Assembly (NCBI GenBank): GCA_047602425.1
Contig: JASGHG010000001.1
Coordinates: forward strand, 2,464,001-2,528,000
Direction of reading: 5' to 3'
DNA from: Nibricoccus sp.
GTDB taxonomy: Bacteria > Verrucomicrobiota > Verrucomicrobiia > Opitutales > Opitutaceae
DNA: 64,000 nucleotides
The notes under the pieces: model-generated
The model's input: the letters and a program-made list of their open reading frames with translations, nothing else
What the model was told of the DNA's origin: nothing
Databases searched by the model: none
Made by a program: the position numbers and the translations under genes
Shown here: piece after piece, positions 1 through 64,000 of the stretch
Layout: the number at the start of each line of letters is the position of its first letter
Numbering within the stretch: position 1 is the stretch's first letter

Positions 1-20
1 GCGCAAGCTCACGAGATTCC

Positions 21-1064
21 ATGAGCAGCGCACTAGTCACAGGCGGCACTGGTTTTCTAGGACGACGGCTTGTCGAGCGTTTGCTCGCGCAAGGTCGGTC
101 AGTGGCTTTTTTGGCGCGGCATCCAGCGGCAGAGTTGGAGCGTCAAGGCGCACGGTTTATTTGTGCCAGCCTAGACGACCCGGATGACATCCACAAAGCA
201 TGTGCGGACGTGGAAACCGTTTTCCATGTCGCCGCGAAAGTCGGCGTTTGGGGACGCTACGACGATTATTTCGCAACCAATGTGCTGGGCACACGCGCGC
301 TTCTCGAAGGGTGCCGCAAGCACGGCGTCAAAAACTTCATCTACACGAGCACCCCGAGTGTGATCTACAACGGTTTCGACTTGGCCGACGCCGACGAAAA
401 TTATCCCCTGACCGACGAGTGCCCGAGTCCCTATCCGTTGACCAAGGCCGTCGCCGAGCGCGAGGTGCTTGAGGCTAATTCGGAGGCTTTGCGCACCGTG
501 GCCTTGCGGCCGCATTTGATCTGGGGCGTGGGCGATCCGCACCTTGTACCGCGCGTGCTGGAACGGGCCCGAGCCGGACGGTTGCGCATCGTCGGTGACG
601 GCAAAAACCGTGTCGATATGGTCCACGTCGAGAACGCCGTCGATGCACAGTTGCTTGCCGAGAAAGCCCTCGACGGCTGCGCACCTGGCAAGGCCTATTT
701 TATCACCAACGATGAACCGACGCTGCTCTGGGGTTGGATCAACCAATTGCTATCGGCGCTCGGCGAACGGCCGGTGGAAAAACAGCTATCGTTGCGCACT
801 GCCTCCACGATCGGCTTCGCTTGCGAAACGCTTTGGCGTATTTTTCCGTTAAAAGGCGAGCCGCCCATGACCCGCTTTGTCGCGGCGGAGCTGGCAAAGG
901 ATCATTGGTTCAACATCACCGCAGCGAAACGCGATCTGGGTTATCGCCCGCGGATTAGCATGGCGGAAGGCACGATCGAATTGATCGCCCATCTTAAGAA
1001 ACAGGCTGGCCTCTCAGCGGAAGATTCGCCGATCTCATTCCCACCGACAAACCGGACCGCGTGA
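21..1064 (+). CDS. oleD: Extended SDR / 3-beta-HSD family NAD(P)-dependent reductase, OleD-like (2-alkyl-3-oxoalkanoate reductase of olefin biosynthesis)
   Basis: TGGTGFLG Rossmann motif and YPLTK catalytic YxxxK. Segments FHVAAKVGVWG, YTSTPSV, LRPHLIWG.GD, ARAGRLRIVGDG.N.VD, GKAYFI.N.EP and RDLGY.P closely follow OleD proteins as I recall them. Any upstream ole genes would lie outside the window. Confidence 0.7.
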   Translation: MSSALVTGGTGFLGRRLVERLLAQGRSVAFLARHPAAELERQGARFICASLDDPDDIHKACADVETVFHVAAKVGVWGRYDDYFATNVLGTRALLEGCRKHGVKNFIYTSTPSVIYNGFDLADADENYPLTDECPSPYPLTKAVAEREVLEANSEALRTVALRPHLIWGVGDPHLVPRVLERARAGRLRIVGDGKNRVDMVHVENAVDAQLLAEKALDGCAPGKAYFITNDEPTLLWGWINQLLSALGERPVEKQLSLRTASTIGFACETLWRIFPLKGEPPMTRFVAAELAKDHWFNITAAKRDLGYRPRISMAEGTIELIAHLKKQAGLSAEDSPISFPPTNRTA

Positions 1065-1321
1065 GCGCGCTACTGCGCTCAGTGCGCGACCTTGGGCTCA
1101 CGTATCGGTGTCGCCGGAGAAGGCTGAAGGCGCCACTATAACAAACTACAGATTAACCTGTTATGAAATCATTCGGCCCGGTGTAAGGATTTCGGATTCA
1201 CATAAAAACTGACAAAGATGCCTACACCTTGCAAAAATCGAAACATCTAAACATAAGATTTTATTAATAAGATACTTATATAATATCTATTGCCTCGATT
1301 GTCCAAAATTGAGGGCTTCTT

Positions 1322-1338
1322 TGTCAGAAAACCTTACA
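1322..1338. promoter_or_regulatory. Putative sigma54 enhancer-binding-protein site (TGT-N11-ACA), likely PrsR target
   Basis: TGTCAGAAAACCTTACA, about 100 bp upstream of the sigma54 -24/-12 box in an AT-rich intergenic region. Degenerate copies at 1182-1198 (TGTAAGGATTTCGGATT, opposite orientation) and 1210-1226 (TGACAAAGATGCCTACA). Confidence 0.6.
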
Positions 1339-1437
1339 ATCGATTTTGCCGAAATAAAAACAATAGCCGGGAAAATAGATATTTTAAGCCGCTAATTTTA
1401 AGCAGCTTACAAAATCAAAAAATGCACATTTTTTGCA

Positions 1438-1455
1438 TTGGCATGTAAGTGGCTT
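1438..1455 (+). promoter_or_regulatory. sigma54 (-24/-12) promoter of the VPDSG-CTERM gene
   Basis: TTGGCATGTAAGTGGCTT: GG at 1440-1441 and GC at 1452-1453 with the canonical 10-nt spacing, about 30 bp upstream of the ATG at 1483 and next to a sigma54 activator gene. Confidence 0.75.
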
Positions 1456-1482
1456 TAGAACGGGTCAGGCTAAAAACTTAAA

Positions 1483-2181
1483 ATGAAAACATCCCTCAAA
1501 GCACTTGCATTGGTAGCGGCTCTTTCTAGCGCTATTTCAATTGTCCACGCAGATTCACTGACCCTGACATCTGATCCCAACTATTCTAACGAAGTATCCG
1601 GAGGCGGCGCGTACATCGCCAAGATCCTCAGCGGTCCGGCCAACAATTGGGACTACTCTGGCCCAGCCAAGATCGGCACCGACAGCTTCTTGACTTTCTG
1701 CATCGAAAAGAACGAAGGCTTCAATTCCACCAGCACCTACAACTACACATTGATCAACGGTGCCATGAACGGTGGTCTCGGCGGCCAAACCTCCTTGAAC
1801 TACGATGGCGTTTCGAATGCCACCGCGTTCCTCTACTCGGTCTTCGCTCAGGGCAACTTGGGTGGCGTTCTTGGCTTCACCTACGACAACACCGCCACGG
1901 GTTACAGCTACCTTCAGACCGCCATCTGGCATCTCGAAGGCGAGCTCGACACCGGCAATGCTCTGTCCGATTGGGTTAAATCCTACCTCGGCGCGGACTG
2001 GGCGGCTGACAACAATGGCGCTTTCGGCGTCCTTGCTCTGCACCTCACGGATGAGCGCCAGGGCTTGGTTCAGGATCAGCTCTACTTCCATCGCGTTCCT
2101 GATCAGGGCTGGACGGTTGCCTTTATCGGCCTCGTTTTGCTCGGCGTTGCCAGCTTCCGCAAATTCTCCTTCTCGAAATAA
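1483..2181 (+). CDS. Secreted VPDSG-CTERM (PEP-CTERM-like) exosortase substrate; possible Cys-Gln thioester-domain protein
   Basis: N-terminal signal peptide (ends ...IVHA). C-terminal VPDQG, then a hydrophobic helix and a basic tail (FRKFSFSK). Internal FCIE and LQTAIW motifs. Confidence 0.9.
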   Translation: MKTSLKALALVAALSSAISIVHADSLTLTSDPNYSNEVSGGGAYIAKILSGPANNWDYSGPAKIGTDSFLTFCIEKNEGFNSTSTYNYTLINGAMNGGLGGQTSLNYDGVSNATAFLYSVFAQGNLGGVLGFTYDNTATGYSYLQTAIWHLEGELDTGNALSDWVKSYLGADWAADNNGAFGVLALHLTDERQGLVQDQLYFHRVPDQGWTVAFIGLVLLGVASFRKFSFSK

Positions 2182-2206
2182 TTCGAGCGAGAATCGTTTG
2201 AAATTT

Positions 2207-2236
2207 GGCACCCGGATTTTCCGGGTGCCTTTTTTT
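2207..2236 (+). terminator. Rho-independent terminator
   Basis: GGCACCCGGA-TTT-TCCGGGTGCC 10-bp stem followed by a T7 tract, about 25 bp after the stop codon at 2181. Confidence 0.9.
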
Positions 2237-2389
2237 GCGTCGATTTTTTGGTTCCGGCTGGTGGAGGCAGACGCCCTTACATCCATTCAACAGCCTGAGT
2301 TGCCGGGTTGATCGAAGAACCGTGGTTCACCAGCGCGGACCGTGGAATCCATAAATCCCCTTTGGCGGGGGTTGTTTGTTCGGCAGAGG

Positions 2390-3754
2390 CTATTCAGATT
2401 CGTTCTTACTGATGCCGAGCTTTTCCATGAGTTCGTAGAAGGTGGGGCGACTGATGCCGAGTTCGGCGGCGGCGGCGGAAATTTTATTGTTATGTTTTCG
2501 AAGCGATTGCTGAAGCATGTCGCGCTCCAGTGCTTCGCGGGCTTCCTTGAGCGTGCCGCCTCCGCGGGTGGTGGCGTGGGTGCTGGTGAGTTCGAGGTCT
2601 TGGGCAGTCAGGCGTTTTTCACCGCCCATGATCACGGCCCGGCGCACACGATTCTGCAATTCGCGGATGTTGCCCGGCCAGTCGTGTCGCTGGATGGCAC
2701 GTTGGGCCTCGGGCGCAAAACTGAGTCCCGTCTTGCCGCTCTCCTTGGCGAATTGTTGGAGGAACGATTGCGCGAGGAAGAGGATGTCTCCTTCACGATT
2801 GCGCAGGGCGGGCAGCACAATTTGCACCACCGCGAGACGGTAGAAGAGATCCTCGCGGAAGGTGCCGCCAACCATGCCTTTTTTCAGATCGGCATTGGTT
2901 GCGGCGATCACGCGGGTGTCGACCGGGATTTCCTGGCGTCCACCGACGCGTTCGATGCAGCGTTCCTGAAGGAATCTTAGGAGCTTGACTTGGATCGGCA
3001 GTGGAATTTCGCCGATTTCGTCGAGAAAAAGAGTGCCGCCCGAAGCGGTTTCAATCCGTCCTTTGCGCTGGACGTGTGCGCCGGTGAAGGAGCCTTTTTC
3101 GTGACCGAAGAGTTCGCTTTCGATGAGCGTCTCCGGAATCGCGCTGCAATTGATGGCGACGAACGGACCATCCTTGCGCGTGCTCCGGTTGTGAATGGCG
3201 CGGGCGGTCATTTCCTTGCCAGTGCCGCTTTCTCCGAGGATGAGGACGGGAGCGTCGACGGTGGCAACCTTGCGGATCGTGTCGAAGACGATTTGCATGG
3301 GCGCGCTGGTTCCGAGAATGCCGTCGAAGACCTCGCCTTGAAGGCGGCCTTGGACATCACGGTATTCGCGTTCCAGCTGGGCTACATGGAAGCAACGCTT
3401 CAGGAGGAGCTTCAGCTCGACCATTTCCACGGGCTTGCCGAGGAAATCGTAAGCGCCGGCACCGACCGCTTGAAGGGCGTTAAATTTTTCGCCCTGACCG
3501 GAAATGATCACGATTTTCGTCAGCGGATCGAGGGCGAGCAATTCCGCGAGCGTGGCTAGCCCTTCATCGGACTTGGCGGGATTGGGCGGCAGTCCCAGGT
3601 CGAGAAGAACGACGGAGGGTTTGGCGATGCGGGCTTGTTCGACCGCTTGCGCACGGTCGCCCGCTTGCAGAATTTCATAGTCCTGCGTCAGCGCCCATTT
3701 CATTTGCGTGCGGATTTCGTCGTCGTCGTCGACGATGAGGAGTTTGGGTTTCAT
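2390..3754 (-). CDS. prsR: PEP-CTERM-associated sigma54-dependent response regulator (REC-AAA+-Fis HTH)
   Basis: Receiver motifs LLIVDDD and LLDLGLPP, Walker [24 protein letters not shown] loop, [24 protein letters not shown]. Overlaps the prsK stop (TGATG). Confidence 0.92.
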
Positions 3755-5865
3755 CAGGTGCCTGGGGGAAGGGGGAGGGATACGCGAAAGGTGGTGCCTT
3801 GCCCGGGAGTGCTTTCGACCGCAATGCGGCCGCCATGGGCTTCAATAATCATCCTGCTTTGAAACATGCCGATGCCGAGCCCGTTTTTCTTGGTTGTTTG
3901 AAAGGGGCGAAAGAGCGATTTGCCGAGAAATTCTGGAGACATGCCACAACCATTGTCGGTCGCGGTGAGTACGGCCCAGTCGCCCTGCCGGCCCGTGGAG
4001 AGTCGGAGACGACCCTGGCCATTGGTGGCTTCGTGGGCGTTGAGCACGAGATTGGTGACAACTTTGCTGAACTGTTCTGAATCGACAAACAGACGTGGCA
4101 GCGGAGTCAGGGCGGTTTCGAGGGTGAACGTGGGGCCTGGTTCGAAACCGGCCAGCGCCGCGGTGACGACTGCGTTGAGGTCGGCTTCGGAGGACTGGAT
4201 TTTCAGCTCCCGACGCAGTTCGCTGAGCCGGCTAATGAGATTGTTGATGTGTGCAACGGATTTGCCGACGCCACGGAGAGCATCCTGCCGGAACTCGGGG
4301 TCGTCGAAGTGCGTGGGCAGGTTTTGCAGCATCAGGCTCAACGTCGAGGCGGCGTTCTTCAAATCATGCACGAAGAATGCTGCCATGGTTTGAAACGCCT
4401 CGTGTTCGCGAGATTGCAGTAGACGCTGTGAAAGGCGCACGTTGAGCAGGCCGGAGGCGACGTGTTCGCCGATGGATTTGAGCAAATCGCAATCCTGGAT
4501 CGTAAAGGAGGTTCCCGCCACGCGGTCGCCAAGCATGATGAAGGCGAGGACTTCGCCGCGACTCACGATGGGAACGCAGACACGGTTTCCGCCCTTGTGA
4601 AATTCGTCCGGATGGCAGCGGCGAAGGATGACCGCCCACATCTCGCCGGCTTTCTCGATATCGACTGGGTCGGTATGGCTGCGCAGATATTTGATGACGA
4701 TCTCGGTTCCGGCGGCGTCGGGTTTGAGCGTGCGTGCTTTTTCGGCGGATAACGAAGTGGAGGCGGCAAGGGCAACTTCCCCGCGCCGTTCGTCAAGCAC
4801 CCAGAGTGAGACGCAAAGGGCCTTGAACGTGTCGGCGAGCAGCATGACGACGGCTTGGCTGAAGTCGGTTTGTTCGACGCGCGAAGCGGTGCCTTCGGTG
4901 AAACGGCGCCACACCGCCTGATAGTCGTAAAGCGGACGCTTGAAATGACGGCTGACGAAACGCCGCAGGTGAAGATTGACGCGGTCCGATTGCAGGAGGA
5001 CGGCGAGGCTGACCACGGCGGCGAGGGTCGCAAAGGCCTTGAGTTCGAACGAACCTTCGCTGCCAAAGTGCCGGGCGAACGAGGCAAGCAGGCCGACCAC
5101 GAACAAATATATACCGGCAATAACGATTGTGACGGTTCCCTGCAGAACGGATTGCGAAGGATGGACATTAAGAGCGAGCGGTTCGTCGCGAAAGATCGAG
5201 CGAAAGATGAGCAAGGCCGCAACGAGCAGGCCGCAGGAGTTCAACGATTCCATGGCCGGGGTGATTTCCCGGTAAAGCAGAGCCTGGCTGGCGGTGAAAA
5301 TGCGGATGATGAGCAGGACCGCCGCCCCCATGAGCATGAATTTTATCCGCCAGCGGATCAGGCCAACCGAGGCACGGAAACTCCGCTCGAGGTTCATCAG
5401 GACAAGGATCGCGCTAACCAATAGCAATAGATAGCGGAACATGCCGAAGCCGCCCAAGATGAAATGCGGCATGGGGTCGGGTTTGTTGTCGTAGGCGATG
5501 ATGGGCAGGCTTTGTGGGAAAATCACGCTGATGCCGACCGGCAGAATAAAGGCCGCTACTAATATCCATCGCCAACGCGATACACATTCACGGGCGTTTT
5601 CCCGGGCATAGGTAAGGCTGAACAGAAGCCAGAAGCCTGGAAGGAACGCCGCTCCGATGCCGCAGGCATGCAACCATTGGGCGAGGTGTCCGAAGGCGGC
5701 CTGGTTTGAAGCGAAGCCGCAGAACGTGCGCTCGACGGCCAAGGTCAACATGCCACCGACAAACGCCCACATGGCAATGGAGCGTCGGGCCCGCAAGGCC
5801 GCGATCAACGCCAGCACGCCGGCGCCCATGGCGCTCAGAAAGGCGAGAATCTCGGCGGTGTGCAT
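3754..5865 (-). CDS. prsK: PEP-CTERM-associated membrane sensor histidine kinase (multi-TM, GAF, HisKA, HATPase)
   Basis: Multiple N-terminal TM segments, a GAF-like region, H-box AAFFVHDLKN, NLVLNA, DNGCGM, PFQTTK..GLGIG. Directly upstream of prsR. Confidence 0.92.
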   Translation of the reverse strand: MHTAEILAFLSAMGAGVLALIAALRARRSIAMWAFVGGMLTLAVERTFCGFASNQAAFGHLAQWLHACGIGAAFLPGFWLLFSLTYARENARECVSRWRWILVAAFILPVGISVIFPQSLPIIAYDNKPDPMPHFILGGFGMFRYLLLLVSAILVLMNLERSFRASVGLIRWRIKFMLMGAAVLLIIRIFTASQALLYREITPAMESLNSCGLLVAALLIFRSIFRDEPLALNVHPSQSVLQGTVTIVIAGIYLFVVGLLASFARHFGSEGSFELKAFATLAAVVSLAVLLQSDRVNLHLRRFVSRHFKRPLYDYQAVWRRFTEGTASRVEQTDFSQAVVMLLADTFKALCVSLWVLDERRGEVALAASTSLSAEKARTLKPDAAGTEIVIKYLRSHTDPVDIEKAGEMWAVILRRCHPDEFHKGGNRVCVPIVSRGEVLAFIMLGDRVAGTSFTIQDCDLLKSIGEHVASGLLNVRLSQRLLQSREHEAFQTMAAFFVHDLKNAASTLSLMLQNLPTHFDDPEFRQDALRGVGKSVAHINNLISRLSELRRELKIQSSEADLNAVVTAALAGFEPGPTFTLETALTPLPRLFVDSEQFSKVVTNLVLNAHEATNGQGRLRLSTGRQGDWAVLTATDNGCGMSPEFLGKSLFRPFQTTKKNGLGIGMFQSRMIIEAHGGRIAVESTPGQGTTFRVSLPLPPGT

Positions 5866-5918
5866 GCGGTCGGCGAGGCAGCGGTCCTACGTGAGGCGAT
5901 GAGGGGCCAGTCGGCTGG

Positions 5919-8900
5919 TTATTTTGGACCGGAGAGGACTTTGCGAGCCTCGGCCGCCAAATCGGGACGCAAGCCGGAATCGATCGCTTTCTGCAGCGAT
6001 TGTCGGGCGCCGGCGGTGTCTTTTGATTGTTGTTGGGCGAGGCCCAAATAGTAGAGCAGTTCGGGATCGTTGGCTTTTGCCGGTACGGCCTGTTTTAGGA
6101 GAGTGACCGCACGGCTTGGCTCCCCGCCTTTTTTGAAAAGCAGGATGCCGAGGGCGCGGGCGATTTCAGGATCGTTGGGCAGAGCGGCACGGGCTTGTTG
6201 CGCGAGTTCGTAGGCCTTGGCGTCAAAAGTCGGTTGAGCGGCGGCGAGGACGGCGATGCGGGCTTTGGCTGGAATAAAATCAGGGAACCGGGCCAGCGCT
6301 TTTTCACACGCCTGGCGGGCGCCGGCGAAATCGCCCTGTTGTTCGAGAAGGGCCGCCGAGGCCATAAGCGCGGCGACATGGTTAGGGTCGGCGGCGAGGA
6401 CTTGTTGAATCTGGCCGACAGCGGAGGGCTTCGGCGCCTGCGACAGATCGATCATCTCCAGCAAGGTGCGGATTTGGGAAGCGTCCGGCGCATTGAGGGG
6501 TATGGCGATTGGTTTGGCTTCGAGTAAACTCAACGCTTTTTGCAGATTGGCTTCGGCATCCGCGACGCGTCCGACGGCGTAGTAGGCGAGACCGGCTTCA
6601 TGGAGTAACGCAGGATCGTCGGGTAGTTTTTGCGTCGCTTCGGAGAGAAGGCTGGCGGCCCAACCGTAGTCTCCGGACTGATAGGCGATTTGCCCGAGGG
6701 TGTGTGCTATGGTGGGGTCATCTGGTTCGATTTTGCGGGCGGCGCGGGCGGCTTCAAGCGCCTTGGCGGTGTCCTTGGAGAGAGCATGAAGGCGGGCGAG
6801 GCGGATGAGAGGCGTGGCATTGGCGGGGTTGGCCGCCGCGGCTTTTTGCAGCGTGGCGATGGCTTTGGGGCGGGCGCCATCACGCTCCTCGAACGCAGCG
6901 AGACGGGTGAGTGCAGTCGGATCGTTCGGCTGCGCTGTGAGGATCTTTTCCAGGAGCGCGCGATTTTCCGCTGTGGCGGAGTCGGGCGTCAGGCTCAGCA
7001 TGGCCAGCCGTTGTTGGTTTTCCTGTAGTTCGGGAAAGTCTTTGCCGAGATCGGCGGCTTGTTGGAAGGCAAGGCGGGCGGGTTCTTCCTGGCCCAACAT
7101 GCATCGGGCCATGCCGAGATGGAAAAAAATCGTCGGCGAATCAGTCAGTTTGGAGGCGCTTTCTTCAAGCAGGCTCAAGGCCCAGCGATATTGGCCTTTT
7201 TTGAACGCGATCCACGCGAGTGTGTCGGCCACGTGGGGTTCTTGAGGCATAAGTTCGCGGGCTTTCTGCGCGGCGGCGAGAGCTTTTTCGGGTTCATTGA
7301 GTTGATCGGAGTAGAGGCAGGCGAGATTGTTGTAGGCGCTGCCGATGCGTGGATCGACGGCGATGATTTTTTCGTAGGCGTCCCGAGCGGCGGGATAATT
7401 TTTGCGTTGTTCGTAAATCTGGGCGGTGAGCATCCAGGCGCCAACGTCGCGTGGATTTTTGCCAACGACCGTCTGCAGGTTCGCCAGCGCTTTTTCGTCC
7501 TCGTGGGACTGGAGATAGAGCTGGGCGAGCAGCATGCAGGCCTCGGTGTTGTCGGGCTGGAGTTCGACGGCCTTGAGGAGTTCGGCGGTGGCGCGAGCTG
7601 TATCTTTTTTCATGATACAGATTTTTCCGAGGAGGGTGTGTGCGCCGGCGGAAGAGGGATTGCGGACGAGTTCGGTTTCAACGCGGCGGAGGGCATCGTC
7701 GAGCTTGTTTTCCACCAGATCGAGCGTGGCCAGGCGTTCGAGGGCCGGGACGAGGCCGGGCGAGCGGGCGAGCGCCTGGTTGAACGCCTGTCTTGCCTCA
7801 GCCGGCTGGTTAAGCTGGAGGTGAACAAGGCCGGTGAGCAGGGCGTTTTGCGCATTTCCGGGAAAATCGACTTCGAGCTGTCGGTATATTTTCAGCGCTT
7901 CGTCGAAATTCTTTTGCATGCGATGCGTTTCAGCGAGGAGCAGGCGGGCCTGGCTGTTCTTGGGCTGTTGTTGAACGAGCGGTTTGAGCAGAACGAGCGC
8001 CGCGCTGGGATCGCCCGTGCGCAGATTCAAGTTGGCGAGCGCAAGTGTGGCCTCGGTCTGGCCGGGCATCAGGGAAAGGGTCTGACGAAGGCTGTTCGCC
8101 GCGGCGGTGGCGTTGCCGGCGGCGAGGTAGGCAAGACCAAGCTGATAATGCGCGAGCGGCGTGCGGGGATAGATTTTGAGGAGACGCTCGAGCTCCTCGA
8201 TCGCTTTGGCGGTGTTGCCTTGGGCGAGTTGCAGGCGGCCGCGGATGAAAAGCGCTTCGAGATTTTGCGGGTCCCGCAACAGGATTTTTTCAATATAGTC
8301 CGCGGAAGCCTTATATTGTTTTTCCATCAAGGCGACCTCCGCAAGCATGGTCCCGGGCGTGAGATAGTCCGGCGTGGAGCGGGTCATTTCCTCAAGGTAG
8401 CGTTTCCCACCGGCTACATCGCCGGTTTGAATCATAAATTGGGCATATTGGAGGCGGAACGGAGAGCGCGTCGGTGAATTTTCCGCGCCCGATCGAAACG
8501 ATTCAATGGCGTGGGTTTTATCATTTTGTTGTAGATAAAGGTGTCCCAAGCCGCTGTGAGCCGCTGCAAACTTGGGGTTAAGCGTGAGAGCTTGGCGTAG
8601 GAGTGGTTCGGCGGCCTTGGCGTTTCCCTGACGCAGTTCCATCAGGCCAAGAGCGGTCAGCACGGGAGCGCCGGCCGGGAGCGTTTCAAAACGGCTGCGG
8701 AGGGCGGCCACATCTTTGGGTTTGGTCGTGGCTGCTGCGAGGACGAGCGGCGCCTCGGGGTCCTGCGGCCGATGGGTCAAAACGTAATCGGCCTCTGCTT
8801 GGGCGTCCTTCGGGTTGCCGACGAGGAGGTTGAGCTGGGCAATTTTTAAGCGGAGATCGAGATTGTCGGGCTGAAGTTCGCGGGCTTTCAAGACGAACGG

Positions 8901-9152
8901 AACGGCCTGGCCGATACGGCCTTGTTCGGCATAGATAAGGCCGAGCCGGGCAAAAGCCTGTGGGTTCTGGCCGTCGATCTTGAGGATGTTTTTGTAATTG
9001 ATCTCAGCCTCGTCGTATTTGCCGCTTTGAAAATTCCGATCGGCTTGTTCGAGGTAACGGGCCTTCTTGGCCTGTGGCGAGCAACCGCCAAGCACGAGGC
9101 CGCACAGCAGGGAGAAAGCAAGGACATGGACGGAGGCAAAACGTGTTCTCAT
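5919..9152 (-). CDS. prsT: TPR-repeat lipoprotein of the PEP-CTERM/exosortase system (PrsT-like)
   Basis: Start re-called at ATG 9152, which forms an ATGA overlap with the exosortase stop. This gives a lipoprotein signal MRTRFASVHVLAFSLLCGLVLGG|C followed by many tandem TPR repeats. Confidence 0.85.
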   Translation of the reverse strand: MRTRFASVHVLAFSLLCGLVLGGCSPQAKKARYLEQADRNFQSGKYDEAEINYKNILKIDGQNPQAFARLGLIYAEQGRIGQAVPFVLKARELQPDNLDLRLKIAQLNLLVGNPKDAQAEADYVLTHRPQDPEAPLVLAAATTKPKDVAALRSRFETLPAGAPVLTALGLMELRQGNAKAAEPLLRQALTLNPKFAAAHSGLGHLYLQQNDKTHAIESFRSGAENSPTRSPFRLQYAQFMIQTGDVAGGKRYLEEMTRSTPDYLTPGTMLAEVALMEKQYKASADYIEKILLRDPQNLEALFIRGRLQLAQGNTAKAIEELERLLKIYPRTPLAHYQLGLAYLAAGNATAAANSLRQTLSLMPGQTEATLALANLNLRTGDPSAALVLLKPLVQQQPKNSQARLLLAETHRMQKNFDEALKIYRQLEVDFPGNAQNALLTGLVHLQLNQPAEARQAFNQALARSPGLVPALERLATLDLVENKLDDALRRVETELVRNPSSAGAHTLLGKICIMKKDTARATAELLKAVELQPDNTEACMLLAQLYLQSHEDEKALANLQTVVGKNPRDVGAWMLTAQIYEQRKNYPAARDAYEKIIAVDPRIGSAYNNLACLYSDQLNEPEKALAAAQKARELMPQEPHVADTLAWIAFKKGQYRWALSLLEESASKLTDSPTIFFHLGMARCMLGQEEPARLAFQQAADLGKDFPELQENQQRLAMLSLTPDSATAENRALLEKILTAQPNDPTALTRLAAFEERDGARPKAIATLQKAAAANPANATPLIRLARLHALSKDTAKALEAARAARKIEPDDPTIAHTLGQIAYQSGDYGWAASLLSEATQKLPDDPALLHEAGLAYYAVGRVADAEANLQKALSLLEAKPIAIPLNAPDASQIRTLLEMIDLSQAPKPSAVGQIQQVLAADPNHVAALMASAALLEQQGDFAGARQACEKALARFPDFIPAKARIAVLAAAQPTFDAKAYELAQQARAALPNDPEIARALGILLFKKGGEPSRAVTLLKQAVPAKANDPELLYYLGLAQQQSKDTAGARQSLQKAIDSGLRPDLAAEARKVLSGPK

Positions 9153-10069
9153 GATTTTGTAGGGAGCGATTTGTTCTTGGACTTTCGTTCCAGCCGGATC
9201 AACAAAGCGAGCAGGAGGAAGAAAGGGACAAGGGAGATGACGAAAAATATGGGGCCGCCCTGGCGATGTATGTAGGAGTCGATCATTTCGGGGCCGATAT
9301 GCACGCAGAGTTCCCCGATGACAAAAACACGCAGGCCATTGCGCAACAGGGCCAGCGGGATGACTGCGAGAGCGAGAATGATACGCTTGCTGCGCGAACG
9401 CAAAACCAATTGCCCAGTGACAAGACTGGTGATCAGCAAGGCGAGGCTGGAGTGAATGCCGCTGCATTCGGGCGCGATTTGCAGTGTGATGCCGGGAAGC
9501 TGAAAGCTGAGTCCATTAGCATAGACCGTAGTTCCAGCCAGCATGAAAAAGAATCGCGCGGCGAGAGCGGAGCCGTGCTGAAGGAATGTCTCGGTCATCG
9601 TCTCGACCGCGGTGGGCAGCGGCACCATGAAGAGGAGGAAGGCCACTGGAAAGGCGATGGCGCGCAACATTTGACGACCCAGCAGCCAGGCGCAAAGGCC
9701 GGCGACGAAGCTGACGAGCGAGAGCGTGGTCAGCGCCAGATTATCGACGGGGGCGAGGTTTGCGCCGGAAAATTTTCCGAACCAATAGCCACCCGTCGAT
9801 GCGACTCCCATACCGAAACAGACGTACGCCGGCAGACGCCAGGGTGCGGCCACGGCGGGCAGCGATGCACGTTGCACCCAGATCAGATACGCGCTGACGA
9901 ACGGAATCAGGACGATGTGCGAGTAGAGCGAGCTTTGGACTGAAAACCGAACCAGCGAATAGAGGGGTAGGCTGAAAACCAGGACGAGTACCGTCAGTGG
10001 GACGATACATTTACGCAGGGCCTCGGCTTGATGTTGACGGCCTGGTTGCGTGGCTTGCGGGCTGGTCAT
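9149..10069 (-). CDS. Exosortase (probably the VPDSG-CTERM-specific type)
   Basis: Multi-TM protein with YSHIVLIP, FLLFMVPLP, catalytic IAPECSGIHSS, RNGLRV and YIH motifs. Adjacent to prsT/K/R and a VPDxG-CTERM gene. Confidence 0.92.
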   Translation of the reverse strand: MTSPQATQPGRQHQAEALRKCIVPLTVLVLVFSLPLYSLVRFSVQSSLYSHIVLIPFVSAYLIWVQRASLPAVAAPWRLPAYVCFGMGVASTGGYWFGKFSGANLAPVDNLALTTLSLVSFVAGLCAWLLGRQMLRAIAFPVAFLLFMVPLPTAVETMTETFLQHGSALAARFFFMLAGTTVYANGLSFQLPGITLQIAPECSGIHSSLALLITSLVTGQLVLRSRSKRIILALAVIPLALLRNGLRVFVIGELCVHIGPEMIDSYIHRQGGPIFFVISLVPFFLLLALLIRLERKSKNKSLPTKS

Positions 10070-10111
10070 TGCTAAGAACTATCGAGTGGTTGCGGGTACG
10101 ACAACGCTTTC

Positions 10112-11356
10112 CTAGTAGCTGTAACCAATTTCGAAGCCGAACTGTGTGCTCTTGAACTGAAAGAGGGCGACGTTCGAGAGGTTATTGGTGCGCTGATAAC
10201 TCAATGCGACCCGAAGGCGGGTGAGGAAACTGGTGCCAAGTGCAGCGCTCACCGAGTCGGCGGTGTCTTTTCGCCCTGTGATGGTTGGATTTCGGGTGGT
10301 TCGGTATTCTGTCTCCTGGCGATTGTAACCGGCGGTGAATTGCATGCGCTTGAACAAAATCTGTTGGAAGTTGAATCCGTACTGCGTCGATTCCGTGAGC
10401 TGACCATCGAGAAAAGAAGCAGCGGTGGAGCGGGAGGCCGTGGCGCCAAATTGAGTCCTGTTCACCGGCGCAATCTGAAGCGTTACTGTGTAGACGGGCG
10501 TCCGCACGTTGACGGAAGGCTCCGAATAAACGCGGCGATTTTCCAAGCCGGCTTGAGCGGACAAGCTCACTTGATGAATGGGTCTGAAAGTTATGCTGCC
10601 AAGGAATTGCAGCGCGGCCATGTCATCCGCTTTCCGGAGCGCGGTGAAACTGTATTGCGTGCCGATCGCGGTGTCGAGGTAGACCGAAGCCTGCCGATGG
10701 AGCATCTCACGAAATGTCCAAGTATGCGGGTCTTCGTAGTTACCCGAGGTATTGGTTAAGTTTTGCGTGAAGGCGGATTCAAGAGCCCAGTTGCGGCCCA
10801 TGGCGCAGTAGGCGTTGAACATGGTATTGTGGACATTCACTTTTGTCTGCTGCGCCGTCTCGACCATGATGGAGTTGGTGAAGGAAGAGGTGTGCGACGC
10901 GGTGAGCGTCCATATGTCATATTTGGTGTTCCAATATGCGCTCAGCGCCTGTTCGAGGCTGTCGTGAAAATCCGAGTTGGAATAGAGACTCCAAGTTTGG
11001 GCGTAGCGGAACGTCCAGTGGGAGCCTAGCTCTGCGGCCAGCTCTGGGATGAAGGTATGGATGTTGGTTTTACTGGCGACGCCCGGTTGGGATTGGATTC
11101 CATCGATCGCCACGAAACGGTAGAGAATCTGCGGATGGAGTACGAACGGTCCCCAGTACAAAGGCCGGCCGGCGGGCATGACGCCGCTGAGGTCGACCAA
11201 GCTTTCCTCGGCAGGGCGCACGCGCTCGGTAATGTCCGGCGTGACGGTGGTCTGGGCGAAAGTGGCTTGAATCAAACCGAAAGAAAGAACCAAAGCCAGC
11301 GGGGCAAATCCCTTCAGCCAGCATGCAGGGGTGGATTTTATGGAGGTCATTTTCAT
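10112..11356 (-). CDS. Outer-membrane beta-barrel protein of EPS export (BBP2/EpsL-like)
   Basis: Signal peptide, alternating amphipathic beta-strands, C-terminal aromatic signature FEIGYSY, and position in an exosortase/EPS locus. Confidence 0.75.
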   Translation of the reverse strand: MKMTSIKSTPACWLKGFAPLALVLSFGLIQATFAQTTVTPDITERVRPAEESLVDLSGVMPAGRPLYWGPFVLHPQILYRFVAIDGIQSQPGVASKTNIHTFIPELAAELGSHWTFRYAQTWSLYSNSDFHDSLEQALSAYWNTKYDIWTLTASHTSSFTNSIMVETAQQTKVNVHNTMFNAYCAMGRNWALESAFTQNLTNTSGNYEDPHTWTFREMLHRQASVYLDTAIGTQYSFTALRKADDMAALQFLGSITFRPIHQVSLSAQAGLENRRVYSEPSVNVRTPVYTVTLQIAPVNRTQFGATASRSTAASFLDGQLTESTQYGFNFQQILFKRMQFTAGYNRQETEYRTTRNPTITGRKDTADSVSAALGTSFLTRLRVALSYQRTNNLSNVALFQFKSTQFGFEIGYSY

Positions 11357-11432
11357 GGCGATGCCCGGTAGCAGCGTCTTGCAGGGTACGAATAGCGACG
11401 CGGAAGGCGAATGGTTGGTTGTGTTTTTAGTT

Positions 11433-13430
11433 TTATGCCTGTCGGAGGAGGGTGCCCCGGCAGACTTTTACAGAACTGCCTGGAGGCAGCGCGGCAGTCG
11501 ACCGACGATGGGAGACGAATTGTCGGTGGAGAAGTTGCGTGGAAATAATGCCGGCCAGGGCCATGTCATCAGTTTCACCGAGGCCTCCGTTCGCGGCTTT
11601 TTTTGCGAGCAATGCGACGGCATCCGGGTCGAAGAGGCCGGTTGCACGAAGTTGATCGGGCGAAAGGACGTCGTCGACGTAGTCGCGGGCGCCTTCGTTG
11701 AAGAAGCTGCGGTGAATCGGAGCGCGGTAGGGCTTTTTGCGGCGGCTGGCGATTTCCTCCGGCAACCAGCGCGACGCCAGTTTCTTCAGCAGGTATTTTT
11801 CGGTGAGGCCGCGCAATTTGAACGTGGGCGGCAGACGGTTGCAAAACTCGACGACACGATAGTCGAGGAAAGGGAAGCGGCCCTCGATCGAATGCGCCAT
11901 CGAGACCCGGTCGCCCTGCGAGCATAACAAATATTGTGAAAGGAAAATCGAGATTTCGAGATATTGGGCCTGAGCGAGAGAATCCCACTGCTTGAAGGCA
12001 GGCGGGTAGGCGAGTTGATCGAAGATCTGCGTTTGCTGGGCCGCGACGGTCGCTTTTACGGGCGCGGAAAAAAAACGGGTGGTGCGTCGTCCATTGCGCC
12101 AGCGCAGTGCGTGCGAATAGGTGGGGGCATCTGTTTCGAGGAGTCCTTGGCGGAAAAACGCTTCAAGGAACGAGGCATTGCCGCCTGCCACGCCGGGTAT
12201 GTCCGGATAGAGGCGCTTAAGCAGCAACGGACGCCGTGCTGAACCAGGATTGCGTGCCCAAAAGCGGCGGATTTTCGCCTCCTTGAAAATGTCGTAACCC
12301 GCGACAAACTCATCGGCGCCTTCGCCGGTCAGAACCACCTTGTATCCACAATCACGCACCAGTTTTGAAAGAAGGAACATGGGCGCAGGCGAGGTGCGCA
12401 TCAGCGGCGTTTCCGCGTGCCAGACGACGTCGGGGAACGCCCGGCCGATGTCGTCATGGGTGGCTTGCACGACGTTGTGCTTGGTGCCGAGAAACTCGGC
12501 CATTTTCAGCTGGTGTGGGCTTTCGTCGAACGTGGCATCGGTAAAGGCGATCGAGAAAGTCTCCAGTCGGTTTTTCGTGAAATTCCTGATGATCGCGGCG
12601 ATCAATGACGAATCGAGGCCGCCGCTCAAATAAGCGCCCACCGGAACGTCGGCGCGAAGGCGTATGCGCGCGGCGTCGATCAACAGCGCAGAAAGCTGTT
12701 CGATCATCTCGGCTTCGTTATTGGCGGTGACTGGCGGTTCGTCGATGGACGGGAAGTGCGGCTCCCAATACCTGCGAATCAGCAACTCGCCGCCGCGGAT
12801 CTGCATGAAGTGTCCGGGTGGCAGTTGGTAGATGCCTTTGAAAATACTGCGTGGCGCGAGTGGAGACCAGAAGGTGAACACCTGGTCCAGGACAACAGGG
12901 TCGATCTCGAAGGCGACGGAGCGCTCCGCCATGAGTGCCTTGATCTCGGAGCCAAAAACGAAACGCCCACCGCTCACGGCGTAAAAAAGCGGCCGCACGC
13001 CGAGGCGATCCCGCGCGAGAAAAAGCGAGCGCTCGCGAGTGTTCCAGACGGCGAAAGCGAACTGGCCATTGAGGCGATCGAGGCATTTCGGACCATATTC
13101 CTCGAAAGCGTGCAGAAGCACTTCGGTGTCGGAATTTGTGGCGAAACGATGGCCGCGGGCTTCGAGTTCGGGACGCAGTTCGACGTAGTTGAAAATCTCG
13201 CCGTTAAAAACGATCCAGAGCGTGCCGTCTTCGTTGCTGATCGGCTGTTGGCCTCCGCTCAGGTCGATGATGCTCAAGCGGGCGTTACCGAGACCGACTT
13301 GTTCGTCGAGATAGAGCCCAAATTCATCAGGTCCGCGATGCCGGATCTGGGCGAGCATGCCGGAGACCAGCTCCTCGGTGGGAGGGCTGGCGTGGTCGGA
13401 AAGGTTAAGTATGCCGGCGATGCCACACAT
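11433..13430 (-). CDS. asnB: Asparagine synthase-like glutamine amidotransferase (AsnB family)
   Basis: N-terminal MCGIAG, HRGPD, FNGEIFN, LSGGLDSS, LTGEGADE, R.PFLD. From context, a paralog acting on the polysaccharide or a carrier-bound substrate. Confidence 0.9.
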   Translation of the reverse strand: MCGIAGILNLSDHASPPTEELVSGMLAQIRHRGPDEFGLYLDEQVGLGNARLSIIDLSGGQQPISNEDGTLWIVFNGEIFNYVELRPELEARGHRFATNSDTEVLLHAFEEYGPKCLDRLNGQFAFAVWNTRERSLFLARDRLGVRPLFYAVSGGRFVFGSEIKALMAERSVAFEIDPVVLDQVFTFWSPLAPRSIFKGIYQLPPGHFMQIRGGELLIRRYWEPHFPSIDEPPVTANNEAEMIEQLSALLIDAARIRLRADVPVGAYLSGGLDSSLIAAIIRNFTKNRLETFSIAFTDATFDESPHQLKMAEFLGTKHNVVQATHDDIGRAFPDVVWHAETPLMRTSPAPMFLLSKLVRDCGYKVVLTGEGADEFVAGYDIFKEAKIRRFWARNPGSARRPLLLKRLYPDIPGVAGGNASFLEAFFRQGLLETDAPTYSHALRWRNGRRTTRFFSAPVKATVAAQQTQIFDQLAYPPAFKQWDSLAQAQYLEISIFLSQYLLCSQGDRVSMAHSIEGRFPFLDYRVVEFCNRLPPTFKLRGLTEKYLLKKLASRWLPEEIASRRKKPYRAPIHRSFFNEGARDYVDDVLSPDQLRATGLFDPDAVALLAKKAANGGLGETDDMALAGIISTQLLHRQFVSHRRSTAALPPGSSVKVCRGTLLRQA

Positions 13431-13463
13431 GATGTCTGAAAAGCTGCACCCTTTTAACGCGAG

Positions 13464-14093
13464 CTACGAACGCAGTCCAACGAGTTGTTCCTTCAGCCAG
13501 CCCGCGAAATCCTTCGTGGTTTTTGCGATTCCGGCGGACGAAGCCCACCAACGTTCGGGTTTGTAATCGTTTTTGGGGTACGAGATGACACCGACCGCCG
13601 TGGTCTGCCCCAACATGCGATCGTAGGCCAGCAGGCTTTGGCGCGCATGCGGCCCCAGCGTAATCACATTCACCCCTTTGGGCGCGTATTTTAGAGATAG
13701 CATTCGGTCGCGTACGGCGCGGGCCATATGCGAAGTGCGATTGAAGGAAGGGCATTCGGTCGGGCACGCTTCAATCTGCGTTTTTGGAACACCTCGCTTG
13801 AGCAGCCAGGCCGTGACAATGGCTGAATCAGATCCCTGCGAGAACCGCGGGTCGGTCCTTTCGAAAAACAGGCCCGAGATGAAAACCATGCGATATCGTC
13901 CCGAAAGCATCTCTTTGGCCGCTTCAGCCGCGACATATTCGGGCACCCAACCTTCGACCACGAGCGTGTCGGCCGCGACCGGCCTGCTGATGGCGAGGAA
14001 GGGGTGAACGAACCAAATGAAAAGAGCCAGCGCGGCCAGTGCCAGGAGGCCGGACAGCAGGAGGCGTCGGGAAGTGGATTTGCGGAGGCCCAT
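13464..14093 (-). CDS. YdcF/ElyC/SanA (DUF218)-like membrane-anchored protein
   Basis: N-terminal TM helix, LVVEGW, ISG, NRT, NVITLGPHAR..L.Y and WW motifs. Start taken at ATG 14093. Confidence 0.65.
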   Translation of the reverse strand: MGLRKSTSRRLLLSGLLALAALALFIWFVHPFLAISRPVAADTLVVEGWVPEYVAAEAAKEMLSGRYRMVFISGLFFERTDPRFSQGSDSAIVTAWLLKRGVPKTQIEACPTECPSFNRTSHMARAVRDRMLSLKYAPKGVNVITLGPHARQSLLAYDRMLGQTTAVGVISYPKNDYKPERWWASSAGIAKTTKDFAGWLKEQLVGLRS

Positions 14094-14101
14094 GGTGTGG
14101 A

Positions 14102-15676
14102 TCAACTAAGTCCGGTCTTCTTGATCTTGCCTGTGGCGGTTTTTGGAAGTTCGTCACAGAACTCCACCTTCTTGGGCACCATGAAGTCCTCCAAGTGCGC
14201 GCGGCAATGGGCCAATATTTGTTTTTCCGTCAATGCCGGGTCGCTGCTCACGACGAAGGCTTTGACCGCCTGACCGAGCACCGGATCGTGAACGCCGATC
14301 ACGGCGGCCTCGCGAATGCTCGGAATCTGGTAAAGCGTCGCCTCCACTTCCTTCGGCGCGACTTTTTCGCCGCGGCTTTTGATAATGTCGTCCTTCCGGC
14401 CGACGAAATAAAAGAATCCAGCTTCGTCCGTGCGGAAAAGATCGCCGGTCAGGCAGACCCGGTCGCCGCTCGCCGGATCGATGCGGTAACGCCTGGCGGT
14501 GAGTTCGGGCGCCTCCCAGTAGCCGCGCATGACATGACGACCGCGCACGACGAGTTCGCCCGTCGCTCCGGAGGGCAGGCGCCGGCCTTGTTCATCTTCG
14601 AGCCAGGCCTCGGTTCCCGGAATAGGCACACCGACCGAACCAGGACGACGATCCAATTCCGCCGGCGGAAGGAAAAGGGTGCGCTTCGTTTCAGTCAGGC
14701 CGTACATCGAGAAAACAGTGACGCCAGGGAATTTTTTGCGCAGCTCCTCGATGTGGCTGACCGGGAGGGCCGCCGCGGTGTTGGTCAGATAGCGCAGGCT
14801 GGAAAGATTGAAACTGCTCAGGTCCATCCCGAGGAGCATGGCGTAAACAGTCGGCACACCGGGGAATCCTGTGACGCGTTCCTGTTCGATGCGTTTCAAG
14901 ATGGCGGCGGGATATGTGAAGGAGCGTTCGAGCACCAGCGTGCCGCCGAATTTGAAAGTCATCAGCAGCTGATAAAGCCCATAGTCGAAGGAGAGCGGCA
15001 GTACGTTGATCACGACGTCGTTTTCCACGTTGCCGAGATACTCAATGATCGCGCTTGCGGCAAAAACGACATTGCTGTGATCGCTCATCACTCCTTTGGG
15101 TTCGCCGGTGGTGCCCGAAGTGTAGATCAGGCAGGCGAGGTCGAGATCGATGTTTTCACGGGCAGGCTGCCGGGCAGGAGATTCGGAAAGAGCCTGATCG
15201 AAACCGACAATCTTTAACAACCCGCTATCGGGAAAAGCCAAGGTTGCGCCACATTTGATGCAACCACGCAGCGAAGGAACGAGTTGGGCGCCATCACGGG
15301 CGAGATCGGCGACATCGGCCGCATTGTCGGTCACGAGCGCGGTCGCGCGGCAATTGTTCAGAATGTAGAAAAATTTGTCCCGCTTGGTCGTCGGGTTAAC
15401 GACCACGAACGTGGCGGACGCTTTAAGCGCACCGAAGATCGAAACCACCGTCTCGACGGAATTTTGGAGAAAAATCGCCACTCGATCACCGCGAACGACA
15501 CCGAGGGCCTTGAATGTGTGGGCCACGCGATTGGCCATCGCATCGAGTTCGCCGTACGTGAAACGTTTGCCGTCGCAAACGAGGGCGGTTTTTTGCGGGG
15601 TCCGGCTTGCGTTGTGTTCAAGAAAATCCCGGACGAGCAGAGCGTGCCGCGCGGCGGTGGTGGTGACGTTTGACAC
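14102..15676 (-). CDS. AMP-dependent acyl-CoA/acyl-ACP ligase
   Basis: YTSGTTGEPKGV, SFDYG, MYGLTE, TGD, GRKDDIIKSRGEKV.P.EVE, LPKTATGKI. Start probably GTG 15676, just downstream of the ACP gene. Confidence 0.9.
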   Translation of the reverse strand: MSNVTTTAARHALLVRDFLEHNASRTPQKTALVCDGKRFTYGELDAMANRVAHTFKALGVVRGDRVAIFLQNSVETVVSIFGALKASATFVVVNPTTKRDKFFYILNNCRATALVTDNAADVADLARDGAQLVPSLRGCIKCGATLAFPDSGLLKIVGFDQALSESPARQPARENIDLDLACLIYTSGTTGEPKGVMSDHSNVVFAASAIIEYLGNVENDVVINVLPLSFDYGLYQLLMTFKFGGTLVLERSFTYPAAILKRIEQERVTGFPGVPTVYAMLLGMDLSSFNLSSLRYLTNTAAALPVSHIEELRKKFPGVTVFSMYGLTETKRTLFLPPAELDRRPGSVGVPIPGTEAWLEDEQGRRLPSGATGELVVRGRHVMRGYWEAPELTARRYRIDPASGDRVCLTGDLFRTDEAGFFYFVGRKDDIIKSRGEKVAPKEVEATLYQIPSIREAAVIGVHDPVLGQAVKAFVVSSDPALTEKQILAHCRAHLEDFMVPKKVEFCDELPKTATGKIKKTGLS

Positions 15677-15695
15677 GGGCGAAAAGGAGCCAGGG

Positions 15696-15965
15696 TTAAC
15701 CTGGCTGAGAGCACTTGCGGGACAGAAACGCCGCAATCGAATCGATCGAATCGAGATTTTCCGGGATCAATTCGTCGTCCTTGATTTTTATCCGATAGGT
15801 CTTTTCGAGGTGCGCGACGAGCTCGAGGACGCCGGTCGAATCGATGATGCCGTTGGCCAGAAAAGAGGCATCGTTCGCGACACCATCTTCGCTGCCGAAC
15901 AGGAAGGTATCGACGACAAATCGACGAATTGCGGTTTTAAGGGAGGTCAGGGATGAGTCGTTCAC
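15696..15965 (-). CDS. Stand-alone acyl carrier protein
   Basis: GIIDSTGVLELV phosphopantetheine site, ENLDSI; 89 aa and acidic. Confidence 0.9.
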   Translation of the reverse strand: MNDSSLTSLKTAIRRFVVDTFLFGSEDGVANDASFLANGIIDSTGVLELVAHLEKTYRIKIKDDELIPENLDSIDSIAAFLSRKCSQPG

Positions 15966-15983
15966 AAGTAGAGCAACGATAGA

Positions 15984-16973
15984 TTAAGGACAGATTTGGA
16001 GGTTTTCAACGAGCAAGGGCGGCAAATGGAGATAGCGGGTGGTTGATCTTTTCCGCTCGATGTCGGCCCAGGCCAGTTCCACGGACTCCGGTGTCATTCC
16101 CGCGGCCTTGGCGACGGAGCCGGCGGGAAGCTTGTGGTTCAAGCCATAAAGACAAAGGTCCATCTTGTCGTAGGGAAGGGCGAAGTAGAATTCATCCTGA
16201 CCTTGCGGCATCGAGTAGGTGTCGGTGGTCGGCTTGCGCTGGCGGATGCCGGCCGGGAGATCGAGGTATTCAGCCAATTGATACACCTGCGTTTTATAAA
16301 GGTGGGCGATCGGTTTGACGTCGGCGGAACCGTCGCCGTTTTTCACGAAGAAACCCTGATCGTATTCCAAGCGATTGGGCGTGCCGGCGACGGCGTAGTT
16401 CAGGCGATCCGCGTGGTAGTATTCGATCATTTTGCGGATGCGTTGCTTGAAATTAGTGGCGGCGACCACGCCCAGATACGCTTTCAGCGGCAGACGTTCA
16501 CGGACGATGCGGCCGTCCGGGGCCTGCGCGACAATGGAAAACGTGGTGAAACCGTGGCCGGTGGCCACGCCGCCGATGACGAGCTTCGAAAGCCATCCGG
16601 GGCCGAATTCCGGGACAACTTCGCGGATCGCCTCGTCGTAGCGGCGATAAAAACCCACGGCTTCGAGCGTGCCTGTAATGTTTTCCTCAATACAAGCGAT
16701 GCCGAGGGAATCAGCCACTTGCTGGCCGAGCGAACTCGACTCCGATTGGGAGTGACGCTCGGGCATGAGAATTCCGAAAACTTTTTCTTTGCCCAGCGCC
16801 CTGACGGCCAAGGCCGCGGTCACGGTGCTGTCGATGCCGCCGGAAAGTCCGATCACCAAGCCGCGCCGTTTGAGTTCTCGGCCGAGCTGCTGGCGTAACG
16901 CCTCGACGATGCGTTGTGTTTCGACCGGAGCATCCAGTTTCAAATCGTTGAGCGAAAAGTCAGTTACGGACAT
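15984..16973 (-). CDS. NadE-like ATP-pyrophosphatase/amide ligase (NH3-dependent NAD synthetase family paralog)
   Basis: GLSGGIDST PP-loop, TNFKQRIR, GT.NRLE...GFFVK.GDG, KTQVY.LA, PTTD motifs; no glutaminase domain. Confidence 0.8.
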   Translation of the reverse strand: MSVTDFSLNDLKLDAPVETQRIVEALRQQLGRELKRRGLVIGLSGGIDSTVTAALAVRALGKEKVFGILMPERHSQSESSSLGQQVADSLGIACIEENITGTLEAVGFYRRYDEAIREVVPEFGPGWLSKLVIGGVATGHGFTTFSIVAQAPDGRIVRERLPLKAYLGVVAATNFKQRIRKMIEYYHADRLNYAVAGTPNRLEYDQGFFVKNGDGSADVKPIAHLYKTQVYQLAEYLDLPAGIRQRKPTTDTYSMPQGQDEFYFALPYDKMDLCLYGLNHKLPAGSVAKAAGMTPESVELAWADIERKRSTTRYLHLPPLLVENLQICP

Positions 16974-17121
16974 GCGGGGAAAATAGAGACGATCTTTCCT
17001 TCAGGAGAAGTACAAAGGAGGCGCGGCGAGGTCCACCCGATGTTTCGCGAAACATCCAGGTTGGTTTCTATGAAGTAGTTGCGTATGCTCCCGGCGACTC
17101 AGGTATAATCTTACACGCGGA

Positions 17122-17643
17122 TCAGGGTGTCTCAGGGAGGTCCTCAGCGGGACGGGCGGTGGCGATTGGTTTCAAACCGCGCACAAAATCTTCGTAGGGA
17201 TAATCCGGCCCCAAGGGCACGGTGATCCGCGCCAACGGAGCTGCGACGGAGCCTCCCCAGAACATGCGTGGTGGAATGGACCGGCTTACCACGCTGCCTG
17301 CGCGGATGACCGAGTCATCGCCAATTCGCACGCCGGGCAAAATAACGCAATGCGGGCCGACGAAAACGTTGTTACCGATAACGACTGGTTTTTCTCCGCC
17401 GGTGGCCCGGCGCTGGCCCCAGTGAAAATGAGCGAAAATCGACGTGCGCATGCCCAGCGTGCAATTGTCGCCGAGCGTCACGGCGTGAGGATAAATCTCG
17501 TCGATGTAGACGTTCTGGCTCACCCAGCAATTCCGGCCGATTTTGACTCCACGCAAACGGTGCAGGGTCGGTCGAAGCGAATAACCGCCCGGCGCAAGCT
17601 GAGCGAGGCGGGCAAAAAGCGCATTTAGCAGGCGATTCGTCAT
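17122..17643 (-). CDS. Left-handed beta-helix (hexapeptide-repeat) acyltransferase
   Basis: GVKIGRNCWV and VVIGNNVFVGPHCVILPGVRIGDDSVIRAGSVV hexapeptide repeats. Confidence 0.85.
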   Translation of the reverse strand: MTNRLLNALFARLAQLAPGGYSLRPTLHRLRGVKIGRNCWVSQNVYIDEIYPHAVTLGDNCTLGMRTSIFAHFHWGQRRATGGEKPVVIGNNVFVGPHCVILPGVRIGDDSVIRAGSVVSRSIPPRMFWGGSVAAPLARITVPLGPDYPYEDFVRGLKPIATARPAEDLPETP

Positions 17644-17727
17644 GGCGGTGGAGGGCAGGAGGAAGGAAGGTGTTTAGAACCCTGTCCCGACCATTTTGCA
17701 AGAGGCAGGTTGGTTGGCCATGAGAGG

Positions 17728-18627
17728 TTATTGGTCCTCGGGTTTAATAAAGGGCCAAGCCATTGATAGTTCGGATGCTGCGATTCCGGTCGCCTGTACG
17801 CTGAGAGCCCACAAATCCGAAGCGGCGTGGGATGTATGAAACGAAGAAAGCGCTGTCACATCGTGTTCGCGGCGCACATATCGGCCGGAAATTCCCTGCA
17901 TCGCGGGTGAGCAGAGGCGCAAAATGCCATCCGCCGCTCTGCCGGGCATCGCCAGATCCCGTTTGAGACTATGACTAACCAAATGGCGGAGCCAAGGAAG
18001 AAGTCCATTGTTCCTCGCGAACGACGAAAAAACGCCGCCGGGTTCGTAAACGTTGGAAGTTATTTTTGTCGGACTGAGGCGTCGCGCAAGTTCGGAAGCG
18101 AATACGATATTGGCCATCTTCGACCGCGCATACGCGAGACGACGGTCGTAGTTTTCGCGGTTGAGTTCCCAGCAGCCATAACCCGGCACCGCGCCGTGAT
18201 TCCCGGAGGAGACGGTGATAACGCCGCCTTCGGGCGCAGCCAGCAGGCGATCGAGCAGCAGGCAAGTCAGCAGGAAATGCCCGAGATGATTGCAGGCGAA
18301 CGTCTGTTCATGTCCATTGGCAGCGCTAAGATACTGATCATTTCTGGCACCCGCGTTGTTGATTAAAATGTCGATAACGGAATGATCGGTGCGAATGGCC
18401 ACGGCGGCGGTTCGCACTTGTTCCGGCTCGGCGAGGTCGGCCGCAATAAAAGTTGCGCTGTCATCGCCATGGCGCCGCCGAATTTTGCGGGCAATTTTCT
18501 CGCCGATTTTCGCCCGTCGGCCGAGCAAGATCACCCTGACATCGTTTCGCGCGAGCCTGAAGGCGACCGCGCGACCGAGGCCGGAAGTGGCGCCGGTGAT
18601 CACAGCGGTTTTACGGCGATCTGGCAT
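17728..18627 (-). CDS. Classical SDR oxidoreductase (retinol dehydrogenase-like subfamily)
   Basis: TGATSGLG, LINNAG, NHLGHFLLT, catalytic YARSK. Confidence 0.85.
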   Translation of the reverse strand: MPDRRKTAVITGATSGLGRAVAFRLARNDVRVILLGRRAKIGEKIARKIRRRHGDDSATFIAADLAEPEQVRTAAVAIRTDHSVIDILINNAGARNDQYLSAANGHEQTFACNHLGHFLLTCLLLDRLLAAPEGGVITVSSGNHGAVPGYGCWELNRENYDRRLAYARSKMANIVFASELARRLSPTKITSNVYEPGGVFSSFARNNGLLPWLRHLVSHSLKRDLAMPGRAADGILRLCSPAMQGISGRYVRREHDVTALSSFHTSHAASDLWALSVQATGIAASELSMAWPFIKPEDQ

Positions 18628-18675
18628 GGAATGACCGGTTAGAGGAATGTGTTCGGGCGGGCCGTCCCGGCGGGA

Positions 18676-19407
18676 TCATTCGTTCCTGGCAGTGAATTCA
18701 AACAACAGATTGGTCCGCAGGGTGAGGCGCTTGGGATAGCCGAACTGCTCAATCGTTCCAATTTCGCGTACCTTCAAACCATGCCTATCGGCTTGAGCTT
18801 GGAGGGATTCCTTGGTGTGGCGGATATAGTGGCCCGGATTTTCCGGATAGCGAAACTCGTAGTGATCGAGGGCGAAAACATCGCCGAGGAATTTGCCGCC
18901 CGGACGCATGCGCTGCCGCACCGTCTCCAGCAACTGGTGCATGACATCGTCGTTGAAATAATAGAGAATCTGGGAGGCCCAAAAATAATCGAACGTGTCC
19001 GAGCCGAGTTCATCGCGCCCAAAGGAGGACGATGCGACAACGCGGGGTTTTTTGTCGGCGAGACGATGCCTTGCGATCTGGGTATGGGCGGCGGCGATAC
19101 GATCCTGGGCTATGTCGATGCCGGTGTAGCGATTTGGCTCAAGGTATTTGATAAAGGCAATGCCGCCCTGGAGCGGGCCACAACCAATGTCGAGCAAGGT
19201 GTGGTGGGGTTTGAGGCCGTTGCTTTGGAGCAGTCGCAATTGGTAGCGTTGCAGTTGGCTCCAGAAACCCAGCGGACCCACCATCGCTTCGAAACGGTGA
19301 TGGTCGCGCAACCCCGGGATGAAGGCGCGGAGACCGTAGGCGCGCCGCCGAAGATGCTGCAATTGACGCTTGAGCTGGTGCACGAGAGGTCCTTGGGACA
19401 TAGGCAT
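18676..19407 (-). CDS. Class I SAM-dependent methyltransferase
   Basis: LLDIGCGPL.GG motif I, YTGIDI, FDY, RPGG. Start is ATG 19407 or 19401. Confidence 0.8.
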   Translation of the reverse strand: MPMSQGPLVHQLKRQLQHLRRRAYGLRAFIPGLRDHHRFEAMVGPLGFWSQLQRYQLRLLQSNGLKPHHTLLDIGCGPLQGGIAFIKYLEPNRYTGIDIAQDRIAAAHTQIARHRLADKKPRVVASSSFGRDELGSDTFDYFWASQILYYFNDDVMHQLLETVRQRMRPGGKFLGDVFALDHYEFRYPENPGHYIRHTKESLQAQADRHGLKVREIGTIEQFGYPKRLTLRTNLLFEFTARNE

Positions 19408-19509
19408 GATGCGGTGGCGATTCGGGACGATACAGAGTTGGAGGCTGGCGTAGTCAATACATCGCTTGTTCGCTCGACCTGGCAAATCGGCCAATGCAAA
19501 TTATTCGAC

Positions 19510-20280
19510 GTGGATCCCCATGACTCAAACGTCTGGTTGCTCGAAGCGAACACGGTGCATGTCTGGCACGCGCGTGTGTCGGCGCTGGGACAGGTCTTGC
19601 CGCTACTAGCGCGATCGTTGGCCAACGATGAGCGGAAACGCGTCGAAGGTTTTTTTCGCGCCGAGGATCGCGAACGCTTTGTCGCCGCGCATGGAATTTT
19701 AAGGCACGTTCTTGGCTGCTATCTGAAGGTTCGACCGGAGTTTTTGACCTTTGAGAAAACCGGGCAGGGCAAACCTCAGCTTGCGGCCGATTTTGCCGCG
19801 CCGAAAATTCGTTTCAACCTGGCGCATTCCGGTGACGTTGTGGCGCTTGCTTTCGCACGTGAGACGGAAGTCGGAATCGACGTCGAAGAAATTAACGCCC
19901 GGTTGGATCCGCTGGACCTTGCACAGAGCCAATTTTCGGAACGGGAGCTTGAAGGCTTGCGGGCGCTTTCGATGGACAATCTTCGCGAAGCTTTTTTTCA
20001 CTGTTGGGCGCGCAAGGAGGCCTATCTGAAAGCTCGCGGCGACGGATTGTTTTTCGCGCTCAACCGGTTTGCGGTGTCCGTGGAGCCGGGCCAGCCCGCG
20101 GCGTTGCTCTGGGTCGACGATGATATTGCGGCCGCGCAGACCTGGCGTCTGCACGATTTAGATCTAGGTGCGGGTTATGCCGCCGCTCTGGCTTTGCCCG
20201 ACACGCGGGCTGAAATTGCTGTGCGGCCTTGGGATCGCCGTTGGCTTTGCGAAGGTACCGCGAACGCTGACGTCCTTTAG
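19510..20280 (+). CDS. Sfp-type 4'-phosphopantetheinyl transferase
   Basis: VHVW, GKP, FNLAHSGD, VGIDVE, FF.CW.RKEAYLKA.G.G. Start taken at GTG 19510; the longer ORF from 18649 is antisense to the methyltransferase. Confidence 0.92.
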   Translation: MDPHDSNVWLLEANTVHVWHARVSALGQVLPLLARSLANDERKRVEGFFRAEDRERFVAAHGILRHVLGCYLKVRPEFLTFEKTGQGKPQLAADFAAPKIRFNLAHSGDVVALAFARETEVGIDVEEINARLDPLDLAQSQFSERELEGLRALSMDNLREAFFHCWARKEAYLKARGDGLFFALNRFAVSVEPGQPAALLWVDDDIAAAQTWRLHDLDLGAGYAAALALPDTRAEIAVRPWDRRWLCEGTANADVL

Positions 20281-20314
20281 GTATTACTATTTGTTTGGCA
20301 AACCGCCTCTTTTT

Positions 20315-21163
20315 TCACGCGCTATCCTGGACGGCGAGCAACCTGCGTTTGGCGACGAAACTAAGGAAGGCAACTCCGGCGACGAAGCAGATCAGGTAGT
20401 TGGCCACGAAACGGTGGAGGAAATGATAGATGCCGGCGAGCGACAGACCGAAGCCTTCCTGAAAAAGGGTGATCACTCCGGCGACGAGGGTGGGCAGAAA
20501 CACCGCCATGCCCCAAAGCACGAACCGCTTCCTATCGTCCTGATAAGGCGTTTGTGGATTGGTTTTTGCACGATTCAAAAATCCTAGGTAAGCGACAGCC
20601 AAAGCCACCGTGCCTCCGATTGAGCTGATCATCCACATGACGCGGAAAATCTCCACATTGGTGGTGCCGATATTGAAGAGATGGAAATGGAGGGACGGCA
20701 GATGGTGCGACAGCCAGCGGCCTTTGTTGGTGAGCGAATCCCACCCGATGTGCAGCCAGATGCCGATGAAGAGCGAAAGGGCGGTTGCCAGCACGGTATG
20801 TTTTCGACCGCACAGCGGACGAAGGGCATCCCTGTGCGGGTTGGGCAAAGTTTCGATCAAGGAGCCGCGCAGGGCATTGAATAAACCGAGCACAAGCAAA
20901 CCCACGGGGATGCAAAAGAAGATGCTGCCGAGAAAGTCATGGGTCAGATCGTCCCATTCCCAGTCGGCTTTGATGCTCTCGAAGTTCGCGGCGAGATCGC
21001 CAAAAATGAATTTAACGGTATCGACATAGCTATTGAGGTCCGCGGCTGCGTAGCCGAAGTCCGGAGCGACGGAACCTGCAATCAGGGCGGAAAAACTCAG
21101 GTGTTTCGGACAAAAACGTCGCAAGGGAAGGACCGCGGCGGGATGGGCGATTGGCAATGGCAT
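20315..21163 (-). CDS. DUF4184-family membrane protein
   Basis: N-terminal MP...AHPAAVLPL and SALIAGS.APD, H..WD..T motif, several TM helices. Confidence 0.75.
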   Translation of the reverse strand: MPLPIAHPAAVLPLRRFCPKHLSFSALIAGSVAPDFGYAAADLNSYVDTVKFIFGDLAANFESIKADWEWDDLTHDFLGSIFFCIPVGLLVLGLFNALRGSLIETLPNPHRDALRPLCGRKHTVLATALSLFIGIWLHIGWDSLTNKGRWLSHHLPSLHFHLFNIGTTNVEIFRVMWMISSIGGTVALAVAYLGFLNRAKTNPQTPYQDDRKRFVLWGMAVFLPTLVAGVITLFQEGFGLSLAGIYHFLHRFVANYLICFVAGVAFLSFVAKRRLLAVQDSA

Positions 21164-21288
21164 CGGCTACGTTTACTGAGGGAGTGCTTTGTGGGACGGA
21201 TGTTGCAATTGTAAAACGCTGGGGTGGAGAAACAAGAGACGGTTAATAGCTGGAGCTTTTTTGAATTTTTGCTAGATGGTACAGGTGC

Positions 21289-22221
21289 ATGGGTCCAGCT
21301 GCGAAACCTCCAAGGTTTAGCATATTAATACCAACTTACAACCGACAGGAGTTGGTTTGTCTCACCGTCGAGTCCGTGCTGGCCCAGAGTTTTGGCGATT
21401 ATGAGTTGATCGTTATCGATGACGGTTCCACGGACCAGACGGTTAAGAGGCTCGAAGCGTACGGGCCCTGCGTCAAAATTCTCGTCCAGAAAAACAGCGG
21501 TCCGGAGATAGCGCGTCGCAACGGTGCCGCTCTTGCCACGGGCGATTACCTTGTGCTGCTGGATAACGACGATCTGCTCTATCCCTGGGCGTTGTCGACT
21601 TACGATCGCCTTATCCGGGCGCTGGGTTCGCCGCCGCTGCTCCTCGGGGCTGTTTACGAATTTACGGAAAATCGCCGGCATCCGGAAATCAATGTTCGCA
21701 GCGCCACGATTGAGTACCTGCGTTTCCGCGACTTCCTGTCGAAAGACGTTTCCGTAAATCACATTTGCAGTCAGATTGTGATCAAGCGTTCCGAGGCGGA
21801 GGCGATGAAGCCGCTGCGCACCGGTGCCTGGCCGTACGAACCATCGGATATCATGCTGCGACTGGCCACGTGTCAGCCGTTCGTTGTCATTCAGCAGCCG
21901 TATATGGTGGGATATCGTATGCATGCGACGAATACAATTTGGCGAAGAGATTTTCCGTATTCTGCATTTTTATCGTTGGCCCGTGCTGAGCGCCGCGGGG
22001 AATATCCAGGAGGGTCGGCGCGTCGATTTGATCGACGGGCTTACATTGGGGGAATGGCCTTGTTTTCGATGCGCTGGGCGATGAGACGCGACCAATATCG
22101 GCTCGCTCTCCACCTGCTGCTGCACGTGGGCACCATGATGCCGGCCGCTTTGCTCAAACGCTTCACCCGTTTGTGCCGGAAACGGACCGCTACCAGTCGC
22201 ATGCCGTTGAACGATAACTGA
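21289..22221 (+). CDS. Glycosyltransferase family 2
   Basis: SILIPTYNR, SVLAQ, VIDDGSTD, ARRNG, LDNDD (DxD). Confidence 0.9.
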   Translation: MGPAAKPPRFSILIPTYNRQELVCLTVESVLAQSFGDYELIVIDDGSTDQTVKRLEAYGPCVKILVQKNSGPEIARRNGAALATGDYLVLLDNDDLLYPWALSTYDRLIRALGSPPLLLGAVYEFTENRRHPEINVRSATIEYLRFRDFLSKDVSVNHICSQIVIKRSEAEAMKPLRTGAWPYEPSDIMLRLATCQPFVVIQQPYMVGYRMHATNTIWRRDFPYSAFLSLARAERRGEYPGGSARRFDRRAYIGGMALFSMRWAMRRDQYRLALHLLLHVGTMMPAALLKRFTRLCRKRTATSRMPLNDN

Positions 22222-22236
22222 AGCACGGGCGTGAAG

Positions 22237-25200
22237 CTACTGCTTGCCGGCGGGGGCGATTTCGCGGGCTTCAATCAAGTCGATTCGCTGGCGCAACTCT
22301 CGGGCGAGATGTTGAACAAACGGTGTCATGAGCATCGCGTGAGGATTCACCGGCAGGGCGATTACCTCCAATCCGCCGGTCACACAGTCTCCCCAGCCCA
22401 TTTTTGGATCTGGAAAAAAGTTGTAGTTTTTCCGCGGTTTAAAAACGGTGGCGGAGCCGCCGTAGATTTCCGGCTGGTAGGCGTCCGCTGCGGCATCGTT
22501 GATCTCCTGCACCGTGGCCTCGCCCGGCTGACGGGCGCGCTTGGAGAACAAGGATTTTGAAAGATTCTTCCAAAGGGCGCGCAATTCGCCATCGGTGGCG
22601 ATGCGGATTTTGTTGGCCAGATAGCCCGACAGATCTTTCCAGGAGAGGCTCGCGATGTTGCGTCCATGGAACGAAACCTTTTGCCAGAGGTAGGGCAGGG
22701 CCCTGGCTTTGTTCATCTGGGTAAAGTTATAGGTGTCGAAGAGCGCGAGCAGCGCCACCTCCTCGCCTTCCTGCCGCAGTCGTTGCGCCATCTCGTAGGC
22801 AATGGTGCCGCCCAGGCAGTAGCCGCCGAGGCAGTAAGGGCCGTGTGGCTGAAGGGCTCGGATTTCCTCCAGATAGTGTTCCGCCATCGCCTGGACGGTG
22901 GTCAATGGTTTGGTTTTCCGGTCCAAACCCTGGGATTGGAGGCCATAGAAGGGGTAGTCGGGTCCCAAGGCGCGCACCAGGTCGCGATAAAGCAGGATGT
23001 TTCCGCCCGCGCCGTGTACGCAAAAGAAGCGGGGTTTTGTGCCTGCCGGTTGTATTGGCACGAGCGAGTTCCAGCCTTTGGTAGTGTTGGATACGGTTTC
23101 GAGTTCGGCGGCGAGCGCGGCGACGGTGGGAGCCCGGAAGAGCGTGGCGAGAGGAATGCGTCGTTTGAATTCGCGCTCGATCTCGTTGAACAAGGACACG
23201 GCGAGAATGGAGTATCCGCCTAGGGCAAAAAAGTCGTCCGTGCGGCCGACGCGAGGAACTTTTAACAGCGTGCCCATCATGGCCGCCAATTTCTCCTCTG
23301 TTGGACTCCGTGGCGGTTCGTACGAAGCCTCGGGAATGGCGATTTTATCGGGTTCGGGTAGTGCCTTGCGATCGATTTTACCATTCGGTGTGAGCGGAAG
23401 CTCCGGCAGGAACACGAAGGTCGATGGAATCATGTATTCCGGCAGGTTGGTCCTCAGCGAAGTGCGCAGGGCTCCCATCTCAAGATTGACCGTGGCGGAA
23501 GATCCGTTGGAACCGTTTTGTGCCGCAGGCGGTTGTTTCGGTACGAGGTAGGCGACAAGGCGTTTTTCGCCCGGAGTATCCTCGCGCACAACGACCACGG
23601 CGCGGGCAACGCCGTCGATGGCGGCGAGCGCGGTCTCGATCTCGCCGATCTCGATGCGGAATCCGCGGATCTTTACCTGGAAGTCGGATCGGCCGAGAAA
23701 CTCGATGCGCCCATCGCTGCGGTAGCGGGCGAGATCGCCGGTGCGATAGAGCCTGGCGTCTGGTTGTTGAACGAAGGGATTGGGTATGAACTTCTCGCGT
23801 GTCAGTTCTGGACGGTTCAGATACCCGCGGGCGACGCCATCGCCGCCAATCAACAAGTCGCCGATGACGCCCGGCGGGGTCGGGCGGCCGCTGGAATCGA
23901 GGATGTAGACCTGGGTGTTGGCAATGGGCTTGCCGATGGTAATGAGTTCGTCGGGCTTTAGTCTTTCCAAGGTCGACCAGATTGTGGTCTCGGTCGGGCC
24001 ATACATGTTCCAGAGTTCGCCGCAGCGCTTGAGCAACTGGTCGGCGAGGCCGCGATCAATGGCCTCACCGCCGCAGAGGATTTTGAGGCGCGGGTTTCCG
24101 TCCCAACCGGCGTCGATCAGCATGCGCCAGGTTGCCGGGGTTGCCTGCATCAGGGTGGTGTTAGAGGTGGCAATGAGTTTGGCCAGGCGTAATCCATCAA
24201 TGGCATCCTCACGGGAGGCGATGACCACTTTTGCCCCTGTTGTCAGGGGCAGGAAAAGTTCCAGGCCGGCGATGTCGAACGACAAGGTCGTAATGGCGAG
24301 CAGCACGTCGTCGGGGCGCAAGCCGGGTTCCTGTCGCATGGAATGCAGGAAATTCACGACGGCCCGGTGGGAAATCTGCACTCCCTTGGGTCGGCCGGTG
24401 GAACCGGAGGTGAAAAGAACGTAGGCCAGATTTGACGATGTAGAGTGGTTGTGCCGAGTCTGCTCGCGCGCAGCTGGGGTGGAACGGGTCAGTTTATCGA
24501 CCTGCACGATCTCGGCCTGGTGGTCCGGCAGATCGACCACGAGTCGGGACTGGGTGAGCAGCACCGGAATTTTAGCGTCGCTGACCATGTAACTCAGGCG
24601 ATCTTTTGGGAACGCAGGGTCGAGCGGGATGTAGTAACCGCCCGCTTTCAGTGTTGCGAGCAGGGCGACCACCATGTCGATCGACCGTTCAACAAAAATG
24701 CCGACAGGGGTTTCGACACCGACGCCTTTTCCCCGAAGCTCGGCAGCTAACTGCTCTGCCCGATGGTTCAACTCGGCATAGGAAATGCGGGAGCCTTCGT
24801 GTTCGAGGGCGATGGAGTTTGGCGTTCGAGCCGCCTGAGCTTCAAACAAGCCGTGTACAGTTTGTTCGGTCGGATAAGCGAGGGCCGTGCGATTCCAATC
24901 GACGAGAATTTTCCGTTCTTCGTCTGGAGGCAGGAGGGTGAGTTTGGAAATTTCCTGATCGGGATTTCCCACCATGCTTTCCATCAAGCATTCGAAATGA
25001 GCCAGCATGCGCCCGGCGGTTTCCGCCGTGAAAAGATCGGTGGAGTACTCAAGCCAGAGCAGCAACTCGTCGCCTTTTTCACGCGCGAGAAGGGTCAGGT
25101 CATACTTTGAGGTGGCGGTACTGACTGGATCGGTTTTGGCCTCGAGTCCGGCCAGCTGAAGCGGATGGTGATCTTCCTGGAGGAACATCAATGCGACTTG

Positions 25201-28200
25201 GAAAAGTGGCGCATGGCTGAGATTTCTCTCGGGCTTCAAGGCACGCACCAGCATTTCGAACGGCAACTCGTCGATCGAAAGGGCATCGAGCGTGGATTGC
25301 CGGACTTGGGCGAGCAGTTGCATTACATTTAGCGGAGACGAGAAATCGGCCCGCAAGGGGATCATGTTGACGAAAAATCCGATCAGAGGCTCGAACTCGA
25401 CGCGGCTCCGATTCGTGACCGGCGAGCCGACGAGTATGTCCGACTGGCCGGAATAGCGGTGGAGGAACGCCTGCAATCCCGCGAGAAGGGTCATGAACGG
25501 CGTCGCGTTGTTGTTTTCGCCCAAGCGCCGGATCTTGTCGGTCAGTGCGGGGCCGAGCGTGCGCTCGCAGTAGGCCCCGCGATAGCTTTGTTGGGCCGGA
25601 CGAGGAAAATCTGTCGGAAGTTCGAGCAGCGGGGGTACGCCTTTGAGACGATCGATCCAATATTTCAGAGCCTGTTCAAGACGCCCTGTTTTCAGGAGCG
25701 AATGCTGCCAGTGGGCAAAGTCTGCGTATTGCCGTCCCAAGGGTGGCAGCACGGCCGGTCGACCGTCGAGAAAATCGGCGTACAAGGTGGACAGCTCGCG
25801 AAACAACACTTCGAAGGACCACCCGTCGGCCACGATATGGTGAACGGTCAGCGCCAAAAAATGGTCTTCCGGAGCGAGCTTCAAAAGATGGGCGTGAAAC
25901 AACGGACCACGGGACAGCCGCATGGGCCGGCGCGCAATTTCCTCCATTTTTAGCCAGGCCGCCCGTTCCATTGCCGATGGCGTACTGATCGGTATGTCGA
26001 CGACGGTCAGCTTGAAATCGACCGTCTCAAGGATCTGCTGCACGGGCGGACGATCATTCTCGGAGGGCGGAAAAATGGTGCGCAACGATTCGTGGCGGCG
26101 CACGATTTCGGCGAGGGCCTGTTCGAGACAGTCCGCGCGGAACGCGCCGCGGAGCCGGACGGCAAAGGCAATGTTATTGAGAGCGGAAGCTTCCTCGAGT
26201 TGGTCAAGAAACCAGAGACGCTCTTGTGAAAACGAAAGAAGCGGAGGCTCGGACGCAGGCCGCTTGGGAGACGGCTCTGGTTGTACCTTTACCAGCTCGC
26301 CGCCATGGGACGTTCCATTGTTGGCGGACGAACCGTTGAGTGCCTCGCTCGCGGGCGCGGGGACATGAGACGGCGAAATTTTCAGCGCGAGTTTTTCCAC
26401 CGTGGGCGCGGAGAAAACGGCGGAAAGAGGCAGTTCGCGGCCGAAATGCTGCCGGATGCGCGAAACGACTTTCAAGGCCAGCAGGGAATGTCCGCCCAGT
26501 TCGAAGAAGTTGTCGCACACGCCCACTTGCGGCGCCCGCAGGACTTCCTGCCAGATTGCGGCGACCTGTCTTTCGACCTCGTTGCGTGGGCGGACGTGCG
26601 ACGCCGCGGTATCGGAGGCGGGTTCAAAGGCGGGAAGTGCCTTGCGATCGATCTTGCCGTTGGCCGATAGCGGAAGGTTTTGGAGAAACACAAACGCCGC
26701 GGGCACCATATAGTCGGGCACTTGCTTGAGCAGGTGTTCGCGCAACGCGGGGATTTCCGGTTTGGCTGCCCCTGACACCAGATAGGCGACGAGGCGTTTG
26801 TCTCCGGCGGTTGCTTCGCGGGCGACGACGACAGCTTCCTTCACTGCGGGATGCTGAACGAGTACGGACTCGATTTCGCCCAATTCTATTCTCAGGCCGC
26901 GTATTTTTACCTGATGATCGATGCGGGCAAGGTACTCGATGCTGCCATCCGGCAGCCACCGCGCGAGGTCGCCGGTTTTATAAAGCCTGGCGTTTGGTTC
27001 GGTGTTGAACGGGTCGGGGATGAACTTCTCGGCCGTGAGATCGGGTCGGTTGTAGTAGCCGAGTCCGACTTGCACGCCGCCGAGATGCAATTCGCCGGGC
27101 AAGCCGACCGGCAGAGGATTCAGATGGGAATCGAGAACGTAAGTTTGCGTGTTGGCCACCGGCCGGCCGATCGGAACGATCTTGGACTGACTGTTGCGCT
27201 GGCAGGCCCAATAAGTGACGTCAACCGCGGCCTCGGTCGGGCCGTAAAGATTTTCCAGATTGGCCGGCAGACGGGCAAAAAACGCTTCCTGCAAATCGTG
27301 GGGCAATGCTTCGCCGCTGCAGATGACCTCTCGCAGGCAACGGCACCGTTCGACTCCCGGTTCCTCGAGGAACACCCGGAGCATGGACGGGACAAAGTGC
27401 ATGACCGTGATTTTTTCACGGCAAATGATATCGCACAGGTACGCGGGGTCTTGATGGCCGCCGGGAATGGCCACGACAAGCCGGGCTCCGGTGAGCAGCG
27501 GCCAGAAAAACTCCCATACCGACACATCGAAGCTAAAAGGAGTCTTTTGGAGAACCGAATCGTTCGGCGTGAGCTTGTACTCATCTTGCATCCAAAGGAG
27601 CCGGTTCACGATGCCGCGGTGGGAGTTTAACGCGCCTTTGGGCCGGCCGGTCGAGCCGGAGGTATAGATCATGTAGGCCGGATCGGCAGCCGTAGCGGTA
27701 TTTGGTGGTTCTGCAGGACTCTGTTCCGCGATTTGTCCCCATTCGGAATCGAGGCTGACGGTGGAGGCTTGATGAGACGGCAGGTTTTTCAGCAAATGCT
27801 GCTGTGTGAGCAGCACCTGCACCTGCGAATCTTCCAGCATGTAGGCGACACGATTTTGCGGATACGAGGGATCGATCGGAACGTACGCAGCGCCGGCTTT
27901 TAGGATTCCGAGCAAGCCCACCACCAGTTCCAGCGAGCGTTCTACGCAGATGCCGACCAAACTGCCAGGTCCCAAGCCGCGCCCCTGAAGAAAATGCGCC
28001 AGCTGGTTGGCCCTTGCGTTGAGTTCGCCATAGGTCAGATGGCGGCTTTCGAAGACCACGGCGGACGCATCCGGTGTGCGCTTGACCTGTGCCTCGATGA
28101 GTTGATGCAGGCAGACATCGCGGGGATAGGCGACGGCGGTGTTGTTCCAATCGATCAGAATCTTTTGACGCTCGTCGCTGGACAGAATCGGAATTTCCTG

Positions 28201-29613
28201 GAGCGTTTGATTTGGATCGGCAGCGACTTGGCGCAGCAGGTTCAAAAAGTGGCCGGCGAAGTTCTCGACCGTGGTGCGTTCGAGCAGATCCGAGCAATAT
28301 TCGAAGCGGCCGCGGTAGCCGCCTGCAATCTCATTGAGGTGAAGACTTAAATCGAATTGGGCGAAGCCGGGATCGAAATGAATTTCTTCCATGCCCAAAT
28401 TTCCGAGCTTCAATTCTGTCTTCGGCAGAATTTGGAGCATGGCTTGGAAGAGTGGGTTGCGGCTGGTGTCCCGCGCCAGATGCAATTGCTCGACGACTTG
28501 TTGGAAAGGGACCTCGCGATGCGAGAAAGCGTCCAGCGCGAGCTCCCGCGTGCGCTTTAGGTGCTGATTGAAGGTTTGCCCGGGAGTCGTCTCGCAGCGC
28601 AGGGCAAGGATATTGAGGAAATTACCAATGAGAGGCTGCACGTCGTCCGACGAACGGTTGGCGACCGGCGTCCCGATAACGACTTCGGACGCGTTCGAAT
28701 AGCGATGGAGAATCGCCGAGAACGCAGCCAGCACAACCATGAAGAAGGTACAATCCTGCGCGGTCGCCAGCGTTTGCAGTTGCGCGCACAAGGGGCCGGG
28801 AATTTCGAGAAAAACGTTGCCGCCCTTGAAGGATTGCACACTGGGGCGTGGCTTGTCCCACGGAAGCTCAAGCACTGGCAGGGGCCCCTTGAGCCGTTCC
28901 TTCCAAAACGAAAGCTGGGCCGCCCGGTTTGCCGTCGTGACTTCGCTTCTTTCCCAGGCCGCGAAATCGGCATACTGTACGGGAAGCGGCGGCAGCGTCG
29001 GTTTCAGCCCGCCGGAGAAGGCTTGGTAGGTTGCATCAAGTTCGTTAATGAGGAGCGAAAGCGAAAGTCCGTCGGCGAGGATGTGATGCAGGTTGACCAA
29101 CAACGCATATTCGGAGTCACCGAGTGTGAGTAGGGACACACGGAGCAAAGGCAATTTGGTCAGGTCGAACGGTTTTTTTGCCTCGGCTAAAAGGCGGTCG
29201 TGCAGCGCTTTTTCGCGAGCCTGTCCGGCGGGAATTTGTTGAAGGTCCTCGCGTTCAATTTTTAACTCCCACGCGGGCTGGACCTCCTGAACGGCATCTC
29301 CGTCTATCGCGGAAAATGTCGTGCGCAGTATTTCGTGCCGCTTAATAACTTCGCAGAAGGCCGCTTCCAGGGCCGCGACGTGGATTGTCCCGGTAACTTT
29401 GAACGCCATCGGCAAATGATACGCGGTCGTGCCGGGCGCCATCTGCTCGATCAACCACATCTGATGCTGCGCAAACGACAAGGGAGTCGGTCCAGCCTGG
29501 GGGCGCGCTTGAACGGTGCGCGCAGCGGCATTGGCGTTGACACCTGCTCCTTTGAGGCGGCGTTGCAGCAGCAAAAGTTTTTCGGGCGAAAGTTTTGGCG
29601 TAGCGTCGGACAT
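22237..29613 (-). CDS. Bimodular NRPS: C-A(Ser)-T-C-A(Gly)-T-TE
   Basis: C motifs HHILADG and HHIVADG. A1 code read by eye as DVWHISLVDK (Ser-type), A2 as DILQLGMIWK (Gly-type). T sites GGHSL and GGYSI. TE elbow GYCLG. N-terminal LSPEKLLLL docking-like helix. Confidence 0.93.
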   Translation of the reverse strand: MSDATPKLSPEKLLLLQRRLKGAGVNANAAARTVQARPQAGPTPLSFAQHQMWLIEQMAPGTTAYHLPMAFKVTGTIHVAALEAAFCEVIKRHEILRTTFSAIDGDAVQEVQPAWELKIEREDLQQIPAGQAREKALHDRLLAEAKKPFDLTKLPLLRVSLLTLGDSEYALLVNLHHILADGLSLSLLINELDATYQAFSGGLKPTLPPLPVQYADFAAWERSEVTTANRAAQLSFWKERLKGPLPVLELPWDKPRPSVQSFKGGNVFLEIPGPLCAQLQTLATAQDCTFFMVVLAAFSAILHRYSNASEVVIGTPVANRSSDDVQPLIGNFLNILALRCETTPGQTFNQHLKRTRELALDAFSHREVPFQQVVEQLHLARDTSRNPLFQAMLQILPKTELKLGNLGMEEIHFDPGFAQFDLSLHLNEIAGGYRGRFEYCSDLLERTTVENFAGHFLNLLRQVAADPNQTLQEIPILSSDERQKILIDWNNTAVAYPRDVCLHQLIEAQVKRTPDASAVVFESRHLTYGELNARANQLAHFLQGRGLGPGSLVGICVERSLELVVGLLGILKAGAAYVPIDPSYPQNRVAYMLEDSQVQVLLTQQHLLKNLPSHQASTVSLDSEWGQIAEQSPAEPPNTATAADPAYMIYTSGSTGRPKGALNSHRGIVNRLLWMQDEYKLTPNDSVLQKTPFSFDVSVWEFFWPLLTGARLVVAIPGGHQDPAYLCDIICREKITVMHFVPSMLRVFLEEPGVERCRCLREVICSGEALPHDLQEAFFARLPANLENLYGPTEAAVDVTYWACQRNSQSKIVPIGRPVANTQTYVLDSHLNPLPVGLPGELHLGGVQVGLGYYNRPDLTAEKFIPDPFNTEPNARLYKTGDLARWLPDGSIEYLARIDHQVKIRGLRIELGEIESVLVQHPAVKEAVVVAREATAGDKRLVAYLVSGAAKPEIPALREHLLKQVPDYMVPAAFVFLQNLPLSANGKIDRKALPAFEPASDTAASHVRPRNEVERQVAAIWQEVLRAPQVGVCDNFFELGGHSLLALKVVSRIRQHFGRELPLSAVFSAPTVEKLALKISPSHVPAPASEALNGSSANNGTSHGGELVKVQPEPSPKRPASEPPLLSFSQERLWFLDQLEEASALNNIAFAVRLRGAFRADCLEQALAEIVRRHESLRTIFPPSENDRPPVQQILETVDFKLTVVDIPISTPSAMERAAWLKMEEIARRPMRLSRGPLFHAHLLKLAPEDHFLALTVHHIVADGWSFEVLFRELSTLYADFLDGRPAVLPPLGRQYADFAHWQHSLLKTGRLEQALKYWIDRLKGVPPLLELPTDFPRPAQQSYRGAYCERTLGPALTDKIRRLGENNNATPFMTLLAGLQAFLHRYSGQSDILVGSPVTNRSRVEFEPLIGFFVNMIPLRADFSSPLNVMQLLAQVRQSTLDALSIDELPFEMLVRALKPERNLSHAPLFQVALMFLQEDHHPLQLAGLEAKTDPVSTATSKYDLTLLAREKGDELLLWLEYSTDLFTAETAGRMLAHFECLMESMVGNPDQEISKLTLLPPDEERKILVDWNRTALAYPTEQTVHGLFEAQAARTPNSIALEHEGSRISYAELNHRAEQLAAELRGKGVGVETPVGIFVERSIDMVVALLATLKAGGYYIPLDPAFPKDRLSYMVSDAKIPVLLTQSRLVVDLPDHQAEIVQVDKLTRSTPAAREQTRHNHSTSSNLAYVLFTSGSTGRPKGVQISHRAVVNFLHSMRQEPGLRPDDVLLAITTLSFDIAGLELFLPLTTGAKVVIASREDAIDGLRLAKLIATSNTTLMQATPATWRMLIDAGWDGNPRLKILCGGEAIDRGLADQLLKRCGELWNMYGPTETTIWSTLERLKPDELITIGKPIANTQVYILDSSGRPTPPGVIGDLLIGGDGVARGYLNRPELTREKFIPNPFVQQPDARLYRTGDLARYRSDGRIEFLGRSDFQVKIRGFRIEIGEIETALAAIDGVARAVVVVREDTPGEKRLVAYLVPKQPPAAQNGSNGSSATVNLEMGALRTSLRTNLPEYMIPSTFVFLPELPLTPNGKIDRKALPEPDKIAIPEASYEPPRSPTEEKLAAMMGTLLKVPRVGRTDDFFALGGYSILAVSLFNEIEREFKRRIPLATLFRAPTVAALAAELETVSNTTKGWNSLVPIQPAGTKPRFFCVHGAGGNILLYRDLVRALGPDYPFYGLQSQGLDRKTKPLTTVQAMAEHYLEEIRALQPHGPYCLGGYCLGGTIAYEMAQRLRQEGEEVALLALFDTYNFTQMNKARALPYLWQKVSFHGRNIASLSWKDLSGYLANKIRIATDGELRALWKNLSKSLFSKRARQPGEATVQEINDAAADAYQPEIYGGSATVFKPRKNYNFFPDPKMGWGDCVTGGLEVIALPVNPHAMLMTPFVQHLARELRQRIDLIEAREIAPAGKQ

Positions 29614-29658
29614 CAACAGTCGAGAGTCATTTCGTGGTGAGCTTGGATCGTTTGGGCG

Positions 29659-32600
29659 TCAGGATTCAGCCATGAGGCGTTTCACCTCCGCATCGTCCAT
29701 TTTTTCGATTTCGGCAACAAGGCTTGCTTGAATGGCGCCTGCGAGCTGTTCGATCGTGGGACCTTCGAAAAAGTTGCGCAGGGTGAAATTGATGCCGTAG
29801 GCCCTGCGAATGCGCGAAACAATTTGCATGGCCATGAGGGAATGTCCCCCGAGGTCGAGAAACGTCTCCTGACGCCCGATCGGGGTGATACCGAGGACGT
29901 CGCCCCAGATCTCAGCTATATTTTGTTCCACTTCGTCGCGCGGTTCCTCGCCAACCGGGACGCGCTTCTTCGCCGCAGCCGATGTAGCGGTTGAAATTGG
30001 TTCGTTATTGCTGGCCACCGGATCGGGCATCTCGCTAAGCAGGTCGTCGAGATTTTCCGGACTCACCACCACTTGGGGCAGCCCGGAAGCGAGGATGCGC
30101 ATAAATGCTTCCAAACCGTCGGCGGTGAAAATGGCTTTTTCCAAGGCTTGCTGTTTCCAGCGTTCGACGCCGGGCTGGGTTTTCAAATTCACCAACTGGC
30201 CAACTTCCCGCCAGCCGGGCCAATTTATGGCAACGGTCTTTGGTCCGCCTTGCGAATTCAGATAGTGGGAGAACGCGTCGAGAAAGGCATTGGCCGCACT
30301 GTAGTCAGATTCTGCATACGGCGTGATGACCGACGTAATGGAGGAGAAGAGCACCAGGAAATCCACCTTGAGGTTGCGCAGGGCCTCATGGAGGGCGAGA
30401 GTGCCTGCGACCTTGGGGGCTAGCACGCTTTCGATTGTTTCCCTCGATTTTGCCTGGATCAATCCGGCCCGCACGATGCCGGTCGCATGGATGACGCCAT
30501 GAATGGTTCCCCATTTGGCAACGCCGGTTTCCACGATCCGCCGCATGCCCGCGCGATCGGAGGCGTCAGCCACGAGTACTTCCACTTCTCCGCCGAGCGT
30601 TTCGATTTCCCGCAGATTCTTCACGAGCTGTCTATCGGCGGCGGAGAGCGCGGTGTCGTTTGCGTAGGCACGCCACAACGAATTCGTCAAAAACGGCGTT
30701 TTCCTCGTAAGAACGAGCCGCGCCTGGCAGGTTTTGGCGAGATGTTTGGCCAGTGCGAGGCCGATGCCGCCGGTTCCGCCAGTGATAAGGTAAACGCCTT
30801 TGTGACGCAGTCCATGGCCGACGGCGTGCTTAGGCGCGAGCAGTGGTTGTTGTTGGAATCGCCGTCGCCAGCGGTACTTTCCCCGGAGGGCGATGACGTC
30901 GGCTTGATGCGACGTTTGGAATTCGCTGATGAGATGCGAGACCAGCTCGTCGAGCTTTTGTCCGGATGTCGGTAGTGAGGTTAGGTCGACCGAAAAACAG
31001 GACACACCGGGATACTCTTTCGGAATGACTCCGCACGGGCCGAGAATGGTCGCTGTCAGTGGGTTTAGCTTTTCTTCACCGGTGACTTCATGCAACCCGC
31101 AGGTGACAACACCCAGCCGGACAGTCGGTGAAACCTCCTGTTCTCCGAGAGCCTTTGCGACATGCATCAGGCTGTGGAAACCCAATTCGAGGGCTATTTC
31201 GCAACCGGCGCCGTCGGGCTGCTCGGCGCGAGACGAAAGCGGGCCCAAATGAATGACATTTAAGATTTCCTCCGCTCCGAGATCGAGCGAACCAAAGAGT
31301 TTGAGGTAATCCTCGAAACAAGCCGCGCGCAGCACATAGGAGTCGTCCGCCGTTTGATTCCAGGCGGCGCCAAACTCCGCGAGGGTCACATTCGCGCCGA
31401 GAGTATCCAGCACGTTTTTGCAGTGGTTGGCGATATCCGAAGGATCGGCAAGAATCAGCCAGCGCGTATTTTTGACCTCCGATTTTGCCTCGGAGAAACG
31501 CGTTCTCTCCCACGTTGGGACATAGAACCAATCGGAGAGATTGTGGGTTTGTTTGCGTTCTTTCCCACCTGCTTTTTCCGTTCGAGGGCCAACCGGTTCA
31601 ATCCAATGGCGTTGTTTTTCGAAAGGATAGGTCGGGAGAGATACTTTTTTGGCGCCGGCTATGACGTTGCATTTTTCCAAGGCGAGGTTTTGCCCCGCTG
31701 TCCACAACCGGCCGGCGTTGCCAAGCAGGAATTCTGCGTCGGGCAGGTTTTCGTATCCATGGCGTAACGACGAGGCGACGACCGGAGCCGCAGTGGCTGG
31801 TTTGGCCGGATGTTGCAGGGCCAGAACGCCGAGAGTGCGGCCCGGACCGACTTCGAGCAAAACGAAGTCCGGCAGCTTCCACACCTGTTCAAGCGCATCG
31901 CCGAAACGGGCGGTGCGCCGTGCGTGTTCGACCCAGTACGACGGATCCGTCGCTTTTTCCGCGGTGATCCACGTTCCCGTCACATTTGAAATGAACGGCA
32001 GGCGTGGCGCGCTGAGCCGGACCTTGCGCACCTCCTGTGCAAATGGTTCGGCGATGGGATCGAGCAGGCGCGAATGGAAAGCATGCGCATTTTTCACCGG
32101 GCGGAAAATAATTTCCCGCGCGCCGAGCAGTTTTTGAAATTCGGTCATCTCGGGCACGGGCCCGGCGACCACGCAAAGTTTCGGGCCGTTGATCAGGGAG
32201 ATGGAAAGCGAAGGGCTCAGCAGGGGCAGTAGTTCCTTTTCCGGCAGCATGACCGCAAGCATCATGCCCTGAGGCAATTCGTTCACCAATTTGGCCCGCA
32301 CGACGACAAGCTTCAACGCGTCTTCAAGGGAGAACACCCCGGCGAGGCACGCTGCGACATACTCGCCCATGCTGTGACCCACGATGCGGTCGGGAACGAG
32401 TCCCCAATCGAGCCACAACCGCGCGAGCGCATACTCCAGCGTGAATAAAGCCGGATGGCAATTGACGGTATCGTTCAGTTTTTGCGTGGCGGGATCGAGT
32501 GGTTCGTCGGCCGTCTTCCCGAGCATCCGCTTCAGATCGATGCCGCGCGGTTTGGCCGGCTCGTTTTTGGCCCGGTCTTTTGGATAGAGAAGATCGCGGA

Positions 32601-34312
32601 CGTCGAGGCCGAGGAGTGGATGAAGAATTTGCGCGCACCGGTCGATCTCCCGGCGGAATACTTCATACTTTTCATAGAGGCCCTGGCCCATGCCAACGTA
32701 ATGATCGCCTACGCCAGGCAGGAGAAAGATCACCGGCGCTGCGCCTTTTTCGGGCACGATGCCGGACAATTGTTTTTTGGCATCAGGAGCGCGAAGCGAG
32801 GTGGCGATTTCGGGAGCGGTTTGCCCCACCGCAATACGCCGGTGCGAATAGAATTTCCGACCGGCATGCAATGTGTGCGCGATGTCCGAGAGCGCGGGAA
32901 CGTCGGGTTGGGAAAGAAAATTGGTGAATTCGCCGGACATCGTCTCTAGCGCCGGCGCCGATTTCGCGGAGAACGTGAGCAAATACGGACCGCCTGTCTT
33001 CGGCGACGGTGCGACCGCAGGCGCTTCCTCAAGGACGAGGTGAGCGTTGGTGCCTCCCATGCCCGTCGACATGATGCCTGCCCTCAACGGCGTATTATTG
33101 CGTGAAGTCCAGGGAGCGACTCTGTTGTTCACGAAAAATGGCGTGGTGCTAAAATCGATTTCCGGATTCGGCTTGGTATAATGAAGCGTTGGCGGGATCG
33201 AACGGTTTTTGAGCGCCAGCACCGTCTTGATCAAACCTGCCATTCCAGCGGCGGCATCGAGGTGGCCGACGTTGGTTTTCACCGAACCGAGGGCGCAAAA
33301 GGAATTTTTTTGCGTGAAATTCCGGAAAGCCTTGGTCAAGGCGAGCACTTCGATCGGGTCGCCCACCGGCGTGCCGGATCCATGCGCTTCCAGGTAGGAA
33401 ATAGTATCGGCATCGACGCCGGCATTGGCAATGGCTTCGACGACCACGTCCGCCTGCCCGTTGACGCTGGGTGTGGTATAGCCCGCTTTGGCCGAGCCAT
33501 CGTTGTTGACGGTCCGAGCCCTTGATCACTGCGTGGATATGGTCGCCTTGCGCGAGCGCGTCGGCGAGGCGTTTTAACACGACGACGCCCGCGCCGCTGC
33601 CAAAAACAGTGCCATTAGCACCGGCATCGAACGCGCGCACATGGCCATCCGGTGAGACCACACCGCCGCCATCGTAGATATAACCAGTCCGATGGGGCAC
33701 ACGAACCGACACGGCGCCAGCGAGGGCAAGGTCGGTTTCTTCGTTCAACAGACTTTGCCGGGCGAGATGAATGGCGACCAGCGAGGTCGAACATGCCGTC
33801 TGCACGGTCATGCCCGGCCCGCGCAGGCCGAGTTTGTACGAGATGCGTGTGCCGAGGAAGTCCTTGTCATTGACGATCAGCGTCGGGATGTAGTCTTCGG
33901 CAAAGCGGTCGTTCAGGCCGCTGTTGGCGAAGTAAGTGTTCATCGCCGAACCAACATAAACACCTACGCGGCCGGGAAAGCGGTCCGGATCGCAGCCTGC
34001 GTCCTCGATCGCGCTGTAGGCGACTTCAAGGAGAATGCGGTGCTGCGGATCCATGGCGCTGGCTTCGCCCGGCGAATAGCCGAAGAACGTGGCATCGAAG
34101 GCCTCGGGCGCATCGAGGACGGGCGCGGCCTTCACGAAATCGGAACGGGCCAGCAACTTTGGCGAAACTCCCGAGGCGAGAATTTCCTCGTCGGTGAGAC
34201 GGGCGATGGACTCGACGCCTCCGACGAGATTCTGCCAAAATTCGGTTGGATTTTTTGCGCCCGGAAAGCGGCAGGCCATGCCTACAATCGCGATGTCAAA
34301 TTCGTTGTCCAT
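29659..34312 (-). pseudogene. Type I PKS module KS-AT-KR-ACP, interrupted by a +1 frameshift near 33513 (real lesion or assembly error)
   Basis: The KS N-half (MDNEFDIAIVG...VQTACSTS) is in one frame; the C-half (HGSGT, KTNVGH), AT (GHSMG, HAFH), KR (GGTGGIG, YSAAN) and ACP (GGHSL) are in another. Removing one base from TCG-GACC-GTC-AAC restores the conserved IKGS[A/T]VNNDG and a 1550-aa protein. Confidence 0.88.
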
Positions 34313-34316
34313 CGGC

Positions 34317-35933
34317 TCAGGCGGTCTTGGACCGTAGGATTGGTTCGGGGAGGGCCTTGCGATCGGCCTTGCCATTGGCGTTTGTCGGAATTTCGGCGAT
34401 CTTCTCGAAGTGATCGGGCACCATGTGCGCGGGCAGATAACGATGCAGGTGCTGCTTGAGGGCTTCGGGATCGATCTCCTGTTTGCAGACGAGGTAGGCG
34501 ACGATGAGGATGATGCTCTCGGAATATTTTTTCACCGTGACGACGCAGTCTGCGATGCCCGGGAATTTTTGGATCGTATTTTCGATCTCGCCCAGTTCGA
34601 TGCGCAGACCGCGGATCTTCACCTGATGATCTTCCCGGCCGAGATATTCGATATTGCCGTCGGGCAGCCAGCGCGCGATGTCGCCGGTGCGATAAATGCG
34701 TTCGCCGGGAACCGCCGGGCTTTCGGTGAAACGTTCGCGGGTCAATTCGGGATTGTTTAAATAACCACGCGCCAGACCCACGCCGGCGAGGCACAATTCG
34801 CCAGGCTCGCCGATTGGGGCCTGCTCGCCATCCTTGATGATGTAAGTGCGGATATTTTGAATGGGCCGGCCGATGGGAATGCGATCGAAATCGCCCTGCG
34901 TCGGGCAATCGAAATAGGTGACGTCGACCGTGGCCTCGGTTGGACCATAGAGATTGATTAGTTGTGCGCCGACATTGCGATGGACGTTGTCATTGAATTT
35001 TCGGACGTGGGCGGGGCTGAGCGCTTCGCCGCTGGCGAAGATCCGGCGGAGCGTGGGGAGCGCCGTTTTCACCTTTTCCGGACGGCCGTCGAGATACTCG
35101 AGGAAAACGTTCAACATCGACGGTACGAAATGCATTACGCTCACGCGGTGTTTTTTGACAGTTTCCACGAGGGCCTGGGGCATCCGTTCGCCGCGTGGCA
35201 TCAACATGCAGACAGCCGAACCTTCGAGTGCCCACCAAAAGAGTTCCCACACGGAAACATCGAAACAGAACGAAGTTTTCTGCAAAAGGACGTCGCGACT
35301 GTCGATGGGATAGGCTTTCTGCATCCACTTGAGCCGGTTCACCACCGAATGGTGTTCGATCATTACGCCCTTGGGCCGGCCGGTGGACCCGGACGTGTAG
35401 ATGACGTACGCGAGATCGGTGGGGCGGTTGACCAAGGCCGGATTGGTGCCGGGGAAATTGTAGGTTTCGACCTGTTCGAGATTGACGGTGGGAACGCCGG
35501 CGGGCGCCTTGCCGGCGGTGGCGCCGTGAACGAGCAACAGGTTCACACCGGCGTTCTGCAAAACGTAACTGATGCGTTCCACCGGATCCTCGGGGGACAG
35601 CGGAAGGTACGCTCCGCCGGCTTTGATGATGCCGAAGATCCCAATGATCATCGCGAACGAACGTTCAACCATGATGCCGACGATCTGGCCTGGCTGCACG
35701 CCACGGCTTCGCAGCAGGTGAGCCACCTGGTTAGCCCGTTCGTTTAACTGGGAATAACTCAAAACCGGCGTGCCCCAAAATTTGTCGTGGTCGCACAGCA
35801 CCGCGGGTTGCTGGGGATGGCGAAGCACTTGTTCCTCGATCAACTCCTGCAACGTGACGTTGTTTTGGTATTCGCAGGCAGTGCGATTGAAAGAGGCGAT
35901 CTTTTCGAGATCGGTTTCAGTCGAGATGGACAT
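34317..35933 (-). CDS. Stand-alone adenylation domain, Ser-specific (ZmaJ-like seryl-AMP ligase)
   Basis: YTSGSTGRPKGV, NLYGPTE, YRTGD, GKADRKAL. Code DVWHFSLVDK (canonical Ser). No C or T domain. Start re-called at ATG 35933. Confidence 0.9.
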   Translation of the reverse strand: MSISTETDLEKIASFNRTACEYQNNVTLQELIEEQVLRHPQQPAVLCDHDKFWGTPVLSYSQLNERANQVAHLLRSRGVQPGQIVGIMVERSFAMIIGIFGIIKAGGAYLPLSPEDPVERISYVLQNAGVNLLLVHGATAGKAPAGVPTVNLEQVETYNFPGTNPALVNRPTDLAYVIYTSGSTGRPKGVMIEHHSVVNRLKWMQKAYPIDSRDVLLQKTSFCFDVSVWELFWWALEGSAVCMLMPRGERMPQALVETVKKHRVSVMHFVPSMLNVFLEYLDGRPEKVKTALPTLRRIFASGEALSPAHVRKFNDNVHRNVGAQLINLYGPTEATVDVTYFDCPTQGDFDRIPIGRPIQNIRTYIIKDGEQAPIGEPGELCLAGVGLARGYLNNPELTRERFTESPAVPGERIYRTGDIARWLPDGNIEYLGREDHQVKIRGLRIELGEIENTIQKFPGIADCVVTVKKYSESIILIVAYLVCKQEIDPEALKQHLHRYLPAHMVPDHFEKIAEIPTNANGKADRKALPEPILRSKTA

Positions 35934-35991
35934 GGGCAATGCGAAGATAGCTAGATTCCGGCCAATGTGCGACTTGGATGGATTTTTTTTC

Positions 35992-37182
35992 TCAGGCTCC
36001 GGCGTTTGCGGGTGATGAAGTTCGTTCGTGGCGCTGGCGGCGCAGCGCTTCGGCCACCACGCCTTTCCCCAGAATGTATTCGTGGACTTGGGTGGTGCCT
36101 TCGATGATTTCCATGATTTTCGAGCCGCGGTAAAAACGGGCGACGGGCGACGCCTCATGGCAACCGGAAGCGCCGCGGATTTGCACAGCGTCCGAGGACG
36201 CCTGAACCACGGCGCGCGAAGTGAAGTATTTGGCGAAGAATGCGCGGTTAAACGCGTCGGGCAGGCGATCGTCTTCCGCGCGGCACGCACTCCAACAGAG
36301 GAGATTGGCCGCTTCGAGATCCGTGGCCATTTTTGCCAGGAGCGATTGGATCATGCCGTAGTCGCCAACGCGCTGGCCGCCGACTTTGCGTGCGACGGCG
36401 TGATCGGCGCTTTCTTCCACGCAGCCGCGCAACAAACCCAAGGCCGAGCAAGCCGTGCTGAGCCGCCCATATTGAAGTCCTATTGGGGCGACGTGCGAAA
36501 AAGCGAACCCTGGTTTGGCGACGATGTTGGCCGCGGGGATTTGAACGTCATTGAAGCGAAGCAATCCCAAGCCAGCGGCGCGGAAACCCATGAGATCCTT
36601 GATTGGCTCGATTTCGAAACCGGGACTTTCGCGGGGCACGATGCAGGCGATTGGTTTGCCTTCGAGTTTGCCAAAAACCAGAAACACGCCGGCCATCTGC
36701 GAGCAGGTGATCCATTTTTTTTCTCCGCGAAGGATCAATCCATCGGATGTCCCGCTGCGGCGGTATTCAGTGGTCATCGCTTGCAGATCGCTGCCGATGC
36801 CAGGCTCGGTCAGAGCGAACGCAGCAATCATTTCGCCCTTGGCGAGTTTGGGCAGCCAGCGTGAACGCTGCTCGGACGTGCCCCATTTCAGCACGGCCAT
36901 GGAAAACATGGCTTGAACAGTCACGATGCCGGTGAAGGCGGAATCGCTCCGACCCAAGGCTTCGTTGAGCAGGCCAAAGGTGACCGCGTCCCAACCCAAA
37001 CCGCCAAATTCCGTTGGAATAGTGGCGCCGAGCCAGCCTGTCGCGCCGAGCTCGGCGATGGCGGCTTCGGGAATCTTCTGCGCACGATCCCATTCACCGG
37101 CAAACGGCGCCACTTTGCTGGAGGCAAAAGCCTGAAATTCGGCATGCCTCCGGCTCTGTTCTGCGGAGAGAAAGGTGTTCAT
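35992..37182 (-). CDS. Acyl-CoA/acyl-ACP dehydrogenase (ZmaI/ClbF/FkbI-like)
   Basis: FALTEP..GSD, GEKKWIT, AVQI.GA.G, IIEGTTQV. Located in an extender-unit cassette. Confidence 0.88.
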   Translation of the reverse strand: MNTFLSAEQSRRHAEFQAFASSKVAPFAGEWDRAQKIPEAAIAELGATGWLGATIPTEFGGLGWDAVTFGLLNEALGRSDSAFTGIVTVQAMFSMAVLKWGTSEQRSRWLPKLAKGEMIAAFALTEPGIGSDLQAMTTEYRRSGTSDGLILRGEKKWITCSQMAGVFLVFGKLEGKPIACIVPRESPGFEIEPIKDLMGFRAAGLGLLRFNDVQIPAANIVAKPGFAFSHVAPIGLQYGRLSTACSALGLLRGCVEESADHAVARKVGGQRVGDYGMIQSLLAKMATDLEAANLLCWSACRAEDDRLPDAFNRAFFAKYFTSRAVVQASSDAVQIRGASGCHEASPVARFYRGSKIMEIIEGTTQVHEYILGKGVVAEALRRQRHERTSSPANAGA

Positions 37183-37221
37183 GTTTGGCGCGGTTGAATG
37201 GTTTTGGTTGGCGGACGGGAC

Positions 37222-37476
37222 TTACCCGGCCTTTTTCCTGGCCACGAAGGCGGCGGTGGCGCTGACCGACTTGAAGTTTTCGATTTCGAGATCGTCCATG
37301 CCGATTTCGATTTCGAAGGTGCGCTCGACGAAGGTCATCAATTGGACGGCGAAGAGCGAATTGACGATGCCGGTGTCGAAGAGATTTTCGTCATCACCCA
37401 AGGCGTCGATGTTGATCGAGCTGTTGATGAAATTGCGGACGGTTTCTTTGATGTGTTTCGGATCAAGGGTGCTCAT
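37222..37476 (-). CDS. Stand-alone ACP for an unusual extender unit (ZmaH/ClbE/FkbJ-like)
   Basis: G.VNSLFA.QL..FVE..F.I and NF.SV motifs, typical of amino-, hydroxy- and methoxymalonyl carrier proteins. Confidence 0.9.
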   Translation of the reverse strand: MSTLDPKHIKETVRNFINSSINIDALGDDENLFDTGIVNSLFAVQLMTFVERTFEIEIGMDDLEIENFKSVSATAAFVARKKAG

Positions 37477-37494
37477 GTTAGGTTTCGCGATAGG

Positions 37495-38361
37495 TTAGCC
37501 TTGTGAACCAGGGTAGACGTAGAACCCACGTCCGCTTTTGCGTCCGCAATGGCCGGCATCGACCATCTTCCGGAGGAGGGGGCAGCACCGGAATTTCGGA
37601 TCGTGGAATGAGTCGTAAAGCACGTCAAGCGACCGCATGACCGTGTCGAGGCCGATGAGATCGGCCGTTTCCAATGGTCCCATTTTATGGCCAAAGCATT
37701 TTTTGAAAATGGCATCGATCTGTGCGGCGGTGGCCAGTCCATCCTGGAAAACCCAGGCGGCCTCATTCATGAAAAGATGCGAAATCCGGTTGGAAACAAA
37801 ACCGGGCAAATCGCCCACCACGATGGCTTCCTTTTGCAGCTGCGAAAAGAGCTGGCTGACCACGGAGATGGTTTCGTCGGACGTGTGTTCGCCGCGGATG
37901 ACTTCGACGGTCGGCATCATGTGCACCGGATTCATGAAATGCATGCCGACGACCTTTTTCGGTCGTTGGGTAATGCCCGCAATTCGAGTGACGGAGATGC
38001 ACGAAGTATTTGCGCCAAAGCAAACGCCGGCCGGAACGATTTTGTCGATTTTCTCGTAGATCGGTTTTTTGACGGTCCAGTCCTCGGTCGCGTTCTCGAC
38101 GACAAACTCCGCCTTCGAAAGATCCTCGAGGCTGGTCGTAAACGTAATGCGGGACAACGTCTCGTCACGCGTGAGCTTGGGAGCGCCTTTCTTCAGCAGC
38201 GGAGCGAACCGGACCGTTTGCAGAATATGGGCGCGAGCCGATTCCAATGCCTTGTCGGATATGTCAACCGCGATGGCGTGAATGCCGTGCAGCACGAGGT
38301 CGACAACCACGCCGGAGCCGATGTTTCCCACGCCAATTACGCCGACGGTTTTCAAAGTCAT
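37495..38361 (-). CDS. 3-hydroxyacyl-CoA/ACP dehydrogenase (ZmaG/ClbD/FkbK-like)
   Basis: GVIGVGNIG, VVENATE, ANTSCISVT, GMHFMNP, PGFVSNR, GPLETADLIGLD, GRKSGRGFY. Confidence 0.9.
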   Translation of the reverse strand: MTLKTVGVIGVGNIGSGVVVDLVLHGIHAIAVDISDKALESARAHILQTVRFAPLLKKGAPKLTRDETLSRITFTTSLEDLSKAEFVVENATEDWTVKKPIYEKIDKIVPAGVCFGANTSCISVTRIAGITQRPKKVVGMHFMNPVHMMPTVEVIRGEHTSDETISVVSQLFSQLQKEAIVVGDLPGFVSNRISHLFMNEAAWVFQDGLATAAQIDAIFKKCFGHKMGPLETADLIGLDTVMRSLDVLYDSFHDPKFRCCPLLRKMVDAGHCGRKSGRGFYVYPGSQG

Positions 38362-38406
38362 GAGGGTGAAATTAGGACGATTGTTTGGTTTAGTAAAGCC
38401 GGGATC

Positions 38407-41400
38407 TTAATCGCGCTTGCGCAGGCGTTGCTTGCGGCGGGCGCCCCGTTCCATGGCATCGCTGGCGGCGCTTGCCTCGGTCTTTGACGGCTCCAATTTT
38501 TCCGCCAGAAGGCGCACGGTCGGGCTCTCGAAAAGGCCCACGATCGAAACCTGATGCTTAAGCTCCCGGCGGATGGCGGCGACTACTTGCACCGCTTTGA
38601 GCGACGTGCCGCCGGCTTCGAAGAAATTGTCGGTGGGTTTTAGGTGAGGATTGCCAATCGCGCGACGCCAGATGCTGAGCAGTTTGTCTTCAAGACTGGC
38701 AGCTGCATCGGTGCCGATTGCCGGCTCGGCGAAGCCGGACGCGTGCAGACGCGCTGTTTCCATGGCCGAACGGATCTTGGCGACCGAATCCAAAGTCGTG
38801 GCGATTTCAACGAGACGGGCTTCCGCTCCGAAGCCGCGTGTATGCGTCGCTTTGGCGGAAACTGGCCGATTAGCGATGGATTGGGATTCGGTAGTTTCGG
38901 AGCTGCCTGAGGGTTTATACCGCAGCGAAATGAGTTCCTCGGCGGAGAAACGATAAATAGTTGAGCCGGATTTTTCTTGGGCAGAAGCAGCACGGAGGGA
39001 CTCGACGAAATCCCGCGCAGGCTGGTTCTTTTCCGTAGTCTGGAAGGGAAGTTCGACAAACTCGCAACCCCGAGCGCGCGCCTCGGCGCCAACGCGGGCG
39101 AGAATCCCGTGCTCGACGCCGCGACCCAGCACTCGACAACTCAGGAGGAAGGTGTCGACCGAGCATACGTTGCCCGCGATGGAAAAAAGCGCCAAGCCGA
39201 CCATGCCATAATCGCCAAAGCGATCCTGCACGTTTACGGCGAGGCAGCCATTCGCGGGATTTTCCGAAAAACGTTCGATGTCAGCCGCTGAGCGGCGTTT
39301 GGTCGTGAAATTGAACTGGTTGGTGCGAAGCGTAAGCTGGGAAACGCGATCGAAATGTTCCGCCATTGGCTTGAAGATGGAAATCTCCAAGTGAAGTCCC
39401 TCGATGAAGTCTTTGAGGGTCGACACTTGGTCGCGGTATTTTTCGCGTTCTGCGTTTTCCCGCATTCTGTGGGTTCGGGTAAGATCCTCGGAAGTCGTCC
39501 GGAGATGGTCAAACGCCCAAGTGTGATCCAGGAACGCAGGGATTTCGGCGGGATTGGCCGGAAGCGGAAGCGTAAGGACGGCTGGCACGCTGGCCTGCAC
39601 TTCAGCGCATTCAACCGGGTTGTCGTCCACGAAAATAAAACTGTCCAAGCCCAGTCCGAGTTCCTGGGCGAGCGAACGAAGATTTTCCGACTTGGGCGAC
39701 CAGTTGATGCGCGTCGCGACGAGATGTTCCCGCCGCAGTTTCATGTCGGGATTTCGGTCAAAAACGCTCCAGACGTCCGCCTCCGAGTTTTTACTGCAAA
39801 GGCACAAAAGCATACCCGCCTCCATTTGCCGGAGCATGAACTCCTGGAGCGCTCGATGAGCGACGGTCACTTTCACTCCGAGGGCACCTTCCTCGCCGCA
39901 TGCCCCCTGCCAGAGCGTGTTGTCGCAATCCAAAACAATGACCTTGTACGGAGAGCGCTGAAGCGCGGAGATCGTTCTAACGAGGGCGGTGCCGATCGAA
40001 GCAAAACCTTCGGCGGTATAGGGAACATGGCCGGCGGCGTCCGCGTGCGGATCGTGAAGGTCCGTTACCGGATAACGTTCAGCGATTGCGGTGGAGCTGA
40101 GGGTATGGATGTTTGAAAATCCACGGACGCGGTCGATTAGTTCGGTTTCGATTTCGCGGAGGAACTGGCCGGAATCGGAGAAGCCGGAAGCCAATGGATT
40201 CGTCGGGCAAAAACACAGGATCGTGGGCGTGCTCGAAGAACGCGTGTAGGCATCCAGCGCCTGAATAAACTGATCGGCGGTTTTTTTGACCTCAGCTTTA
40301 GAAGCTGCAAAAGGTTCGGCTTCGGTGGCGCATGTCTCGTTGCGACTGGCGCGGGTTGCGTAGACGTTAAAAAGACCGGAGCCGGTCAGAAGATTCTCCT
40401 CTTCGACCGCGCAGTTAAAACCCTGGGAGATTAAAATCGACCGCACTTCATCGACCGCTTTTTGTGTCCGGTCGTGCACTTCAATCACGATCTGGCCGAT
40501 CAGCGGCCAATGGGTTTTTTCGATGCCGCGTAAAATCTCAAGTTCGCATTTTTCAGCGTCGATTTTAAGCAGGTCGATCCGGCTGAGCTTATTGTCGCGG
40601 ATAATATCCGAAACGGACAGCAGGGGGCAGTCGAACACCTGGCGGTCGAGTCGGCCGGTCATCAACTCGTCGACGTAGACATCGGTTGAAGGCTCGGACG
40701 AACCGAGCTCGGTGCGAACCATGTTGGCCACGACCGCTTGAATTGCCTGACGATCTTCGTCGGCGTTCGAGTGGAAACTCGAAAATACGGAAGATTTCTC
40801 GTAGAAAGTGAGAGAGGCTGAACCGCGTTTTTCGGAAACGCCCAGGTTGAACGGCTGGAGGCGTTCGCCGTAGGCGGAGCAATTTGCCTGAAGCGCCTTG
40901 AAGGCTACAGGGCTCGGTTCGTAGGCAAAGACGCGGGCTTGCGGCGCTCGGCTGCGCACAAAAAGCGAAAAGAGGCCGATGTTGGCCCCGATGTCCACCA
41001 CCGTGGCGTCTTCGGGTATTTGAATGCCATGACGTAAGTAGACACGGTCTTCAAAAATTTCTTTGTAAACGTACTCGGTCTCGTGCCGGTTGAGATGAGC
41101 GACTTCCAAGCCATTGGCCAGGGTATGCCGATTCAATCCAGCAAAGGCATTGGTGGTTGTGACTGGATCGAGTTTGGACGCGGCGGACTCGCTGCCAGAG
41201 GCCCAGTCGTTTAAGTTCAGCAGGATGACGTTGAAACCATTTTGGTTTCGCCGGAGCGCGCTTTCCGGACTGAGGAGTTCTTGAAAAACCTGGTTATAGG
41301 GCGCAAACGTGGTCTTTAGTGGACGTCCAAGGCGGAAGCCCCAGAACGTGAGCACCTCCTCGACCGGGTCAGCGGTGAAGGTCGCGGCGACGACAAGGTC

Positions 41401-42294
41401 GGTTTTCGATGGTTCGGCGGGTTGTTCTGACCGGGTTTGCCCCAGATAGGTGAAATGCACGCCTGAAAGTTTCAGATGGCAGCGGCCATGGTCATCGAAG
41501 ACTTCAAGATCGCCGGAGTGCAGTTCGCCGACTGCTTTTCCCGACTGGCGGAGGCGCGCTCTAACCCACACGCTACCGCTAAAAGCGAGATCGAAGATTT
41601 CCAACTTCTCCATTCCCCGGAGAATGAATGTGCTGCCGCCAGCGATCGAAAATGAGGCCAGCAGCTGCGCGACGCCATCGAGCAAGATGGGATGCAACTG
41701 GTGGATTTGACCGGGTTTGGCGATCGGCATGGCGAGTTGGCCGAGAGCTTCAGGGCCGTTTCGCCAGACTTTTTGTACGATCTGAAATTCAGGACCGTAC
41801 TGATTTCCATTTTTCGCCAACTGCTCGTAGTAGCCGGTTTGATCGGTGTGGTATTCGGATTTTTCCGTCGGCGACGGTGCAGGGCATTGGCCTGACGGGG
41901 TAGGCCAACCGGTTATTACCTCTAAACGGGCGCAGGGAGGAGGAGTTGGTGAACTCGCATCGCCGCCTTCCCGAAACGTGTAGCGAAACGAATGTTCGGT
42001 CGTGCGTTCGATACTCGCCGTGAGCAGAGTCTCGGCATCGGAGAGGATGACGGGATTGAGGAATTCGATATGCGTCAGCCTGCTGGGCATGGTGCCGAAA
42101 TGCTCGGCATGAATGCAAAGCACGGCCTCGATATAGAAAGAGCCGGGCAGAACGACCAAGTTTTGGAAACCATGATCCGTCAGATAAGGAAACGAGGCAG
42201 TTGCGATCCGGACGGTTGCCGTGGCCCCACCGGCGTCGGCCGGTTCAAATGCCACTGCTCTGCTTATGGAAGAAAATGTACCGGGTGCCTTCAA
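38407..42294 (-). CDS. Multidomain loading protein: PKS dehydratase - FkbH N-region - inserted FkbM O-methyltransferase - FkbH (HAD/glyceryl transferase) - ACP
   Basis: DH: DHGFQNLVVLPG and LHPILLD. FkbM: VVDIGANIGLFS, LLKIDAE, IEVH. FkbH: VLDCDNTLW, FVDDNP.E, TNQFN, FLLSCRVLGRGVE. ACP: FFEAGGTSL. TTG start. Confidence 0.88.
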   Translation of the reverse strand: MKAPGTFSSISRAVAFEPADAGGATATVRIATASFPYLTDHGFQNLVVLPGSFYIEAVLCIHAEHFGTMPSRLTHIEFLNPVILSDAETLLTASIERTTEHSFRYTFREGGDASSPTPPPCARLEVITGWPTPSGQCPAPSPTEKSEYHTDQTGYYEQLAKNGNQYGPEFQIVQKVWRNGPEALGQLAMPIAKPGQIHQLHPILLDGVAQLLASFSIAGGSTFILRGMEKLEIFDLAFSGSVWVRARLRQSGKAVGELHSGDLEVFDDHGRCHLKLSGVHFTYLGQTRSEQPAEPSKTDLVVAATFTADPVEEVLTFWGFRLGRPLKTTFAPYNQVFQELLSPESALRRNQNGFNVILLNLNDWASGSESAASKLDPVTTTNAFAGLNRHTLANGLEVAHLNRHETEYVYKEIFEDRVYLRHGIQIPEDATVVDIGANIGLFSLFVRSRAPQARVFAYEPSPVAFKALQANCSAYGERLQPFNLGVSEKRGSASLTFYEKSSVFSSFHSNADEDRQAIQAVVANMVRTELGSSEPSTDVYVDELMTGRLDRQVFDCPLLSVSDIIRDNKLSRIDLLKIDAEKCELEILRGIEKTHWPLIGQIVIEVHDRTQKAVDEVRSILISQGFNCAVEEENLLTGSGLFNVYATRASRNETCATEAEPFAASKAEVKKTADQFIQALDAYTRSSSTPTILCFCPTNPLASGFSDSGQFLREIETELIDRVRGFSNIHTLSSTAIAERYPVTDLHDPHADAAGHVPYTAEGFASIGTALVRTISALQRSPYKVIVLDCDNTLWQGACGEEGALGVKVTVAHRALQEFMLRQMEAGMLLCLCSKNSEADVWSVFDRNPDMKLRREHLVATRINWSPKSENLRSLAQELGLGLDSFIFVDDNPVECAEVQASVPAVLTLPLPANPAEIPAFLDHTWAFDHLRTTSEDLTRTHRMRENAEREKYRDQVSTLKDFIEGLHLEISIFKPMAEHFDRVSQLTLRTNQFNFTTKRRSAADIERFSENPANGCLAVNVQDRFGDYGMVGLALFSIAGNVCSVDTFLLSCRVLGRGVEHGILARVGAEARARGCEFVELPFQTTEKNQPARDFVESLRAASAQEKSGSTIYRFSAEELISLRYKPSGSSETTESQSIANRPVSAKATHTRGFGAEARLVEIATTLDSVAKIRSAMETARLHASGFAEPAIGTDAAASLEDKLLSIWRRAIGNPHLKPTDNFFEAGGTSLKAVQVVAAIRRELKHQVSIVGLFESPTVRLLAEKLEPSKTEASAASDAMERGARRKQRLRKRD

Positions 42295-42690
42295 AATCTA
42301 GCCTTACCTTATTAATTGATCGTCTGGAGTATTTCGAAAATTAGACGAACGGGGGCCTGACTTTTTCAAGCCTTGGCCGTGTAGGGGCTTCCCTGAACAA
42401 CCCCACAGGCATTCGACTAATGCCATAATTGGCTAAATATATGATAACCTGATCCCTACCTAACGGTTCGTTCCGAACGATGCATATGACGTTCCCATTC
42501 ATAGGCGCAGGCTTCCGCACGCCAGGTGCGGTGGCTGTGAATCGAACGGCTGGAGCAGTGCCAAAAAACGCTACTCCGAAATCGGCGGGGGTAGAAAAAG
42601 GCCAGCTTTACCCGCGAAATCGGGAAGCCAGCCGACGCTGGCAAGCAACAACGCCGCTGTGACCGCGAGGAAGCCAATCCGTGCCATGGA

Positions 42691-44922
42691 CTAGGTAGCG
42701 GAACGGTCGGTTTTCTGCGGCTTGAAGCGAGGAATGGCCGTCATGGTCAGGCGGTCAACGACGTCGAGATAAACGTCTTTCATCGTTTCCCACGAATTCG
42801 CCGTGGCATAGGCAAAGCCCGCGGCGGACAACTGCTCCTTAAAAGCGGGGTCTTTGATCAACTGGCGGACTCGTCGGGCGAAATCTTCGGAGTCGCCGGA
42901 GGTGAAGAACGCCGCCACGGAGTCATTGAAATACAGGCTGTCGATCCGTGTACGCGAAATGACGACGGGCAGTTTTTGCGACATGAACTCCATGATTTTG
43001 GTGCTGTAGGCTTGGTCGCCAAAACCCTCGGCTCGTTTGGGCACGATGCCGATGTCGGCATTGGCCATGATGCCGGGGATTTCCTCCAGCACCACGCCGG
43101 GGAGGAAGCGCACGTTTTTCTCCAAGCCGAGCGAGCGTGCCAGTTCCTGCAAATTCGGGAGCGTGGGGCCGTTGCCGTAGATATGAAGCTCGAGGTTTGG
43201 AAATTCCCCCACGAGCACTTTCATCGCATTGACCGCAATATCCAGACCTTGGTGATAATTTAACGAACCAGGATAAAGGAGGATAATGCGGTTGTCGTCG
43301 CGCGTGCGCGTTTTTGGCGCGAAAAGCTCCAGGTCGACATTGTTGACCATGGCGGTGAGTTTTTCCTTGTGGGCCGAGCGGCTGCTCAGCGTGCCTTTCC
43401 AGATGTGATTGGCGACAATGACATGGTCGGCAAAACCGCAGGAGAGCTTTTCGATCAATCGCAACCCTGTGGAAAGGATCGAGCCGTGCTTTACCGAGAA
43501 TTTCGATTCGTAGAGCTCGGGCACGATATCGTGGATATCGAGGATGATTTTCGCATTGCCCGACTTGAGCCTCGCGCCGGCGAAAACGAGAAAATCAGGA
43601 ATGTTGTGAACGTGGAGCAGATTGCAGCCGTTGGGAAAATTTTTCGGACCCAAGTGGACGAAGGCCTTCAAAAAGAAAGCACTGAGGCGCCAGGCATAAG
43701 CCCATTTGCCGGACTCTCTCGTTTCGCGCGCCTGAAGGCGGAAGACTTCGACCCCGTTGAGGGTTTCCCATTTCCGCGAGCGGACTTGTTCGGGTTTTCC
43801 AAGCGAAAATATTTTCACGCGGTCACCGCGTTTGGCGAGAGTTTCGGCGTAGCGGCGGACGCGATTGTCGGAGTTGTAGAAGCTGTACGTCAGCATGGCC
43901 ACCGAGCGCGGCGGCCGAGCCTGGCGGGGCTTGAACGGCGTGCAAAAAGCGGCGACCTCGCGGGGAAGCGCCGCCCAGTAACGGCCTTTGTATTCGTCCC
44001 GCACATGCGCGAGAAAATCGCGATAGAGCTGAACCGAGAACTCGTAGGTGCTGGGTTTCTCGCCCGGCATCGCCATGTAGTCGGGATGAGTGTCGAGCAG
44101 GGCCATCGCGCGTTTGTCGACCAGCCACCGGAGCTTGTTGCGCCAGATATCGATGTTTTTCTGTTTTAGAACTACGAAATAGTTGTAGTCCTGCACCAGC
44201 GTGTACGGCAGTTCGATATAGCCGTCACGTAGAGGCTTGGGACGGGAGGGCGATCCGTTCGCTGGGCCGCCTCGAAGGGCGTCCGCTTCCGGATTCGGTC
44301 GGTTGACCCAAAACGGGAAAACTGTCTGCGCTCCGTCGGGTTGGGGCTCGAAAGGATCCACATCGAACGTCGAGGCATCGTACGCGATGTCGAGATCGTG
44401 CAGCCAGTCGAGCTTGTGCAACATGAAGCCGGCGCGAAAACCAGTGGCGCCCCATTTTTTCAGCCACTGGTTAATGGCCGTGGCATCCCGGCGAAATCCT
44501 TCCCGACTCCGAAACAAGGTTCCGTCGTGGCGCAGGTCGTGCACGCCCACTTCAAAACCATTTTGATGCAGCCAATTTATCAGTTCATCTGGAACCGTGT
44601 AATCACCTGTGGGGATGAAGTTAAAACAGGAGCGGAATCCGTACTCCATTTCAATTTCCGCCAGCTGGCGGCAACGCCGCAGTCCCTTTGGACCTTCCAC
44701 GTCGTGGGTGAGCACGAAGGAAAAGTCTTTGCCATCCGGCCAGCCCGGCCAGTTTTCAGGAGCCTTGCCCGTGTCTTCGTAAATGGGCCAGTAGGCGGTG
44801 CACTTCCTTTTGATGATGGCCGCACGCATCCGCCGAAGTGCCAACCGCAGGCGGGGAGGGAGGATGGGCTTCACCGCGTAGTAAGCGTGGTTGAGGAGCA
44901 TGACGGGAGCGTGCAGATGCAT
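42691..44922 (-). CDS. Fusion of a polysaccharide deacetylase-like (CE4/NodB-fold) domain and a GT4 glycosyltransferase
   Basis: N-half: LTHDVE, EVGVHDLRHDG, GFRAG, YD.S. C-half: DNRVRR.A..L, HVHNIPD, DIHD..PE, STKIMEFM. One continuous ORF. Confidence 0.82.
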   Translation of the reverse strand: MHLHAPVMLLNHAYYAVKPILPPRLRLALRRMRAAIIKRKCTAYWPIYEDTGKAPENWPGWPDGKDFSFVLTHDVEGPKGLRRCRQLAEIEMEYGFRSCFNFIPTGDYTVPDELINWLHQNGFEVGVHDLRHDGTLFRSREGFRRDATAINQWLKKWGATGFRAGFMLHKLDWLHDLDIAYDASTFDVDPFEPQPDGAQTVFPFWVNRPNPEADALRGGPANGSPSRPKPLRDGYIELPYTLVQDYNYFVVLKQKNIDIWRNKLRWLVDKRAMALLDTHPDYMAMPGEKPSTYEFSVQLYRDFLAHVRDEYKGRYWAALPREVAAFCTPFKPRQARPPRSVAMLTYSFYNSDNRVRRYAETLAKRGDRVKIFSLGKPEQVRSRKWETLNGVEVFRLQARETRESGKWAYAWRLSAFFLKAFVHLGPKNFPNGCNLLHVHNIPDFLVFAGARLKSGNAKIILDIHDIVPELYESKFSVKHGSILSTGLRLIEKLSCGFADHVIVANHIWKGTLSSRSAHKEKLTAMVNNVDLELFAPKTRTRDDNRIILLYPGSLNYHQGLDIAVNAMKVLVGEFPNLELHIYGNGPTLPNLQELARSLGLEKNVRFLPGVVLEEIPGIMANADIGIVPKRAEGFGDQAYSTKIMEFMSQKLPVVISRTRIDSLYFNDSVAAFFTSGDSEDFARRVRQLIKDPAFKEQLSAAGFAYATANSWETMKDVYLDVVDRLTMTAIPRFKPQKTDRSAT

Positions 44923-45014
44923 TCTGTGGGTGGGCTATCGACAGATTGTTTTAACCGGCTTGCACCCGAAGGAGAGCGTGGAGGCGCTGCTGCGGTGTGG
45001 AAGGTGGCGATTGG

Positions 45015-46310
45015 TTATGCTTTCCAAACCTGGCCGGGTTTGGTTTTGATCGAGACCATGGCGTTCCGCGAATCGACGATGCAAGGGGCCCAATTGGCGA
45101 GCTCCTGATAGTTCACGGACGCGTGATTGGTGGCGAGGAGCACGGCGTCGAACCCGGAGATAGTCGCTTGGTTCCACGCGACCGATTTCATGCCTGCAAA
45201 CTGGGGATGCTCGCGCGTGAGTTTGATGACGGGCACGTACGGATCGTAGTAGGCGATCTCGGCGCCGCGGTGTTTGAGTTTTTCGAGGAGAATGTAACTG
45301 GGCGACTCGCGGTCGTCGTCAACGTTTGGTTTGTAGGCCAGACCGAGCACGAGGACCTTGCTGCCTTTAACAGGCTTGCCGAGCTCATTGAGCGCTTCGG
45401 CCGTGCGATTGATAACGTAGTCCGGCATGGCGGTGTTGATTTCACCGGAGAGTTCAATGAAGCGGGTGTGCTGTCCGTATTCGCGGGCCTTCCACGTGAG
45501 GTAGAATGGGTCGATGGGAATGCAGTGACCGCCGAGGCCAGGGCCGGGATAAAACGCCATGAACCCGAAAGGTTTCGTTTTGGCGGCGTTGATAACCTCC
45601 CAGACATCGATGCCCATTGCGGCGTAAACGACTTTAAGTTCGTTGACCAAGGCGATGTTGACGCCGCGGAAGGTGTTCTCAAGCAGCTTGGCCGCTTCGG
45701 CCACGCGGCAGGACGATACGGGGACGAGCGTTTTGATCGCGATCGAGTACGTGGCGACCGCTTTCTCCAAGCAGGCGGGAGTGAAGCCACCGACGATCTT
45801 CGGGATCGTGGCGACGACGCTTTGCGGATTGCCCGGGTCTTCGCGCTCGGGCGAGAAGGCGAGGTGGAAATCGATGCCGGCCTTCAGACCCGAACCATCT
45901 TCTATCACTTTGCGGAGATCCTCGTCGGTCGTGCCCGGGTAGGTCGTGGATTCGAGCGCGACCAGGGTTCCTTTTTTGAGGTGCGGGGCAATGGCCTTGC
46001 CGGTTTCTGTGATATAGGAAATATCCGGCTCGCGGTTTTTGTTGAGCGGTGTGGGGACGCAGATGATGACCGCGCTGACCTCTTTGATGCGCGAGAAATC
46101 GCTGGAGGCGGAGAACGCCTTCTTGTCCACCATCGCTTTGATATCGGCGCCGGTGATATGTTTAATGTAACTGCGTCCGGAATTGAGCGCCTCAACCTTT
46201 GCTGGGTCGATATCGAGGCCCAAGACGGTGGCACCGCATCGGGCGAACTGGAGTGACAACGGCAGACCGACGTAACCTAGGCCGACAATGGCGATTTGAT
46301 GGGAGGACAT
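45015..46310 (-). CDS. UDP-N-acetylhexosamine 6-dehydrogenase (WbpA/WecC/TviB family)
   Basis: GLGYVGLP, CVPTP, ESTTYPGTT, FSPEREDPGN, KLLENTFR, GPGLGGHCIPIDP, D.RESP. Confidence 0.93.
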   Translation of the reverse strand: MSSHQIAIVGLGYVGLPLSLQFARCGATVLGLDIDPAKVEALNSGRSYIKHITGADIKAMVDKKAFSASSDFSRIKEVSAVIICVPTPLNKNREPDISYITETGKAIAPHLKKGTLVALESTTYPGTTDEDLRKVIEDGSGLKAGIDFHLAFSPEREDPGNPQSVVATIPKIVGGFTPACLEKAVATYSIAIKTLVPVSSCRVAEAAKLLENTFRGVNIALVNELKVVYAAMGIDVWEVINAAKTKPFGFMAFYPGPGLGGHCIPIDPFYLTWKAREYGQHTRFIELSGEINTAMPDYVINRTAEALNELGKPVKGSKVLVLGLAYKPNVDDDRESPSYILLEKLKHRGAEIAYYDPYVPVIKLTREHPQFAGMKSVAWNQATISGFDAVLLATNHASVNYQELANWAPCIVDSRNAMVSIKTKPGQVWKA

Positions 46311-46939
46311 GGTGATTGTTGTGGATGGTGATATTCAGTGAAGCTCGCAAGAACCTTAGTACCTGCGGGCTGAAAATGGGAGGATTTGGTTGCGGGCAAA
46401 ATCTACTTTTGGAGGGGTAGTAACAAAGCTGTTGGCAGGACGGCGGCCCTAGATGCATTTATTATATGCAAAAGAATGTCATCGCTAGAAACTGACTATG
46501 TATCGCGGGCGACCGGAAGCTCAACCACGCCGATCGCTTGTTTTGCATATCGAATATCAACACACCACTTTCGTTTGTACCACCGGGTGCTGGCGCGAAA
46601 TCCGGCTTTGGGCAGCCTTTGAAGCAAAAAGGCGCGGCCGTGCTTGCTGAAGATGGTGGAGGCGAGAGGAATCAAACTTCTATCTGCAGATCCTTTCGAA
46701 CCTGCCGTTTTATCATTAAACTACGCCCCCGAAATTGCCGGGTCGGGTGAGTGGATCGTCGATCGGGAAAGGACCGTCAAGTCTTTTGGTGGGGATTCCT
46801 GGAGTTGAAGAGCTAGGGTTGGTTTTTTGCGTTATCCGGAGTGACTCGCGCAATTTTTGCGAAAATCATGCGCCGAATTTGAAAATGGGACGATGTTTTT
46901 CGAGGCTGGACTTTGTTATACCGAGCTGGAGCTACTCTA

Positions 46940-48268
46940 TTATTTGGAGGTTTTTAAAAGTTCGCTCGCCACGACCGCGGTTTTGACCGGGGCCGCGCTC
47001 TTGCGATCGAGTACGAGCGGGCGATAAAATTTGCGCTGCACGAGCCTGCGCAAGGTTCCGAGCACCGAGCGAATCTTGTCGCGCATTTCTATGCGCCACC
47101 AGCAGGCGAAAAGATGGTTGTTGCGAAACCGCGTGTACGGCAGGCCCAGCAGGCGAACCGAGAAACGACGACCCCACACGGCACCTTTCTTTTTCCAGAG
47201 GCCGGATTGGGATTTCTCCACTTTCCATGCTTCGGCTGGTTTTAGTTCAACGTAACCGTCGGCAATCGCGCCTTGGAGGATTTCACGGCCGCGCTGGGTC
47301 CGGACCAAAACCAAGGAGGAGCCAGGATTAACGCCATCCGGTTGGAAATACCAAGGATCGCCGCAACTGATATCGGCAAGTTCGCCGCTACTATCCGGCC
47401 AGAGCTGCACCGACCACGGACGTGACGCCTGAAGAATCGCCCAGCTTTCGCTATAGGTGAGTTTAAACGCAGGCTCGGATTGTCCCGGCATCATCGGTGC
47501 GAAATGACCGGGCCACCCCAGACCGCGATAGCGCAGGCTGGCGATAGAGGAGGGTTCGATGCCGCGTTCTTTCAACAGATTTGTCGTTGCCTTTGTCGGC
47601 GGACTGCCGGCGCAGAAAAACGACATGGTCACGCCGATCTTTTGGTCCAATTCCGGCTTGAGCCGGCGGGCATTCGTCAAAGCGGCGATTTCAGAAGGCT
47701 GACCGATGATGGCGCATGGCGCCGAGGCTTGCTCCACCAAGTTCAGGCCGTTGCACACGGAAGCGGGAGCATACCGGGAGCCGCTGGCGGCAATGAGATC
47801 CTGGCGATTCAAACTCAATCTCGTGCGGTTCAAAAAAGGCTCTTCCGGATCCTGACCGGTGTGCAGCACTCCGGCCATTCCTGCCTTTTCAACGCAGTAC
47901 GCGGCGAGGGCAGTGAGCACGCCGCCGGAAGAACCTTTATAACGTATTTCCGGATCTGCTGCGTGCCCTTCCCAAACTTCCAGAACCTGGCCCCAGTTTT
48001 GGGTGAAATCGGTCGCCGTCGCAGGAACGTCCTTGGGCTTGTCGTTCGCCGCTGGCGCGAACGGAGTGAAGTCGGTCTGTACGCTCGGGCAAGCGTCGAG
48101 GCAAAGCGTGCAATCCTTGCAATCGCTGGTGTCAACATTGGGACGGATTCCCTCGGCGACGTAGTCCAGGAGCTGAATGCGGTTTTCCGGACAGATGTAT
48201 GCGCACACACCACAACCAATGCACAACCTCCAATCAACAACGTCGGTAAGCGTTTTTATTTTGCCCAT
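46940..48268 (-). CDS. FrhB/FdhB-like (coenzyme F420 hydrogenase beta) flavoprotein with an N-terminal 2x[4Fe-4S] ferredoxin domain
   Basis: CIGCGVC..IC and CKDCTLCL.ACP, SSGGVLT, GSRY, FCAG, YRG.GWPG, ADIS.GD.W. Paired with a pyruvyl transferase. Confidence 0.82.
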   Translation of the reverse strand: MGKIKTLTDVVDWRLCIGCGVCAYICPENRIQLLDYVAEGIRPNVDTSDCKDCTLCLDACPSVQTDFTPFAPAANDKPKDVPATATDFTQNWGQVLEVWEGHAADPEIRYKGSSGGVLTALAAYCVEKAGMAGVLHTGQDPEEPFLNRTRLSLNRQDLIAASGSRYAPASVCNGLNLVEQASAPCAIIGQPSEIAALTNARRLKPELDQKIGVTMSFFCAGSPPTKATTNLLKERGIEPSSIASLRYRGLGWPGHFAPMMPGQSEPAFKLTYSESWAILQASRPWSVQLWPDSSGELADISCGDPWYFQPDGVNPGSSLVLVRTQRGREILQGAIADGYVELKPAEAWKVEKSQSGLWKKKGAVWGRRFSVRLLGLPYTRFRNNHLFACWWRIEMRDKIRSVLGTLRRLVQRKFYRPLVLDRKSAAPVKTAVVASELLKTSK

Positions 48269-48349
48269 TGAATATATGATGGTCGATGAATAATGCCGGC
48301 AGGTCGGCCCCGGATTATATAGAAATTATATGGTTTTGGCCGGATCCGT

Positions 48350-49627
48350 TTATGAAGAGGAAACCAAACGTTGGAATATATCTGCGAGTTTTCGGCGCGC
48401 GTCCTTGGAGGCTTCCGCGAGGCCGGCACGGGCCGCGGCGCGCAAACGATAAAGTTCGACGGCACGCGTCACCGCCGAAGCGTTGTCGCTGCTTCGACCA
48501 TCGATGACCCAGTCCTGCATTCCGACACTTTCGAAAACCCCCGCGAACTTCATGCTGTACGCGACTCCGATGCAAGGAACGCCCTGCGAGAGCGCGGCGA
48601 TGCAAGCATGCATGCGTGAGCCGATGAAAAAATCGCAGCGCCCGATGATGCCCTTGATCGCATATTGATCGTACTCGCGGTCGACGATCCTGATTCGCTG
48701 CCGCAATGCGGCGGGTACTGCGTCGCGCAATTTCCGCGATGCTTCCTGATCGCTTTCCACGTCGCCCGCCGGAGCGAAGGTATGCGGAACCAGCCAGAGT
48801 TCTCCGGGATGCTCGTTCAACAACCGTGTCACCAATTCGGGAAGAAACTCCGCGTAGCTCAGCTTGAGTCCGAACATATTATTGCGTGTGTAACCGCCGT
48901 TATACATCAGGCCGTTGACATTCAGGCCAATCACGCCCGCCGGAACGCTGCCGGCGAGGGGAGGATCGAGAGCAATTTCGGACGTCGGAACGGCTTCAAG
49001 CGAAAAGGCCACGTCTGGACTGAGCAGAACTTCTTTCCCGGGGCCCACGAGATTTTGCGCGACGACGCGGCTTTGTTTGTCGCGCGCAATCACCACAGAG
49101 GACCGCCTGAGCAGATAGCGCGCGAGCCCGCGCGCGACCGCGCTTTTGAACGGGCCGTAGGTTTGCGGAAACTGCACCATCGTGCCTTTGACCAACAAAA
49201 CCGACCAGTCCAAAAGGAAGGTATAAATAAATCCTTTTAACCCATAGATATCGCTAAAACTATCGCCGCCGTGGACGTTGCCGACTAGTTTGGCATCGAC
49301 AATCGTTTTGATCCACGGCGTGGAGCGGGCAATGGCGGCCCGGACGGCTTTTAGGGGAGCCAGTCGATAGAGCATCGACATCCCAAGGATCCAGAAAAGG
49401 TGATCGCGCGGCCGGGCTCGGGGGGACATGCGGACATTGACGACTTCAATCGGCGTTTCCTTGCCGCCTACACGAAAAGTCGCCGGCCGGTTGTCCTGGT
49501 TGCCCAAGAGCAGGGCAATATGGCACCCCGGAGCCGCTTCGGCGCAGAGGTTGACCAGGGAAGCGCCCAGCGCCAGAACGCCGCGGTTTCCGGATGAAAC
49601 CGGCGTGCCTAGAATTCCGATCTTCAT
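48350..49627 (-). CDS. Polysaccharide pyruvyl transferase family protein (WcaK-like)
   Basis: GN.GV.AL, GGDSFSDIYG, PQTYGPF, ARD..S, PDVAF, GSRMHACIAA...GVP...AYS.KF. Confidence 0.88.
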   Translation of the reverse strand: MKIGILGTPVSSGNRGVLALGASLVNLCAEAAPGCHIALLLGNQDNRPATFRVGGKETPIEVVNVRMSPRARPRDHLFWILGMSMLYRLAPLKAVRAAIARSTPWIKTIVDAKLVGNVHGGDSFSDIYGLKGFIYTFLLDWSVLLVKGTMVQFPQTYGPFKSAVARGLARYLLRRSSVVIARDKQSRVVAQNLVGPGKEVLLSPDVAFSLEAVPTSEIALDPPLAGSVPAGVIGLNVNGLMYNGGYTRNNMFGLKLSYAEFLPELVTRLLNEHPGELWLVPHTFAPAGDVESDQEASRKLRDAVPAALRQRIRIVDREYDQYAIKGIIGRCDFFIGSRMHACIAALSQGVPCIGVAYSMKFAGVFESVGMQDWVIDGRSSDNASAVTRAVELYRLRAAARAGLAEASKDARRKLADIFQRLVSSS

Positions 49628-49673
49628 TCGATAAATATTTTCACCAGACTCGTCATGCTTTTCCCGCAGGGCT

Positions 49674-50351
49674 TCAATGTTTCCAAAATATTCCTTCCTT
49701 GATCACTCGTATGTTGGGGCTTCCGCCGATGACCGCGTGGGACACGTCGACGCGCCCGGCCACGGTGGTTCCGGCCGCCACGACCACACCCTCTTTTATT
49801 TTGGATCCTTTTAATATAAGCGTCCGGCAGCAGAGCCAGACGTTGTCGCCGATAATAATTGGTTTTGGCGGATTCAAAACGGTTCCCTGCGCATCACAAA
49901 TATCGTGCCAGTCCTGGTCGAAAACCGAGACATCCCAGGAAATCAAAACGTTTCGCCCGAAGGAAATCTTTGTTTTCGCGTAGATCATGCTGAAACCGGT
50001 GACCGCGAAATTGTTTCCAACGAATAGTTCGCCATGCGCGGCGATCTGGCAGCCTGGCCCAATGTCGGCGGTTCCTTCAAAAATGACCTTACCGGTTATG
50101 ATCAATATGGACTTCGATTTGGCATTGTGAAAAAGCGGGCCGTCTCCCATTCCGATTTTCACGATGCCCGTCCTGATCCGCTGCAATTCCACCGTGCCGG
50201 AGAGTTCCTTTAGCTGCACGCGATGGGAGACAAAAACCGGGAGTTTCAGCGCGGTGCGGAAAGGAAAATAGCGCAGGTTGAAATGAACGGTGTTCGGGAT
50301 CGAAAGGAGGAAATCCCATTTCCTCAAAATACTCCGAAGGGCATTTTTCAT
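49674..50351 (-). CDS. Left-handed beta-helix acyltransferase
   Basis: D.DWH followed by IIIGDNVWL...ILKGSKI...VVAAG..V hexapeptide repeats. Confidence 0.82.
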   Translation of the reverse strand: MKNALRSILRKWDFLLSIPNTVHFNLRYFPFRTALKLPVFVSHRVQLKELSGTVELQRIRTGIVKIGMGDGPLFHNAKSKSILIITGKVIFEGTADIGPGCQIAAHGELFVGNNFAVTGFSMIYAKTKISFGRNVLISWDVSVFDQDWHDICDAQGTVLNPPKPIIIGDNVWLCCRTLILKGSKIKEGVVVAAGTTVAGRVDVSHAVIGGSPNIRVIKEGIFWKH

Positions 50352-50447
50352 GCGTTTGGCAAAAGGTGGTTTTGCAGATGAAAGCGGGAAGATGAGTGAG
50401 GCGACGGGAGCCTCATGCCAGCACTGGACGTGCCTGAACGGCTCTCT

Positions 50448-53400
50448 TTAGCGAATCTTGTCTCCTTCCAGCGGTTGCGCAAACTGGTCCTTCACATTGT
50501 TGAGATTTTCCAACGAGGCGTTCCACCATTTCGATGCCAGCAAGGTTTCGATCGTCTTCGGGTTGAAGCGGTATCGCAGGACCTTGGCCGGGTAACCACC
50601 GACAATGGCATAGGGAGGCACATCTTCCACAATAACGCTCCCGGCGGCGATGAAAGCTCCGTCCCCGATCTTTTTTGTAGGATAGAGGATGGTTGCGTTA
50701 TTTCCGATAAACACGTCGTTGCCAATTTCCACTTTCACCCGGTTGAGTTCGTAGCCTTTGGCGAAGCCGAAGGCGGGATGGTAGAAAATCGCGTTGGTCG
50801 AGATGGTGTTTCTGGGGTGGTCGGCATTTTGGATGAACGCCGTGGGAGACACCGATGAATATCTGCCGATCGTCGTCTTCTCGCGCATCCGGTCAACGTC
50901 GAAGCATCCGCAAGTGTAATCGCCAATCTGGATGCCGAACATTTTGGCGTAAAGCTTCCGCAAGGTTACCGTGTAGTATTCGCCATTCTCGAATTTGAGG
51001 ATCAATTTTTGGGCGAACGCGCGAACGCGGCGGCTTCCGTTCATGAACAGCGGGGCCAGGACCCATCGGCAGAACGCGGACTCTTTCATCCGGGAGCCGG
51101 CTGTCGGCCCTGTTTGCGATGTAGTTGTTTTTTGGAGACCGAGCAGCGTTGCGACAATTTCCGGATTGGCCTCGGGCAGGTTTAGGCTCGGAGCTGGGCT
51201 TGGTGCCGCGGGCTTGTCGATGACATGCGCGGATTGGCCGGACGTCGACGGCAGTAGAGTCGCGAGGCCTGCCACCGTTCGATGCCGGAAAAGCGCCACG
51301 GGCGGAAGATCGGTTCCGAAGCGATCGTTGAGGAGCGAAACGGCCCGCAATACCAGCAACGAGTGACCGCCCAAATCGAAGAAATCGTCGTGAATGCTGA
51401 TGCGTTCAACACCCAATACTTCCCTCCAAACCTGACAGACACCTTGTTCGGTTTCGTTTCTTGGGGCGACATAGGTGGTTCCGAGGTCCGGACGGTCCTG
51501 CACGGGCTTCGGAAGGGCCTTGCGGTCGACTTTTCCATTGGTAGTCAGAGGAATTTTTTCGAGCTGCACGAAGGCGGCCGGCACCATGTACTCCGGCATT
51601 TTTTTCTTCAGGTGTTCCCGAAGCTCCAGAACCGAGGGGATCACGCCGCCTGACGAAATGACGTACGCAACCAATCGCTGGTCGCCGGGAACATCTTCGC
51701 GCGCGATGACGACCGCTTCGCGAATCGCAGGATGCTGACAGAGAACGGACTCAATTTCACCCAGTTCGACGCGGAAGCCGCGGATTTTTACCTGTTGATC
51801 GATACGGCCGAGATACTCGATGTCGCGGCCGGGAAGGAAGCGAGCGAGATCGCCCGTTCGATAAAGTCGCGAACCGGGTTTGTTCGTGAGATGATCGGGA
51901 ATGAATCGGGCGTCGGTGAGGTCCTGCCGATTGAGGTAACCGCGCGCAAGGCCGGCACCGCCGACGTACATTTCTCCCGGAACACCGATGGGCAACGGCT
52001 GTTTTTGCGGATCGAGGATATATACTTGAAGATCCGGAATCGGCACGCCGATCACACTGCCAGAGGTCAAATCGTCTTTCGACAACGGCCTGTACGTGAC
52101 ATGCACCGTCGTTTCGGTGATGCCATACATATTGACCAAACGCGGCTGGCTGTCGCCATGCCGGTCGTACCACGGGCGCAAACTTTGCATTTCCAAAGCC
52201 TCTCCCCCGAAAACCACATAACGCAGCGCCAGTTTCTTCTGCCCGACCGATTCCTCCGCATGGATGAGCTGGCGGAATGCCGATGGCGTTTGGTTCAGGA
52301 CGGTCACCTGTTCCTTGGCGAGGAGTTCGTAGAATGCCTCGGAGGAGCGGCTGACCATGAATGGCACCACAACAAGGCGGCCGCCGTAGAGCAAGGCGCC
52401 CCAGATTTCCCAAACGGAGAAATCGAAAGCCACGGAGTGGAACAGCGTCCATACGTCCGAACTATTGAACCCGTACCAATGATCGGTGGCGGAGAAGAGC
52501 CGCGTCACGTTCCGGTGGGTGAGCAGGGAACCCTTGGGTTTTCCCGTCGTGCCCGAGGTGTAAATAACGTAGGCAAGATGATCCGGATTTGTCGCGGACG
52601 GCTGGTTTTCGTTGTCGGCGTCGGTCAGTTTTTCCTGGAGCAGCTGGTCTACGCAGAGCACACGGGCGGATGTTTCGGGAAGATCCTTGAGCAGGGACGA
52701 CTGCGTGAGCAGAATGGGAGCCTTGGCATCGGAAAGCATGAACGCCAGTCGATCGGCCGGGTAGGCAAGATCGATCGGCAGGTAGGCGCCTCCCGCTTTC
52801 AAGATGGCGAGCAGGCCGATCACGAGGTTGTTGCACCGTTCAAGACACAGACCGACGAGGACATCGGGGCCGACGCCCAGTGAACGCAACTCGCGGGCGA
52901 GTCGGTTGGCCATGGCGTTGAGTTGGCGGTAGCTAAGGGTTTGGTCATCGCAGGTCAGCGCGGGCGCGTCCGGGCTCCGGCGGGCCTGCTCCTCAAAAAG
53001 GACATGGATGCAACGGTCGCTGGGATAGTCTTTTGGTGCTTCGTTCCAGTCGACCACGAGCTGCTTCCGTTCCGCGGCGGTGACGAGCGGTAGGACACCC
53101 AATTGTTTTTCCGGTCCGGCGAGCATTCCGGCGAAAATGATTTCGAGGTGCCCAAGCATTCTGCCGATGGTTCCTTCGTCATACAGACCGCCATTGTATT
53201 CGAGGCGCAGCAGCAGTTGGTTTTCGCCATAAGCCTGGAGGACGAGCGGTATGCCGACCTGTTCCTTTAGTTCTATCTGGAGTTTAGGTCCATTCGGATT
53301 CAGTTGCTGGACCGCGGTATCAAGCTGTGCATGATCGAACATCAACAGGGTGTCGAACAGCGCCTTCCGGTCTTGAATTTCGCTCCATTGCTGGATCTTG

Positions 53401-54413
53401 ACCAAAGGCGTGTGCTCGTGCTTTCGAAGTTCGAATTCGCGCGCGCGCAGGTCTTTCAACCAGGATTTTAAGGTGGCGCTGGACGAAACATTAACACGAA
53501 GCGGGAGCGTGTTTATAAAAATGCCGACAATGGAATCGGCATCGGTCACGGTGGACCGCCGGCAGGCCCGGGTGATTCCGAAAACGACGTCTTCTTCGCC
53601 ACTATAGCGGCTGATGAGCAAGGCCCAGGCCGCTTGTACGAGCGTGCCGAGGGTGACCCCTTGGGCTGCGGCAAAGGCCTTCAGTTCGGTCGTCAACGAT
53701 TCTGACAGGCGCGTCTCGCTCGCGGCTGGAATAAACTCGTTACTGGCTGCTGCCGGACGCAGCGTGCGCAGATCGGTGGGGACGGAGAATCCTTTTAGTT
53801 CCGCCCGCCAGAATCCTTCCGAGGCCTGCCAGTCATGGCGTCCAACCCATTCAATATATTCACGGAATGGGCGCGGAGCAGGCAGTTGAATATTTTCGTT
53901 CCGGAGCCCGGCTTTATAAAGCGTGAATACTTCATTCAGAATAATGGGGTAGGCACGTCCATCCAAAATAATATGATGAAAACTCCATATACATTTGTAA
54001 CGGTTTTCACCAAGTCGCGCGAGGGTCACTCGCATTACGGGCGCTTGGGAAAGATCGAAGCCCTGTTTGCGGTCGGTGCGGAGAAATTGTTCCAGTTCTT
54101 TGGTCTGCGCCTCTGGCGCCAGATGAATCCAGTTACGTTCGACGAAAGGCAGCGTCACTGTGGGGTGAACATCCTGGGCTGGTTCAGCCAGCTTCAGCCA
54201 ACGAAACGCTGTGCGTAAAGCTCCATGACGGACGACTACTTTTTCCCACGCCGCTTTGAAGGCCGCTGTGTTTACGGCTTCATCGATGGTTATAACGACC
54301 TGCTCAATGTTTATTCCTGAGTTGGGGCGGGACACGGTGTCAAAGAGCATGCCTTGCTGCATTGACGAAAGAGCGTAGGATTCCGCAATCGAAGTCGTGG
54401 GCGTGGATGTCAT
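50448..54413 (-). CDS. Monomodular NRPS C-A(Thr)-T fused to a C-terminal Vat/CatB-like LbH acyltransferase domain
   Basis: C motif HHIILDG with a DCL/starter-like N-terminus (YALSSMQQGMLF). A code DFWNVGMVHK (Thr-type). T site GGHSL. C-terminus IGNDVFIG...IGDGAFIAAGSVI..DVPPYAIVGG.PAK.LRYRF....LL..KWWN. Confidence 0.92.
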   Translation of the reverse strand: MTSTPTTSIAESYALSSMQQGMLFDTVSRPNSGINIEQVVITIDEAVNTAAFKAAWEKVVVRHGALRTAFRWLKLAEPAQDVHPTVTLPFVERNWIHLAPEAQTKELEQFLRTDRKQGFDLSQAPVMRVTLARLGENRYKCIWSFHHIILDGRAYPIILNEVFTLYKAGLRNENIQLPAPRPFREYIEWVGRHDWQASEGFWRAELKGFSVPTDLRTLRPAAASNEFIPAASETRLSESLTTELKAFAAAQGVTLGTLVQAAWALLISRYSGEEDVVFGITRACRRSTVTDADSIVGIFINTLPLRVNVSSSATLKSWLKDLRAREFELRKHEHTPLVKIQQWSEIQDRKALFDTLLMFDHAQLDTAVQQLNPNGPKLQIELKEQVGIPLVLQAYGENQLLLRLEYNGGLYDEGTIGRMLGHLEIIFAGMLAGPEKQLGVLPLVTAAERKQLVVDWNEAPKDYPSDRCIHVLFEEQARRSPDAPALTCDDQTLSYRQLNAMANRLARELRSLGVGPDVLVGLCLERCNNLVIGLLAILKAGGAYLPIDLAYPADRLAFMLSDAKAPILLTQSSLLKDLPETSARVLCVDQLLQEKLTDADNENQPSATNPDHLAYVIYTSGTTGKPKGSLLTHRNVTRLFSATDHWYGFNSSDVWTLFHSVAFDFSVWEIWGALLYGGRLVVVPFMVSRSSEAFYELLAKEQVTVLNQTPSAFRQLIHAEESVGQKKLALRYVVFGGEALEMQSLRPWYDRHGDSQPRLVNMYGITETTVHVTYRPLSKDDLTSGSVIGVPIPDLQVYILDPQKQPLPIGVPGEMYVGGAGLARGYLNRQDLTDARFIPDHLTNKPGSRLYRTGDLARFLPGRDIEYLGRIDQQVKIRGFRVELGEIESVLCQHPAIREAVVIAREDVPGDQRLVAYVISSGGVIPSVLELREHLKKKMPEYMVPAAFVQLEKIPLTTNGKVDRKALPKPVQDRPDLGTTYVAPRNETEQGVCQVWREVLGVERISIHDDFFDLGGHSLLVLRAVSLLNDRFGTDLPPVALFRHRTVAGLATLLPSTSGQSAHVIDKPAAPSPAPSLNLPEANPEIVATLLGLQKTTTSQTGPTAGSRMKESAFCRWVLAPLFMNGSRRVRAFAQKLILKFENGEYYTVTLRKLYAKMFGIQIGDYTCGCFDVDRMREKTTIGRYSSVSPTAFIQNADHPRNTISTNAIFYHPAFGFAKGYELNRVKVEIGNDVFIGNNATILYPTKKIGDGAFIAAGSVIVEDVPPYAIVGGYPAKVLRYRFNPKTIETLLASKWWNASLENLNNVKDQFAQPLEGDKIR

Positions 54414-54609
54414 AAACGTGATTTTTATCTATTACAGGCGAATCATTTATTGGAAGAAAAAACGGAGATACTTCAGAGGCCGCCGGGTATTGGTCCGGCC
54501 GGACTTTGTCTTGATGCTATCGGGAGGACTTCCCGGGGACTGTACGCGATGGATCGCTATTCGATTCGAATATATAAACCGTCGAACGATGTATGATCGA
54601 ACAAAGCGT

Positions 54610-56061
54610 TTATAGAGCTGCCGTCTTGGTTGCTAGGCGAGGCATAATGGCATTATAAATAACTTGGGCAACTTCAGGAAATATTATCCGTGCGATGCCC
54701 ACCGCGATGCCGAGTGAAGCGAGTGCGCTGACGGCGGCGCCCACGATGCCCAGGCTGGATGCAAAATAATGGGCATAACCAACGTTCAAGACTAAAATTC
54801 CCACCAGGTAAACGGTGGCGACGGAACTTTCGCGCAGGGGCACTTGTTGCTTTTGGCGGAGTCGATACAAGGAATACACTGTGGCCAAAATCTCGCCCAC
54901 AATGGCGCAAGCTGCGATTTGAGTGGGAGTCCCTTTGAGCGCGACGACGGCCAAGGCGATTGGCAGTCCGGCTGCTCGCCACAAGTTCGAATAAAATTGG
55001 TTGATCGTATCGGCACGCGCCGCGGCCGCGTTGCCCGAGGCCAGACGCAGGAAGCGGAAAGCCATCGCCGAGCCCAAAATCGCGACGAACGCCCCGGTGC
55101 CCACGTATTTTCCGCCGAAGATCAACGTGACGAGTTGTTCACCCGCGACAATCATCGGCACAAGAAATAGGCCCGCGCAGACCGCGGCAATTTGTATACA
55201 CAAACGATATTGATGTTTCAACCGCTCCAAGTCGTCTTGCAGTCTCGATAAGAGCGGCAGCATCAAAGAGCCGCTCACCTGGGAAAAGATAAACCACGGA
55301 ATACTAATCATCGAAAACGCCAGGCCGTAGCTGGCAAGCAAGTCGAGCGAGAAGACCGAACCTATAATAATCTGATCGGCTTGTTGTGAGCCGAATGTTA
55401 TAAAGCCGGTCAGCAGGAGGGGCCACCCGAACGCCAGCATACTTTTAATGTAATCGCGCTGCCAGGCCCACACATAGGGTCGGGTTGCGCAAAGAAAGGT
55501 GATGATCGTGCCGGTGGCGGCCTTCGTGAGCATGAGAATTACAATCACACGAAAATCTCCCAACCAGTGCGCCAAGGGCCAGGCGGCCGCCGTAATCAAC
55601 AATTGGGGAACGACGTCGGATAAGATCAACGGCAGATATTCGAGATGACGCTGACGCCGCGACACATCCATGTGGCCCAATCCTTGGCACATGGGCACCG
55701 AGGCCAGAAGGGCAAACGCCCACCAAGTGCCGGGCACTCCGAGAAATTTTGCGATGGGATAACTCAAGGCCACGAGCATCAATGCACTGCACGAGCCACC
55801 GATAAATTGGAGCGCCTGCGCGGTGCCGAGAAACGCCGGTTCTTCACCTTTCTTGGACTGCACGACTTGCAGCCCAAAACACATATTCCCGCTTAACTCG
55901 AGGAGGGTGATGGCCATGCTAAATGCCGCTGCCAAACCGAAGTCCGCTTTGCCCAAGGTTCTGGCTAAAATCACATTGCGCACGAACGAGAGAAAATATC
56001 CTGCAATTCGCCCGGTGAGCAGAATCATTGTGCCTTGGAGCAGTGAGTTCGATTTGCGCAT
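54610..56061 (-). CDS. wzx: Wzx-type oligosaccharide flippase
   Basis: Many TM segments, with ILARTL...DFG, FGWPL, DQIIIG and P.LSRLQDD motifs typical of PST flippases. Confidence 0.85.
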   Translation of the reverse strand: MRKSNSLLQGTMILLTGRIAGYFLSFVRNVILARTLGKADFGLAAAFSMAITLLELSGNMCFGLQVVQSKKGEEPAFLGTAQALQFIGGSCSALMLVALSYPIAKFLGVPGTWWAFALLASVPMCQGLGHMDVSRRQRHLEYLPLILSDVVPQLLITAAAWPLAHWLGDFRVIVILMLTKAATGTIITFLCATRPYVWAWQRDYIKSMLAFGWPLLLTGFITFGSQQADQIIIGSVFSLDLLASYGLAFSMISIPWFIFSQVSGSLMLPLLSRLQDDLERLKHQYRLCIQIAAVCAGLFLVPMIVAGEQLVTLIFGGKYVGTGAFVAILGSAMAFRFLRLASGNAAAARADTINQFYSNLWRAAGLPIALAVVALKGTPTQIAACAIVGEILATVYSLYRLRQKQQVPLRESSVATVYLVGILVLNVGYAHYFASSLGIVGAAVSALASLGIAVGIARIIFPEVAQVIYNAIMPRLATKTAAL

Positions 56062-56378
56062 GAATTCTGTGGTCTAAAAGGGAACAAGCGACGATTCGCC
56101 TGCTTGTTCGTGAAACTGTCCGTTTAGAGGCCATAACCGCACTAAAACATTCCGGTTTGCGAGGATTTTTATGCCGCTCGTCGTGGCCGGAATTTCTCCG
56201 GTGCAGGACTTGCGGGTGGTGATGCAGCTCTTCTATTCCGCGTGCTTGAGCGGAAGACGTCTCTTTCAGACGGGATTTGAGTGGCTGTCGGCGCGGGACC
56301 TTGAAAGAAGTTTTGCCTTTATTCGGCAGACCGCCGCGCGTCGGACTATGCGTCTGAGGTAGGATGCTGGACCTCTCT

Positions 56379-56412
56379 ATAAATACGAAGCCCGGCTCTA
56401 AGCCGGGCTTCG
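56379..56412 (-). terminator. Rho-independent terminator after the beta-helix gene
   Basis: Perfect 12-bp stem CGAAGCCCGGCT/AGCCGGGCTTCG (56386-56412) with a 3-nt loop, followed on the minus strand by TATTTAT. Confidence 0.7.
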
Positions 56413-56448
56413 GTCCAAACGATGTTGATGGAATATTTTCTGGGTCGA

Positions 56449-57807
56449 TTACAGCGAAGTGATGGTGGTCTTCGCATTCGACGGGGCCGTCATGATTCCC
56501 AAGCCGGCCGCCGGGCTTCCTGCCATGAGGCTGAAATTGCCCGCGGAAGGATTTACAAAGAGCGGATCCAGGCCGTTGATGCCGTGCGGCTCCTTGAACC
56601 AGGTTTTGATTATGCCGAGGCCGGTGCCGACCACGAGATTGTAATCCGAGACCTGTCCAGTGACCGTATCGCCGGCGTAGCCGCCGTTGTTGGTCTGGGA
56701 AGGACTGGCGCAATCGTAGAATATATTTTTTTGGATATTAATATAATTCGCGACGCCATGTGAATTGTTGAATATTGTAATGGACCACTGGCTGGCGGTG
56801 CCGCAGCGATAGAACGTGTTGTTGGTAAAGGTCGCATAAGGCATGGCGACGTTGATCGTTCTGGCGACATTGCAGAAGAGATTGTTTTTGAAGGTCCAGC
56901 GGCTGATGTTTCCATTCAGCTGCGTGTCCTCGAGATTTCCGAGCTGCACGTCGTTGCCGGCGTTCAGAACGGTGTTGTTTTCGATCAGGACATCGCGCGA
57001 TGTTTGGGCCGGATCATTGCCAAAGGTCTGGAAGAGGTCCGGGTGGTTGTCGTTCGCTTGAGGGTTGCTCCAATCGGTCACGGTATTGCCGCGTACGACG
57101 ATATTGCTGCCGATGATGATAAAGCAGTCCCAGCCTTTTTGGCCCGAAATACGGCAGTTTGTCACCGTATGGTTGGTGCCGAGCAAAGCGAAGGCATTGT
57201 TATCGGGATTGGTAATCGTAATATTATCGAACGTGCCATAATTCGCAGCCGGCCAACCGGTGTGAACGCCGCAAGCGCCGCGCACCGCGCTGTAGCCAGG
57301 AGCTCCGTTGATCGAGATATTCGAAAAAGAGCAATGATCGGCACCGCTTAGGAGTTGGATGCAACCATCGTTGGCATCGACGCCAACGCCATTCAGTGTG
57401 ACGTCCGAAGCATCGACGTAGGCGCCGCTAATATAGAAGCCGCCGAGCGTGACCGAAGCCGCGCCTGCGCCTTTATAAGTGATATGCGCCGAGGCAGTGC
57501 CGCTGCTGGTTTCTTTGACTTTTTCCGCGTAGACGCCGGCAGCAATGTTGACGGTATCGCCGGCGACGGTGGTATTGGCCGCTTTTTGGACGGTCAGCCA
57601 AGGGGAGGATGCAGTGCCCGGATTCGAATCGCTGCCCGTTTTGGCTACATAATAGGTAGCGGCGGGGAGCAGAGTCGGCACGACGGCCAACAGAAGCCCA
57701 AGAACGGCTCCTTTGAAGAACGTTTTCTGAGGTTGGACGGGATTGCTCGGCAAGCCAGCTGTCTTTCCGCAAAAGATTTTTTGAGACGGATTTTTTTTCG
57801 AGTTCAT
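56449..57807 (-). CDS. Secreted right-handed parallel beta-helix protein (DUF1565 / pectate-lyase-like fold)
   Basis: Signal-like segment, then ATYYVA..GSD.NPGT...PW.T.QKA......GDTV....G.Y, Asn-rich repeats, H.D..Q, and a DPLFVN...F.L..GSPA tail. Confidence 0.8.
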   Translation of the reverse strand: MNSKKNPSQKIFCGKTAGLPSNPVQPQKTFFKGAVLGLLLAVVPTLLPAATYYVAKTGSDSNPGTASSPWLTVQKAANTTVAGDTVNIAAGVYAEKVKETSSGTASAHITYKGAGAASVTLGGFYISGAYVDASDVTLNGVGVDANDGCIQLLSGADHCSFSNISINGAPGYSAVRGACGVHTGWPAANYGTFDNITITNPDNNAFALLGTNHTVTNCRISGQKGWDCFIIIGSNIVVRGNTVTDWSNPQANDNHPDLFQTFGNDPAQTSRDVLIENNTVLNAGNDVQLGNLEDTQLNGNISRWTFKNNLFCNVARTINVAMPYATFTNNTFYRCGTASQWSITIFNNSHGVANYINIQKNIFYDCASPSQTNNGGYAGDTVTGQVSDYNLVVGTGLGIIKTWFKEPHGINGLDPLFVNPSAGNFSLMAGSPAAGLGIMTAPSNAKTTITSL

Positions 57808-58047
57808 GGTTTTATTTTTTCACTCGGATCGCCGGTGCAATGTCAGCTGACATCCTTTGCGGTCTGCTGTAGCTTAAAGGCGATCGACAAGTGATTCATT
57901 TGCACGAAAGCATCGGCTACTCTTGGTTCCGATCAAGGTCGCAGATGGTAGAAGAATTGTGAAACAAATTGGCTGATAGCGGCTCGTGAGCAGGTAATTG
58001 CAACGAAATGGCGATTTAGCGCTAGAGCTTTACGATTCTATCACTTA

Positions 58048-59022
58048 CTAAACAAATTTCTGTAAATACGGGATCTTTTGGATCACAGCCACGGCGAGAA
58101 AAGACACGACGGTCGTCAATGCGAACCAGACCAGATCATGTTGATGTATCCAAGGGATCAATTTGAAGGCAGCCATCACCACGCCGTGAATGAGATAAAC
58201 GCCCAAGCACAGGGTGCTAATTGGGCCGATTTGAGGGGAAAGCTGGCGTTTGAACAACAGCCCGACCACGACAAGCGCGCTTCCGACTCCGTACGAAATT
58301 CCCATGCCGGGATCGATGTGATGAAGGTAGGCGCAGGTGATTATTATCGTCGCTTCGATGGCGATCAAAACGCGGTTGGATTGCGCACCCAGAGTCACCG
58401 CGGAGGCCATGGCCAAACCAATCGGAAGGCTGGGCGCGGCCTGTAACCACTGGGCCCAAGGCGCTTCATAGAAGCCCGACGTGCGGATGAAAGCCGCTGC
58501 GAAAAGCGTGAGATGCGCGACGATAACCGGAACGGCAACCCGTGTGTACGGCGGCAGTTTGTCGTGCGGCTTGCTCAGAACGTAGGTGACGCAGGCGCTC
58601 GCAAACGAAAAGGGTAGATACCATAATCCAATCCACGGTCCGGCTAGAATGTTATCGATAAAGCCGGATGTTAGCGGAAACAAACGTTTACCCGTCACTA
58701 TATTGAGCACGGCGTAGATAACAAACCACGCGGCCCAAGGCATCAGCAGGCGCGAAACTCTTTTCTGAAAAAACGCCTTCGGATTAAGGCCCTGAGTGGA
58801 TCCTTTTTGAAAGAAAACGAATATAATCAGGAAAAATACAAGGCCCGCATAGGCAACTCGTCGTTGCGGAAGGACGCCGAGATGAAACCAAATGACTGCG
58901 CAGGCCGAAATGATCCGAAGCAGATCGATGGTATCGTTTCGTTCCTTCACGCGTGCTGGTTTATCGTGCGTGGCAACCGACATGGCGGCGGTCGAGAAAA
59001 GATGAGGCTGGGAGGTCGACAT
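58048..59022 (-). CDS. Acyltransferase family 3 (OafA-like membrane O-acyltransferase)
   Basis: R...ID.LR......VIWFH, FF.KR..RL..P, LWYL and GVYLIH motifs; multiple TM segments. Confidence 0.82.
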   Translation of the reverse strand: MSTSQPHLFSTAAMSVATHDKPARVKERNDTIDLLRIISACAVIWFHLGVLPQRRVAYAGLVFFLIIFVFFQKGSTQGLNPKAFFQKRVSRLLMPWAAWFVIYAVLNIVTGKRLFPLTSGFIDNILAGPWIGLWYLPFSFASACVTYVLSKPHDKLPPYTRVAVPVIVAHLTLFAAAFIRTSGFYEAPWAQWLQAAPSLPIGLAMASAVTLGAQSNRVLIAIEATIIITCAYLHHIDPGMGISYGVGSALVVVGLLFKRQLSPQIGPISTLCLGVYLIHGVVMAAFKLIPWIHQHDLVWFALTTVVSFLAVAVIQKIPYLQKFV

Positions 59023-59042
59023 CAGGGACGTTTTAGTCGCGC

Positions 59043-60434
59043 TTAGGCCGAACCGGCTTTTGTGATTTCAGGATTTTGGTCCTGTGCGTCAGGTTGCTTC
59101 CCATCCGGACCGTCGCTTTGCGGGGAGGCAAGCTCCGTGACTGCGGAGTCGGCTTCAACATCCGCGTCTTCCGATTCAACGAGCGTGGCCGGGGCCATTT
59201 TGGCCGACGAGTAAAGCGAGCCGATCATCGCGAGGTTCGAAAACAAAAACACGAACGACTGGTCAAAATAATAGACCGACATGCAGGAACAGGCTTGGGC
59301 GAAGAGCGCTGCACCGAGCGTCCAGATGTGGAATTGTTCCGAAAGCGGCGCATTTTCGTCCAAGCGTATGGTTTTCCCCACGTAGTTGAATGCCGTTCCC
59401 AAGGCGAAAATGAAAAGGAGCATCAAGGGGAAACCGCCAAAAACACCGTAACCAATATATTGGTTCGTTATGTCGCAATGATCCTCGCTCCACGATACGC
59501 CATATGGCATCCAGTGCCGGGTGTACGCAGTTCCCGCGAACCACCATTCACTAAAATGGTTGATGGCCGCCTGGATCAGGGCGGCCCGGTGATATCCCGT
59601 GCTGCTTCCGGTAAGATCGATCCGGGCGATCAAATAATAGGCGGGCGCCTGCATGCACACGTCTAAAACAATATAGAACACCACCGCCGCGATCCGCATC
59701 TGGCGGGTAAACGCGCGCCATTTCCAAAGCATCAAACCGAACAATCCGAAAACCACGCTCATCAGCGGGCCGCTGGATCTGCTCGCCAGCACCATCAGCA
59801 GACAGGCGACAATGCCGACCTTGGCCGCCAGGCGTTGCGTTTTCCAAATGCCCACCATCAAGGGCAGAACCGCGGCGCCCACCGTTCCGGCGAGGATTGA
59901 ATGGGAAAATGGACCCTGTGCGCGGATACTGCCTTCACGGACGGAGGCCATTTCGGGAACGTCGCCGAAAATGGCGAACATGTTGCGACCGGTTAATTTT
60001 TCACCGACCATTTCAAGGGCAACCGGGAGAAGCACGAAGGCGGTGATCTTCGAATAAAAAATGATATCGTCGATATTCTGACAGAAGATGCGGATCAGAA
60101 AATATATCCCCAAGGTATTGTAGACGGTGCCAAGCTGGCTGGTGAGGGGCTGGACAAAAATACTGCTGAACAGACACCAAAAAGCCCAAGCCAGCATGAA
60201 CCAATCCAAGCCATTGAACCCGCCCGCAGGACGTTCGTTGCGAATGATGACACGAGCGAAACCAAATAAAAGGAGCAAACGGATGATAGGGAAATGAAGC
60301 GGGCCGACCTCGATTCCTTGTCCCAAGGTCATGTAGCAGGCGCCCGCAAGCAACGGCAGCGGAGCCCAGCGCCGCGGTACCGACAAAAGCGCTGCGGCGT
60401 TGATCAAAAGAAAAATGAAAGCGAAACCATTCAT
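59043..60434 (-). CDS. wzy: Wzy/O-antigen ligase-family polysaccharide polymerase
   Basis: Multi-TM protein with RAQGPF.H.ILAG, SRSSGP, ST.YHR..L and DITNQY motifs. Start at ATG 60434, or TTG 60476. Confidence 0.72.
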   Translation of the reverse strand: MNGFAFIFLLINAAALLSVPRRWAPLPLLAGACYMTLGQGIEVGPLHFPIIRLLLLFGFARVIIRNERPAGGFNGLDWFMLAWAFWCLFSSIFVQPLTSQLGTVYNTLGIYFLIRIFCQNIDDIIFYSKITAFVLLPVALEMVGEKLTGRNMFAIFGDVPEMASVREGSIRAQGPFSHSILAGTVGAAVLPLMVGIWKTQRLAAKVGIVACLLMVLASRSSGPLMSVVFGLFGLMLWKWRAFTRQMRIAAVVFYIVLDVCMQAPAYYLIARIDLTGSSTGYHRAALIQAAINHFSEWWFAGTAYTRHWMPYGVSWSEDHCDITNQYIGYGVFGGFPLMLLFIFALGTAFNYVGKTIRLDENAPLSEQFHIWTLGAALFAQACSCMSVYYFDQSFVFLFSNLAMIGSLYSSAKMAPATLVESEDADVEADSAVTELASPQSDGPDGKQPDAQDQNPEITKAGSA

Positions 60435-60537
60435 TCCAGCGTGGCTCCACGGCAGATTTGCAGGGAGCTTGGGCAATACGATATCACATTTGCGCGAACC
60501 GACGACTGGTAAACGAAGATCGTTGTGCCGGCCGGAA

Positions 60538-61731
60538 TCATTGTTTTTGGCTCCCGTTTTCCTGCTTCAAGACGGTCACGGCTGTGTCCGCCAAATAGCT
60601 GATGTGGCGATCGTCCAGTCCTTGATGAACAGGCAGTGTGAGGAGTTGTTGTTTCAGCCGGCAGGCATCGGGAAACGACGACCAATCGATGCCATTGCGA
60701 TGGAACCCCGCCCACCAAGGATAGGCCGCGATACCTCTTGCTTGCAGCGCTTCCACGCTGGCGTCGCGGTTGGCTACGGTGAGTGGAAACGACAGCGGAC
60801 AAACGCTATCCGGCAAAGTTCGATAAACGGGCGTCATTCCTTCAATTCCGGAAAAGGCCTTGCTTAGTTGAAGAAAATTGGAGCGGCGCCGGCGGACGAT
60901 TTCCTGCGGCGAGAACGAACTGGCCAAGGCAAAGGTCGCGGGTTGTATCGCGCGGTCGGCATGGATTCCCGGATCGAAGTAGTAGGACTCGGGCATTTCA
61001 GGCCGAGCGGTTTCGGGCTCCTGTCCATTTCGGCCATTGCGTCGATTTAGGCTCGAAAGAAGCGATCCATACAAACCGAACCATTCTAAAGAATCGAGAA
61101 TTGCCGTCTTTGTGGAAGATTTGATCTCGGTTAACAGGCTGGAAAGCCCTGCCGGGGTCAGACGAGGATTGCGATCGACGCGGGTTCTTGGAAGTGAGAG
61201 CAGACCGCCGTGCGCGAAGCCCAGGGTTTTGGGCAGGCTGTAAATTGCGGCGTCGCCCATCCGTCCGATCCTGTTCGATTCGCCATTGCTGAAGAGTGCG
61301 AGGGCGCAGTCCTCGATGAGAAGCAACCCCTGTTCGTCGCACCAACGTCGCAGGTCGGACATCGGCTGTTCCCAACCAAAATAGTGAATGATATATACAG
61401 CGCGAGTGTTGGGAGTTTTTCGAGATATGAGATCGGCAAAATCGATCCGGCAGTCGGCTGAGACGGAATAGCCCTTGAGTTTTGCGCCAGCATGGACAAG
61501 GGCGTCGAGTTCGGTTCCGCAATTGTAGGCCGGCACCAATATTTCCGAACCAGGTGGCAGGCCTAGTAGTTTGCAGGCGAGGGCGATGGCTGAACGCCCG
61601 CTGTAGGTGCCAATCAAATAGCGGTCGCGAAACTGATCGTGTTGCAGAACAGCGTGACGGGACGGTTGGAGTGCACGAAACCAGTGGTGCAGACTGACTG
61701 ACGGAGCGCCGCAATGAAGTGCGTTTTTCAC
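60538..61731 (-). CDS. DegT/DnrJ/EryC1/StrS PLP-dependent aminotransferase
   Basis: SGR.AI, ILVPAY.C, IHYFG, IEDCA.AL, YSL.K PLP lysine, LTLPVHQ. The GTG at 61731 overlaps the GNAT stop (GTGA). Confidence 0.85.
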   Translation of the reverse strand: MKNALHCGAPSVSLHHWFRALQPSRHAVLQHDQFRDRYLIGTYSGRSAIALACKLLGLPPGSEILVPAYNCGTELDALVHAGAKLKGYSVSADCRIDFADLISRKTPNTRAVYIIHYFGWEQPMSDLRRWCDEQGLLLIEDCALALFSNGESNRIGRMGDAAIYSLPKTLGFAHGGLLSLPRTRVDRNPRLTPAGLSSLLTEIKSSTKTAILDSLEWFGLYGSLLSSLNRRNGRNGQEPETARPEMPESYYFDPGIHADRAIQPATFALASSFSPQEIVRRRRSNFLQLSKAFSGIEGMTPVYRTLPDSVCPLSFPLTVANRDASVEALQARGIAAYPWWAGFHRNGIDWSSFPDACRLKQQLLTLPVHQGLDDRHISYLADTAVTVLKQENGSQKQ

Positions 61732-62969
61732 AGCGTGTGTCGGATCCAGAAGGACCACAGCGTGTGCTGCAGCGCAGGAATTTTGGGCGCGAGGCGAACG
61801 AAGAGCACTTTGTAGTAGGCGAAGTCGAGAAACGAGGAAAACGCCTTGTAGAGGCGAACCCGCGCGCGTACTCCGAAGCCGCGCCGAATAAACTGCACCG
61901 TACGCAACGGCCACTCATGGGCTCCATGGTGAACTTTATATCCGTAATGACCACGGCCTCCCTCGATCGTGTTGAGACCTTCTCCAATCGCGGCCTCGAT
62001 CATTTTCACCAAGCCCATCGTGCCCAAACTGAAACGATCCCACTCGGCGTTTCGCACACGCGCCGGCAACCGCCAATAGACAGTGCGCCCATGCACGAAA
62101 CAATATTGGGAGGAAATAACCTTCTCGTCAGCGAGGATGCGATAAAAGCGGACTTTACCCTGACTGCCGAAGGCTCGAATGAGTTCCCGGTTGAATTCGT
62201 GGGCGTGTGGCCAATCGCCGAAGTGGCCGAGTTTTCCGTCTGCACGCCACTGGTGTTCGTGCTCGCGGCAAAAATTCTCGAATTCGGTGGCGATCGTTTC
62301 CGGCGCGCCGACCGAGTCGAAGCTGACGCGGTGCGCTTTCGCGCTTTGCTCGATCATCCGCTTGAAATTGCTCCGCTGTTTCTTGTCCAAATTTTTGAGA
62401 TAATCGGCGAAATTATCCGGGAGCGCGAAAATGCTGTTGCAGGTGTCGCCCACAGCTTCCGTTTCGCCGACCAAGGTTGGATTTTGGAGGCCGGCCGCCT
62501 GCAAATCTTCTATGTGGGCGCCCGAGCCCGCGAGCGGGCCGAAGAGAAGAACGTCGCAGCGTTGCTTGCCAACGAAGTATTGCACGCTCTGGCTGGCCAC
62601 CGCTTTGACGAAATCCGGTAGCACGGGTAGATTGCAAAGAGTTAGGCTATAGTCCGCGCCGACCAATTTGGCGGCGCGAATCCAGACTGGCCCCAGCCAA
62701 AGCGTTTCGATAAAAGCGGGGACGATGCCGACCAAGTCTTCACCGGCATAGAAAAACAGAAGATGGAGGGAACGCTTGGTTCCGTAATATTTCCACCAAA
62801 TACTGCACCACTCAAAGGTTTGATACACGTCCGCGCCGGAGCGGGCGACGAGATCGTTCCACGCGGTGCGGTGCGGTTCTGCCTCGGAGAAGGAGTGCAG
62901 AAGTCGTACGGAAAGCTGTTTTTCCGGGGAAAGCAGGTGGGTGGTCTCGGTGGAATCCATGGATTTCAT
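61728..62969 (-). CDS. GNAT N-acyltransferase (CelD/BcsL, FemAB-like two-domain type)
   Basis: W..L......YQT.EW...W, LVGI.P, LP..F.DYL..L.KK.R, SLG, G.G...YK motifs. The ATG at 62969 overlaps the GT2 stop (ATGA). Confidence 0.8.
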   Translation of the reverse strand: MKSMDSTETTHLLSPEKQLSVRLLHSFSEAEPHRTAWNDLVARSGADVYQTFEWCSIWWKYYGTKRSLHLLFFYAGEDLVGIVPAFIETLWLGPVWIRAAKLVGADYSLTLCNLPVLPDFVKAVASQSVQYFVGKQRCDVLLFGPLAGSGAHIEDLQAAGLQNPTLVGETEAVGDTCNSIFALPDNFADYLKNLDKKQRSNFKRMIEQSAKAHRVSFDSVGAPETIATEFENFCREHEHQWRADGKLGHFGDWPHAHEFNRELIRAFGSQGKVRFYRILADEKVISSQYCFVHGRTVYWRLPARVRNAEWDRFSLGTMGLVKMIEAAIGEGLNTIEGGRGHYGYKVHHGAHEWPLRTVQFIRRGFGVRARVRLYKAFSSFLDFAYYKVLFVRLAPKIPALQHTLWSFWIRHTL

Positions 62970-63970
62970 CTGATGGCTGCTTGTGGGCTGGCCGGTTTCG
63001 CCTCGGTCTTTTTTGCGGTCGGCAACCAGACGGGCCAGAACAGTCCTTTCAAGTGAACAGCCAAGATGCCGAAGCGTCCGCTGATCAAACCTTGTTGGGC
63101 GGTTCCTTTGGCGGTATGGACTAGATCGAGGGCGAGTCGCAGCGGCAGTCTCAGCAGGAACGCAAATAACAAAACAAGGTTGCCGCACCAAGCGGCGAGA
63201 AAACCGCGGCGTTTGTGCAGGACCAGCATCGGGGACATGGACTCCATGATTCGCGGGGCGCGTCGCGTTTGATTCGAAGAGAAGCGATGGAGATGGATGA
63301 TCGTGGCTCCGGGGAAATAGACGATGCGCCAACCGGCCTGCTTGATGCGCCAGCACCACTCCTCGTCCTCGCCATACATGAAAAAGTCTTCATCGAAACC
63401 GCTGGTCGCGGCAATGACCTCACGACGAAGGACCATGTAGCAACCGGCAACGACATCGACATCGGTGGGCTCGGTGAATGCGCGACCCCAGTAGCGCCCG
63501 TAGTTGAGTCGTTCGTTGTTGACCGAGCCGAGTGGCAGCAAACGAGTCATGAACAGTTCCAGCGGATCGTTAAAGCGATAGCAGCTGGTTTGGAAAGTTC
63601 GATTGAGGAATTCGCAGCGGCAGCCCATGGCGCCGATTTTGGGCTGGTCGTCCATGAAACGCACGGAAGCAGCCAGCGCGTTTTCGAGCACCACCGTATC
63701 ATTGTTAAGCAGCAACACATAGCGACCTTCGGCAATTGCAAAGGCTTGGTTGTTGGCCGCCGCGAAACCGCGGTTCTGCTGATTCTGCACGATCCTAACC
63801 TGCGGGAAATCGCGTTGCACCACCGCCACGGACTCGTCGTGACTCGCATTATCCACGAGGATCACTTCGAAGGAAATGCCCTGTGGGGTACCGTAGATGG
63901 ACGCGAGGCAATTTCTCAGAACGGTCAGTCCATTCCAATTTACGATGACGATGGAGAGATCGAGGGACAT
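62966..63970 (-). CDS. Glycosyltransferase family 2
   Basis: SIVIVNWN, VDNAS.D, N.GFA.ANN, LLN.D, G......R, FDE.FFMY.ED.E.C.R. Confidence 0.92.
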   Translation of the reverse strand: MSLDLSIVIVNWNGLTVLRNCLASIYGTPQGISFEVILVDNASHDESVAVVQRDFPQVRIVQNQQNRGFAAANNQAFAIAEGRYVLLLNNDTVVLENALAASVRFMDDQPKIGAMGCRCEFLNRTFQTSCYRFNDPLELFMTRLLPLGSVNNERLNYGRYWGRAFTEPTDVDVVAGCYMVLRREVIAATSGFDEDFFMYGEDEEWCWRIKQAGWRIVYFPGATIIHLHRFSSNQTRRAPRIMESMSPMLVLHKRRGFLAAWCGNLVLLFAFLLRLPLRLALDLVHTAKGTAQQGLISGRFGILAVHLKGLFWPVWLPTAKKTEAKPASPQAAIR

Positions 63971-64000
63971 TGAGGACGGAAGGAAAAGTGCGACGGGTTT

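Follow-up and report, generated by a model that had tools for sequence, protein, structure and literature searches.

Carrier-fused left-handed beta-helix acyltransferase domains at the end of NRPS and PKS modules from polysaccharide clusters, with a putative role in chain release

Release domains decide the fate of NRPS and PKS products, and few kinds of them are known. LpxA and LpxD are trimeric left-handed beta-helix (LbH) enzymes that acylate a nucleotide sugar at the expense of a thioester on a carrier protein, taking free fatty-acyl ACP in trans and being themselves unfused. AntD, QdtC, WlbB and VioB are NDP-amino-sugar N-acyltransferases with CoA donors; they share the fold and acylate the sugar precursors of surface glycans, and they are stand-alone and not of the xenobiotic acyltransferase (XAT) class. 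A carrier followed by such a fold is described for Pls and PosA in PMC10522769, where the NRPS-like protein ends in a domain predicted as an LbH, packed as in sugar-nucleotide acyltransferases, which discharges the T-bound residue. In Pls itself, according to this source, the A-T part is followed by some 730 residues that contain six transmembrane helices and three LbH repeats per chain, and the product is a homopolymer. An NRPS in the flagellin glycan locus of C. difficile type B was considered as a further precedent and dropped, as a term search of the main text of PMC5207246 gave no match. Among paper listings and abstracts, mostly from outside the subscription journals, we found no description of a carrier-fused XAT-type LbH terminus.

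We analysed a stretch of 64,000 nucleotides from Nibricoccus sp. (the window), in which all the features given below lie on the reverse strand. The gene at 50448..54413 is a single ORF of 1321 aa that reads through without internal stop. By Pfam and motifs, it encodes a condensation domain (aa 11-453; 53055..54383) with an intact HHIILDG, an adenylation domain (aa 473-961; 51531..52997; AMP-binding 473-827 and AMP-binding_C 886-961) and a thiolation domain (PP-binding, aa 991-1054; 51252..51443) whose GGHS carrier motif ends at the phosphopantetheine (Ppant) Ser1018. The C-A-T part is that of a canonical termination module, with intact motifs. The linker (51090..51251) is predicted as a low-confidence stretch with a helix at about aa 1084-1097, and the protein ends in an XAT-like LbH acyltransferase domain (aa 1109-1321; 50448..51089; Hexapep 1228-1261), assigned by family, sequence and structure matches. 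The sequence-only reading had proposed exactly this order, C-A(Thr code)-T-linker-LbH, and the specificity code DFWNVGMVHK, which we take to stand for Thr, was reproduced by extraction. The XAT tail that it had seen was found as PAKVLRYRF..KWW; no TE, reductase or terminal C domain is matched by Pfam behind the T domain, in agreement with its claim of a missing TE or reductase; and the gene does lie between a Wzx flippase gene (54610..56061, Polysacc_synt_3) and a second, stand-alone LbH acetyltransferase gene (49674..50351), Maa/WbbJ/WcaF-like by weak matches.

The same window holds a frameshifted PKS, so indel errors in the assembly are possible, and one could ask whether an artefact joined two genes at the NRPS-LbH junction. 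Against this stand 81 other proteins from several sources with the same fusion, among them an independent homologue of near-equal length (1323 aa) and same architecture, whose LbH domain is 88% identical. PP-binding is moreover carried by 61 of 62 long matches at E<=1e-30. The fusion is therefore not an assembly slip, and the chance of an artefact is negligible.

The LbH domain is made of three N-terminal helices, a beta-helix with His1199 and a C-terminal helical domain, a hexapeptide LbH with such a helical domain being the feature of the XAT class. Its sequence matches VatA, ApmA, VatD and CatB at E 4e-23 to 3e-16, with NCBIfam bit scores that stay below the curated cut-offs (Vat 89.5/300, CatB 84.3/350, ApmA 81.2/550). 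The predicted fold matches XATs at a Foldseek E of 1e-11 and the ApmA structure at a VIA Z of 17.6 (rmsd 3.2, 161 aligned), and similarity to an LpxA is weak (E 1.3e-5). His1199, kept in 56/56 fused rows, aligns with the Vat His (VatA His87, ApmA His135), which is given as catalytic in PMC7885111. The domain shares with VatA/VatD, CatB and ApmA, as they are described in PMC7885111 and PMC8096840, the fold, the catalytic His and the helical WW tail, and may share their trimer, but it is only about 30% identical to them, falls below all family cut-offs, adds the three N-terminal helices, is fused to a carrier, has altered CoA-site residues and gives no sign of a resistance role. Enzymes of the XAT class are homotrimers whose active sites lie between subunits. 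The trimer model scores 0.76 against 0.04 for the best control, with the His loop inside the interface; the mark used is reached by 20/30 solved pairs and 1/23 single chains, three copies being outside this calibration. Its contacts agree by at least 92% with pLDDT of at least 87, and it may pass through likeness to solved XAT trimers. For T and LbH together, the model reaches a pTM of 0.70, when by an arithmetic estimate 0.65 is possible from the LbH and linker helix alone (227/348 residues); the T domain is therefore placed relative to the LbH with some confidence. None of the 50 structure matches listed is a solved chain with both carrier and LbH, and the Atlas matches, all <0.9, are leads only.

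Pls/PosA may serve as precedent for the discharge of a T-bound residue, with several differences. The window NRPS opens with a C domain (11-453), unlike the A-T start of Pls; its terminal part is a single 213-residue XAT-type LbH, too short for six transmembrane helices and needing trimerisation between chains; and the fused LbH is found after C-A-T or PKS modules, within clusters for polysaccharides. The window protein is not among the four TIGR02353 matches of its genome, none of which is over cut-off. Compared with LpxA/LpxD, the LbH sits on the assembly line itself, and a carrier-bound thioester as its donor, as in those enzymes, is what we infer from the fusion and the pTM.

This architecture is not a peculiarity of the window. 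In 82 distinct proteins an LbH begins 67-175 residues (median 88) after the Ppant motif. A carrier immediately precedes it in every case, with no other domain type in that place, and the last LbH residue is also the last of the protein in all 82. In a tree of 121 rows, a quick search without bootstrap using 55/212 short relatives, all 56 T-fused rows fall into one 66-row clade (SH-aLRT 95), ten rows of which have no Ppant motif. The 61 terminal A codes are Gly-type (36), Thr (8), Val (5), DPR-type (5), Ala (3), MGYH-type (3) and Leu (1), with no Ser-type. PKS ACPs precede the LbH in P0021, P0028, P0169 and G720, a C-T without A does in P0014, and A-T without C in, for example, P0154, P0158 and P0165; on one contig, P0015 has a GT2 fused to an LbH-ended module. 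These data support the view that, across the family, the LbH closes NRPS and PKS modules of polysaccharide clusters. The named organisms that carry it include Microbulbifer aggregans, M. agarilyticus, M. bruguierae and Ketobacter sp., which makes the release idea directly testable. A family-alignment search returned relatives that were generic XATs, fused in none of 79 genome loci among the matches listed; among the metagenome loci listed, 3 of 80 were fused (L080, L081 and L082, by identity and inspection), and a plasmid search gave a single generic CatB-like match. There were no further matches in samples of 300 genomes of the same family and 400 of the same phylum. In the order of G301 1/401 sampled genomes matched and in its family 3/28. 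In two other phyla the samples gave 1/401 and 2/401, all stand-alone sisters.

Five independent contexts with DNA could be compared: the window, G720, L080, L081 and L082. A wzx lies nearby in four of them; it adjoins the fused gene in L080 and L081, the latter being 23% identical to the window wzx, and in L082 (4.3 kb) an AT3 gene is the sole visible neighbour. The G720 cluster has two LbH-ended lines amid exosortase, priming GT, wzy, wzx, pyruvyl transferase and AsnB genes, and shares with the window homologues of wzx, pyruvyl transferase, FrhB, AsnB and GT2 at 34-38% identity. In the window, the pyruvyl transferase and FrhB-like Fe-S protein genes lie at 46940..49627, and an AT3 acyltransferase, a Wzy-like polymerase and a DegT-like aminotransferase (a partial match with a PLP-type SLPK motif) at 58048..61914. 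An XrtC-like exosortase (below cut-off), an AsnB-type amidotransferase, an AMP-forming ligase and a NadE-like gene, of the PEP-CTERM glycan-tailoring kind, occupy 9149..16973. A DH-FkbM-FkbH-ACP protein, so assigned by family matches (38407..42294), is a candidate acyl donor to the C domain. The adjacent set at 34317..38361, with a Ser-code A domain, an acyl-CoA dehydrogenase, a small ORF (37222-37476) and a 3-hydroxyacyl-CoA dehydrogenase, resembles an aminomalonyl-ACP pathway; the small ORF is ACP-like by motif and has no Pfam match at 1e-7. A KS-AT-KR-ACP PKS (29659..34375) is frameshifted near 33513, so the pathway may be partly non-functional in this cluster, and a second NRPS (22237..29616) reads C-A(Ser code)-T-C-A(Gly code)-T-TE; as it has its own TE, the LbH-ended module may not be the final step.

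We consider it probable, at about 0.6, that the LbH is a trimeric off-loading domain that takes the acyl or peptidyl chain from the carrier and transfers it to a precursor of the polysaccharide, as suggested by the observed architecture, motifs, family, terminal position and context and by the modelled fold and trimer; donor, acceptor and chemistry are conjectural. The A domain would load Thr onto the T domain, and the C domain would attach an acyl group delivered by a further carrier in this cluster, possibly the FkbH-ACP protein or the PKS. Three LbH copies would assemble as an XAT-type trimer, the Ppant arm of the T domain would insert into the place normally taken by CoA, and His1199 would activate a sugar hydroxyl, or an amine where available, on an NDP-sugar or lipid-linked repeat unit. 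The sugar would be acylated in the cytoplasm, ahead of flipping by Wzx, and the end product would be a polysaccharide or surface-protein glycan bearing an N-acyl-threonyl group. The off-loading from T proposed by the sequence-only reading is supported and reaches further than proposed, the domain being terminal in all 82 proteins, behind varied NRPS and PKS modules. Its other part, an NDP-amino-sugar acceptor made through DegT, is possible in the window genome and not general: PF01041 has no match in any of the three genomes with two fused copies each (their completeness is not given). G570, G719 and G720 have 17 TE matches, all of them outside the cluster contigs. Two LbH-ended lines without TE, in genomes without a DegT match, favour a sugar hydroxyl over an NDP-amino sugar as the usual acceptor. 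The lack of a DegT match in these three genomes also sets the fused domain apart from AntD and its like.

A rival explanation sees in the LbH nothing but a usual polysaccharide O-acetyltransferase working with acetyl-CoA, fused only for co-expression or co-location, while the NRPS chain passes to another module or enzyme. Stand-alone sisters (33-49% identity) do sit in clusters of the same kind, and in the window the TE-ended NRPS and the AT3 acyltransferase could receive the chain. The fusion is, however, kept clade-wide behind the carrier, and the G720 cluster holds two fused and two stand-alone copies without a TE on that contig. The CoA site bears on both sides. Of the residues compared (CatB Ser139, Thr144, Lys145 and Lys162), the equivalent of Lys162 is basic in 55/56 fused rows, as an ordinary acetyltransferase would have it, whereas the Thr-Lys/Arg pair is altered in the fused copies only. 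Position 1263 is basic in 1/56 fused against 84/103 stand-alone sisters, position 1277 in 28/56 against 100/103, and position 1235 is Trp in 24/56 against 91/103, a contrast repeated inside the G720 cluster. The window protein retains Lys1277 and has Val/Glu in place of Thr144/Lys145. ApmA, an acetyl-CoA user, has Leu/Glu there, with the same Glu at the 1263 position, which weakens the notion of lost CoA binding; the CoA-site changes are no more than suggestive. On balance, we hold the acetyltransferase explanation to be unlikely.

Just as unlikely, in our estimate, is release onto a non-glycan acceptor, be it water, a lipid, a diffusible small alcohol or amine, or a further product chain as in polymerisation of the Pls type. 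Hybrid PKS/NRPS genes like those of the window usually yield free metabolites. XATs act on small molecules according to PMC7885111, and the terminal LbH domain of Pls/PosA is required for polymerisation according to PMC10522769; but the recurrent wzx, the glycan genes common to the window and G720 and the single LbH copy with no TIGR02353 match point away from such products. Less credible still is acetylation in cis of the T-tethered residue with acetyl-CoA, which the sequence-only reading had offered as an alternative. Thr offers a hydroxyl, the A-T-LbH forms would hold a free amine, and ApmA provides an N-acetylation by the same fold; yet 53 of the 61 terminal codes are non-Thr, the amine is already acylated in C-A-T modules, and the assembly line would remain without a release step. 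As the LbH caps Gly-, Thr-, Val- and Ala-type NRPS modules and PKS ACPs alike, its general function cannot be to acetylate Thr on the carrier, and this possibility is disfavoured.

If off-loading onto glycan precursors is right, the LbH would represent a kind of release domain not yet described, one that forces a megasynthase to be trimeric. A domain ligating Gly-, Thr-, Val-, Ala- and polyketide-ended chains to sugars would link assembly lines to surface-glycan synthesis and offer genetic access to bacterial glycans with amino-acid or polyketide substituents. It would also mean that clusters of this sort are mistaken for antibiotic clusters and their LbH for a resistance gene of the Vat/CatB type; database labels include 'linear gramicidin synthase subunit D'. 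We give even odds to the broader idea that these NRPS/PKS lines make no free product and that a swappable, trimer-forming LbH puts custom peptide or polyketide chains directly off the carrier onto Wzx/Wzy precursors.

The in-frame ATG at 51089, which had been taken as a possible ancestral start of the fused gene, encodes Met1109, conserved in 56/56 fused homologues. At this position 73 of the 103 stand-alone sisters have no residue at all, and no consistent Shine-Dalgarno motif was seen by eye upstream of the codon in 10 loci; a structural role is therefore as likely as an ancestral start. Apart from this, P0034 and P0036, on short contigs, start exactly at the conserved Met and could be stand-alone.

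The gene at 50448-54413 (reverse strand) is a stop-free ORF of 1321 aa, in which Pfam places a C domain (aa 11-453, motif HHIILDG intact), an A domain (aa 473-961), a T domain (aa 991-1054) and a hexapeptide repeat (aa 1228-1261), with no TE or reductase found. This bears out the sequence-only reading, which had proposed a C-A-T module ending in a left-handed beta-helix acyltransferase domain (LbH), and the A code DFWNVGMVHK was found again as well. The LbH, at aa 1109-1321, matches VatA, ApmA, VatD and CatB both in sequence and in fold, but it scores far beneath the Vat, CatB and ApmA family cut-offs; it is like the xenobiotic acyltransferases (XATs) in fold without being a member of these three families. 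The Vat histidine, reported to be the catalytic base (PMC7885111), aligns with His1199. A three-copy LbH model reached 0.76 against 0.04 for the best control (contact agreement at least 92%, pLDDT at least 87), a pass that resemblance to solved XATs may explain; solved pairs reach the mark used in 20 of 30 cases, single chains in 1 of 23. The T-linker-LbH model, with a pTM of 0.70 against a ceiling of 0.65 for LbH and linker helix alone, hints at a T domain docked on the LbH.

The carrier-LbH architecture is real and recurrent. With the LbH part as query, a PP-binding domain was present in 30 of 30 matches of 726-2312 aa (the query itself counted), in 61 of 62 matches of 374-2000 aa at E<=1e-30, and in 31 of the best 33 index-free matches, the remaining two being 292 and 183 aa long. 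Once 9 near-duplicate cluster members are removed, 82 proteins carry the Ppant motif 67-175 residues ahead of the LbH, and all 82 end at the last LbH residue. In a quick, midpoint-rooted tree of 121 rows (56 fused proteins, 10 long ones without the motif and 55 of 212 short relatives), every fused row falls inside a single clade of 66 rows (SH-aLRT 95). Most of the ten clade rows without the motif come from short contigs; P0032, P0037 and P0039 begin within the T domain, and P0034 and P0036, which start at a conserved Met, could be free-standing LbH proteins. An artefactual fusion is thus an explanation to which we give practically no weight. Named carriers are Microbulbifer aggregans, M. agarilyticus, M. 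bruguierae and Ketobacter sp.; 300 genomes from the family to which the window belongs and 400 from its phylum yielded no further match, and the distribution is rare and patchy. We found no description of the architecture in the titles and abstract openings of a mainly open-access literature; it is apparently undescribed so far, and its function is what we infer below.

The modules ahead of the LbH differ. By presumptive substrate, the 61 terminal A codes divide into Gly-type (36), Thr (8), Val and DPR-type (5 each), Ala and MGYH-type (3 each) and Leu (1). The LbH also closes PKS proteins (P0021, P0028, P0169 and a KS-AT-ACP-LbH protein of genome G720), a PKS-aminotransferase-NRPS hybrid (P0167) and a C-T protein (P0014). 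What stays constant is the carrier, which fits an LbH that recognises the phosphopantetheine thioester and argues against acetylation of tethered Thr as a family-wide task. The suggestion that the LbH acetylates the tethered residue in cis is therefore disfavoured as a family function, with a Thr code in only 8 of 61 cases and PKS carriers as well, and we consider it very improbable. Such a carrier-bound donor, as proposed here, recalls LpxA and LpxD, which use a carrier-bound acyl donor. There is also a precedent for an NRPS that ends in an LbH, since the homopoly(amino acid) synthetases Pls and PosA have a terminal domain for which three left-handed beta-helices, carried on six TM helices, are predicted (PMC10522769). 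The window protein itself is excluded from that group by the lack of a TIGR02353 match, its C domain and its single LbH. Other arrangements were also seen: P0268 (907 aa) has an N-terminal XAT-like LbH followed by ACP and FkbH, P0015 (a single contig) has a GT2 ahead of a partial C-A-T-LbH, and ESM Atlas clusters whose members, 314-334 aa long, all combine PP-binding with Hexapep (scores 0.85-0.87) are possibly free ACP-LbH didomains.

The acetyl-CoA contacts reported for CatB are Ser139, Thr144 and Lys162, Lys145 being located in the same site (PMC8096840). By alignment mapping, 55 of 56 fused proteins have a basic residue at the Lys162 equivalent. At the Lys145 equivalent the count of basic residues is 1 of 56, compared with 84 of 103 stand-alone sisters; Tyr occupies position 1274 in 46 of the 56, where 85 of the 103 have Asn; position 1277 is basic in 28 against 100, and Trp1235 is kept in 24 against 91. 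In the G720 cluster, Thr-Arg/Lys and Asn-Pro-Ala-Lys are kept in two stand-alone copies and absent from the two fused ones. These changes fit relaxed binding of the nucleotide end of CoA, but they are suggestive only, because ApmA, an acetyl-CoA user, shares the window protein's Glu at the Lys145 equivalent and the window protein retains Lys1277.

The window cluster contains wzx, wzy, glycosyltransferases, a pyruvyl transferase with an FrhB-like partner, an exosortase, AsnB and PKS/NRPS genes, and directly outside lie Wzz/Wzc-like, priming GT and WbpB/D/E-like genes. G720 belongs to a trio of related genomes that each hold two fused copies, which in G720 end the lines A-T-C-A(Gly)-T-LbH and C-A(Ser)-T plus KS-AT-ACP-LbH, surrounded by exosortase, priming GT, wzy, wzx, pyruvyl transferase, FrhB, AsnB and AT3 genes; its cluster shares homologous genes with that of the window at 34-38% identity. 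No TE match was found on the LbH-cluster contigs of these three genomes. In the metagenome loci L080 and L081, wzx adjoins the fused gene, and in L082 (4.3 kb) AT3 alone is visible nearby, so that wzx is close to the fused LbH in 4 of 5 contexts (the three related genomes counted once).

We favour, at a probability of roughly 0.6, a function in which the LbH takes the chain from its carrier and attaches it to a sugar that belongs to the polysaccharide pathway. In the window, the acyl unit for Thr would come from another carrier of the cluster, the off-loaded chain would be an N-acyl-Thr, and a sugar of the pathway would accept it from the carrier through the LbH. Counted against this are the TE that the second window NRPS has of its own, the frameshift of the window PKS near 33513 and the small number of contexts (5 in all). 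Moreover, similar glycan clusters also house stand-alone sisters, so off-loading and ordinary acetylation are not told apart by context alone; we judge a passenger acetyltransferase unlikely. Release onto a non-glycan acceptor is likewise doubtful in our view. As for the sugar, the off-loading of the T-bound chain put forward earlier remains the favoured part, but its DegT-derived amino-sugar acceptor is disfavoured as the usual one by the three two-copy genomes, where no DegT-family match was found (control positive in 12 of 14; genome completeness not given). Since XATs are for the most part O-acyltransferases, and given this DegT result, O-acylation is the better general guess; the window's genome has two DegT-type genes, and N-acylation is possible there.

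Several minor observations concern the same clusters. The window PKS (29659-34375, reverse strand) has its KS domain split by the frameshift at 33513, which is either a sequencing error or decay. The TE motif of the second NRPS (22237-29616), read by eye as GYCLG, has Cys replacing the usual nucleophile Ser, and this TE may be transacylating. A single DH-FkbM-FkbH-ACP chain at 38407-42294 has a glycerate-derived starter-loading architecture within the polysaccharide cluster; at 34317-38361, a Ser-code A domain, an ACP-like ORF and two dehydrogenases form a set which we take to resemble the aminomalonyl-ACP pathway. AsnB, an AMP-forming ligase, a small ACP-like ORF, a NadE-like gene and an LbH lie side by side at 11433-17643, and locus L180 (1-5853, genome G925) holds a ligase, AsnB, a NadE-like gene and a stand-alone sister, possibly an in-trans version of the fused LbH. 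The pyruvyl transferase and FrhB-like pair of the window (46940-49627) recurs in locus L174 (1210-3756). A CheR-like methyltransferase lies immediately upstream of the A-T-C-A-T-LbH gene in L080 (3481-4524) and L174 (18991-19998), and the first A domain of these genes has an unusual code, MGYHIGGTIK or MGYHTGGTIK, from which the usual Asp is absent. Finally, a secreted protein at 1483-2181 carries, by eye, a C-terminal VPDxG-type PEP-CTERM signal near an XrtC-like exosortase.
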